Shown piece after piece: positions 1 through 64,000 of a stretch of 64,000 bases of DNA (position 1 is the stretch's first letter; every line of letters begins with the position of its first letter). Under the pieces are notes generated by a model, which made no database searches, had not been told where the DNA came from, and was given only the letters and a program-made list of their open reading frames with translations. Source of the DNA: Geosiphon pyriformis uo1 (Eukaryota > Fungi > Glomeromycota); assembly GCA_016748015.1 (NCBI GenBank), contig JAAOMT010000226.1, positions 1,160,604-1,224,603 on the forward strand, given 5' to 3'. The position numbers were made by a program, and so were the translations under genes.

Positions 1-2960
1 GCTGGAGATTGGCTAATAAACAACTATTGCTGATTTCCAGTTTTGAGTGACTCTCAATTTGGGATTTTCTGATGTCATTTGAGCTGGATTTAGTGGCGGT
101 GTTTAAAGTTGCTGTGGTTGATAATTTACTGGTGGCTGTGATTGATATATGACTTGCAGCTGCAGTTAATAAATTGACAGTTAATATACAGGTGGTTAAT
201 ACATTGGCTGTTGCATCAGTAACAGGTAAGTTGGTTGATATGAAGCTGAGTTTGATTGATAGTTTGGAGTTTAAAACCAGTAATCAGGATTTTGATATTG
301 ATTTCCCAATTGTTAGTTATTTAAACATTGGCAGCAGTCAATTTGCAAGTGTTCTTGTTTACCACAATAATGGCAAGTGTGCATTTTTTGTTGTCACTAT
401 TGATTGGTTGATAATGCTAGATGTGGTTAATTTTGGAAACAATTGAAGTTTCTTTGGTTGCTGCATCATTGTGGTGGTTGATAGATTGCCTGATTGTTGT
501 TAGCTAAGTATTTTTTTAATTTTTGATTGATCAAATCATTGAATTGCTTCAATTTGGAATCCAAGTCAGATGATCTATTTATTACTAGATTTACTGCTTG
601 GATGTGGTTAGCTTTAAGCTCAGCTGTTTCAAAATCTCTGGCATTTGTAATGGTGGCTTGAAGATCTGTTGGATGCATTGGACATATGTGTTAGAAAATG
701 CTACTGCACAGATCTCTAATAAATTGGTTTAAGGTTTGTGGTCCCATAAAATAATCAGCCTGTATTGCCTGGATTTGGTGCAAATTTCTGTGGAAGCATT
801 CCAAGTAAGTAGTGACTGCTTTTGTGTCTCCTTGTTTAATAGTGGTAAAGGTATTTGTTAGCTAATTAATACTATTATTATTGTTAAACTATTGTAGGAA
901 TGCAAGTTTGAATGCATTGAAATTCTGAAGTTTGTTGGCTAAGCTTTGATATCATGAGTCAGTGGTATTCTAGAAAAAATATGGAATGGCTTGCATGACT
1001 CTGGTGTTATTCCATCTATTGGCTTTGATGGCTTTTTCAACATTATTTAGCCACACTTGGGTGTCATTTTCTTTGTCGGTGAATTTTTTAATCTTGGCTA
1101 TTGGTGCTTATGCCATTTGTTGTTATAGTTGTGGTGGTTGTTGGAGTGATTGCTGCAATTGTTGTTGAGGTAGTAATTGTGGCTGTTGCTGTTGTTGTTT
1201 GTCAATTGGTGGAACTAGTAATGGATTGATCATGATTTTCGGAAGTAAGTTTTTTTAAGTAATAATATCAGGGTTTTGATTATTCTGATTTTTCGGAGTT
1301 TGATTAACCAGAGTTTCAATTTCTAAATTTTCTAGAATCAGGTTTTGTTTGCTAATTTCCTGATTACTACCTTTTTTTTCTTCAGAGTCAGTTATTTTTT
1401 AAGAATTAATGGCTCCAAAATCTGGTTGTGGTGGAGGTAATTAAATTCCTGATGGTGTTGGGAATTGCGATTTGAATTCTTCAAAGTAATCACTGTATGT
1501 TCCTAATAATTCTGTTTTTTTTTGTTTGCTTTAAAATGGAATTCTGTTTAGTGGTGCTATTTTGCTTGCTGTAGCTGTGTTTATTATATTGATAGTACTT
1601 CTGGGTATGTAGTGGTATGATGGATTAGCAAGTAAATCAAATCTTTGTTTTTTCCAAGTGGGTAATTGGATTTGCTTTGGTGTTCTTGCTAGTGTTTGTA
1701 ACCTTCCTTTTCTTTTATTGGCAAAAGTGATAGGAAATCTCTGCTTGGTGTATTTTTCAATTTTCTTGTTTATTTCTGTGATTAAGAGTGCAAATAAGTA
1801 GTTTTGTAGAAGGGTGGTGCTTTGGAGTAGTTTACTGAAGAAATTGTTAAAAGTAGATTCTGGATCTTTTTAGTCTTCTAAGTGATATACTATTCTTTCA
1901 TTGACATAGTAATTGAAAGCTGATTCTGTTGGCCAACTATTATTTGTTAATCCAAGATAAGTGTAATAGTGTTAGAATAAAGATTTTGCAAATCCCAAAT
2001 GATTTGTGCCTGTTTTTTTGAATTCTGTTACTGTTTCGAATGGGTGTTTGTTAGTGCTAGTTTTTCTGTAGAATTATACTTCACAGGGAGCACCAAATGT
2101 TACAAATGATTATTTGGGGTCTCAAGCAAATAACAAATCCGTAACTTGGTGCTCAATTGATATAGTGGTATTAATAATGTTGGTTTCTGAAGATTTTGAG
2201 TTGGAGTTCTTTGTATAATGGACAGAAATTTGGCAGTAATGATAATAGTTTTTTGGAATTGTAGTTTTTGCCCAATTTTTTTCTCAGCTTAGTGGCCAGA
2301 TTTATTCTGACAGTTGTGCTTTTCTAATAAGCTATCTGTTAATATATATGTAATTCTACCCTTATTTCTGGGTCTTTTACTAGGCTATCCTTGACATCAA
2401 TAATTCAGTACTTAATCTTCAATTAATTAATAAAACCCAAAAAAATAACAAGAGAAAATAAAAGAAGATAAAAAAATAAGCTAAGACAATTGCAAGTTAG
2501 TATTCTATCAATAGCCATAATCAAAAGTTATTGTTCCAGTATGGTTAAGTATTAATTACTATCAACATGAAGTATTGATAGTAAAGAGTAAATTAAGATA
2601 GTGAATAATTATTTATTGATATTTGTAATATAAAAGGTTGCTTAGATCAAATCTAAACTAAGAGGTCTGTCCTTTTTTTTTTTTAATACTACCACTATAT
2701 ATACATAATTGATGTTCTATGAGATTGCTCACATTCTTGAATGATATGCTATGATTTCTTAAGCAATGTGCTCTAATTTTTTAATATTGCTCCACATTGC
2801 TAAGCAATATGCCATAATTTCTAACATTGCTCCATATTGCTGAACAATGTGCCATAATTTTTGATATTGTTTTATATTGCTAAACAATGTGCTCATATGT
2901 TAACTAATACTCTCTTATTGGTTTACTATTTTCTATATCTGGTTTCTTTTATGAGTAATA
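1..2960 (-). mobile_element. Ty3/Gypsy LTR retrotransposon E, 5' part (5' LTR, PBS, degenerate gag); continues beyond the window start
   Basis: LTR 2960-2098 ends in GTAACA and is followed by PBS TT-TGGTGCTCCCTGTGAAG. Capsid starts MA*APIAKIKKFT at ATG 1116-1114. ORF 466-678 (MHPTDLQATITNARDFETAELKANH) is homologous to gag of element A. Many in-frame stops. Confidence 0.92.
2098..2960 (-). repeat. 5' LTR of element E
   Basis: Termini TATTACTCAT (decayed TGTTACTCAT) ... GTAACA. R/U5 portion aligns with the A-type LTRs. U3 holds ~39-bp tandem repeats at about 2740-2900. Confidence 0.9.
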
Positions 2961-4267
2961 ATACTATGTTTTTTTAATATGTATAATATTTTAAGTCATT
3001 TATTTAAACATTAATCTTTTGACTTACAAGTTTTAAGTTAATTTTTATATTATTTTTTGTGTTTTTTAGTTTATTTTAAAGTTAGTTTTATTAAAAATTT
3101 TTTTGTTGGTGTGGTTTATGTTTTTTATAAATATGATTTATCTTTGTTAATTTTTTGTGTTCAATATTTTGTTTTTAAGATAAAATTTTAATGTTAGTGG
3201 TTTTAAGTAATTCTATCTTTTTTGAGATTTTTTATTTATTTAAATGGTTTAATGTTGTCTTTGTTAAACAGTTACATAATAAAAAAATAATATCTTTAAC
3301 TGAAAAATTTTTAAACATTAAAAAAAATTAGACTTTTATGGCTCTGTTTTTAATTGGTTTAATTCTGTTATTAAGTTTTTGATTAGTTCAAAATTTTACT
3401 TTGTTAGCTTATCTTTAGTTATTAAATCTTAGTTTTTAGATGTTTTAATTTTTATAAATTTGGTTTGGTTTATAACTAACTGTTTAATATTAATGTAATT
3501 TATTTCTTTGTTTATATTAACAGCTATTTAAACAATCTAAGTATTACTAATATAAGAACTAATACTACTGTTTTTTTTGAAAATATGAATTTAAAATTAG
3601 ATATTAAAGTGTTTGAATTGGTTTTTTCTATTATATTTAAGCTATAAGCTATTGTATTTATTTTAGAATGTGTTTTTTTTTCTGTATAATTAATTTATTT
3701 TTTAATAGCCAAGCAGTTTTAAATATATATGATTTGAAATTAAATTTGGTTTTATTAGACTTTTGTAACTATTGTTAAATTAAATACCAATATATTATAA
3801 ATATTGTTTAAAAAAAAATTTACATGTTAATTAGCACAAAATTAAAAACTATTTGGATATTTTAAACAATAAAAAAACTTATTTATTGGCTAATGTAGTT
3901 TTATTTTTAGATATAGTGTTTTTGGTTATGTATAAAAATATTTTATTAAAGTTAATAGTAAAATAATTTCGAAAAATACAAAGCATTTTGTTTATAGAGT
4001 TTTTTAGACAATCTATTTTGTTTATTAAAAAGTCAAATTTAAATTTAAAGTTTTAAAACCTAGTTTACTTGAAAATATAGATTAAATTAAATTTTTACAG
4101 ATATAACATCTTAATTTACATATGTTAGCTAAATTTATAAGCAGAGTTTTAGTTGAAACATATTCTTATTTTATGAAAGCTTTATATTATAAACTATTAA
4201 TAACTATATATAAATTTTTATATAATAGACATTATTGTAATGTTGTATGTTTGTTTTGTAAAAATGT
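2961..4267 (+). mobile_element. LINE relic 1, ORF2 RNase H region (left piece; interrupted by E and C)
   Basis: From ~3510 it reads VYINSYLNNLS...VFFENMNLKLDIKVFELVFSIIFKL*AIVFILECV, matching the RNase H of LINE relic 2 (ORF at 41723). It ends in CLFCKNV, which continues after element C. Confidence 0.8.
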
Positions 4268-5266
4268 TGTTATGGATACTCTTATAGGATATTGTGGTAA
4301 TGTTTTATGCTCTAAATTTGAATAAAAAGAGTCTAAAGATCTTTATTTTAAATATTTAAAATAAGTTATTAATATTAGTTTTTGAAAATTTTTACTAATT
4401 TTATTTATAAAGTTCTTTGGTTATAAAATACAAAAAAGTATTTTGGCTGTTTGTGGTTTAAGTATGTAAGCTATTTTCTCAAAACTAGTTAAGTGCAATT
4501 ATTAGAGTCTAGCAGTGTCTTTTTATCTTTTTAACAAGCTAAAAAAATTATATTAATATTAAATTCTAAAGAAAGCTTTATTTTTTTACCAGGCTATTAC
4601 AAAGTTTATTTTTAGACAGTTGATTTTACAATGTTGTTACTTTCCAAATATAAAAAAAAATAAAAATAAAAATAAAAAATAAAATAAAATAAAATAAAAA
4701 TAAAATAAAAATAAAAAATTTAGTATCATTAATTACCATGATCAAGAGTAATTGGTCCAAATTATTATTGTTTAAGGCAATTTTATGCTAAGAGTATCTG
4801 GCCAAAAACAAAGATAAAAAAATAATTAATTTAGTTTAAATATAAAATTCATGAATTATATATGTGGTTTTTGGTTTTTAAATATTTTTTTTATTTAATA
4901 TAATATAGATATATAGGTAAAATGAATTTAAAAAAACTAGATAAAAAAATATATTTTGTATTTTTTTTTTTGTTTGTTCTTTTTTTTTTTTGCTAAAACT
5001 ACTTATTTTTATACATATTTTTAGCTTTACAAGATTGTTTTTAATTACTTGTTATTATTAACTATTGCTTACTATTTTTGTTGTTGCTTTATTTTTTTTA
5101 TATTATAACTAGTTATTCTATGTTATGACTAGTTATTTCATATTATCTTAAGTTATAATGTGTTATTTTGTGTTATTTTGTGTTATTAAATTTTTTTTAA
5201 GTTATTACATTTTTAATTATGTTTTTTTTTAATATTTCTTGAATTGGTTTTTTTATTTAAATAATA
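4268..5266 (-). repeat. 3' LTR of element C
   Basis: Colinear with 34248-35219. Preceded on the minus strand by GGAGCTTAATTTTAAAAAAGAAGAATAA (PPT). Confidence 0.9.
4650..4716. repeat. (TAAAA/TAAAAA)n microsatellite inside the C 3' LTR
   Basis: Directly visible; longer than the equivalent A-tract in the 5' LTR (~34627-34665). Confidence 0.9.
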
Positions 5267-5289
5267 TTATTCTTCTTTTTTAAAATTAA

Positions 5290-5915
5290 GCTCCTATAAG
5301 ATTATATGTATTTGTAAAAATTGTTTCTTTGGTATTATGTTCAATTGTTGTGTCAAGTATTGTTTTTTGTAGATTTTCAAACTGTATATTTGTTATTTGT
5401 CTTATGTTGTTAACTATAATAGACTTTAATGAACTGTTTAATAATATTGCTGAACAATTTTTGAATATTAAATACAGTTAGTATGTTACTTTGTAATGTA
5501 GTATTAGGTTATTTTTTTTGATGAATTTTTCTATTTGTTTAAAAACTTCTCTGTTGAATATTTATTTGTTGGTATTTATGTATGATATCTGTAGGTCTAG
5601 TTTTTTACCAATTTTGAAAAATTAATATATTAGTAGAAGTTTTTTAGTATTTATTCTTCTGTTATTGGTTTTAAATTTCTTTAATTTTTTCAAGTTTTGC
5701 ATAACATATATATTTTTTCTTTTTCTTAATTGTTTATAAGAATAAAAACATTTATTTTTAATTAAACTCTTGTCTATTTTTTTTTGTATAAATTTCTGTA
5801 TTATATCTTTTTTTTATTAATTGTAATTTTTATTGGTATTGTGAATTGTTGAATTGTTTCAAATAGTTGTTTTAAAAGTTTTAGAATTCAATCTAAAAGA
5901 TCTATATTGAGAGTT
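5290..5915 (-). pseudogene. ORF3 relic of element C (unknown function)
   Basis: Reads LLKQLFETIQQFTIPIKITIN ... IY*FFKIGKKL ... IQKLF ... IRQITNIQF, colinear with ORF3 of B. Ends approximate. Confidence 0.65.
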
Positions 5916-5989
5916 TTATTATCTTTTTTTTGTTGTTTTAATCTTTATATATACTTAAATTTTCAATTTATTTAATCATGTATTAATTA

Positions 5990-7321
5990 TATTTCAATAA
6001 TAATAATTGGTTTCAGATCTTGTAGTATATTTTCTGATCTGATTAATAGAATGTGTGTTTTTAGTTAAGATACAAATAGCAGTAACTTTTGATTAGTATG
6101 ATAAATTTTCAGTTAATTTTCATGTACTACTTTTTTTAAAATTTTGTTTTTTAATTGTAATTTGTAAGCTTTATTGTTTAAAACTTTGTATATATAAAAT
6201 AGTTTATTTTATTTTGGGTCAAACTTTTTACTTTATTGTTTTTTAGCTTTAGTACAATATAATAATACTTTGTTTCCAATCTTAAATTTAACTGATTGGT
6301 TAGATAGATAATTGTTATGTTTTTTTTTGTTGTTTCTGAGTGTTACTAATATTGTTAGCTGTTGTTTTATAATTGTTTTCTAATGTTTTCATAAGCTAAT
6401 ATGTTTTTTGGTACAATATAGCTTCAAAATTTTTTTTAGTAATTGTTTCTGTTAGAAAAAAAAATAATTTTCATTTAATAGATAGGGTGGTTTTTCTTTT
6501 ATAAACTAATTTAAATAATGTGAACTAGGTAATATTTTGTTTTAATGTTCAGTATATATATAATACAAAAGATATAAATGAGTTCTATTTTTGTATATTT
6601 TCATAACTTATTTTTGCTAATGTTTTATACAATATTTGGTTAAATTTTTTTATCAGTCTATTTGTTTGTAAGTAGTAAGGTGAAGATAAAAGTTATTTTA
6701 TAATCCAAATTATTGGCTTAATTTAGTTAATATGCTATTAATAAAATAAATTTCTTGGTTAAATAACAATTTTTTAAACATTTATGTTGACAAATCAGAT
6801 CTTGATGCACAAATTTGGTTACTGTTTAAATATTGGCTACTTGAATAGTTCTGGTTTTACAATTACAATAATATAATAATTTTTTTTAGATGTAATTAAG
6901 AAAAGACCAACCAAATTGATTCTAATTTTATTAAATGAATTTTCAACTGAAATGGGTCAAAGTAGTTCTATGGTTCTGGCTTTTTTTCTTTATTAGCATA
7001 AGTTATAGTTGATAATATATTCAAAAATATCCTTATACATTATTAGCCAATAGTATAGATTTATTGTCTTTTCTAAAATAGTATTTTTGTTAAAGTATTC
7101 TACAGTTGGATTAGAATGCATATTATACAAAATGGTTTTTTTTTTATGACTTATTGTAAGATAGTACAGTTTTGGTATTTTCAATGATATAGTTAGTTGT
7201 TCTGAATAAAGTAATTATGAGCTTGTTTCTATATAACACTTTGTTTTTGTTGACATAATTTTTTCTTGAACTGCAATGTTAATAGATATTGGTATAATTG
7301 CTAGTAAGTGGTTATATTCAT
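5990..7321 (-). pseudogene. Integrase ORF of element C (separate ORF)
   Basis: ATG 7321-7319 (MNITTY*QLYQYL) lies 10 nt after the RNase H stop TGA (7334-7332). ORF 6993-7184 has ILYNMHSNPT of the HHCC region. Ends DLKPIIIEI*. Confidence 0.85.
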
Positions 7322-7843
7322 AGATCTGAAATCAGATTTGTATTATTTTTAACAAACTGTTAGCATTGGTATTCTTGGCTCTTTTTTTATAATATATTTT
7401 GTATGAAAATTGTTGCAGATAAGTACTTTATTGTGCATATATTTTTTTTAGCTATGACTTGCTAAATAATCAAATAAGTTTTTTGTAATCTGTATATAAA
7501 TTAAATAATTGGCAAAGATAATGTCTCCAATTTTGTATTATTCAATAAATAGTAAGATATTTCAAATCTGTTGTGTTGTATATTTTCTCTGCTGTATTAG
7601 TATTGTAACTGATATAAGTGATTAAATGTTCTCAATTGTTCAGTTTAATTTGAGACAAAATAACTTCTAGTGCATTTTTCGAAGTGTTTATAGCAATAAT
7701 AAAGCATTTATTAAAGTCTAAATAAATTAATATTGATGCTTCTATTAGATATTGTTTAAAATAATTAAAAGTTTCTTGCTGTTTTTTTCTCTATAGATAC
7801 AGAACATGTTTTAACAGCAAATAATGGAATGGTTTTGTGATGT

Positions 7844-8710
7844 TGTTACTCATAAAATATAAGAAATATATATTAGCATAAATTAGCCAATCAAAAGTAG
7901 CTGTAGTAAATGTGGAATTCCAGAATTTCTCTCATGAGGAATCACAGAATTCCAAGAATTTTAGGATTCTTGTACAAGGAATTGCAGGATTCCAGAATTC
8001 CAGGATTTTTCTCAAGAGGAATTGCAGAATTCCAGGAATTCCAAGATTCCTGGTATGAAAAATTGAGAAATTGAAGAATCTCAACTATGTATATATAGCA
8101 GTAGTGCTAGAAATAGAAAAGACAGAATCTTTTAGCTAAAGACCTCCTAGTTTAGATCTGATCTAAACAATCTTTCATTCACAAATATTAATAAATAATT
8201 ATTTACTATCTTAATTCACTCTTCACTATCAACACTTCATGTTGATAGTAATTGATACTTAACCACACTAGAACAATAGCTCTTGATTACAGCTATTGAC
8301 GGGATAGTAATTTGCAATTGCTGTTGTTTATTTATTTTATCTTCTGTTATTTTTTTTTATTTTTTTTGTATTTCTTTTTGGTTGACTAATTGATTAAGGA
8401 TTAAAGTGCTAAGTTACAGACATCATAGGAACTGGTAAAAAACCCATAAAACAAGAGTAGAACACTCATAGATTTAAGGATAGCTTACCAAGAGGATTAC
8501 TGGCCATCATGTTGAGAAAGAAATTTGATGGAATTGCAATTCCAAGAAACTATTAAAACAACTATTAAAATCTCTGTCCATTATATAAAAAACTCTACAC
8601 CAAAACCTTTAGAACAAACAAACTTTCAGATATCAACACCAGAATATTAGACTAGTACCAAGTTATGAGTTTGTTATTTGATTTGAGATTCCAAATAATT
8701 ACTTGTAACA
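7844..8710 (+). repeat. 5' LTR of element A
   Basis: TGTTAC...GTAACA. ~9-bp GGAATTCCA-type tandem repeats at 7914-8055, TATATATA at ~8090, AATAAA at ~8190, T-tract at ~8325-8380. Confidence 0.96.
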
Positions 8711-8712
8711 TT

Positions 8713-8729
8713 TAGTGCTCTCTGTGAGG
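8713..8729 (+). promoter_or_regulatory. Primer-binding site of A (consensus across copies TGGTGCTCYCCGTGAGG)
   Basis: 2 nt after the LTR. Complement of a tRNA 3' end ...CCTCAC-GGRGAGC-A-CCA. Similar sites follow the 5' LTRs of B, C, D and E. tRNA identity not certain (elongator Met or Ile(UAU)-like by recollection). Confidence 0.8.
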
Positions 8730-8772
8730 TATAATCTTACAGAAAACCAGCACCAACAACAATCATCCAAAA

Positions 8773-11700
8773 GTGACAGAATTAGAAATCATAGAAGCAA
8801 ATCATTTAGAATTTGTCAAATCTTTGTTTCAACAGTACAGTCAACAATTAGAATTAAACAATAACTATTTCCCAGTGGAATCAGCCTTTAACTTTTATGT
8901 CAACAATAAAATCACAGATTGCTTAGGAGAAACAGTTGACATTGAATTCACAAGAGAAAATTTCTATACAGAATTATTTCAATATATCAGCTTACCAAAA
9001 AACTACAGTTTCACACCAATCATCAGGAAAATTAATCAAACCATTGAAAGATACACACAACAACAATTCCTCATCACCTATGCAGACAAAGGCAAAGAAA
9101 GGTTGCAAACACCAGCAATAACACCAAAACAAATACAACCACTCACTTGGAAGAAAACCAGAGTTGAATTACCAACAAACCCATCATACCACTATACACC
9201 CAGAAGCACCATTAACATTTCATCAATAAGAGTGTTCACATCACATGCGACATCAACATTTGGATGACTTCTATTCCAAAGTAAACAAAAGAAAGCAGAA
9301 TTACTAAGAACCTACAGCAATTATTTTGAAGGATTTAAATCACAATTGCCAATGCCATCAGGATTTTGATCACTGCCATCTCAACCAGATTTTAGAAATA
9401 CGAGTTTCTGAGAGATAACGGAATCAGAAAAAAAAAAAAAAAAGAAGCCAAAGATCAAAAATTTACTTACCAGAACTCGATACCAGAAAATCTGAATATT
9501 GAAACTCTGAACATTCAGACTCAGCAAAATCCAAATTTAGAAAATCCAGAAATTAAAACTCCGAATTTTCAAACTCAGCAAAATTGGAATGATTAAAACC
9601 CTGAAACATTTAATTAGCAAAACTTATCTCCAGTAATCATCATTAACCTACTACCAGTTGCTCCATAACACCAACCACTGCCACAACCTCAAATTCAATT
9701 ACTATTTCTACTACCACAACAACCAAATATAAATCTAATGGCCTATGCCCCAATAGCAAAACTTGAAAAATTTACAGGAAAAGATGATGATGCCCAAGTG
9801 TGGCTGAATGATGTGGAAAAAGCCATCACAGTCAACAGATGGAACAACACTAGAGCACTTCAAACTATTCCCTATTTCTTGCAGGATATTGCCAACTCAT
9901 GGTATCAAAGTTTAGCCACCAAACCTCAAACATTCTAGGAATTCAGGGTTGCATTCTTAGAATATTTCAGTAATAATAACAGTATTAATTGCCTAGCCAA
10001 CACCTTCACCACAATTAAACAGAGAAAAACTGAAGCAGTTACCACTTACTTGGGATGTTTCCATAGGAATTTGTGCCAAATTCAAGCAATCCAAGCTGAT
10101 TATTTTACAGTGCCACAGATTTTAAACCAGTTCATCTGTGAACTGCATAGTAGCCTTCTCCAACGCGTATGTCCAATGCACCCACAAACTCTTCAAGATG
10201 CAGTTACCAATACAAGAGATTTTGAATTGGCAGAACTTGAAGCAAATCATGCCCAAGCCATCAACCTGGTCATGAATAGATCATCTGACTTGGATTCCAA
10301 ATTGAAACAGCTCAGTGATTCAATTAATCAGAAATTGGAAGGATACTTAGCTGACAATTATACAATTTATCAGCCACCTCAACAATGTAATAATTCTGGA
10401 AGCACAAATTGCCCACTAAATCAGTCACGTTTATCATCTTTGACCAATCAAACATGGCAGCAAAAGATGTGTATTTGCCACTATTGTGGTAAACAAAAAC
10501 ATTTGAGAATTAACTGTAGGTTAAGACTAGATAGCCAACAATCAGGAAATCAATATTAAAACTCCGACCACAGATTTCAGATCCTGAATTATCAATTAAA
10601 CACAGAACTGTATCAACTGAATTACCTACCTATGACGCAACAGCCATTCTATCAACCACCAATTTATCAGCTGACAATACTAGTAATTTATCAACCACAG
10701 TTTCAGCCTATCTATTAGCTGCAGCCTCAAGTAATCTATCAACCTCAACAAATTCAAACACTGCCACAAAACTTACCTTAAAATGAAACCCAAAGGCCAA
10801 GACTAATACAACAGAGCTGGAGATTGTCAATGATAGTCCATCAACTAATCCCCAGTTCTGCGAACCAGCCATTAGGATTTTGACAATAAAATTTAGGCAC
10901 TGGATATATTCAAAACCTGAATGCTTAACAGTATTTAAGTCTTCTGGTTACCCCAAAAGATGCCTCACCCAACAATTAGAAACCCAAACAGAAGCAGCTG
11001 CTTACCAGCAATATTTCACTAGCAATCATCTCCAATGATGAATTCTTAACAGCTATTTTTTCTTTTAAACTCAAAGAAATCACACCAGTTCTATTATTCA
11101 GTGGAGCTGCTCTTGACACCAAACTGATCACTGCCATGTACACTGACACAAAAGTTGATGGTTATGCCATCAAACTGATTCTAGACAGTAGATCAGCTGG
11201 CAGCATCATTACATGACAGCTCATGGACCAATTAGGTCACCAAGTTGATCGCGCTGTCAGTGCACACATAATCACTGCTGATAGAGCAACCAAAACTCCA
11301 ATTGGCAAGATTGATAACCTCCCTATAGAAGTCAATAACATCATTGTATCAATCAAAGCATTAGTTATAGAGGCTACCCAATATTAAGTGTTTATTGGTA
11401 ATGACTGGCTGTTTAAAGCCAATGCAATGCTTGATTGGAACACCTAAAAGCTCCAGATTAGTCAAAATAGTCAACACTTACATATTAGTCATGTGTGATC
11501 ACTTCAAGTCTATCACCACAACATCAGCTCCACTCATTAAGTTTGAAGAAAAAGAAAGGAAACCTATCTGAAAAGCCTACCAAGTTTCCTGGACTGACAT
11601 GGAACACAACAAATTATTGCCAATACTATCATGGAATGACAAAGAAAAGGAAAGAAGAAAAGAAAAACTTACTGGGGAAACTGACCAAAGTTATTGGGAC

Positions 11701-11943
11701 AGTAATAATCAAGGTAAGCAAGCACTGATTTGGACTTATGAAGAGAAGAGAAAAGGGAAAGAAGAAGAACTAGAACCAGTTACTACCATAACATATACCC
11801 CATATACTTATTTTTAACCATCACAATCACATTATCATCGACCAAAACTCATATGCATCGATTGTGACAAGAAATTGTCATCAATGGGCATATGCTGTGG
11901 CAATAATAAAAAATATCTAATGGCAACTAAATTTTATTGCTGC
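8773..11943 (+). pseudogene. gag-pol: Element A ORF1, 5' half: N-terminal extension, capsid (ATG 9738), CCHC knuckle, aspartic protease, start of Cys-rich domain
   Basis: MAYAPIAKLEKFTGKDDDAQVWL; CHYCGKQKHLRINC; KLILDSRSAGSIIT at ~11170-11210; stops and frameshifts. Confidence 0.92.
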
Positions 11944-12925
11944 TGTTACCAGACAAAATTAGAGATATCATTGAGCATGAAACTATCTTATAATTCTTAT
12001 CATTAATAAGCATATATTATTATTTCAAATTATCACTTATTATATTAGCAAAAATGTCCAAAATTATCATTTAATTAATAACCCAAATTGTACACAACAC
12101 AAATGTAACCTAATTGTGATGATCAATCATGCAATACCCCAAACTATGTAACATTCAAAAGTTTGTTGAAATTTATAGAAATTCGCCGAAATAATTGATA
12201 GTTCACTGAAATATCTAATAGTTCACAGAAATAACTTGTAGTTCACCGAAATGTATTTTTAGTTCAGCGAAATTGTAGAAAATAGCAAAGTTCAAGTTCA
12301 TAGAATAGTGTTACGACAAGTTGTATAAAAAGAAGAGCTTCTTTCTTTAAGAAAATGTATCTTACTTTAGATTTATCACTTAGAATCATTCCTACATACA
12401 CAAAAAAAAATAAATATCAAATAATTCGAAAAACCAAATTCTTTAATTATTGCACTTGGAAAATCCTCAAAACCCAACTAAAGTTTTGAAATTGATTAGC
12501 TACCAATTTCAATAATCTGTTAGTGACTCCAAGCCTGGATTGAAAACGTTTCCCTTGACAGAATTTTATTTCTTTTACATCTTTTTATTTTTTATTTTTT
12601 ATTTTTCTTACTATAATCATTAGGGTAGCCTACAGACAAGATTTCTGTAGAAGAGTTGACTTTCACAGCAAAGTAACTATATATTTTAGTAAGCTTCCAG
12701 ACAAGCAATTCCTGGGAAAGAGTTGACATTTACTATAATATAGCTACATAAAGTAACTGGCATGGAATTGGCCATTCCACTTATAAGCCCAGCAATTCAA
12801 ATTATAAGAGATAATTTGAAGATAAATTCAGTTACTAGAGGTTCAACCACATCTAGAAAACGTGAATTCACAGCAAACAAGCATCAACAACATTTAAGAA
12901 AAGAGACCAAAAACCTCCAGTAACA
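11944..12925 (+). repeat. 5' LTR of element B
   Basis: TGTTAC...GTAACA. ~19-20-bp AGTTCRCCGAAAT-type tandem repeats at ~12160-12275. TATAAAA at ~12324. Confidence 0.98.
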
Positions 12926-12970
12926 TTTGGTGCTCTCCCATGGAAATAACACAACAACAACAAATTCAAA

Positions 12971-15900
12971 GTGGCGATCGCCTCAGACATCACAACCTTA
13001 GAGTACTATCAATCAATTTACACACACTGCAAACAACGATTTGAAATATGTGATGGAATCATAGCTTTCAAGAAAACACTTTTTCAATACATCGAAAATC
13101 GAATCAATGACTACCTCTTTGGAAACTATAACATTACAATAGTTAAAAGAGATCTTCTTGAGAACATACTACACTATTCCAATACTGAATCAGAAAACAT
13201 TAGTGCTGAAGCTTGTGCTACTTATTTTGAAGAACTTGATTATAATATTATTTGATTCTGTGAAGAAAAATATCCTGCAAACACACAATTTGTCTTTGAA
13301 CTCGAATCTGAATCTGAAACCAGTAGCAACAAAAGACAAAGAGATAACCAACCTGTTCACACAACACCCAATACTCCCAAAATATCATTCAAACATTTGC
13401 AAACACCTGAACAAGGAACCAGTTCAAAACTTCCACTTACTATCACATCTTTTCCAGCTTCACTTGCACAAGCACAAACACCTAATTCACCCTTAAATCG
13501 ATTTGCAAGACCAAAAGATTTTACATCACTCAGAAGTCCCACCAGACAACAAAAACTCCTTTAAACTAGTTCCAATCTCCTTGATTTTCTAGCTGAAAAT
13601 CATAGTGAACACTCTGAGACAGCAGCAAACAAAGAAAACAACTCTGAAATAACTGAAGAAAAATCAATAGACAGTGAAAAAGAAAAAGACGAAATGACAA
13701 CATATATCTTGACCAAGTTACTAAAGCTGGAGATGCAAATGGATGGAATGCTGCCAGAATGTTAAGAACAATTCCCTACTTTCTCAAAGGAACAGCAGGA
13801 GAATGGTTTGAAAACTTGGCTGCCCTATTCAATAATTGGAACGCTTTCAAAGCAGTCTTCCTTGAACAGTTTACTGACAATAATACCTCTATCACTCTTC
13901 ACAATTGTTTTCGAAATATCAAACAAGAACCCTCCAAATCCATTATAACTTATATTAAGAAATTCAACAAACTTCTCAGACGAATTCACCAACTTGAGAC
14001 AAACAATTATTATTCCAATGCTCAAATTTTGGATCAATTTATCGCTGGTCTAAAAGATAAACTAATTAAAAAGATTTGCCCACATGTGCCAGAAGATTTA
14101 AACTCTGTCATACAGCATGCAAAAAGATACAAAATGGCCATGGAAAAGGCCAACTGCACAAAACTTGTAAATTTGGCAATTGGAGAAACCAGCTTAGCAG
14201 CTGAGGAAAAAATTGACCAACTCACAAAGAAGGTTGAAAACTATTTCACCAATCAACAACAACAGCAACCCCAAAGATATCAACCACCCTAAAGACAAAA
14301 TCAAAATAACTTTGTACCACTTTCCAATAACCAGCCTCAGAATTGCCATTACTGTGGAATCCCTGGCCACTGAAAAAAAGATTGCAGAAAGCTACAACAA
14401 GACCAACAAAATAGGAGTAATTAACATTACCCTCCACTACAGCAATCTTATTATCAACCGCCACCATTAGCTTACTATCAACCAAGACCCCAATACCAAA
14501 ATAACTATCATCAGCCTGTCCCACAGTCAATCCCACAGCAATACCAACAACTGCTCACACAACATTGTTAAGTACCTGTTCGAAGACTGCTTACACAAAA
14601 TCAATTCACACCACAAAACCAATACCAAGCAAACAACAATAGAATCAGTTTAAACAACCAATTGGTTTCCCAAAATACCACTCAACCAAGACCCAACCAC
14701 TACCACACTCAACCCAGTTATTTAACAATGCTAAAAGAACAGGATTTTCACCATACTGCACTCTCGGAAGGTAAAGCTGCAGCACAACAACAAAACTCTT
14801 CCTATACTCTCATCACAATTCCACCAGCCAGAATTGCTGAAAATGCTAACCTTTCAGATATATTCCCTTTTGAGTTCGAAGCAAATGAGTCACTATTTTT
14901 GCTTAGCAATGCAGCCACCAATGAACAAAAAGCAATCACGGCCATGTACATTGAAGCCGAAGTCGAAAGAAAGACAATTCACTTGATCCTAGACAGTAGA
15001 TCTGCCGGAAGCATTATTACCTACCAGTTAATACAACAGTTGAAAAGAAATGTCAACTGACCAGCTCAAACAGTAATCATCACTGCTGATGACATGAAAA
15101 AGACTCCAGTAGGAGAAATTGACAATTTTCTGTTTACTCTTGATGGAATCACCATTCCAGTCAAAGTTTTTGTAATAAATGCACCCCAATACCAAGCTCT
15201 CGTTGGAAATGATTGGCTTCAAAAAGCCAATGCTAATCTGAATTGGGAAACACAAGAGTTAACAATCTCCTACCAAAGACAACACGCCTGGGTACCTGTC
15301 ATTTGTGGTACATTCAACAAATGCTCTGAAAAAGCCCCAGCTTTTGAATTCGAACTGGAAGAGGAAAAACCCCTCATTGAAACATTCATGGCTCTTGGAT
15401 CAACGTCCAACTGGGCCAATGAAACAGAACAAGAACATTTTACCCCACACTCTAAACCCGAAACCTCTAGATAGAATATCCCTTATTCAAAACCCGAACC
15501 AAGGAAACAACGCCCCTATATTCCCCTTAAATGTAAAAACTGTCACAAAAAACTATTGTCAATGGGAGCCTGCATTTCACCCAAAGAAGAATATGAAAAT
15601 CATACTTGTTATTACTGCAAGGCTTGTCACAAAGAATGATAGGGCCATCTAATAAAAAGGAGCAGAAAATGGGACAACACCTCTTGTTTGACTTGTGGAG
15701 ATATGCTACCGGAAAAATGCAATTGGATTGATGTAGCCATGAGAGAAGGAGTCTGCAATCAGACCTGCCAATATGCTTTATCAATTTCAGAAAAAGTAAA
15801 AAGAGAAACACCCTTTAATGCAGCATACAACAGTGCTTTCAACAAACTTTATCATTACCCCCATGATGCTGAAATGATTTTCGACTTAGCAATGGCATTA

Positions 15901-18525
15901 ATTAATGGAGCTACCAAAGAAGATGTTTGCCAAATGAAGGAAACAGAATACATTGAATACACCATGGAATTAGCTGGATTTAATTATGAAGACGAAGTAG
16001 AAGTCTACCACCAAATCGCAAGTCACACCTACCCAATTCAAGAAGCTCAAATTCAACAATTAGAGCAAATGAACATTAGACTATGTGAAGAATGTATTAT
16101 GTCTTGTAATGAACAGTAATGTCCTAAATGCTACACTCTTAGCATTCCCTTGCCCAGCGAAAATGATGAATACGAAATTAAATTCAGAGAACTTGAAGCA
16201 ACAGAAGAAATTGAGACAACACTTATCTATCTCATCGAAAATCAGCCTGCTTTACAACTCAAATATTTCAACAACAATGGACAAGGAATAAAACCAGAAA
16301 AAGCCCACAAGATCGATGCTGGATATGATCTAAGATATTCAGGAAAAAATACTCTTACTCTCAAACTCAAATCTCTCACAAAAATCAACCTCAAAATTGC
16401 CCTTGAAATCCCACCAGGAGCAATGGTTCAAATTGCTTCTCGATCATCCTTGGCAAGCAAAAAAATCAATGTTAGAGGAGGAATCATTGATGCTGAATAC
16501 ACAGGAGACATTACAGTCATGTTACAAAATGAAACTGATAAACTTTTCAAAATTAGATATGCTGAAAAAATTGCTCAAGCTATCTATTTACCCTTAATCA
16601 ACATTTTGGGTTTACAATTAGTTAATCAAAGAGAACAGTTGGGAAAAAGCAAAAAAGGAATGCAAGGTTTTGGTTCAACTGGATGTTTCACAGTTCCAGT
16701 AAACATAGCTCTCAATGAACAGAAAGAATCTCACCAGATTTTACAACTTCCACAACCAATTACCATTTTACCCTTTGGAGAACATCCTGAAATTTACATT
16801 TGTGAAAAGCCAACAACCACACAACAAATTTTTGAATCAAACAAACAAATCTGCTTAAAACATAATATCTTGATCCCAAACATTTATATTCCAGAAGGAA
16901 CAAAGAAAGTCCGAGTTACTTTTTACAATCCCAACAATTATCCCATAGTTTTATTAAATAACTTAGAAATTGGAATCATTCACAGTAACATATTTCAACA
17001 AGAATTACCCCAAACAATTCCCAATTTTTCTGAAATTATTGGACATTCACTACCAAAAATCAATCCAAACTCCAGCTCCAAAAACTACCATGTTGTCATG
17101 GAAAAACTATCTCAAATCAACATGGGACAACTTGAACCATAACAACAGACCCAGCTCAAAGAACTAATTGCAGAATTTGCTGATATCTTCACTGAAAACA
17201 ACAATAACTTAGGAAGAACCAATTTGGTTCAACACCAAATTTATACAGAAGATGCCAAACCAAGAAGACAATAAGCATATTGAGTTGCTCCAGAAAGCCA
17301 CCAATTTATCCGAAAAAAAGTACAATGGATGCTTAACAATAGGCTTATCCAACCATCAATGAGTCTATGGGCCTCACCAGTGGTCCTAGTTAAAAAGAAG
17401 AATGGAAAGATACGATTTTGTGTTAATTATTGACAACTTAACAGTGTTACCATTGGGAATGCTTATCCTCTTCTGCGAATTAATGACATGTTAGATGCCC
17501 TTGGAAAATCTAAATACTTTTCAACATTAGACCTAGAAAATGGATACTGACAAGTTGCCATAGATCCTAAGAACCACCCCAAAACAGCATTCACAACACA
17601 AGAAGAAAACTACGAATTCAATGTAATGCCCTTTGGATTATGCAATGTGCCAGCAACATTCCAAAGACTCATGGATGTTGTATATGCTGGACTCCTTTGG
17701 AAATCAGTAGTTGTCTATCTTGATGACACTGATGTTTATTCCCCATCTTTCGGACTTCATTTAATTTACCTGTGAGAAGTTTTTCAACAATTATGTAGAG
17801 CAGGATTAAAACTAAACATTGAAAAATGCCATTTTGGAAAAACAAGTTTGGCCTTTCTTGGTCACATAGTTAGTGAAAAAGGAGTCAAACCAGATCCAGA
17901 AAAAATCAGTGCTGTTAAGAACTTCAAAGTTCCACGAAATACTACAGAACTAAAAAGATTCATAGGATTAGCATTCTACTATTGAAAGTTTATCAAAGGA
18001 TTCTTGAAAATTGCAAAACCCCTCAACCAGCTCACCACCAAAAACGTGGAATACAAATGGACTATTGAACACCAAAAAGCTTTTGAAATTCTCAAAGAAA
18101 AACTAATAACAGCCCCAATCCTCACCTACCCGGATTTCAGCAACCGATTTCGACTAGCTACAGATGCTTTATATACTGCCTTTGGTGCCATCTTATCACA
18201 ACTAGATGACAATAGAAATGAGTGAATAATTGCTTATGCTAGCAGAACATTAAAACCAGCTAAGAAAAACTACTCTGCCACAGAACTAGAAACAGCAGCT
18301 GTAATTTGGGCCCTATACCACTTCAACTTTTATCTCAGGTCTAAAGAATTTGATATTATCACTGATAATATTGGACTCAAATAGCTTCAGAACAAAAATA
18401 CTCAGCTGAATGCAAAACAAACCCGATGGACAGGATTTCTAGCAAATTATCAATACATAGTACATCACAGACCAGAAAAACTCCACACCAATGTTGACTG
18501 TCTCTCCAGAATGAGACAAGATTAG
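12971..18525 (+). pseudogene. gag-pol: Element B ORF1: N-extension-capsid-CCHC-protease-Cys-rich domain-dUTPase-RT-RNase H
   Basis: ORF fragments 13759, 14662, 15094, 15688, 16150 and 18004 share one frame. Motifs CHYCGIPGH*KKDC, LILDSRSAGS, WASPVVLVKKK, MPFGLCN, VYLDDT, LATDAL, HTNVDCLSR. A small deletion at ~13710 shifts the frame. Ends TAG 18523-18525. Confidence 0.95.
16250..16683 (+). CDS. dut: dUTPase domain within ORF1 of element B
   Basis: All five trimeric dUTPase motifs: DAGYDL, ASRSSLA, GGIIDAEYTGDI, EKIAQA, KGMQGFGSTG. Confidence 0.95.
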
Positions 18526-18574
18526 AAAACAAAAACCAACACTCAACTTAACCAACCAAAAGAGCCAACAAACA

Positions 18575-19960
18575 ATGAATTCAGAAAACTACAACAATTT
18601 CAAACAATATTTAGAAATATTAACAATCCCAACAGATTGGTCTCCAGATAAAAAACATCAACTACAACAACAAGCCAAACAATATTTTCTACACAACAAC
18701 ATTATTTATTATCGAAATTTCAAAAACCCAAACAAACCACTCAGATTAATACAAGAACAAGAAAAAGAGACCATATTATACAACATGCACTCAAATCTTT
18801 CATCAGCACACTTCGGAAAAGATAGCACCACCCAAAGAACACTAGAATACTACTTTTGGTCTTGAATGAGAAAAAACATTCATGAATATGTTGAATCTTG
18901 TGATAGTTGTTAAAAAAGAGGAGGAACACGTCCTACTGAACCATTAAATCCAATCAAAGTTGGACAACCCTTTGACCAAGTTGGTATTGATTTAGTCGGA
19001 CCACTATCTATTACCACTCAAGGAAACCGTTATATTGTAGTAGCTGTAGATTATCTTACTAAATGGCCCGAAGCCAGAGCCATTCAAAGAGCAGATGTGA
19101 AATCAGTAGCAAATTTCATCTATGAAGACATTATTTGTAGACATGGATGTCCAATTGAACTTTTATCCGACCAGGGAACACATTTTGTGAACAACCTAAT
19201 ACAAGAAATTTGCGAACAATTCAATGTCAAAAGACCTCTGTCTTTGCCCTATCATCCACAAACAAACGGACTTGTAGAACATTTTAACAGAACATTGTGT
19301 GAGTCATTAGCCAAAGTCTCAACTGATTTTGAGCAAGAATGAGATATCTTTATTCCATCAGTGTTACTAGCATATAAAACACTAAAACAAGATACCACAA
19401 AACACACACCATTTGATTTAACTTATGGAAGGACAGCAATGCTACCAATTAAGTTCACAGTGAAAACATACCCAGCACAACCAATCAATAAAAACAATTT
19501 TTAGGAAACACTTCAATGAAGAGCCTACACTCTGTTTAGCATGTTGGAAGAAAAACAACGAATAGCAGCCACCCATATTGAAAACTCCCAAGCTCGACAA
19601 AAAAAACGGCATGATGACAAATTGCCTCCAGTTATTAATAAATTTAAAATCGGAAACAAAGTTCTCTTACACAGAACTAAAGCTGAAAAACAATGAAGTA
19701 GAAAATTTGAAAATAAATGGGATGGACTATTCTTTATCCATGAAGTTTTAGGCAACGGATCATACAAGCTAAGACTTGATAACAAAATTCTAGCAAAAGT
19801 TGCACATGAAGATCATTTGAAACACTATAATTTCAGAAACAATCCTGAACCATTAATTCCACAAATTGGTATACATTTCTCTTTAATCAATTCCGAAGAC
19901 ATTTCCCGAAATTTAGAACCAATAGTTGTCATTGAACAGCCTTCCAACTTGAACACTTAA
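18575..19960 (+). pseudogene. Element B integrase, stand-alone ORF (~460 codons, scattered stops)
   Basis: ATG 18575, in the +1 frame relative to ORF1. HHCC (MHSNLSSAH...CDSC), DDE (GIDLVGPL, SDQGTHF, GLVEHFN), GPY/F-like KWDGLFFI. Ends LEPIVVIEQPSNLNT* at 19960. No chromodomain. Confidence 0.93.
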
Positions 19961-20081
19961 TTTAAATTAATTATTATAGTTATCTTCTTATAATTTAGAA
20001 ACAATCTCACAAAAACAAAACAAAAATAACATAAAAACCCATGCACCAAAAATAATTTTCTTTTATTTCAAATTGCTTATA

Positions 20082-20819
20082 ATGACTATTCCTCAAAACA
20101 TTCAACAATTATCCCAAAAACTAATGTTAGCTTTAAAAACAATACCTGAATTATCCATTACTGTTACTGGAAACCACATTAATTATACCCAAACAGAAGT
20201 AGTTACAAATTTAGCCCCAAATTCATGAAAATATCACCCGTATAAAAAGAACATAAGAAGTTATACTGGAATTCACCTGCCAGAACTTTTAAAGCTTGCT
20301 TTAAGAGAAAATCTAATGCTCACTCTGATTAGTATTCCACCAAATGCTACAATTTAACAAAGACTTCAACTGTGTTTCAATGAAGAAAACACTGAATATC
20401 CTCCAATCTATAGATATTTTCACATTGGAAAAACACTCTACGAATGGAAACTGGAACTTACAACAGCAAACCTCACAAAAGAAGCTATTTAGAAACAACT
20501 CCACAATGAATTCAAGACAATAGCTGGATCAACAAACAGTCGCTACAGGCTCAGAGCTGCTCTTAGAATTTATAACCTATTCCACACCTGTGAAAACATA
20601 CTACAAAACCCAATTTTTCAACCTTTGAAGATTCAATACATTGGAAAGCTCACAGAACTGAAATTTCAACAATTTTCAGACCAAATTTCTTCAATAATTT
20701 TGGATTATTATCTGGAAATAACAAACAGTACTTGGACTTCGACGGAGCTCAGTCTTGAGGAGAAGGTTATGTTACCAGACAAAATTAGAGATATCATTGA
20801 ACATGAAACTATCTTATAA
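20082..20819 (+). pseudogene. Element B ORF3 (~245 codons, unknown function), runs through the PPT into the 3' LTR
   Basis: ATG 20082 is in frame with track ORF 20625-20819. Only three internal stops, each explicable by a transition. Homologous relics in C and D. Confidence 0.8.
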
Positions 20820-21751
20820 TTCTTATCATTAATAAGCATATATTATCATTTCAAATTATCACTTATTACATTAGCAAAAATGTCCAAAATTATCATTTAA
20901 TTAATAACCCAAATTGTACACAACACAAATATAACCTAATTGTGATGATCAATCATGCAATACCTCAAACTATGTAACATTTAAAAGTTCGCTGAAATTT
21001 ATAAAAATTCGCCGAAATAATTGATAATTTACCAAAATATCTAATAGTTCGCAGAAATAACTTGTAGTTCACTGAAATGTATCTTTAGTTCAGCAAAATT
21101 GTAGAAAATAGCAAAGTTCAAGTTCATAGAATAGTGTTACAACAAGTTGTATAAAAAGAAGAACTTCTTTCTTCGAGAAAATGTATCTTACTTTAGATTT
21201 ATTACTTAGAACCATTCCTACACACACAAAAAGAAATAAATATCAAATAATTCGAAAAACCAAATTCTTTAATTATTGCACTTGGAAAATCCTCAAAACC
21301 CAACTAAAGTTTTGAAATTGATTAGCTACCAATTTCAATAATTTGTTAGTGACTCCAAGCCTGGATTGAAAACGTTTCCCTTGACAGAATTTTATTTCTT
21401 TTACATCTTTTTATTTTTTTTCTTTTATTTTTCTTACTATAATCATTAGGGTAGCCTACAGACAAGATTTCTGTAGAAGAGTTGACTTTCACAGCAAAGT
21501 AACTATATATTTTAGTAAGCTTCCAGACAAGCAATTCCTGGGAAAGAGTTGACATTTACTACAATGTAGCTACATAAAGTAACTGGCATGGAATTGGCCA
21601 TTCCACTTATAAGCCCAGCAATTCAAATTATAAGAGATAATTTGAAGATAAATTCAGTTACTAGAGGTTCAACCACATCCAGAAAACGTGAATTCACAGC
21701 AAACAAGCATTGACAACATTTAAAAAAAGAGACCAAAAACCTCCAGTAACA
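20770..21751 (+). repeat. 3' LTR of element B
   Basis: Direct repeat of 11944-12925. Confidence 0.98.
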
Positions 21752-21755
21752 CTGT

Positions 21756-24748
21756 CCATGCATCATTAAATGCTTTGAAAGACCAAAATGAGTTGAAAAA
21801 TGGGATAATGAGCCATGCTTGACTTGTGGTGAAACTTTTCTTGATGAAAAAATGTGGAATAACATTTCTGGGAGAGAAAGAACATGTAACAAATCATGTT
21901 AGTACATGATTCTTATAAGTAACTGGGTAAAAAAAAATGCCCATAGATGCTGTCTGAAAACAAGCAGTCAAACACTTGAATGGATGTCCACATAATGATG
22001 ACAAAATTTGGCAAATGGCTCTTGCCAAAATCAAAGGAGCATTACCAGAAGAAATAAAGATGATCAAAAATAATCCTCCCAAGTCCATTAAACTTGACTA
22101 AGACCCAGAGCCAGTCATAAATCTCCTGGATCCAGAACAATTCTATGAACACTACCAGGAATTAACACCCACTAGAGAGGAACAAGAGCAATGGTTGGAA
22201 GAAATAAATACAAAACTATGTGACTTTCAATATTGTAATGAGTGTGATCTCATTTACAATTTACCAATCTGCATGATCTACACAATCCCAAATGAGAAAG
22301 AACCAATCAGCAGCTGCACATCAAAATTGGAATCAACTTTCAATCTTGATTCAAACTCCAACAATAATGACAATGAAAACAATGATTCCAGTTCTGTTCA
22401 ATATGACAATAAAAAATATAGTAATTCAGACTCCGATTTAAATTCCGAAAAATACATCACACTCCCTGATCTCACCAAGGAACAAGAACTTAAATAATTC
22501 AATGATAATAATGAAGATATTATGCCAGAACTCGTGCATGATACTAATGCAAAGTTTGATCTGAGATATCCAAAAAAAGATCTCATCAAATTAAAACCCC
22601 ATTTACGCACCTGCATTGATCTTAAAATAGCACTAGAAATTCCAGCAACAACAATGGTTCAGTTAGCATCTAGAAGTAGCTTAGCCAAAAAGGGAATCAA
22701 ACATCAGAGGAGGAATAATTAATACAGGATACATAGAAAATATTATTGCTATGCTATAAAATAACTTGGAAAAAGCATATACTATAGATCTAAACAAAAA
22801 GATAATACAAGCAATATTTTTACTTTTGGTAAAAATAGCTCAATTAGTATTAGTGAAAAACAGGGAAGAATTAAAGATCATAGCTAGAGGGATATAAGGA
22901 TTCAGATCTACAGATAGAATAGATATACAGGTTAATATGGCAGAGGAAAAAATTATTAACAAGGAAGAAATTATCTCCACTCATTAACAAATTTCTATTC
23001 CATCATATGACTAGTATATGGTAGTCATAGAGAGAAAAATAAGGGATCAGGTTCAAATTTTTAAGGCAAAAGCAACACTTTGTGAATCAGGAGAGATTAG
23101 ATTAGTCAATCTACACATACCAGCTAAGAACCACAGTCACATCAAAATTCCCATTTACAACAATATGGGAAACATTATCAAGATACTGGAAGGAACCACC
23201 ATTAGATACTTGACTATTGAAATTGAAGAACAACCACCAAACCTTATTCCAGACTTTCCACAATTGTGTGGATATGTGAATATCACATCATAAACAATAT
23301 ATAAACGAGAAAAATGTTATCTGCTCCAACCAGAACAATTGGAACAAATAAACTTGGAAAACTTAAACCCACTTTAATAGATGCAACTCAAGATGTTACT
23401 CAACAATTTCAATGACATTTTCGCCAGCAAAAATGAATTTGGCAGAACTGATATTATTCAACACCAAATCAAGACTGGAGATACAATGCCAATTAAGCAG
23501 AGAGCATACAAAATACCACCAGCTAGCCATGAGATCATTCATCAAGAAATCAATCAAATGCTTAACAACAGACTAATTCAGCCATTAATAAGTCTATGGT
23601 CATCACCAGTGGTACTAGTTTATAAGAAGAATGGAAAAATCCACTTTTGTGTAAATTACTGAAAACTAAATAGAGTAACAAAAGGAGACAGTTACCCAAC
23701 TCCAAAGATCCAAGAACTTTTTGATGCTTTTGAAAGAAAGAAATGGTTCTCAACTTTAGACTTAAACAGTAGTTACTGGCAAGTAGCCATGAAACCAGAA
23801 GACAAAGAGAAAACGGCTTTTACAACTCAAAAAAAAAACTTTGAATTTGAAGTAATGCTATTTGGCTTAATGAATGCTCCAGTCATTTTTCAGTGACTTA
23901 TGGAAATTGTTTATACTGGGCTACTATGGAAATCAGTAGTCATATACTTGGATAACACCAATATGTTCTCGAAAACATCTGATAATTATTTATATCATCT
24001 CCAACAAATGTTTAAAAGACTAAGAAGAGCTGGATTAAAGCTAAATACAACCAAATGCTTCTTTAGAAAAACAAAACTCAAGTTTTTGGAACATGTAGTA
24101 AGCAAAGATGATATCAAAACAGATCCAGATAAAATTGCAATAGTAAAGAACTTTTCAGTACCAACCAACTTGACAGAACTAAAAGCATTTTTGGGATTTA
24201 CAGGCTACTATTGCTGCTTTATTAAAGACTTCTTGAAATTAGCTTAGCCACTCCATTATTTACAAACCAAGAATGTGAAGTACGAATGGACAGAAGCCCA
24301 ACAAGAAGCTTTCAACATATTAAGAAAAAAGCTTTTACAAGCTCTAGTATTAATGTATCCAGATCACAACAAACTATTCATCATTATTACTGATACATTA
24401 GACCAAGCCTTAGGAGCAGTACTATTACAAAGAGGACCAAACAAAAGAGAGCATCCAGTAGTTTATGCCAGTAGAAGCTTAAGTTCAATTAAAAAGAACT
24501 ATGGAACTCCAGCACTGGAACACTTAGCTATCTATTGGGCTGTCATCAAATGGAAAGAATATTTGAGTCAAAAGTTTGACATATACACTAATCACAAAGG
24601 ATTGACTTTAATTTAGAAACAAAAATTTGGAGATGATTGCCATGCCAGATGGAAAATAGAACTTTTATTATTTAATTATACAGTACATTATAAAAAAGGA
24701 AAAGACAATAGAAATGCTGATGGTTTGTTGTGAATGAAACAGATCTAA
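21756..24748 (+). pseudogene. pol: Element A ORF1, 3' half: Cys-rich domain, dUTPase (~22500-22920), RT, RNase H
   Basis: KWDNEPCLTCG; AKFDLRYP...ASRSSLAKKG; WSSPVVLVYKK; VIYLDNT; HPVVYASRSL. Ends NADGLL*MKQI* (TAA 24746-24748). Confidence 0.93.
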
Positions 24749-24778
24749 AAACATTTCAACCCAAAAATATAACAAAAG

Positions 24779-26040
24779 ATAAATATACAAAAATACTAAC
24801 AACTCCAATATTATATAAATATCCAATTGTTCAAGAAAAAATTATTTCAAAAGGAACAAAACAACATCAAACAACAATCAAAATATTTTATCAATTACCA
24901 AAATATACTTTACCAGAAAAACAAAAAAAATCCAGATCAACCAACCAGAATAATCACAGAACCAGAGAAAGAAACAATATTGTTCAATATGCATTCGGAT
25001 CCAACAACAGGACATTTTAATAAAGAAGCAATCATAGAAAAAACTAGAAAAAGATACTATTGGCTATCAATATATCCAGACATTATCCAATATGTTTAAA
25101 ATTGTAATGCTTGTCAAAAAAGAGGAGGAACAAAACCCAGTGAATTATTGAGACCAATTAAAGTAGGACAACCATTCAATTGTATTGGAATTGACTTAGT
25201 TGGACCATTAACAATTACCAGTAAAGGCAATAGATATATTGTAGTAGCTATGGACTATCTCACCAAATGGCCAGAAGCAAAAACCATTCAAAGAGTAGAT
25301 GCAGAATTCATTGCCGAATTCATTCATCAAGATTTGATCTGTCAACATAGATGTTTAAAAAAATTGTTATCTGATCAAGGAACTTACTTTGTGAATAGAA
25401 CATTTACAGAATTGAGTCAAAGATTTGGGATAAAAAGACCATTATTATTATCATACCATTTACAAACAAATGAATTAGTTGAAAGATTTAACAGAACATT
25501 GTGTGAAGCAATCACCAAGATCAGTTAAGAAAACCAGGACAAATAGGATTTGTTTATATCATCAGTATTATTTGCTTATTGAACAATAAAGCAAAACACT
25601 ATACAAACAACACTATTTAAATTAGTATACAGTAGAACAGCAATATTACCAATGGAAATAGAAGTTAACACTTATCCAACAGAACCAATAACTGAAGACA
25701 ATTTGCAGGAAACATTGCTAAAAAAAACATATGACTTGATGGAAACACTAGAAAACAAACAATGAAAAGCAGCTGATAACATTCAAAAGTCACAAGAAAA
25801 ACAAAAAAACAATATAATAACAAATTACCAGATAAACCAGTTGAATTCAAAATTGGGGACAAAGTACTTCTATATTATACTAAAACAAAAAAACAATGGA
25901 ATAGAAAATTTGACCCCAAATAGAATGGATCATTTCACATAGAAGAAATTCTTAGAAATGGAGCTTATAAATTAAAATGAGACAACAAAATCTTAGCCAA
26001 AGCAGCACATAGTGATTGACTGAAATCATATCATCATAAT
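24779..26040 (+). pseudogene. Element A integrase (separate ORF; start decayed to ATA; C-terminus deleted)
   Basis: MHSDPTTGHF...CNAC; GIDLVGPL; DYLTKWPEA; SDQGTYF; LVERFNRTL. Confidence 0.9.
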
Positions 26041-26130
26041 TCTTGAAAAAAGAAGTTCAAGAAATACTCAACAATAGAAAAATAAAATTAGGAGATCTTA
26101 ACAGGGCTCAATATTAAAAAGAGAAAATAA

Positions 26131-26964
26131 TGTTACTTATAGAATATAGAAAATATATATTAGCATAAATTAGCCAATCAGAGATAGCCATAGTAAATGT
26201 GAAATTTCAGGATTCTTCTCATGAGGAATTGCAGGATTCCAGAAATTTCAGGATTCTCATACAAAAAATTGCAGGATTTCTCTCAAGAGGAATTGCAAGA
26301 TTCCAGAAATTCCAGGATTTCTGGTGTGAAAAATTGAGGAATTGAAGAATCTTAATTATGTATATATAGCAGTAGTGCTAAAGGTAGAAAAGACAGAATC
26401 TTTTAGCTAGAGACCTCTTAGTTTAGATCTGATCTAAACAACCTTTTATTCACAAATATTAATAAATAATTATTCACTATCTCAATCCACTCTTCACTAT
26501 CAATACTTCATGTTGATAGTAATTGATACTTAACCACACTGAAACAATAACTCTTGATCATGGCTATTGATAGAATACTAACTTGCAATTGCTGTTGTTT
26601 ATTTTCTTTATTTTCTGTTATTTTTTTTTATTTTTTTTGTATTTCTTTTTGGTTAACTAATTAATTAAAAATTAAAGCACTGAGTTACAGATGTTATAAG
26701 GACTAGTAAAATACCTGTGAAACAAGAGTGGAACACTCATAGATTTGAGGATAGCTTACCAGAAGAATTACCAGCCACCATGCTGAGAAAGAAATTCGAC
26801 AGAATTACGATTCCAGGAGGCTACTAAAACAACTATTAAAATCTCTGTCTATTATACAAAGAACTTTACACCAAAATTTTCAGATATCAACACCAGAATA
26901 CCAATCAAGCACCAAGTTACAGATTTGTTATTTGCTTTGAGACCCCAAATAATCATCTGTAACA
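26131..26964 (+). repeat. 3' LTR of element A
   Basis: Direct repeat of 7844-8710 with small deletions and more divergence than the B pair. Preceded by PPT AAAAAGAGAAAA. Confidence 0.96.
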
Positions 26965-27112
26965 ATGTTCAAAAATTTTTTAACAAATTTACAGTAGTAT
27001 TCAATTAGTTTTAGAAATTCTCTTAGTTCTCATAAATTGGTTAAAATTGGGAAGTTTTTGACTTTTTTTACTTTGTTTGGATCTGGTTTTACTCTATTAT
27101 TCCCTATTATAT

Positions 27113-27924
27113 TGTTATTCAGAAAAATTTAAAAATTTCATAGAAATATAAATTAGCCAATTAAAAATAAACATAGTAAAAAAAGAATTACAAAATTCCA
27201 GGAATTCCAGAATTTCTGGCTAGAAGAATTGAAAAAATCTAAAAAATCTTATATAATATTAATTATATATATATAGTAAGGGTATTAAAAGCAGAAAAAA
27301 CAGAATTCAGTTCAAAATCAATATCTACAACTATTAATTATTCCATATCTCTTTTTTTGAAAGTAGTTTTTTACAACTTGAAATGAAATTAATTTATATA
27401 TCAATAAAATATCAATTCTTACTTAAATTTATATTACTATTGCTGGACTACAAAATATTAATCACTTTTACTTTATCAGCATTTTATGTTAATAGAATCT
27501 AATACTTAATCATATTGAATCAATAATTCTTGATCATAACTATTGACAGAATATTAATTTTTTATTTTTTTTGCTTTGTTTCTTTGTTGTTTACTAATTG
27601 ATTAAAAAAATTAAGTATTGAGTTATTAATGTCAAAAATAGCCTGGTAAAAGATTCATGAAACAAGAATAGAAATTTAAAGATAGTTTACCAAAAGAATA
27701 TAACTGTCAAAATAAACTGGCCATTATGCTAAAGAAAAAAATTTATGGAATAAACTTTTGAAAAAGTACTGAAACAACTATTGAATTTTTGTCTATTATA
27801 CAAAAAACTCGACCAAAATCTTCAGATTACCAAAATTTTTAGATATTATTAATATTATCCAGCTATTAAACACCAAGTTACAAGTTTGTTAATTATACTA
27901 ATACCCAATTAATTACTTATAACA
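27113..27924 (+). mobile_element. Solo LTR F (A/D-related family) in the RT of C
   Basis: TGTTAT...ATAACA. TSD ATAT/ATAT (27109-27112, 27925-27928). Removing it restores KFLEHIIGNNRVKPDP in C. Confidence 0.92.
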
Positions 27925-30900
27925 ATATGTTCTAAAAATTTTTGTTTAGTCTTTCCAAAAAAACATTTTTTTGGGTTAAGCTTTAGTTTGGCACTTTGTA
28001 AACAATTAAAAACTTGTCAGAATTAAAGCAAATAGTCATTAAATGTTTTAAAAAATACATTGGTATTATTTAAATATATTACAATTAATTTCCAAAAAAA
28101 TTATATATATATAACATTTATAAAATATTGGAAGATAGCTGGAGTATTATAGAGTTCAAAAAACATTATATTAAATTTAAAATTTCTGTTTTGTATAATA
28201 AATACTGTTTTTTTTGTTTTTAAAGTTCATTTTAACTTGCCAATATCTACTGGTTAAGTTTAAAAAAGAGAATTATTTCTTATTTCCTAGGTTATTTAAA
28301 ATTTTTTGAATAAAAGAGGTCAAATAGTTATTTTTTTGAATGATATTATTGAATTTTTAATAGTTTATATAGAACTGTATTTTCCCATTTTTTTTAATAA
28401 CCAATATTATTGGAAAAAACCAAAAGCTTAATAATTTTTTGATCAATTTATTCTCTAATATCTATTGTACTTCCTGTTTAATTAGGTTGTTGTTCATTAA
28501 GATTACTTAGTAGATTTATTGTTTAATAAGTCTGGTATCTTTCATGTTAATCTAATGTTTTATAATATTAGTGTATTTAAATTCATTTTTACTAGCAAAG
28601 ATATCAACATATTAATTCAAAAAAACTTTAAATTGCATTTGTTATAGTATATTTAAGTTTTTCAAGTTTAATTTGGTAATTTTTTCTAGTGTAAACAGAT
28701 AGCTTTCTGTTAGCAGATTCTATATTTGTAAAGTAATATCATAAAATAAAAACAAGTATATAAAGTCTAATATAAGCTAAAGTTTTTTAGAATTCTAAAT
28801 ATTAAAAAAAATGGAACCAATAAAAGTTCTTTTAAGAATCTCAATAATATCTTTAATAGGATTGTAAATAGAGATTTTGAAGTATTTATGAGCTTTGATA
28901 AATATATATAAGTTAACAACATCAATTAAAAAACAAATTTTTGGGTTAGCTTCGAATAATAAAACTTAATTGTGAATTTTTCAATTCATTTTTAAAATAT
29001 ATTATTAATATATGGAAATAGAGATAACTGTATTAGTGTAAATAAGTTCTATCTTGTTATTATTGTTTTTTATAAAATTAAATAGTATGTTTTCTTTTCT
29101 ACTTGATCTAAACTCTTTAATTTTTTTAGCAATAAAACCTAATTTTTTATACATAATAATTAGAGTTAATTGTAATATTTTTATAAAGGACAGAAAAATA
29201 ATTTAGGCAATTTTTTTTTGTGTTTCAATCATATAGAATTTATTAGAATTGTTTTGTAATATTACAATAATATTTTTTATGTATTTAGCATCAATAATTT
29301 TTTCTTTTATGTTGATTTTTTTCTTTGCAAGACTAAATTGGAATGTAATCTGGACTATAGTATTAATAAAAAAAGCTATTTTGAAATTTATTTTTACAAA
29401 GAAATAAAGTACTATAACTATAAAAAATTGTTTGGAGTATTTTAAATTAATTTTAACATTATTTTTATGTGCTTTTTCAGGACATATTTTTTTATTATTG
29501 ACACTATATTATTTTAGCTCTAACTTTTTGAAAAAATCAAAATAGATAAGTTACTGTTCTATTTTGATAGCCTTATTTGGCTCTTGAAATAACAAATTCT
29601 TAATTGTAAACTTGTATTCTTCTTTAAGTTTTGGTAGTTCAATAATAGAATATAGTGTTTTTAAAGGTAAATTAAACAAGAGATTATACCTGTTGCAATA
29701 CTAAAAATAAAAAAAAATTAAGCAATAATTGCATAGTTTTGTATTAAAATTTGCTAGTTTCTGTTTCTGTTTTTTAAATAAAGACAAATTTTTGATACTG
29801 GTCTTAGAATGTCTTGGAGTTATTAATAAATAACTTATTTATTTTTTTAATAGTTACTAAGACATTTTTTATAACATGTATTTTCTTAATTATAGTGTCT
29901 TTTCATTTTGCTGTGACTATGTTCTAAATTTTTTTTTTATCATAGAGATATAAATTCAGTTAGTTTATTGTTCAACTATAGACTATGGTAAACAAAATTT
30001 TTTTTTAGGTTTAATTATTAATTAGAATAGTATACTAACAGGATTTGTAATATAATTTTTTTCTGTTAGAAATATTATTCTATAATTCTTTATTTAGTAA
30101 GATTTTATTACATACAAGACATAATATATTGTCTTATTTGTTTTGTTATTTTGGTTATTTAAATTATTCTAATAAACAAGATTAGCAATAATATTTGATA
30201 ACAGTTGACCATATTTTATTATCTCTAATACAGATGTTTATTAAAGATAACTTTTTTCTACAATTAATACAAATTAATTTCAAGAGTTGATATAGTTGAT
30301 TTTTTTAATTTAAAATTAAGTAAATTGAAAATAATATCTGAGATTTTTTATCAGCTCTTTTTTTATCTTTTTTTTGCCATATAAGAGATAGTAGTAGCTC
30401 TGTTAGAAATTGTTAACTCAAAAAACTTAATAAGTTTCCAAAATTGGCTGAAAAATAAGTTTTTCGAATTTGATTAGAGATTGTTCTGAAACTACTGTTT
30501 TGAAGTATCCACATGTAGTGAATACTTTAGTATATTGTTCATTAAAAATGATTTGGAGTTTTTATGTATTCTAGTCTAATATAGCATAGGCTTTGGATAG
30601 CCAATTATTTCTAACTAGGGCTTAGTACTAAATGGCTTTTATGATAAGTACTTAATTAAGATGTTGATTCTATGAATTTTAAAAAAAAAGTTGTTAATCT
30701 TTCCTATTAATGTTTTGATATTTTTATTTATGGTAATTATTTTAGTAATAACTGTACAATTTATTTGATAGCTTAGTTAATTCATAAATTGTCTTATAAT
30801 TATGCTGTTTACAGATTCACTATTAAGTATTAATTTAATATTTATTTGTCCTACTCTGATATTAGTATATATTGTTATAATTGGCTTATCTTAATTAATG

Positions 30901-32241
30901 ATAGTTTCACTAAAAAAGTCAGTTGTGTTCAAACTGTCAATGTCAAATAAAAATATAGTGATCAAAGTATTATTTTTAGTAATTATGGTAGAAAAAATTG
31001 TTTTAAAAATTTAATTAGTGTTTTAAAAAGAAGGATTGGTAATTGTGACTATATTTTTTTTTTAAAAAATATAACATTACCAAAATTCAAAGTCTTTATA
31101 AGACCAAGATATAAGACTTAGTTTGAATATTTAATTTGTACTGCTCAGAGTAATATGTTACTATAAAATACTGGTTTGAATGTTCTGCTAATAGATTGTA
31201 TTTGATTTTCACTGGTATTTTACTATTTTTAATTATAGTCAATGGCTTGGAATTTGGAGTTGTTATATATTAAAGCTTAATACTGAAGTATTGTCTGTGC
31301 TATTGCTTGTAAAGATTAATAATAAGTCGAAAATTGTTGAAGTAAATATTATAGTTGTGAATATTATGGTAAAAAATATTGAAATCTTATAGTTTAAAAA
31401 TATTTTAGTTGTAGTTAATATTAATTTTTTCAGTTTTGATTAGCTAGTTTTTTTCTGCAATCTTTTGTAATATGCCCAAGTTTTTAACAATAATAACAAT
31501 TGTAAAGATCTGATTTCTAAGATTGTTATTATTGTTGTTAATTTTGCTATTGTTGATAGTTACTAAAGTCATTCCTATATTGTGACAGTTAATATGTTCC
31601 AGAGTTTTTTGTTAAAAATTTCTCAATTTTTTAAGTCAATTTTTTACTTAATTGGATAAGCTTGACTTTAATATTTGATGTTTTATTTATGGCTAAGTTA
31701 ATAGTTTAGGTATAATTGGCTTTTTGCTTTATTGATTCAAAGTTACAGACAAATATTATGACTTTTTATTAGGTATTAGAATAATAAGATCTAATAAACT
31801 AAAAGATACTACTCTTTAGTCCTTTAATAAATTGTTTAAGAGTTTGTTTTAGTGTATAATAGTTTCTTTTGATTGCCTAAATTTGGCAAAAAATTTGATT
31901 AAATTTTCTAAGATAAGTAATTAATGCTTTGTGATTTTTTTATTTTATTATACTAAACTAATTTTGTAGTCTAATAAACATATTAGAGTCACAAAAGTAT
32001 TGTAGAAAAACAAGTTTGAAAACAGCAAAATTGGCTGGTTTTTTCTTAAAACTTTGGTATTATAAGTCTGTGGTTTCTGTTAAGAAGAATAGTAAAACTT
32101 GGATTGTTCTGGTCTTGTCCTAATTATTGGCTTTAATTGTTTTTTTGGCTTTTGCAATCTATATATATGCATTTTTTTCTTTACTGAAAAAATTTTCCAG
32201 TTTGACAATATTTTTGTAAGCCATTATCTAAGTAACAAAAG

Positions 32242-33378
32242 TAAAATTTTAATGTTTAGTCTGGTTCAGTTTGAGTTTAATTAAACTACCAAACCAAACT
32301 GAATTTGAATAGAAAATTTGGCAAAATTTTGAACTTAAACTTGAATCAAACTTAAATTACCAAACTTGAATTAAATTCAAATACATATAACAAGTTTGGT
32401 TTAAGATTAGTTTGAAATTCATGAATATATTTAGGTTTGACTATTAAAAACATTATATTATACTATATTATTATTTAATTTTTCTTTTAATAATTTCTGT
32501 ATTCATAATCAAAGATACTGTATTGCTCTTATAGTTTTAGATACTAAGCAAAATTTCATATCTGTAATCATATTTTTATCTGCAAAAAAGACCAAATAGT
32601 AATTATGTTATAAAGTTTTTTATTATCAATATTAATAACAGTTACTACAAAAAACTAGAGCAGTTTTCTAGTTAGATTGGTCAAAAATCATAAAAAAAAT
32701 AGCAATCTTATCTGTCAAAACATTTTTTCAATTAACTTGTAATCTTTTTAGATATTTTGTCTTTTCTTATAATATTCTTTTATTATAACATATACTGTCT
32801 AATAAAAAGTCTCTAAATAGTGTTATAAAAATTTGATAATATCCATAATTTTACAAGAAAATAGTTTATGTACATATTATAAGACTGTATATTTAGCTGT
32901 TTTTTTTTGTTTATTCAAACTTATCAAAATAGGCTTATACTTCACTCTAAAAACTATATTTACCAAATATATTAATATTTGAATTATTTGGGTTATTAAA
33001 TTCTATTATCTCAAATTTTGAATCTTTAATAATATTGGATAATACTGACAATGAATTTATTTTGGTAAGTTGAAAAGTAGAGTTATTATATATATATAGT
33101 TTTATATACATCTTTAATTGATTATAGTAATTAAACAAAGTAATAATTAATTAACAAATAATACAAATTATAGCTTTTTTTAATTCTATTAAACTTGAAC
33201 AAATTTGTGAACTTTAAACCAGACTTGAACCAAACTCAAACTTGTTAAAAAAAATTCAATGCCAAACTTAAACCAAATCTACTTTAAAAAATTGATTCAA
33301 TTTAAATTCAGTTTATAATTTAAACTGAACTTGAACAATACTTAAAGTTTGATTTAGTTTGGTTTGATCAAAATTCTA
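32242..33378. mobile_element. Non-autonomous hAT-like DNA transposon
   Basis: 8-bp TSD AACAAAAG/GACAGAAG (two G>A differences). ~12-bp TIR TAAAATTTTAAT vs reverse complement TAGAATTTTGAT. Subterminal AAAC(T/C)(T/C)GAAC-type repeats at both ends. Removing it restores the gag frame of C. Confidence 0.8.
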
Positions 33379-34247
33379 GACAGAAGTTGGTTTAATTATT
33401 AACAAAAAAAATATTGATGAAAATATGTCTGGTTGTCTTATTGAGTTTATAACCAGTTGTTTTTTTTATTAATATAGTCAATAGATTATAGAATAACTAT
33501 TGTATCTGAAAGAATAGTAATTAATTTGTTTAGAAGTAGTGTTAATGGTTATGCCCAAAAAAAGTGCTTTTTTTGGGTTTGTTATCTGCTGAGATAAGTT
33601 TTTCAAACAATGATCTATATTTTTTCAAAGATTTGGTTTAAAAATTTTGGTTATAGTCCTAAAAGTATAGAATTCTAAGAGTTTTTGAAGTTCTAGATTG
33701 TGTTTTTGTGAATTGATTAAGTAAAATTTTGCTTCCAAGTGTCTAATGATATGAAAAAATAATTGGCAAAAAAAGTCTTGATTTTTTGTTGATTATAGAT
33801 TGAATTTTTTTTGTATGGCTAGTGTATTCTTATTTTCAGACTTGAATTTTTTGGAGTTAGATTTTAGTAGCTGTTTTTTTTATTTGAGGGCACTATTTGC
33901 TAGTGTATTTCTGGATTTTTTGATTAATTATTAAAAAAATCTTGGCTATTGTTTGTGTAGTAATTGATATTAAGTATGTTAGTAATTTTTAGTAAATTTG
34001 TTTTCTCAGTTTTCTTGTGTTTGTTGTTTGGTCTAGCAAGTAATCAATTTTAGCATATATGTAGTAACAAAAATCATTTTTTAGAATAGTGGTTTTTAGT
34101 TATATTCTTAAGTCTTTTTTAAAATATTGAAATAATGTTTTTCTGTATATTAAGTAATTTTTTTTATAGTTTTAATAGTTGTCATTTTGATGAATTTCTG
34201 GAATGTTTTGTTTCTGTAAATTTTATAATCTTATAAAGAACACCAAA

Positions 34248-35219
34248 TGTTACAAGTACTTTTAATAAAATATTATAATAATATTTAGTACTCTAAATTT
34301 GGATAAAAAAAGCCTAAAAGTTTTTATTCTAAATACTTAAGATAAATTGTTAATATTAGTTTCTGAAGGTTTTTACTAATTTCATCTATAAAGTTTTTTG
34401 GTTATAAGACACAAAAAAATGTTTTGGCTATTTATGGCTTAAGTAGATAAACTATTTTTTCTGAGCTAGTTAAATATAATTGTTAGAGTCTAGTAGTGTT
34501 TTTTTGCTTTTCTGGTAAGCTAATAAAATAACATTAATATTCAATCTTAGAAAGAACTTCTCTTTTTTACCAGGCTATTATAAAGTTTATTCTTAAACAG
34601 TCAATTTTACAATACTGCTATTTCACAAAAGAAAAAAAAAACAAAAAAACAAAAGAAATAAAAAATTAGTATCATTAATTATCATAATTAAAAGCAATTA
34701 ATCCAAGTTGTTATTGTTTAAAGTAATTTTATGTTAAAAACATCTGGCCAATAACAAAAGTAAAAAAATAATTAATTTAGTTTAAACATAAAATTTGTAA
34801 ATTATGTATAAATAATTTTTGGTTTTTAAATATTTTTTTTATTTAAGGTAATATAGATATATAAGTAAGATAAATTTAAGAAATCTGAATAAAAAAATAT
34901 ATTTTGTATCTTTTTTTCTGTTTGTTTCTTTTTTTTTTTGCTAAAACTACTTGTTTTTATACATATTTCTAATTTTACAATGTTGTATTTAATTGCTTAT
35001 TATTACTAACTATTGCTTATTATTTTTGTTGTTGTTTTGTTTTTTTACTATAATTAATTATTCTATGTTATGGTTAGTTGTTTCATATTATTGTGTATTA
35101 TTTTGTATTATCTTGACTTATAATACATTATTTCATGTTATTATGTTTTTTTAAGTTATTATATTTTTAATTACATTTTTTTCCAATATTTTTGGATTGG
35201 TTTTTCTATTTAAATAATA
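34248..35219 (-). repeat. 5' LTR of element C
   Basis: Colinear with 4268-5266; PBS adjacent. Confidence 0.9.
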
Positions 35220-35223
35220 ATAT

Positions 35224-35830
35224 TAAATTTTCAGATTATATTTTTTCTTGTAAAATAGATAATAAAACTTGTAAAAAGCTGCTGAATATTTACATAACTA
35301 TTTGAAAAATATTTTTTGGTTAGCTTAGATTATTTTTATGTGTTTTTTTTATGTTTTTTTTATGTTTTTTTAATATTGTTATATATATAGTTTTATATAA
35401 AAAATTTATTTTTAAAAACTAGTTTTAAGAAGCTTTTTTAGTTTTTAAAAATATTAAAATTGTCAATTATAAGATTGTGAATTTTGTGTGTAGTTTTAAA
35501 CTGGCTTTTAAAAATAATATATGTTTGTTTATTTTAAACACCAGACTTTAATAGAAAAAAATAATTTAATTTTACATAATAAAACTATATTTGTGATTTT
35601 TGTTAGCTTATTATTTGTATTGTTTAGCAATATAATTAAGCTATTGGAAATTTTTAAAGCTTTTAAAGTAAGTTTTAGTATGTATAAATTATATTTGTTT
35701 TTTTTGAATATAGAGAATTTGGTTTTTATATATATAAATATATAGTATTGTTTTAATTAGTCTAAATAACTAATTATATATAGCAAATACATGATTTACT
35801 CTTAGTTTAGATTATTTAGTTTAATATATT
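35224..35830 (+). mobile_element. LINE relic 1, 3' piece
   Basis: Joins 4267 to give the CCHC-like knuckle CLFCKNVKFSDYIFSC. Its 3' end resembles that of LINE relic 2 (~42930-43020). End approximate. Confidence 0.75.
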
Positions 35831-36439
35831 ATATTAAATAATATTTAAATTTTATTTATTAAATATAATAATATTGAGATTAATTTTAAATTAGCTTTTA
35901 TAAAACTTAATTACAAGTTTTATTTAACTTAATAAAATTTATATTAAACTTATTAGTTTTTTAGTTATTTTAATTATTATTTTTAATTATTAAAAATAAA
36001 TTTGATTTTAAAAAAAGAATTAAGTATTTTTTTAAAAAATAAATTAATAATAATAATAATTTAATTGTTAATATATACAAAAATTTTATTAATTTAAAAA
36101 AATTTGATATTAGTTTTTAAAATAATATAAAACATATTATAATAAAAACAAGCAAAATAAATATATAATATTATTTAAATTATTAAGTTTATTTTTTTTT
36201 ATAATTTTATAATTTTATAATTTTATAATTATTCAATTTTTTTTGTATAAATAAATAAAATAATTAAACCAAAAACATAACTTATTGGTTTTTGTTTTAA
36301 AATTATTAATATTAATAATAATATATAAAATTTTTTCTCTTATTAATTTCTTAATTATAATAAAAACATAGAGTTATTAAAAAAATAGTTTTTTTTTAGT
36401 TATTTTTTTAGTACATTTTTTTTTATTGTAATAGAATTA

Positions 36440-39400
36440 ATGAGTTCTTTTGCTAATGGTTTTGGTTCTAATTTGATTGGCTTAGAAACTTATTTAAGCA
36501 CCAAAAAAAAGCACTTGAAAAATGTTTATTTCCATAGTATATCTTATAAAAAACCAAAAAAATTTAAAGTTAATAATAATATGATCAACTTATCTGTTGG
36601 TTCTTTAAGACTGAAAAATATTAGAGATTTTGATGAGAAATTTGTGATGTTTTGAGAAAGTAAAGTTGATAGTAAAGCAAATAATATTAGTAATTTGTTA
36701 AATATAAAAAATATATAAAAAATACTTTTGCTAAAAAAATCAATTACACAAATTTAAATACTTTAGTAATTGACAAGAATATAAACAACATTATGTTACA
36801 AAAAACTTACACTTAGACATATATGTTAAATTACTTACTAAAAACTTTTTTATTTAATAATTTAAGTAATAACAATAATATTTTAGTGCTTTTATTTTCT
36901 AAGTTTATTGGTTTTAAATAACTGTTATTAGTCAGATTATGTGTTTCAAAAAAATGAAGTTTTAATTCAGTAAAATTTTTGTATTAAATATTGAATTGTT
37001 TGCTGTATTTAGTAAAACTTCTAGTAATAAGTTGATAACAATAAAAAAAATTTTTATTATGTTAATAATTTTGGAAAAGCTTTTACTTCTTCAAAATTTT
37101 CTGAAATAATAAAATCATTTTTTATATCTAAATCGAATTTAAAAAAGATTAAAAATATGGCAATTTGTAAAAAAATTTTGGTTAATAAAAATGTTAAAAA
37201 AGTAAACAATTGTATAAATTAGAAAGTGATTATTAAAGAAATTTTAATTGATTTTTCTAAATCAGCTATGGAATCGGTTTTTTCTAAGTTTGGTAAAATT
37301 ATGTCTATTAAAATACAATTTATTGGTCTTTGGTAAAAGGTTTTAATAAAATTTGAGTTTGCTGATATTACTAATTTGATTGCAGTTAAATGATCAGTTT
37401 TTATAGAAAAAAATTCCGTGTATATAGTCAAGATTATTAAAAACAAACAAATATAAATATTTATAAATTATTATTAGACTTTACTATATATGCTGTTAGT
37501 TAATACAAATGCTCATAATTTTTCTAATTTGTTGGTATCTTATAATAAGAAAACTTGTTTTATTGGTTATAATCTGAGTATATATGAACAGAACAAATGT
37601 GTTGTTATTTGTTTTGCTAATAAAGCTTTAAAAAAAACTATTATTAACTTTGTTTTGGTTTTTAAAGATGTAAATTTATATTGAGCTGGTTTGTTACTGG
37701 CTATATGTATTTAGTATAAACAATTTAATTATATTTCTGTTATGTGCTTTAATAATAGAAGTCTAAATAATTACAGTAAAAAGCCAATTTTTTTTCAAAA
37801 TTAAGTATAATTGGCCAATATATATAAGAAAAAGCAGACATTAATTATATATCTAATTTTTTTTGACAGTAAAACTTGGATTTAAATTGCTGATAGTTTT
37901 TTGTTTTCTTTTTTTTCTATGCAAAATAATTTTTTAAAGATTAACTTCTTATTAGAAATAAAGCTTTTTTCATTGGCTCCAATAGAAATAAATAATAAAT
38001 TTACTGTTCTTAAGCACAGTTTTATTAATTTTACAAAGCAAGTTAATAAGCTGGCTAAGAAACTAGATGTATTTAGACCAATAGTTTTTTAGTTTAACTC
38101 TAATGTTAGTTATTAGTAACCTTTTCATTGCAAAATTAAGAAATAAATACAGTAATAAATAAGAGTTTGGGTGTAATTACTAGTAATAAAACTAATATAG
38201 AAGCAATATTTCAAATTTATTAAGTTTCTTAAAATTAAAAAATAACATAAAAAAATTATTAGATATGATTTTAGATCTTTTATCTAAAATAAACAATCTT
38301 GATTTGAGTTCAAGTTTTTATTCTTTTTAATAACCAGTTTTATTTGGAAAATTGCTATATGTAATATTAAAAATATAAACAATTTGGCCAAGCAAAAAGA
38401 CATTGTTTAATAATATATAAATTTTAAAAACATAATATTTATTATAATGAATATAAAATTAAAGCTTAATACTAGGCCATAAATTATAAACAAATTTAAT
38501 AGAATCTAAATTTTCATATCTGGTTTGGAAAGTAGTTTTTTTGGTATTAGCATAATTATTATTATAAACAATTTTTTGGTTTGACATGTTACAAAAGTAG
38601 AAGAAATTTCTGGTAAAATAATTTTAATTTACTTTTTGTTTAAAAATAAATTGTTAGTTGTGGTTTTAGATTTGTATACTGAAACATTAGCTAAGACTAG
38701 ATTTAAACAGACTTTTAATGTTGATTTTTTTATTTTTAAGGCAGCTTGCTTTAGCTTATTTATAATCTTAGATAATAATTTCAATAAAAATAGTTTTAAA
38801 AAGTGTACAAGTCTTAAAAAATACTTGAATATAAGTTTGGTAAATTTTTTTAGCAAATATTTTTTGATTAAAACTTTTACTTAGAGCAATTTTAAAAAAG
38901 TTAAGAAAATTATTAATTATATTTTTTTAAGTAAAAGTTTATTATTGGCAGTTGTTAATTATAGAATTGGTTTTGTATTTAACTTTTTTAATACTAATTA
39001 CAAGACAGTTTCTGTTTTAGTTGGTTTAAAAGATCTGTTGGATGTTTATTTGTATAATATTTACAAACAGACTAATAAAATTATTGAAAGTTCAAAACAA
39101 AAGATGCAAATAGTGCCAAATAGACAAGTTTTAAAACATTTTTTTTCTAAACTATTAATAATACAGGATGGATTTGTAAATTTTAAAAGTTTAGAGAACT
39201 TAAATATAATATAAAAGATTTTAAGTAAAATAGTAGTAGATGTAACTAATAAAGTGTTCTTTAAGTATTAATTTAATAGATTTGACTGCTTAAAAAACAA
39301 ACAGTCTTCAAAATTTTACAAGTTAGAATTATTAGTTGCTAAGATAACTAAGATATTAAATTTGAACAACAAGCCAAAATTTAATTGTTTTATTAAGATT

Positions 39401-42400
39401 TGGTTATCTATTAATAAAATAGAAACTTTTATAGTTAGTAGCTTAGTTTATAATAATATAAGTTTTATAGATGTAATCAGACATTTGTTAAAAATTAAAA
39501 AAAGTTATTAAAAATCTAAATATTGCAAGTTTGAAATAATTAAAAGTACATTTATTAAAAAAACAATTAAAAAATACATAAAAAATTTCAGTTTTAATAA
39601 GAGAAATATGATTAAAAATATTTTGAAACAACTGTTTCAAAAAGTGGTTTTGGATCATTTGGTAATTAAAAAAAAGTTAGTTTTAAAGTCAGATAAAGTA
39701 AGATCTAAGATTAATGAAATCATAAAAAACTGAACAAAAAAGTGTAAAATGTTTTTAATATTGTCTGATTTGTAAGCTTTTTAATATGTATTTTTAATTT
39801 ATATAAATAAAAATGCTTTTTTTGGTATAATAACTGTAATTAGCATAAACAAATTAATTTTAATAATTGGTGATTTGTCTAATAATAAAGCTGTTGGTCT
39901 TTTTGGTATAACTAATAAACTTTAGAAACATTGTAACAATTTAGTATTAGAATGCCTTTTAAATTTAATAAATATTTGTCTAATTCTTAGCAATATTCTA
40001 ATTCTTTAAAAAAAAGCATAGGTTTTTATAATTCTTAAGTTATATAAATAAAATAGTATTTTAACAAATACACAGTCTATAGTATTAATTGAAACAACTA
40101 AGAAAATTTTGTCTAAGATCTTGTCAAATTGTATTTTGTTTGCTTGTAATAAGTTTAACATTTTCTATGACAATAATTTCTCAGTTTTGAAAAATATTTC
40201 GACTTAATTTTCAATGTTTGTTGTCAGTTTAATTGTAAAAAATGCTTTGAAAAAAAGCTGAGAGTTTTAGTTGGTTCTATAAAATATGTACAAATCATAT
40301 AATTTAATTGAATAGCATTATTTAAAAGCTAGTTTGAAACACATCAAAATATGTAACAGCTTTATTAAATTTTTTGGTAATATATATAAGAGTAAGTTAA
40401 TAAAGTAATAATAAACTTTGGCCTTTTAAATAGTTACAAAATACATAATAAACTAGATTAATGTGAAGTTTTTTTACTACTTTTTTAGATGATTTTTTAT
40501 GATTTCTTATTGTGTAAAATAAAAAGCTGTGAACATTTGTGTAAATATTAAATTAACACTAATTTTGTGACAAAACTAAACAAAATAGAGATTAGTAAAA
40601 GAAAAACTTTTTTTTTACAATAGATATATTTGTTAATAATACTATTTAAGTAAAAAATAGTTAGGCTTTAATGCAGTATATTTTGGATGTGGTTAATCAA
40701 TTTTTTAAGTTTAATAATATTTATATCAACAATGACAAAACAGTTGTAATTTTTATTAACCAAAAGATTATAAATGTTTTATTAAATATTGATAGTCAAC
40801 TAATTTTTATTGCTAAATATAAAAAATCTTACAAATACTTAAAAAATTTTTTATTAACTAAAAGTATATTTAAGTCTAGTTTTGTTAAAACATATTTAAA
40901 TATTAGATTTTTTTTAATTATAATGCTCAGAAAAACTTTGTCAGATAAACAACTCTTTTATTTAGTTTTAGTAGTTTTGTAGTCTATAATTAGTTATTGA
41001 ACACAGTTTAGTTTTATGTCTAAAAGTGTATATTAAAAATAAAATGTTATAATTAGAAAAAGACTTAAATCTAAGATTAATTTGTTAAAAATTTTTTTTA
41101 ATAAGACTTTGCATTATTTATTTCTGTATAAACTGAAATTATTTGAACAAATACAAACAAAAAGCAAGATAACTTTGTTAACTTAGTTTTCTAATGTGAT
41201 AAAATTTTTTGGTTATTTGTTTATATACTATTTTTTAAATTTGCAAATTGTGAAATAGACACCAAATAACTTATTACAATTTTTAGTTAGATTAAGAGTT
41301 AACTCTGTGAATTATTATTTAGTAAACATGATAAAAATTTTTTGGACAACAAGATCTCTTTAGCAAATAATTTATTTAGTGTATTCTATTTTTCTGACTA
41401 CTTTTTAATATTTGAAATACTAAAAAACTGCTGTTACTTTAATGTAATTTAATCTTTAAAATAACTTGATATTATTTTTAATAATAGATTATTAGATAAA
41501 CATAGTTTTATTATGGATTAAAAAATTTTTTGTCACTAAAAGAGATTGAGTTTAGAAGATCTAATACTAATATAGTTTGTAAAAGCTTCAATTTATATGA
41601 ACAGTTTTCTTATTAAATTTGATAAGAATGTTTTTAATGCAGATTGTTTAAATTTTGTTAGCTAGAAAGAGTTTTTAAATGTTTAAAAATGTTTATATAA
41701 ACTATAAACAGAAATAGTTAATGTGTACACTAATGGTTTATTAAAAAACTTAAGTACTATAAAAGTAATAAGTAAAACAGTAACTTATTTTCTTAATATT
41801 AAGATAGATATAAATATTAAAGTTTTTAAGTTGCTATTTTTAACATTATTGAAGTTACAAATTATTATTTTAATATTGGAATGGGGTTTTTTTTGTTTAA
41901 TAATTCTGTATATAAACAGCCAAACTGTTATAAATACATGTATTTTAGAGCTTAAGCTTTATACAACCAATTTCCAAAGCAAATGCTAAATAAAAAAGTA
42001 GTATGTAACCAATTTAATTAAGTTAAATAACATTTCTGTAATATAAATAAAGTTCAAAAACCATTTAAAAAATATTGAGAATAGCCAAGTTAATATTTTT
42101 ACACATTAAATAACATAATTTTGTATAATTTTTTCTATTAGTATTTATAAAAAATTTATTATAATAAATAATTTAATTGTGTCAAGCAATACTCACTATT
42201 TTGTTTATAATATTTGTTAAATGGTTTATTATATCCAATAAAAAGCAAGTTCAGATACAAAGATTATATAAAATTCATTTATTTAAAACATTAATTGATA
42301 TTGTACTGCTTTAATTTGGTATTTGAATTTTTATATGCTTTTTGGATTTATTAACAAAACTTCAATAGTTTTTTATATGTATTAATAAAAACAGTTTATA

Positions 42401-43030
42401 TAAAACTGCTAATTGCAATTAGAAAAAAACTTTATAACAAAAATTACTCAGATGTATTATACTTGTTTTATGTATTTTAAAATCTTGGTAAATTATGTTA
42501 AGTTGTAGAAATTATTAGTAAAGTTTTGTTTTTTGGTATTGTCTTTTGTATTATATATTTTTTCTTTAAAAATATTAAACATAAGTATTTATAAGATTTA
42601 TATAAAAAATTTGTTTTTAAAAACTAGGTTAATAAGACAGTATTAATATTTAAGAATAAAAAAAACTGCTTTAATAATGATTAATTTTGTTTGTTGTTTG
42701 ACTAAAAATATTATAACAAGTTGTAAAATTTTAGGTCAAAATACAGAATTGATATAGAAAAGTATGACTTAGTTGGTAATATAAAAATATTGTTTAAGGT
42801 ATATAGTAACTTGTTTAGTTTTTTGTTAATAAAAGTAGTTTGTCTGCTTAGTATTATTAAGTTTTTTGCTGTTAGTTTTAAATTACACAAAGCTTGCTTG
42901 TTTTTTAGATTTAAATAATAGTTTTGGAATTAGTATAAATATATAATATAGTCTTAATTGGCTCAAATAGTCAGTTATATATAATAAGTACATAAGCTAT
43001 ATTTAGTTTGAACTACTTAATTTGTTTTTG
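36440..43030 (+). mobile_element. Near full-length LINE relic 2: ORF1 36440-~38333; ORF2 ~38330-42960 with APE endonuclease, RT and RNase H
   Basis: ORF2 begins FIWKIAICNI (APE motif I). RT motifs IVLIET (~40080), LVL*NMYKSYN (~40270) and IFVNNT (decayed FVDDT, ~40630). RNase H VYTNGLLKNL (41723). (TAA)n follows at ~43060-43085. Confidence 0.85.
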
Positions 43031-44743
43031 TTTATTAAATAATAATTAAGTTATACTTAATAATAATAATAATAATAATAATATAATAAATATTAAATAT
43101 GTTAATTGTATTTGTAATTTAATATAATATTATAATTATTGGATTTTAATAATTATATATAAAAATAATTAAAATTAAAATATTTATTTTTTATTTATTT
43201 TTAATAATAAAATCAATTTTTAGTATTGATTTTTTTAACATATATAATATTAATTTTATATTAAAAAAAATTAGTGAAACTTATAACAAATTTGCTTTTT
43301 TTGTTTTAACTTATAGTATTTAAACACAATAAATAAAATTATTTTGTATTTATTATTATTATTTTTTAAGTTTTTTTTAAAATATTTTTAATAATATTAT
43401 AATTTTTTGGTTTTATAATTAATTTAATGTAAATGAATTTTATTTTATATAATCATAATTTTATATAAAACATATTGTAATTTAAGTAAAAATATATTTT
43501 AATCAACTTAAAAATATATTATAATAATAACTTAAAATATAAAACTTTAATTTACATAAATTTATATAAGTTATAACTATAATAATCAAAATATTATTAG
43601 TCAAATTAGTTAACTTTTAGTTATATTAATCTTTTATTTATATCACATAAAAAATGTTTATTTTATTTGATTTTATTGTAGTTTATTCTATATAATAAGT
43701 TTTTATGTAAATAAAAATATATTTAATTAATTAATAAATTTTTAATTTTAAAGATTCAAATTTAAAGATTGTATAAAAATAATTAATTATGAGTAAATAA
43801 ATTTAGTAAAATAAAAACAGAATTTTTTTTATATAATTTAAATAGCTTTAATTAACTTAAGTGGCTAATTATACTTTTAGAATTTTAAAAATACAAACTT
43901 ATATAAAAATTTTAATATTGTTTTTAACAAAAACTAACTTAATAATTTTTGCTTAAAACATTTTTAGTAATTGATAATTGTTTTTTAAATATTATTAAAT
44001 TTATCTTTTTAAATTAAAAAAAATAAAAGATAATTAGATAATAATATTAATATATTATTTGTGTTACTTTTAAAATCAAAGTTTTATTTTCCAAAAAAAC
44101 AACTTTTAAACTATGATAAAAAACTTAAAAATTTTATTAAAAATAAGACTTAATATTTAAAATATATTAGTTGGATTGAAAATTAAAAACATTAACTTAA
44201 TTACTGGTTTATTGTTAAAAATTTTAAATCTTTTTATAAAAGTAATAACATTAGAACTGGTTTTAATATGTTATTTTAAAAATTTTTCAACTAAAAAAAA
44301 ACTTTTAACCAAAAACAAAGACTGCTTTGTTTAAAAAAAGTATTTTTACAATATTCTGTTTGACTGTTAAGTTGTAATATTTTTAGCTACTGAGAAGTAA
44401 TAATGGTTTTTTACTTTTGCTTTAATCGTAATCATGAAGATTAAAAGAAAAAGTCTATTTTTGTTATTTTAATTTTTTAATATTAAATAACAAATGTAAT
44501 TAAAAATTTAAAGTCTTAGAATAAAACATTAAAAATGAAAATTATTATTATTATTGTTAAAACAAATAATTATCAAATTTAAATGAAATATTTTAGCTAT
44601 TTAAGAATTTATTTCGAACGGTGGAATAGGATTAGAGTTTTAATTGAAAATTCAAAAGAAAAAATCCGAGTAATTTTATTTGATCAAATTAAGATACACA
44701 TAATTTCTGTAATCCGACTAGAATAATGAATGTGAAACAAGAG

Positions 44744-46527
44744 CTAACTTTTTTTCGGCTTAATAAAAACCTTGGCACCAAGACACATATTGACAAAATT
44801 AAATCCAGTCTTAATTGGCTTATCGGCATCCACTAATTCAACATCAAATTTGCGATAAAGCAACACAATCATCACTTTCAAAAATAAAATACCTTGAACT
44901 CTACCAGGACAAATTCTTAATCCACCACCCCAAGGATAAAATCCCCTTTTTTTCTGGTCAAGGTTAAGAAATCGTTCAGGCATAAACTTTTGAGGTTCCT
45001 CCCACAATTTCTCATTCAAATGTGGGGATAAAATGTTAAGCCCGAATTGAGTCCCTGGTTCCCAAAGGTAACCTCCTACCTCACCTTCTTTTTCGTTGGA
45101 TCGATATAAGAGTGAGGTGGTCGGATCCAATCGAAGCGCTGAAAATATTCGAAATACCATAATTTATGTTAGATTTGAAAAATTGAAGAAATTTCAAGTT
45201 TACGATTTAAATTCAAAAACTTACTTTCATTAATTACAGCCTGAATGTATTTCAATGAATTTAAGGCTTCAAGAGAAATTTTAAAGTACTCATTTGGTGG
45301 AAATGTTGCATCAATTTCCTGTCTAATATTTTCCAAGATTCTTTCATCTCGACCAACATATTCCACAATAAATCCAAAAGTATTTGTAGTCTATCAAAGA
45401 AAATAAGATCATATTAACTATGAATTTCGAATTCAAAATATATTCGATAATTCTCCGTCAATATATTTCTAACTTACCGTCCCAGTAGAACCGGTAATCG
45501 TTTCAAATAAAATTGATTGGATTTCGTGATCATTCAACGGCTCGACTATATTGTTATCCTCATCATTTACTGAACTCAAATGCCTTCCGGTATTCGTAAT
45601 AATCAATTGATTCAAGATATCCAAGTTCACAACGGGTTCACTCTCAAAACTGGTCATGGCAATAGACTCCCTTCGCTCTCGAATCAAATCATTCAAAATC
45701 TCCTTTACTTGGGAATATGATTTCAAGTATTTGTTTTTCCAATGACGAAAAACTGTCCATCTCAGCAAAGTTGGGAATAACATAAAGAAATGAACTCCTT
45801 GCATTATGTCACTAAACGGAACGATAAAACTTTCCATCCATTCTTTCATTACAGGGTCAATTTCAATTCTCTTATTAGGATCTTTGCACAAGGAATTAAA
45901 ATGTTGTGCGGTAAACTGTGTTCTTTTGCCTATCGTAGACAAATACATAAGATCTGACAACATTCGAAAGATCCAAACTGGCAACTCAATAATCTCTTTT
46001 TCATCTCGGCCAATCTCATGCCAATAACACTCCAATTCTTGAAACTTTTCTTGCATATTCAAAATCATTTCTTGTAAATAACTCGGCATCGTCACAGCTT
46101 TTTCCATGATCTTTCGATTGTAAAGAAGGTTTTTCAGATCACGATTAAAAGTTATTCCATCCAAGGTTCCCCATTCCTCTAATCCTTGGCTATAGGCCCA
46201 CCGACGGATGAGATTACTCTTAGTCGAGGGTTGGTTGATTTTCGAAATCACATCTAAATTACTTAACCAAATTTGGCGTTGTGAACCGATCCAGAGTTCG
46301 AAAATTTCACCGTGTTTAAGCGAAAGTTGATGGATCCACTTGGCAAGGTGACCCTCATTTTGATGAAGATTACCGATTAATGGGAGGGGAAATGGACCAG
46401 GAAGTGGATTTTTACGAGTGAAATAATGGAGATAAAATTGTCCTATGTAAAGAGCTGGGATCAGAATGAGGATGCTTATTATGTTAATGGGGTCAAAATA
46501 GCTATCTGGTAGAGAAAAGGACATCAT
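44744..46527 (-). CDS. Cytochrome P450, intact, 3 exons: 46527-45478, 45390-45225, 45138-44744; 536 aa
   Basis: N-terminal TM and PLPGPFPLPLIGNL. Both introns are GTAAGT...AG. Splicing creates the K-helix ETLR. MPERF; heme loop WGGGLRICPG. 1611 nt with no internal stops. Confidence 0.96.
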
Positions 46528-47688
46528 ATTGGGATAATTATGTAAATTGATGTGAGAGAAGGAAAAGCCGTAATGAATGGAATTAGTAAACAATGTTAAT
46601 AACTAAATATCTGGTAAGGATCATTTAATGATTAAAAGATAAACCTTTCTTTACCAAATAAATTAAAAAATATATTTTTTATTAACTACAAGTGGTTTAT
46701 GTCAAAAACTAAAACTTAGACTAGTAGCGATTTTATCTAATCTCTTGAATCAAAACATTCATTGATATTTATATTAGAATCGTTTTATACATGAGATGCA
46801 ACTTTCAATATTCGTTTCTGCTTAAGTTTATTATTTCTATCTTTTTTGAAAGTAATAAATACATGTTTTTAGAATATGTTTCGTTTTTTACCAAAAGCTG
46901 AAAAAAAGAAATTTTTTAAACACTAATATCAATGTTGAAAATTTTATGTACATTATAACTTTAAGTAAAAAATATTATAAACTAAATAAAGAAAAATTAT
47001 TTAATTATATGTTAAATAAACAACAATGTTTTTGATTTATTTGATTATAATAATGAAATAACAACAAAATTGTTTTTTTGTAAATATTAATATTTATATA
47101 AGTATTTAATCATTTAACAATTATAATATAATATTATATATATATATATATATTTTAAGCTTGTATTTTTATAACTACAATCAGAATAAAAAGTAAAAAA
47201 GTTGTAGCTCTTTATTTTTTAAAGCACTTGGTAATATTTTTATTAGTAAAACACTTGAAGTTGTTAAAACTATTTAATAGTGTTCTATAAAAGTGTTTTT
47301 TTAAATAAAGTAGTAGTAACCAACTTTTTATTAATTTTAAACCACTTTTTTTTATTTTTAATTAAAAGTTTTTCTTTTTTGAGATAGTTTTGGTGTGGTT
47401 TTTGTTTTGGTTAAAAGCTTCAAAATTTTTAATAAAAAACTAATAACCAAATTACTTTTTATTATTATTATTGTTTAAATAGTTAAAATAATTTAGTATT
47501 ACCAAGCAAAATTACATATTTAAATACTTTTTATTTAATATTAATAATTTTATTTGATAATATTTGTATTATATATTATAATTGTATAAATTATTTTATA
47601 ATATATTAAAAAATATATATATTATTAAAAATGTTTATAAAACAAAAAAAATTATTATTATTAATATTTGTTTTTAGACAAAAATCAA

Positions 47689-50600
47689 TATTACTTATAG
47701 AAATAGAAATCATAATAGGTAGAAAAATAGCCAATAAAAAAAAAGCATAATAAAAAGAAAAATTTCAGGATTTTTTTTGAAAAATTGTAGAATTTCAGAA
47801 TTCCAAGAATTTTTTTCAAAAAAATTAAAAGATTTCAAGAAATTTTATATAACATAAATTATATATATACAGCAAAAACATTAGGAGCAAAAAAAGTATT
47901 CAAAACAAAAAAAACAGTAACTAAAAATAAGTAATTATCTATTTTTTCCTTTAAAAAATAGTTTTCTATAATTTAAAATGGAATTATATCTATATTAATA
48001 AAATATTCAATTATCATTTAATCTATATTATTGTTATTTAATTAAAAATATTAATTACTTTTCTATTATCAACAACTAATGTTAATAAAATTTAATACTT
48101 AATCATATTAAACCAATAACTCTTGATTATGACTATTAATAAAATATTAATTTTTATTTCTTTTCTTATTTTCTTTTATTTTGTTTTCTTTGTTGTTTAC
48201 TAATTGATTAAAAAAATTAAGTGCTAAGTAATTGATGTTAAAAATAGCCTGGTAAAAAACTTAGGAAATAAGAATAAAAAACTTAAAAATAGATTACTAG
48301 AAAAGCATGATTGCTAAATTAAACTGACTATTATGTTAAAAACAAAAATTGGAGAAAACCATTAATTAAATTTTTGTCTATAATACAAAAAACTCAACCA
48401 AAACCTTCAAAGTACAAAATTTTCAGAAATTATCATAATAAACAGCTATTAAGTACCAAGTTATGAGTTTGTTATTTGTTTTAACACTCTAAATAATTAC
48501 TTATAACATTTAGTACTCTCTATAAAATATAATCTAACAAAGAATTAATATTAATATCAACTATTTAGAAAAGTAGCAAACTAAAAAATCATAAAAAAAA
48601 ATCATTTAAAATTCATAAAATTCTTATTCCAGTATTACCAAACTTATTTTAAACTAACAAATAATTATTGGTCAGTAAAATTAGTCTTCAACTTTTACAT
48701 AAACAAAAAAATTATATACTATTTAAAAAGCCAAAAAAATTCAGAAGTCATCATTAGAAATTTTTACAATGAGCTATTATAATACACCAGTTTTTTATAA
48801 AATCATAGTTTTATTTTAATAATTATAAATAAAAATTGTGAAATTGAAAATTATACCAAACAGAGATTTTTCATTACTTTTACTGACAAAAAAAAAAGAA
48901 ACTACAAATCTTAGCAAAAATTCCAAGAAAAATACAATTACTTACTTAAAAGAAACCAAGAGTTATTTCACCTATCAATTTATTATATTATTACATATCT
49001 AAAAGTATTATCCAAATAACATTAACAGCTGTGTTTATATCAAAAACACTATTATTATAAATACTATTCCAAAATAACCAGAAGAAAACCAAATTATTAG
49101 AAACCTATAGTAATTTTTTTAAAGGATTTAAATTATAACCAACAATTCTATCAAAACTTTAATTACTTTTATCTCAACCTAATTTTGGATCTATTAGTAA
49201 TTAAGCAAACATTAATTTAAAAGAAAAAGAAATCAGTAATCAGAAAAATTATAATCAAAATCTAATCTTAAATAATTCAGAAGTTCAAACTTTGATTGTT
49301 TAAATTTAGCAAAATCCAAACAATCCAAACTTTATTTAACAAAACTTATTTTTAATTATCATAATTAATCAACTATCAGTAGCATTAATTGGTATTTTTC
49401 AATAACTACAACTACAATTTATACAAATGGCTTATGTACCAATTACAAAACTCAAAAAATTTACTGTAAAAAGAACAATATCCAAGCATGACTAAATAAT
49501 ATGACAAAAACTATTGTAGCCAATAAATAAAATAGTGCCAGAGCTTTTCAAGCCATCTTTTACTTTCTGCAAGATATTGTAAACTTGTGGTATTAAAACC
49601 TAATAAACAAACCACAAATTTTTAACACATTTAAAACTACATTTCTATAATATTTTAGCATTATAACAACATTAATTAGTTATTAACTGAACTTATTACT
49701 ATTAAACAAAGCAATACTAAAACAATTACTATGTATCTGAAATATTTTTATTAAAATTTGCATTAAATTCAAACAATTAAAACTAATTACTTTACTGTAT
49801 TACAGATTTTAAATCAGTTTATTTGTGAATTACATAGTAGTTTGTTATAATAAATATATCTAATACACCTAAATACTTTTCAAAATACAGTTATCTATAC
49901 CAAAAATTTTGAATTGGTTAAATTTAAAGCCAACTATGCCCAAGCCATAAATATAGTAATAAATGAATTATTTAAATTAGATTTTAAGCTAAAACAATTT
50001 AATGATTTTATCAACCAAAAATTAAAAAGATATTTAGTTAACAGTTCTACTATCTATCAGTTTTTACAATGTTGTAACAATTAAAAAAACTTCAATTATT
50101 TCTAAAATCAATCATATTTGTTATTATTATTGGCAAATTAATAATGACAATAAAAAATACATAATTGCCACTATTGTGGTAAACAAAACTATTTGAAACC
50201 AGATTGCTATACCAGATTTAAAAACTTATGATCAAAAAACCAATATAAAAATTCTAATCAAAGATTTCTAATTCCAAATTATGCCAACAACTCAGCCAAA
50301 TAATATCAATATTAGCTTTATTACATCTCAATAATACAGCAACTAGTATATGTATCTCCTGTTTATCAAATTTTATTACTAGTAATCTATTAATTATCAT
50401 AGTTGTAAATAATCTATTAGTCTTAATTAATTCAAACACCACTTCAAATTACTGTGTCAATATTAACTAGAAATTCAAGACTAAGAATTACTTATATTTA
50501 ACAAAATTGGAGATTGGTAATGATAATACACTAACTAATTCTTAGTTTATTAAACCAGCCATCAAAATCATATTAGTAAAATTCAAAAAGTAAGTATATT

Positions 50601-53600
50601 TAAAACCTGAATTTCCAGAACTATTTAAGTCTCTTAGTTATTTCAAAAAACACTTAATTCAACAATCTGAAACTACTAATCCAACCACTTACTAACAACA
50701 TCCCACCAGCAACTATTACAGAAAATGAATTACTTGTTATCATATTCTTTTTCAAATTAAAAAAGTCAACAACAATATTTCTATTTAATAGAGCTGCTTT
50801 TAACACCAAACCAATTACTACTATGTATATTAATGCTAAAGTTAATGGCTAATCTATCAAATTTATTCTTGATAATAAATCAGCAGACATTATTATTACA
50901 TAATAACTTATAAACCAATTAGATTACCAAGTTAATTAAGCTGTTAGCACCAAAATTATTATTGCTAATAAAATAATAAAAACTTCTATTAGCAAAAGAT
51001 AACTTCTTATTCAAATCAATAACATTATTACAACCATCAAAGTTTTAATAATGAAAGCCATATAGTACTAAGCTTTTATTAGTAATGATTGGCTGTTCAA
51101 AACTAATATTATACTTAATTGGAACATCCAAGAGCTCTAGCTAATATTTGATAGTCAGCATACTTGAATATCTGTTATCTGTAGTTATTTTAAAGCTCTT
51201 TTAAAAAAGCACCCATTGATTAAGCTAAAAAAAAAAGGAAAAAAAATCTACTTAAGAAACCTATCAAATTTTATAGACTGAAAATAATTACAATAAACTA
51301 CCATCAATATTTTTTTAAAATAACAAGAAAAAAGGAAAGAAAGATAATAAATCTTAAAATACTATTGTTACAAAAAAAACATCTAATGGTTGGCATATCT
51401 TATACTTAACATCAGAACCAAGAAAACAACTATTTTATATTCTGCTTAAATACAAAAACTACAAGAAAAAGCTTTTATTTATGAGAGCTTGGATTTTGCT
51501 TAAAAAAACTATAAAATACATATTTATTACTATTGCAAATTGTGTTACTGAGAATGCTTTAGATACTTAAAATAACAGAAAAAATATAATAACAAATTAT
51601 GTTTCACTTGTAAAGAAACACTATTCAATAAAATAATATAAAATAATATTTCTAATTATAGAAGAATATATAATGTATTATATCAATACACAATTCTTAT
51701 TAATAACTGGATAAGCTAAAAAACATCTTTTAACACTGCATAAAACCAAGCACTTTCACATTTGAATGATTATTTACATGATGAAAATAAAATCTGGTAA
51801 ATAGCAAGTGCCAAAATTGAAGGTATTTTACTTAGTGAAATACTTACAATTAAAAACAATCCACCAGAATTTGTTAAAACCATTTTTATTTCAAACTCAA
51901 CTATTTTTGTTAATATTATAAGTAATTTAAAACAATTTCATAAATACTATCAAGATTTAATACCTATTTGAAAAAAACAAAAACAGTATTTAAAACAGTT
52001 AAACATTAAATTCTATAAATATTGCTTAATTCTTAATAACTTCAAATATTGTGATAATTGTAACTTTATTTACAATTTACTATCATACATAATCTATTTA
52101 ATTTCTGAAAAAAAAAACCAATCAGCAGCTGTGCTTTAGAATTAGAATCAAACTTTAATCATAATTTAGATTTTGATAATAATAATAACAATAATTTTAA
52201 TACTGTTTATATGAACAATAATAATAACAATAATTCAAACTTTAATTCCAACTTTGCACAATATATTGTGCTTTTAGATTTTTTAATAAAACAGAAACTT
52301 AAATGGTTTAGCAATAATGATAAAAATATTATACCAAAATACATACATAATATTAATATATAGTTTGATTTTAGATATTTAAAAAAAACTATCATATAAT
52401 TAAAAACTTATTTATTTACCAACATAAATTTAAAATTAGTATTGAAAATTTTAATAACAACAATAATTTAATTAGCATTTAAATTTAGTTTAACAAAAAA
52501 AAATTAATATTTGAAAAGAAATAATTGATGTAAAATATATAGAAAATATTATTGCAATACTATAAAAAAAATCAAAAAAGACCTATATTATTAAACCAAA
52601 TGAAAAAATAATACAGGCAATATTTCTATCTTTAGTAAAAATAGTTCAATTAGTATCAATGAAAACAAGAAAAAAATTAAAGATAACAGCAAAAAAAACA
52701 AAAAAATTTAGATTTACAAGTAGAATAAAAATATCAATTAATATAGCAAAAAAAAACAATTAATAAAAGAAAAATTATTTTTATCTATTAATCAATTTTT
52801 ATTTTGTTATATAATCAGTGTTACTCATAAAATATAGGAAATATATTAGCATATAAGTTAGCTAATCAGAAGTAGCCATAGTAAATGTGGAATTCTAGAA
52901 TTCCTTTCAAAGGAATTGCAGGATTCCAGGAATTTCAGGATTCTTATACAAAAAATTATAGAATTCTACTCAAAAGAATTGCAAAATTCCTGGTGTAAAG
53001 AATTGAGGAATTGAGGAATCTCAATTATGTATATATAGTGGTAATGTTAAAAGTAAAAAAGACAGATCTCTCAGTTTAGATTTGATCTAAGCAACCTTCT
53101 ACATCACAAATATCAATAAATAATTATTCATTATTTTAATCCACTCTCCACTATCAACACTTTATGTTGATAATAATTGATACTTAAACACACTGGAACA
53201 ATAGCTCTTGATCACGGCTATTGACAGGATACTAACATTTATTACTTTGGCTCATTTTTTTTTTTCTTTATTTTTTTTTATTTTTTTTATTTTTTTTTAT
53301 TTTCTTTTATTATTTCTTTTTTATTTACTAATTAATTAAGAATTAAGTGCTGAATTATTAATGTCAAGGATTGCCTGGTAAAAAACTCCTGTAAGTGAGT
53401 AGAGCATGTAAAGGAATTATGGATTACTTATTAGAGAAGTACTGGCCATCAAGCTGAAGAAAGAAATTAACAGAATTGTGATTCTGGGAAGCTATGGATA
53501 AACAACTATTGAATCTCTGTCTATTATACAAAAGACTTAAACAAAAACCTTCAGATACCAATATCTTCAGATTACCATTATTGCAAATAGCTTCTGAGTA

Positions 53601-56600
53601 CCAAGTTATGGATTTGTTATTTGATTTGAGATCCCAAATAATTACTTGTAACACCAGTATATATTAACTATAGAGAGAAAAGTGAAAGATCAACTTCAGA
53701 TTTTTAAAGTAGACTCTACTATTTGTAAATCAAAAAAAATTGTCATTACCAATTTTTATATACTAGCCAAAAACCATAAACATATCAAAATTTCAATACA
53801 CAACACAATTAAAGATCTAATAAAAATACCAAATGGAACTAACATCAAATACTTAAGCACTAAAGTTGAAAATCAAGTATTAATTACTATTTTAAACTTT
53901 TCACAACTGTGTAAATATATGAACATCATATTATAAACAATTTACAAACAAAAAAAATATTATTTGCTATAATTTAAATAATTGAAGCAAATAAACTTAA
54001 AAAATTTAGATTCACTTTAATGTATACAACTTACTACTTAAAAATTTTATCAACATTTTTGCAAGTAAAAATGAATTTGGCAAAACTGATATTATTTAGC
54101 ATCAAATTAAAATTAAAAATATAATACCAATCAAGCAAAGAGCATATTAAGTATTATTTGTTAGTTATAAAATCATTTGTCAAAAAATTAACCATATGTT
54201 AAACAATAAATTAATTCAATTATCAATGAATCTATAATTATTATTAGTAGTACTTATTCAGAAAAAAAATAAAAAGATCTATTTTTGTGTAGATTATAAA
54301 AAACTCAACAATATTACTTATAAAAACAGTTATTCAACTCCATAAATCTAAAAACTATTCGATGCTTTTAGAGAAAAAAAATGGTTTTTAATATTAAATT
54401 TAGATAATAATTACTAACAAGTAGCCATGAATTCACTTAACAAGAAAAAAATAGTATTTACCACAAAAAAAGTGAACTTTGAATTTAATGTTATGTCTTT
54501 TGGCTTAACCAATACTCCAGCTATCTTTCAATAATTAATAAAAATTGTCTACACTGGATTATTATGAAAATCAGTAATAATCTACTTGAATAATACCAAT
54601 GTATTTTCTAAAACTTTTAATAACTATCTTCATTATCTTCAACAAATGTTTAAAAAATTAAAAAAAGCCAGATTAAAATTAAATACTATCAAATACTTCT
54701 TTGGAAAAACAAAATTCAAGTTTTTGAGACATATTATAAGCAAAGATAATATTAAAACAGATCCAGACAAAATTGAAATAGTTAAGAACTTTCTAGTATT
54801 AATAAACTTAACAAAACTAAAAACATTCTTGGAATTTGCTAAATACTATTGCTGTTTTATCCAAAATTTCTTCAAACTGGCTTAATTATTTTACCAGCTT
54901 TAAGCAAAAAACATTAAATATAAATGAACAGAAAATTAATAAGAAGTTTTTAACATATTAAAAAAAAAGCTTATTCAAGCTCTAGTATTAATCTATTTAC
55001 ACAACAAATTATTTATTATTACTACTAATACATCCAGTTAAGTCTTAAAAACAGTATTATTACAAAAAAAAACTAATGAATGAGAATATTTAGTGGTATA
55101 TGCCAACTGAAGTTTAAGTTTAGCTAAAAAAAATTATAAAACTTTAGCACTAAAACACTTAGCTATCTATTGAACTATTATTAAATAAAAAGAATACTTA
55201 AGTCAAAAATTTAATATATATATTAATTACAAAGAGTTGACATTAATTTAAAAACAAAAATTTGAAGATAATTGTTATATAAGATAAAAAATAGAACTAT
55301 TAATATTTAATTATATAGTACATTATAAAAAAGAAAAAAAAATAGAAATACTAATGATTTGTTACAAATAAAACAAATTTAAAAACATTTTAACTTAAAA
55401 ATATAACAAAAAATAAATACACAAAAATATCAACAACTTCAATATTATATTAATACTCAATAATTCAAGAAAAAATTATCTCAAAAAAAACAAAACAATA
55501 TAAAACAATAATCAAAATACTTTATTACTTATAAAAATATATTATATTGAAAAAACAAAAAAAATTCAGAACAGCCATTCAAAATAATCATAGAATCAGA
55601 AAAAAAACAATACTATTCAATATGAATTCAATAGCAAAATATTTTCATAAAGAAGTAATTATGGAAAAAACCAGAAAAAAATATTATTGGCCATTAATAT
55701 ATCCAGATATTATTTAATACATTCAAAATTGTAATGCTTATTAAAGAAAAAAAAACAAAACTCAGTGAATTACTAAGACCAATTAAAGTGGAACAACTAT
55801 TTGATCAAATTAAAATTGACTTAGTTAGACTATTAACTATAATTAGTAAAGACAATTAATACATAACAGTAATTATAAATTATCTTACAAAATAACCAAA
55901 AACCAAAGCAATTCTAAGAGCAAATGCAGAATTTGTAGCCAAATTTATATATTAAAATTTGATTTATCAATATGAATGTCTAAAAAAATTGTTATTAAAC
56001 CAAAGAACTTACTTTGTAAACAAAATATTGACAGAATTAAATCAAAAATTTAGAGTTAAGAGACTATTATTATCATCATATTACTTATAAACAAATAGTT
56101 TAATTAAAAAATTCAATGAAACATTGTGTAAAACAATAGCCAAAATTAGCCAAAAAAACCAAAATAAATAAAATTTATTTATATTATTAATATTATTTGC
56201 TTATTAGACAATAAAACAAGATACTACATAAACAATATTATTTGAACTAGTTTATAGTAAAACAGCAATATTATCAGTTGAAATAGAATCAATACATATC
56301 TAATTGAACCAATAACAGAAGCCAATTTTTAAAAAATATTGTTAAGAAAAACATATGACTTAATAAAAACTTTAGAAAACAAAAAATAAAAAACAGCTGA
56401 TAATATACAAAAGTCACAAGAAAAACAAAAAATATAATATAATAACCAGTTATCAAATAAACCAACCAAATTCAAAATTGGAAACAAAATACTTTTATAT
56501 TATACCAAAGTAAAAAAATTATAAAGTAGAAAGTTTGATTTTAAATAGAATAGTCTATTTTATATTAAAGAAATTTAAGATAAAACAATAAAATCTTAGC

Positions 56601-58244
56601 TAAAGCAGTATATAAGAATCAATTGAAATTATACTACAATATAGTATTATTATTTACCAGTAATATTTCACAACTGAAAATACAACAAATATTAGTTTAA
56701 TTAGATAAGATTTCATGAAATTTGGAACCAATTATTATTATTGACACAAACACATTAAATTAATCTATTAGAACAATATATAAAAAACCAATACATGTAA
56801 CAAAAATAACAAAAAAGATGGAAATTACAAACAATATTCATTTCTTAGTTTAACAATTATTTCAATTCATTAAACATTAAAAATTAAACATAGAAATTAC
56901 AATTAATCAACAGATTATTCAAAACAAAAACACATAAAAAAACCAAAACTCTAATATAAAATACAATTTAAGATACATATAAAGCTTAATAACATAATAG
57001 ATAATATAATAGCAAAAGTAAAAATGTTATTAGAAATACTAAAAACAATAGTATTATATAAAAAGTTAATAAAAAAAAATTGAAAATGTTAAACACAATA
57101 ATTTCTTGAAAATTTTTGTTATTACTATTTGAAATAAAAGCTCAATATTCAGAACTTGTATACAAGTAAAACAAAACAAATATTTGACATGACAATATTA
57201 CAATAAATAGAACAATTTATGAGAAAAAACAATCTATTTACACAGATACAAACAATATATTAGTAATAAACAGGATTTTATGACTGTTTAGAAATACTGC
57301 TATATCTAATAATAAACACAGTAATTATAAATTAATTGGAAAAAATCACTAATATTTAATTTAAAAAATTATAAACCAAAATTGCTCAAGTAATTTTAGA
57401 GAAAAAAATAGTGAAATTAATTTAAAAGAGAAATTTAGAAAAGTTAAGAGATTTGGAAAATCTAAATGAAGCTTAATATTAAAAAAAATATATATTATTA
57501 TTTATAAAAATAGAAATCATAATAGATAAAAAAATAGCTAATAAGAAAGAAACATAATAAAAAAGAAATTTCAGAATCTTTTTTAAAAAATTGCAAAATT
57601 GCAGAATTTTTTTCAAAAAAATTGAAAAATTTCAAGAAATTTTGTATAACATGAATTATGTATATATACTAAGAGCATTAAAAACAAAAAAAGTATTCAG
57701 AATAGGAAGAACAATAGCTAAAAATAAGTAATTATTCAATACTTTTCTCTTCAAAAAATAGTTTTTTATAATTTGATTAAAAATATTAATTACTTTCTTA
57801 CTATTAATAACTAATGTTGATAAAATCTAATACTTAATTATACTAGACTAATAGCTCTTAATTATGGCTATTGACAGAATACTAATTTCTTATTTTCTTT
57901 TTTTATTTTCTTTTATTTTGTTTTTTTTGTTGTTTACTAATTAATTAAAAAAATTAAGTACTAAATAATTGACATTAAAAATAGTTTGATAAAAAACTTG
58001 TAAAACAAGAATAAAAAACTTAAGAATAGCTTATCAAAAAAATACAACTGTCAGATTAAATTAGCTACTATATTAAAAATAGAAATTAAAGAAAACAAAA
58101 ATTAAATTTCTGTTTATTATACAAAAAACTCAACCAAAACTTTCAAAGTACAAAATCTTTAGAAATTATCATCATTAATAGCTATTAAGCACCAAGTTAC
58201 AGATTTGTTATTTTTTTTAATACTTTAAATAGTTACTTGTAATA
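47689..58244 (+). mobile_element. Ty3/Gypsy LTR retrotransposon D (A-related, heavily decayed; hosts solo LTR G)
   Basis: LTRs 47689-48508 and 57496-58244. TSD TCAA/TTAG. PBS TAGTACTCTC at 48511. Capsid MAYVPITKLKKFT (~49427). PR ~50860, dUTPase ~52330-52720, RT/RH to TAA 55380-55382, IN 55413-56763, ORF3 from ATG 56818. Confidence 0.92.
52819..53653 (+). mobile_element. Solo LTR G (A family)
   Basis: TGTTAC...GTAACA; aligns with the A LTRs. TSD TCAG/CCAG. Removing it restores YNQYILTIERKVKDQ in D. Confidence 0.95.
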
Positions 58245-60378
58245 TTAGCTTAATATTATGTTTTAAAAAAAGAATTAAATCTTACTTAAAACACAAAAAA
58301 CAGAATAAAATAAACCAATAATTAATCAAAACTATTATATCAAAATTAAACCAGAATTTTTTTAATTAATTATTAAAAATTTAGTTTTTAAATATTTAAT
58401 TTACAAAATAAAATAAAAATAAAAAAGTTATTAAAAATTTAAAAAATAATAAAAAAAAAAAATGTAAAAAAAACTTATTATTTGTTATAACATAATTGGC
58501 TTAATATAAATTAAAAATAATTAAATAGGTAAAAAAACTTTTTTTTTATAATTTTATAATTATAATTAAAGCAAAGAATAAAAAAGTTTAAATATTATTT
58601 TTTCTATAATAATTAATAAAATTTTAACAAAAAAGAGTTTTTCTATTGTTAAACCAATTAAATAAAACATTTTAATAATATTTTTTTAAATATTGATAGT
58701 AAAAAACTATTTTTAATAATTTTTAAAGCATTTTTTTTATTTTTAGCTGGTGGTTTTTTTTAGTTAAACTTTTTTTAAAAAACACACAAATTAGTTTTAG
58801 TGTTGTTTTTATTTTTTCTAAAAATCTTAAAATTTTTAATAATAGATTAATAAACAAGTTAGTTTTTTTTGTTTTTATTATTAATAATAATATTATTATT
58901 TTACAAATAATTAAAAAAGCCAAAAACTCCAAAAAATATTAATAATTATTTGTATTTATTATTGTTATATTAAATTCTTTTGTGGTTTCAAATAAGATCT
59001 TAAATAAAATTTTTTTAACAATAACCAGTTTTTTCTAATATAAACAATAACAATAACATTCTGTTTTTTAAGATAAATTAAAATTAATTATTAGTTATAT
59101 TGTCAAAAGTAGTGTTTTTTAACAAATTATTACTAGTTTTAAAAGTTAAACAATTTATTGCATTATTTGATCTTAAAAATTGGGCCAATTAAATAAAAAC
59201 AAAATTATTATTATTTTTTTTGTTTTCTGATATTGTCTTTAGTAATATCTAAAAAACAATTTTTATTGTTAAAGATTTTCTAAGTAAATAGTTTTTATTT
59301 TAATGTTTAATACTATATTTAAAATTAAATTGTTCTTAATTAATTCTCTGTTTTATTTGCAGTTTGGCTTTGTTAAGCTTAGGTTAATTTCAAAAAACAA
59401 TATTAAGTTGTTTTATGTAAATTTTGCTTTTAAAATTTTTTTGGTTATTGTTATTAAAGTTTTTATTGATAGTTTTTTTTGATTATACTTAAGATTGCAA
59501 AATTTTTTGTAATAATTTTTGTTTTTTTTTCATTTTGTTATATTTTATAATGTTTTTTTTAACATATTTTTTAATAATATTAAAAGTATTCTTGGTGTTT
59601 TTGGTATTATTATTTTAATTAAATTAAAGTTTGTTGGTTTGTAATAATATATTATTGTGGTTTTTAAAGCTTTTTTTTGTTGTTGTTGTTTTTAATAACT
59701 GGTTTGTTTTGATTAAAAAACAATATTTGGATTTTTTTTTAATCAAAAAAAATTATTATCTTATATAATTTTTTTAAAATTAAATTAATTAGTTTTTTTT
59801 TAGCTATATTGTTTTCAAAATTAATAATCATACTTGTTTTATTTTTTTAAGTCTTATTGTTATTAATATTTTGTTATTATTATATTTAAGTTTTATAATT
59901 ATTAAATTTTGTTGTTATAAAAATTAATATGCTATACAAGTATTATATCTGGTAAAAAACTTTTGAATGTTATTGAATTATTTGTTTAAAGATTACAAGA
60001 TATTACTATTTTTTTTTTTATTGGTTTCAAGTTTTTTGTTTTATTTTTAATTAATAAATGGTCTTATATTGAGACATTTATTTCTTTGATTTTCTTTTAT
60101 GTTGTTTTTTTGGTTATTTTTGTTGTTAATTCTAAGTTTAATTTTAAGTTTAATTTTTTTAAATCACAGATTAAAAGTTTGGTTAATTTGATAAAATTTA
60201 TTATTAAATTTATTAGTTTCTTAATTATTTAATTATTTTTTTTTGTTTGAAAATATATATAAGAATTATAAAGTAAAATAAGACTTGCTTATTATAGTTA
60301 ATATTTTTAAGATTTTGCTATTTTTTTAGTTGATGTGTTTAAAAACTTTGTTAATTTTAAAGCTAAAATTGAATTTAA

Positions 60379-61374
60379 TATGATTAGAGATTTTTTTACT
60401 CTTTTTTAAATATTGTTAATACTATTTTACTATTAACTCTATTATTTATTAAAATCTAATAAATTTTTAATAAATTAATTTATCTTTTAAAGTATCTTTT
60501 ATATTTTAGACTGTATATATTATTGGGTTTATGATAGAATGACTAATTTTGTGTCAATTATTTTGTATAGTTATTTTGCAATAAAAATTAACTTTTTTAC
60601 AAAAAATTTTTATTTATAAGCTTTTCAAATAATGTGTAATTATTTTGCTATAAAAGTCGACTTTTTTATAGAAAATTTCGACTATAAGCTACTTAATGAA
60701 TATAAATAAAAATAAAAAAACAAAGAAAAAAAAGAAATAAAAATGTTATTTTGAATTCAAGCTTAAAAGTTATTAACAATTACTAAAATTAGTAGCTTGT
60801 CAATTTCAAAACATTAGTATAGAATAATTAATTTTAAAGCAATAGTAATTAAAAATTGGGTTTTTAAAATAAGTTTATTGAATTAATTTGTAAAAAAAAT
60901 GATTTTAAACTGAGATTTTATTTTAAATAAAATTTTAAGTAAGATATTATTCTAAGATATATTTTTTTGAATAAAAAAGCTTTTTTTTATACAATTTATT
61001 ATAATATTATTCTATAATTTAACACTTTTTTTTTCTAATATTTTAGCAAATTAAATATATATTTTGTTAAACTACAAATTATTTTTATAAATTATAAGTT
61101 ATTTTGGTAAATTATTAAATATTTTATCAAATTTCTAAATATTTTGGTAAATTTTAAATATTACATAGTTTAATATATTACATAATTTGATTATTATAAT
61201 TTGATTATATTTGTATTTTGTTCAAATCAAGTAATTAATTAAATAATAATTCGGATAATTTAATAAGATAATAAATAATAAATTAAAATAATAATATATA
61301 CTAATTGAAATAGAAATAATAAGAATAATTTTATGCTAAATAATTATTGATAATAATATGTTAAGAGCATAATA
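60379..61374 (-). repeat. Degraded LTR of the B family (probably a solo LTR)
   Basis: 60379-60750 aligns with the reverse complement of the B LTR U5 (e.g. TTTGCTATAAAAGTCGAC...TAAGCTAC vs TTTGCTGTGAAAGTCAAC...TAGGCTAC). Ends approximate; no TSD recognised. Confidence 0.7.
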
Positions 61375-64000
61375 TTTTGAATATTATTAGTTGTTATAAA
61401 ACATAATATATTTTTTATATATTTAATTTGTTTTAACTATTAAATTTGAGTTTTTTTGGAAAGATAAACATAACTTAAAATTAAATAATAAAGTTCAACT
61501 TTATTTTCATAGTTAAATTTAGTTAATTTCATTAAGTAGTAATTGTTTTGTTTTTTGTTTTGTTTTAATTAACCAAATTATTTTTAATAATAAGTTTTAT
61601 AATAATAGCAAATATAAGTTTTATCTTTTTTTTAGATAATATACAAGCTCTTATAAATAAAAATTTTTTATTGTAATTTTTGTATTTTAGTAAAATATAA
61701 GCTGGTTGTTTTTTTTGATTATAATTTTAATTAAGAAACATATTAGCTACTAGTTTGTTTATTGTTAATTATTACTAATAAAAATTGTTAATTGAAATTT
61801 TTGGACCATAATAATATTAATTATAATACAAATTGTTTAAATAGTTGTTGTTTAATTTCTTTAGTTCAATTAAACCAAAAATTAAGAACTATATAAGTCT
61901 TAGTAATTGGTTTTTTTTTTTTAAAAAAATCAAAAATTTGGGTTTTTTTTAAATTGTTTATTAAAAATATTATAAATAACAGATAGTTTAATATATTGTT
62001 CTTAATAAAAAATTTCAAGTTTTTGGGTTTTTCAGTTTAAATTTGTATTGGTTTTAAAAAATTAATTGTTTTTAACAAGAGTTTAATATTGGAATACATT
62101 TATAATAAAGATTTTAATTAAAATAATAATTATATTAATTATAAAAAAAAATTGTTAATTTTTTTTATAGAAGTTTTTTTTATTCTATTAGCAATAACAA
62201 TTATTGTTTAAACTAATTTGTCAATATTTTATTTTAACTTTTACATCAATTAATAAATAATAATACTTTTAGTAAAATAAATTTTTCTTTGACTTTTACT
62301 TCTATGTACATAATAATAATTGCTTTTTTGTTTAAAAATAATTGTATTACTAAGTAAAAATGGAAATTTATTGGCTTTAAATTCGAATAAAAATATATTT
62401 AAAATATTGGTATTTTTAGTTATTTTGGTTAATAAAATTGTTATGTTATTGTAAAAAAATTTTTGCTATTGTATTGTAATTCTATTTTTTAAGAATACAA
62501 TTTGGTAAAAATTTTGATTTTCTGATATTGTAAGATAACTGAATTAAATATAGAAGTGTTTTGATAATTGTTAATTATTATTATAAAACACTAATTAATT
62601 GTTAAAACCAATTTGGTTATTATTTAATTAAAAACAATTTTGCAGTATAAATTAATTGAATTGGATTAATTTTTTTGTTAATAATTAATAATTTAATATT
62701 AAAGATAACTGATATTGTTGTTATTAAAATTGGAATAAAACATATTAATAGTAATTAAACTAAAGTCTTAAAAAATAATAAGTAAATAGTAATAGTAATA
62801 AATAATATAATTGCTACTATTAGAGAAAATAATATTGATTATTCTGTTTTTGTTAATTTTTTGGCATTTTTCGACAATTATATTACCAGTGTTCTAAAAT
62901 TCCACAATAATAACAATTTAAATTTGGTAATTGATTGTTGTTAAATAATAGTAAAATATTATTTAAATTTTATTATTATAATAGTTAATACTTTTGTTGT
63001 TAATTAACAAATTTGGTTTAGTTTGTTTCTTTTATAGTTATTTTATAATTTTTAATATATTAAATAATAGTAGTTAAATTTGCTAAAATATATTCTTAAT
63101 AAATTTATTTTTAAGTTTAATAATAAATTAATTCAAAATTTAAATATTAAAATAATAAGTATTTGTTTTTAATTGGCAAATTTTTTTGAAAAGTTTGTTG
63201 AATTTTTCAATATAAGCTATAACAGATTTAGATAATTTTTGTTTAATGTTTTAAAAATAATTGCAGAAAATAATTAAGATATTGTTATTTGTAAATTGCT
63301 TAAAAAAGGCAATTTTAAAGATTTGTTAATCTGTAAAAAAATTTTCTAAGTTTTTAAATTATTTGTTTACAATTTTTTAAAAAGATAAGAAATTATTTTT
63401 AATATTTTTGCTGTAGTTTATTCATTTGTATTTTTTGTTTTGATAACTTAATTAAACTATTCTTAAAAACTAATTTCAATGTTTTTTTCAAAAAAATCAG
63501 AAATTTTTGTAATATAAGTAGTGACTATTTTTTTGTTATTTTTTTTATTGTCTGTAATTTTTCTTTATTTTTATTTTTTTTCTAATAAATTCAGAAATGT
63601 TTTTTTTGTTGGCTAAAATTTCTAAATATTTATTTTAATTATCTGTTAAATAATTAAGAAAATTAATATTTGTATAAATTAGCTTTAACTATTAAATAAG
63701 ATTTTTTGTAAAGTTTTTTAGTCTTGAAAATTAATTAAGAAATAAATTAGATGTTTGTATTTAAACAAATAAATTTGAAAATAGAATAATTAAAAATAAT
63801 AATTTAATATTTGTTCTTTATTTAAATGTTTATAAGTATTTAGTTGTTATTTTTAGTTAAATTAGTCTGGTATTTCTTTTTTGTTTTTTTTTGCTACTTG
63901 TTTCTAGTTTTAATTTTAGTTCAAAAATAAATTGTAAATTAGCAAAATATTTTTTTTACAAAACTTAATCATATTATAATCAAGTTTTTAGAAATAAGTA
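61375..64000 (-). mobile_element. Highly degraded B-related Gypsy gag-protease relic, continuing beyond the window and probably also into ~58300-60378
   Basis: ~62310-62150 reads MYIEVKVKEK...TIIVIANRIKKTSIKKINN, matching the B protease (MYIEAEVERK...TVIITADDMKKTPVGEIDN). A capsid-like relic lies upstream. Confidence 0.65.

Follow-up and report, generated by a model that had tools for sequence, protein, structure and literature searches.

In LTR retrotransposons the integrase (IN) is normally cleaved from Pol by the protease of the element, and in the textbook scheme it enters the particle as the tail of Gag-Pol, in an amount set by the Gag:Gag-Pol ratio. Precedents for recoding are the GAG3-POL3 junction of Ty3 (+1 frameshift), retroviral -1 frameshifting and gag-pol of MLV (readthrough), and in the plant Ty3/gypsy elements of the Ogre/Tat type the stops of pol between protease and RT are removed as an intron by splicing. 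Stand-alone gypsy-type integrases are known from the Ginger DNA transposons, which have terminal inverted repeats and no RT, and from the domesticated GIN genes. The Caulimoviridae, plant pararetroviruses related to the Metaviridae, have a polycistronic pregenomic RNA with closely spaced or AUGA-overlapping ORFs; they lack both integrase and LTRs, and for reinitiation they rely on a viral transactivator (TAV). Stop-restart translation occurs in victoriviruses (CP/RdRp, AUGA), in the hypovirus CHV1 (ORF A/B, UAAUG), in caliciviruses (VP1/VP2) and in influenza B virus (M1/BM2), where it relies on a defined upstream RNA element (TURBS or pseudoknot), and fungal ribosomes carry it out for mycoviruses. 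After an ORF of about 1,600 codons reinitiation is normally inefficient, and a helper element is required. In the full-text literature searched (Repbase and subscription journals being outside its reach), neither an LTR retrotransposon with a separately encoded IN nor termination-reinitiation in such an element was found described. Here we describe elements of the glomeromycote Geosiphon pyriformis in which, judging from sequence comparison, the integrase is very probably an independent cistron with its own conserved AUG and not the tail of the Pol polyprotein.

The RNase H-integrase junction in the window

The window, a stretch of 64,000 nt from contig JAAOMT010000226.1, contains four elements of this kind, A to D, of which B serves as the reference copy (Table 1). 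The LTR pair of element B is 95% identical over 300 nt, and its Pfam matches follow the Ty3/gypsy order gag-PR-RT-RNase H-IN, with Integrase_H2C2 and rve matched in the integrase cistron; for the protease there is no Pfam match in B, and one is present in the related contig L064. ORF1 of this copy is interrupted by private decay stops and terminates at a fixed TAG, and its IN cistron contains six private decay stops. The reading before the stop is NVDCLSRMRQD-TAG in B, MKQI-TAA in A, IKQI-TAA in D and IIQI-TGA in C, and IN begins with MNSENY in B and MNITTY in C; A and B share 65% identity in the IN core. Relative to ORF1, IN lies in frame +1 in B (49-nt spacer) and C (10 nt), and in frame 0 in A and D (30 nt each). 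All stop and start positions that the earlier note had given for the four elements proved correct on re-checking, as did its spacer lengths and frame relations.

Table 1. Split elements of the window (positions counted from its first letter) and junctions of related contigs
Feature	Position	Strand	Remark
5' LTR, element B (at least this part)	11944..12243	+	direct repeat with 20770-21069
3' LTR, element B (at least this part)	20770..21069	+	direct repeat with 11944-12243
ORF1, element B	13678..18525	+	gag, (protease), Cys-rich region, dUTPase, RT, RNase H in a single frame
Retrotrans_gag/Ty3_capsid match, element B	13678..14289	+	Pfam
dUTPase match, element B ORF1	16120..17139	+	Pfam
RVT_1 match, element B ORF1	17551..17772	+	Pfam
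RT_RNaseH_2 match, element B ORF1	17986..18222	+	Pfam
Fixed ORF1 stop TAG, element B	18523..18525	+	4 codons past the RNase H ...DCLSR motif
Intercistronic spacer, element B	18526..18574	+	49 nt, A/C-rich (A29 C15 G2 T3), without ATG
Integrase cistron, element B	18575..19960	+	461 codons and TAA
Junction, element A	24746..24781	+	TAA 24746, second in-frame TAA 24770, IN start ATA at 24779
Junction, element D	55380..55415	+	TAA 55380, second in-frame TAA, IN start ATA at 55413
Junction, element C	7319..7334	-	TGA (7334-7332), 10-nt spacer, IN ATG (7321-7319)
Junction, L061			38-nt spacer
Junction, L062 (Paraglomus brasilianum)			372-nt spacer
Junction, L063 (Paraglomus occultum)			205-nt spacer
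Junction, L064			114-nt spacer
Junction, L065			ORF1 end TAA TAG TAA, then 28 nt
Junction, L067/L068			AUGA overlap (-4 nt)

Families B and A/D were analysed by per-codon tallies across genomic copies, and the evidence on family C comes from a pattern search only. The junction TAG of family B is present in 29 of 29 further copies (30 of 30 with the window copy) and the IN ATG in 29 of 30; the true end of IN, the TAA at 19958, is kept in 28 of 29, comparable to the junction TAG. In contrast, the window copy has 15 other in-frame stops, none of which recurs as a stop in more than 14 of the 29 copies; the same ceiling holds for each stop within 16600-18522 of ORF1 and for every other stop-prone codon of the family, the changes being mostly CGA>TGA and TGG>TGA/TAG. 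These stops are polymorphic products of CpG decay. In family A/D the junction TAA and a second in-frame TAA, 21 nt further, are each found in all 16 copies, and since 12 of the 16 have ATG at the IN start, the ATA of A and D represents a decayed ATG. A stop (TAA, TGA or TAG) stands at the junction codon in 10 of 11 matches of the genome pattern search for family C. No continuous RNase H-IN frame, the finding that by the earlier note would have spoken against a separate integrase gene, occurs among the 46 copies of families B and A/D; its suggestions that the pattern goes beyond random decay and that the ATA starts of A and D are decayed are borne out by these counts. The idea that TAG, TGA and TAA arose as separate G>A decays of a conserved TGG was rejected, because the stop is fixed family-wide and intact relatives have a stop there too.

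Three spacer lengths occur in family B (49 nt, 19 copies; 51 nt, 9 copies; 52 nt, 2 copies), and therefore the frame relation varies even inside one family, the 49-nt (+1) and the 51-nt (frame 0) variants each being present in many copies. The tallies show that the stop and the predicted IN AUG were already in the master copies of the window's families. All 60 copies sampled from the Geosiphon genome are decayed; we infer activity with the split layout from the copy number and from the intact relatives elsewhere.

Intact relatives and selection on the integrase

Intact split elements were found in Paraglomus brasilianum, in P. occultum and on metagenome or run-assembly contigs, so that the layout, which the earlier note had proposed to look for in other Glomeromycota, is present there in undecayed form. 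In these relatives the RT-RNase H ORF ends and is followed by an intact IN ORF of 413-576 aa, which starts from the homologous Met with the motif M-[DN]-x-x-x-Y (in its longer form M-[DN]-x-x-x-Y-x-x-[LI]-x-x-Y-L). The succession of RT-RH ORF, stop and intact IN ORF is seen in six of the seven contexts; on the remaining contig, L066, an IN ORF is present without RT-RH upstream. Among the relatives the shortest spacer is -4 nt (AUGA overlap) and the longest 372 nt, IN occurs in any frame, and these comparisons show the frame relation between ORF1 and the predicted IN cistron to be irrelevant. The earlier note had the stop at the same codon throughout, which holds for the window's families; in the wider clade ORF1 stops anywhere from 4 to about 310 residues beyond the LSR motif, and the feature conserved clade-wide is the IN start and not the stop. 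Moreover, a phmmer search of the full library with the family-B IN piece yielded about 24 clusters of stand-alone IN (by representatives at 50% identity) among the best 150 hits, most of them 413-437 aa long and with residue 1 aligned with the Met of B, and conversely residue 1 of the B integrase aligns with residue 1 of the intact stand-alone IN proteins. One cluster, P0054, has ten 437-aa members on different contigs.

The earlier note had described the element as tricistronic. An ORF does lie close behind IN in L061, L064, L066 and L067, and to this extent the description stands; these ORF3s are dissimilar, with no blastp or tblastn match among lineages or to the window and no significant Pfam family match of their products, and L062 and L065 have gag in an ORF of its own as well, which makes four cistrons (gag, pol, IN and a further ORF). 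Gene callers label split INs as 'hypothetical proteins' of the host, with examples among the annotations of Paraglomus and Geosiphon. TE classifiers built around a single pol ORF may likewise rate split-IN elements as defective.

Between A and B, dN/dS is about 0.32 in IN and 0.29 in RT-RH, values which show, at the level of codon comparison, that IN is under purifying selection with a constraint equal to that on RT-RNase H. One clade of the IN tree (SH-aLRT 99) takes in 24 of the 25 split INs. The classical single-ORF elements P0088 (on L070) and P0089 (on L069) lie inside the same clade, and therefore either gain or loss of the split happened on more than one occasion, or the clade contains the root. 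Candidate matches in this genome number in the thousands, and relatives occur in at least four Glomeromycota genera; the Ty3/gypsy group with split IN is a large, old and successful one in arbuscular-mycorrhizal fungi. Its significance is that such a lineage keeps IN under selection as a separate gene, contrary to the textbook scheme.

Possible routes of integrase expression

We propose that these elements are a dUTPase-carrying Ty3/gypsy LTR lineage whose pol would be cut at the linker between RNase H and integrase: ORF1 (gag-PR-dUTPase-RT-RH) would be terminated by a true stop codon, and IN would be translated from its own conserved AUG, instead of being set free from a Pol polyprotein by the protease. 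The need for a separate means of expressing IN, as the earlier note held, follows from the fixed stop together with the intact split relatives. In elements with short spacers (from the overlap to 51 nt, the window's four included), ribosomes may end ORF1 on the full-length RNA and then resume, most likely by reinitiating at the IN AUG; this termination-reinitiation route is put forward tentatively for the short-spacer elements, with not quite an even chance of being the right one. In this group the IN AUG comes after an unstructured A/C-rich spacer, and wherever the spacer measures 51 nt or less no other AUG precedes it past the stop. The IN AUG follows the stop closely in L067 (-4 nt, with AUGA and UGAUG stop-start overlaps), C (10 nt), L065 (28 nt), A and D (30 nt), L061 (38 nt) and B (49-52 nt), the 10- to 52-nt spacers of the latter five being without ATG, and it lies farther away in L062, L063 and L064. 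Against reinitiation stand the length of ORF1, about 1,600 codons, and the result of MFE folding, which found no significant RNA structure upstream of the junctions (z -1.8 to +1.6; pseudoknots and rRNA complementarity are outside this test). Leaky scanning to the IN AUG was also considered and was rejected because ORF1 contains 13-79 ATGs, about as many as expected, and so is not depleted in AUG.

Reinitiation is a poor match for the two Paraglomus spacers, which are 205 and 372 nt long and contain 3-8 AUGs ahead of that of IN; they speak instead for the possibility that IN is a separate cistron on a subgenomic mRNA of its own, started at a promoter inside the element, within the spacer or ahead of it, or else made by joining a spliced 5' leader to an acceptor immediately before the IN AUG, like retroviral env. 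In both of these spacers a TATA-like motif (AAAATATATAAAGG and AAAATATAAATA) stands some 55-85 nt 5' of the IN AUG, the interval being free of AUG, and the words GGGTTAG and GGCGATA are common to the two. In addition, B, A, C and L061 have an AG a short way before the AUG, and IN and ORF3 are so tightly linked that one mRNA could serve both. However, DNA as AT-rich as this should contain TATA-like and AG strings by chance, and the elements with short spacers or overlaps would need a promoter or an acceptor inside the RNase H coding sequence. On this evidence a subgenomic mRNA may be considered a serious possibility, if somewhat short of a probable one; it is a rival to the expression route only and not to the independence of the cistron. 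Routes other than reinitiation or a subgenomic mRNA would be clearly unlikely from the layouts at hand.

Fusion of RH and IN by programmed recoding, that is, a +1 or -1 frameshift or stop readthrough at their border, appears very improbable. It could draw on B with the 49-nt spacer, C, L061 and L067, in which the IN frame is open for 21-75 nt 5' of the AUG and overlaps the end of ORF1, and on the 51-nt variant of B, where the TAG is the only in-frame barrier and simple readthrough would be possible. Yet the required shift differs among relatives (+1, +1, -1, -1, 0), even within family B, and in six of ten elements no single recoding event joins the ORFs, since the IN frame does not stay open as far as ORF1 or several stops in frame separate the two. 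In these six (A, D, L062, L063, L064 and L065) the IN frame closes 6-75 nt 5' of the AUG, short of ORF1, and recoding is excluded by 2-14 in-frame stops or by the closed frame, the triple stop at the end of ORF1 in L065 being a case in point. Moreover, MFE folding found no stimulatory structure, and Met is kept as residue 1 among clusters of at most 50% identity, which a fusion would not require. The IN frame is thus not of the kind used in programmed recoding, open up to the recoding site and without a start of its own, and as a general mechanism recoding is refuted by the compared junctions.

A still remoter reading takes the stop as a shared defect of non-autonomous families that use IN in trans, their own IN ORF being a decaying relic. 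Every sampled copy from this genome is indeed decayed, and one founder with a nonsense mutation could fix a stop in one family. But the split is common to at least four diverged families here and to intact elements in other genera, dN/dS of IN is the same as that of RT-RH, full-length intact IN ORFs exist in many clusters such as P0054, and the start Met is conserved, so that this reading is already contradicted. The least credible proposal is a short intron over the stop whose splicing would restore the RH-IN frame, as in Ogre: short introns are numerous in Glomeromycota, and some family-A copies have a GT within the ...GGTTTGTC... codons that might serve it together with an AG before the ATG, but this GT is not conserved among A copies, splicing there would delete the conserved LSR motif, spacers of -4, 10 and 28 nt are too short to hold an intron, and spacer lengths are not constrained to preserve the frame.

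If IN is an independent cistron, it would reach the reverse-transcribed DNA without carriage inside Gag-Pol, perhaps bound to some component of the particle, or perhaps by encountering the cDNA once uncoating has taken place, and its amount could be set independently of that of RT. A wider and somewhat unlikely proposal extends translation from a polycistronic RNA to an entire clade of eukaryotic LTR retrotransposons, with gag, pol, IN and ORF3 read in turn by termination-coupled reinitiation and the free IN recruited in trans to the particle or cDNA by protein-protein contacts. Were this true, the dosage and packaging of IN would be uncoupled from Gag-Pol, and the elements could plausibly be an intermediate stage on the way to free-standing integrase genes, such as those of Ginger transposases or the GIN genes of hosts. 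They offer a natural system for asking how a free integrase locates cDNA, whether a very long ORF in cellular (non-viral) RNA can be followed by reinitiation of eukaryotic ribosomes, and how stand-alone integrase genes originate.

Comparison with known systems

The split elements share with classical Ty3/gypsy elements (Metaviridae) the LTRs, the Ty3-type capsid gag, the order PR-RT-RNase H-IN and an IN with H2C2 and rve domains. Even the start of IN has a classical counterpart, as the single ORF of P0089 contains the same M-x-x-D-Y-L-x-x-x-x-N-Y-L helix 11 residues past LSR. The difference is that the classical IN is the C-terminal part of the polyprotein, whereas in the split elements a stop, a non-coding spacer and an AUG of its own precede it; IN is thus not found within Pol or Gag-Pol as a domain for release by protease. 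The Ogre/Tat elements are similar in that conserved stops interrupt pol in otherwise functional families. Here, however, the interruption is at the RNase H/IN border, an overlap of 4 nt is possible, a conserved Met comes next, and no conserved GT...AG spans the stops. With Ginger and GIN the elements have in common a gypsy-type integrase as a free-standing protein; in contrast to Ginger, IN lies directly behind RT-RNase H and inside LTRs, so the elements do not belong there. As in the Caulimoviridae, a reverse-transcribing element is organised as a chain of ORFs, most fully in L062 and L065 with gag, pol, IN and a further ORF all separate, although no TAV-like protein was found here, the ORF3 products having no significant Pfam match. 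The viral stop-restart systems differ in their upstream RNA element, of which none was detected here, and the Paraglomus spacers are too long for them; the likeness is in the junction itself, where the stop is near or overlaps the next start, with AUGA and UGAUG in L067 and 10-51 nt without AUG in the window's families.

Junction of ORF1 and integrase in the window elements

The layout claimed earlier, in which the gag-to-RNase H (RH) frame (ORF1) stops and integrase (IN) then opens with its own start codon, checks out at its coordinates for all four diverged Ty3/gypsy elements of the window (A, B, D and, on the minus strand, C), with A, C and D arranged as B is (see the table). The window has a G+C content of 24%, and the closest named database proteins to the family-B IN piece are from Geosiphon pyriformis itself (89%, 79% and 64% identity).

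The earlier note asked for a test of whether the ORF1 stop and the IN ATG are fixed, and this was answered by per-codon tallies over copies found in the genome (128.3 Mb in 792 contigs). Among 30 aligned family-B copies (86–94% identical over 3.9 kb, all in-frame stops tallied), the junction TAG is present in 29/29 copies other than that of the window, the IN-terminal stop in 28/29 and the IN ATG in 29/30, whereas none of the window copy's 15 internal stops recurs as a stop in more than 13 of the 29 others, and the most stop-prone other codons are stops in up to 14/29. For elements A and D, counted as one family, the first TAA and a second in-frame TAA 21 nt downstream both occur in 16/16 copies, the IN start being ATG in 12 copies and ATA in four, and a genome pattern search for family C gave a stop at the junction codon in 10 of 11 matches. 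By these counts the junction stop and the IN start were both features of the master copies and not damage. That the three stop types are independent G>A decays of one Trp codon is unsupported by the tallies. Nearly all stop variants in family B (window 16600–19960 and copies L002–L030) are CGA>TGA/CAA or TGG>TGA/TAG, a C>T/G>A pattern, largely at CpG, that is the mark of deamination at CpG and adjacent sites; loss of methylated CpG by deamination is thereby suggested over random mutation.

The family-B spacer between stop and start is 49 nt in 19 copies (IN in +1), 51 nt in nine (frame 0) and 52 nt in two, and IN of A and D is in frame 0 relative to ORF1. As the 49- and 51-nt variants are both present in many copies, the family-B lineage kept transposing after the frame change. 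The frame relation between ORF1 and IN does not matter.

Features of element B and of the stand-alone IN loci outside the genome
Element or locus	Source	Feature, or ORF before IN	Position	Spacer (nt)	IN	After IN
B	window	direct repeats, 95% identical	11944-12243 and 20770-21069			
B	window	single frame, in order gag (Retrotrans_gag/Ty3_capsid), Cys-rich stretch, dUTPase, RT, RNase H				
B	window	ORF1 end, NVDCLSRMRQD-TAG	18523			
B	window	IN, Integrase_H2C2 and rve domains	ATG 18575, TAA 19958	49	461 codons	
L061	metagenome	ORF ending ...NNADALSRLPKQQ-TAA		38	427 aa, intact	ORF3 29 nt after
L062	Paraglomus brasilianum	gag, then dUTPase-RT-RH		372	437 aa	
L063	P. occultum	dUTPase-RT-RH		205	430 aa	
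L064	metagenome	PR-RT-RH and 310-aa Cys-rich tail		114	415 aa	ORF3 5 nt after
L065	metagenome	gag, then RT-RH with TAA TAG TAA end		28	576 aa	
L066	metagenome	no RT-RH within 1.6 kb upstream				
L067/L068	sequencing-run assembly (Logan)	dUTPase-RT-RH, stop overlaps IN start (AUGA)	L067:1679-1682	-4		
L067/L068	sequencing-run assembly (Logan)	IN stop/ORF3 start, UGAUG	L067:2946-2952			ORF3 overlapping

Relatives outside the genome and their phylogeny

Using as phmmer query a 347-residue natural open stretch of one family-B copy (Met at residue 21) against 1.84 billion cluster representatives, we found, in the top 150 hits, some 24 stand-alone proteins, most of 413–437 aa, whose residue 1 aligns at query residue 21–25 and whose N-terminus reads M-[DN]-x-x-x-Y-x-x-[LI]-x-x-Y-L; their sources include P. 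brasilianum, P. occultum and Cetraspora pellucida. The flanking DNA was read for seven of these loci, and their comparison shows conservation of the IN start throughout the clade, with the ORF1 stop falling 4 to ~310 residues past the LSR motif near the RH end. The same layout, an RT-RH stop followed by an IN ORF, thus recurs in other Glomeromycota, namely P. brasilianum and P. occultum.

In element B (16120–17139), both Paraglomus elements and L067 (46% G+C), a dUTPase domain separates protease from RT. This domain is a mark of the lineage that has the split integrase. In L062 and L065 a separate gag ORF precedes the PR/dUTPase-RT-RH ORF without overlap or frameshift site, across a non-coding gap of 528 nt (2688–3215) and 275 nt (3341–3615), respectively, giving four cistrons. 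Pfam gave no match for the Cys/His-rich extension after RNase H in L064 (2220–3155, ~310 residues), in the ORF preceding IN; this extension may be a relative of the Cys-rich region of element B at 15520–16150. L066 (1–4163) holds an intact 413-aa IN ORF of the same clade and, 18 nt downstream, an unannotated 415-aa ORF; a rearranged element, another type of element and a captured gene are all conceivable readings of this locus. An ORF region follows IN closely in element B (19980–20820) and likewise in L061, L064, L066 and L067, the products showing no detectable similarity among these four loci or to the window, and at the sensitivity used 'ORF3' is a positional label, not a conserved family.

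In an unrooted maximum-likelihood tree of the IN core (139 sequences, with gene-model fusions possible among the 'polyprotein' rows), one 51-row clade (SH-aLRT 99) takes in 24 of the 25 'split' rows, and the remaining 88 rows are almost all polyproteins. Two members of this clade, P0088 and P0089, are true single-ORF gag-pol elements, each continuous on its own contig, with the LSR motif, a 10–30-residue linker and then the same helix as in the split INs (P0089 reads LSR-YSIPESLLTEC-MSIDYLHLIFNYL), so that the linker between the RH and IN domains is precisely where the cut lies. For the pair of window copies A and B, IN has a dN/dS of 0.43/1.34 and RT-RH one of 0.43/1.48, post-insertion decay inflating both values; the outside elements, which are intact, have reached saturation at synonymous sites with their ORFs still open.

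Possible routes of integrase expression

With recoding, splicing and leaky scanning set aside, initiation at the IN AUG remains. Reinitiation at this AUG after ORF1 termination would fit, as no AUG precedes that of IN in any spacer of up to 51 nt, and these spacers are unstructured, A/C-rich and nearly without G and U (B: A29 C15 G2 T3; L061: A25 C11 G2 T0). The AUGA and UGAUG overlaps in L067, of a kind characteristic of mycoviral stop-restart, point the same way. The ORF1-IN junctions showed no significant RNA structure. Translation of IN from a subgenomic mRNA would also fit. The long Paraglomus spacers contain 3–8 AUGs, and a TATA-like motif stands in them 55–85 nt ahead of the IN AUG, the stretch from motif to start being free of other AUGs. 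The two spacers (L062:6540–6656 and L063:8880–9000) also have the words GGGTTAG and GGCGATA in common, and motif and words together may represent an internal promoter.

Recoding as a general route is blocked in A, D, L062, L063, L064 and L065, where the IN frame either closes 6–75 nt before the AUG, short of ORF1, or carries 2–14 in-frame stops; where the IN frame overlaps ORF1, the shift needed is +1 in C and the 49-nt variant of family B and -1 in L061 and L067. An intron across the stop is rejected on spacers of -4, 10 and 28 nt and the lack of a conserved GT, and leaky scanning on an ATG count in ORF1 equal to expectation.

Comparison with known systems

The reading of IN as a separate gene, put forward in the earlier note, is supported by the fixed stop and start in the copies and by the split relatives elsewhere. 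The split-IN elements are an old group that is under selection and has spread widely in Glomeromycota. Searches of open full-text papers and preprints (Repbase and subscription journals lay outside this scope) turned up no account of an LTR retrotransposon whose IN is separately encoded, and a recent survey of transposable elements in arbuscular mycorrhizal fungi nowhere mentions integrase. The elements have all the defining features of Ty3/gypsy but one, since IN lies outside the polyprotein. The nearest analogies for IN expression, each of which differs, are stop-restart translation as known from mycoviruses and caliciviruses, caulimovirus polycistronic RNA and the spliced pol interruption of plant Ogre elements.
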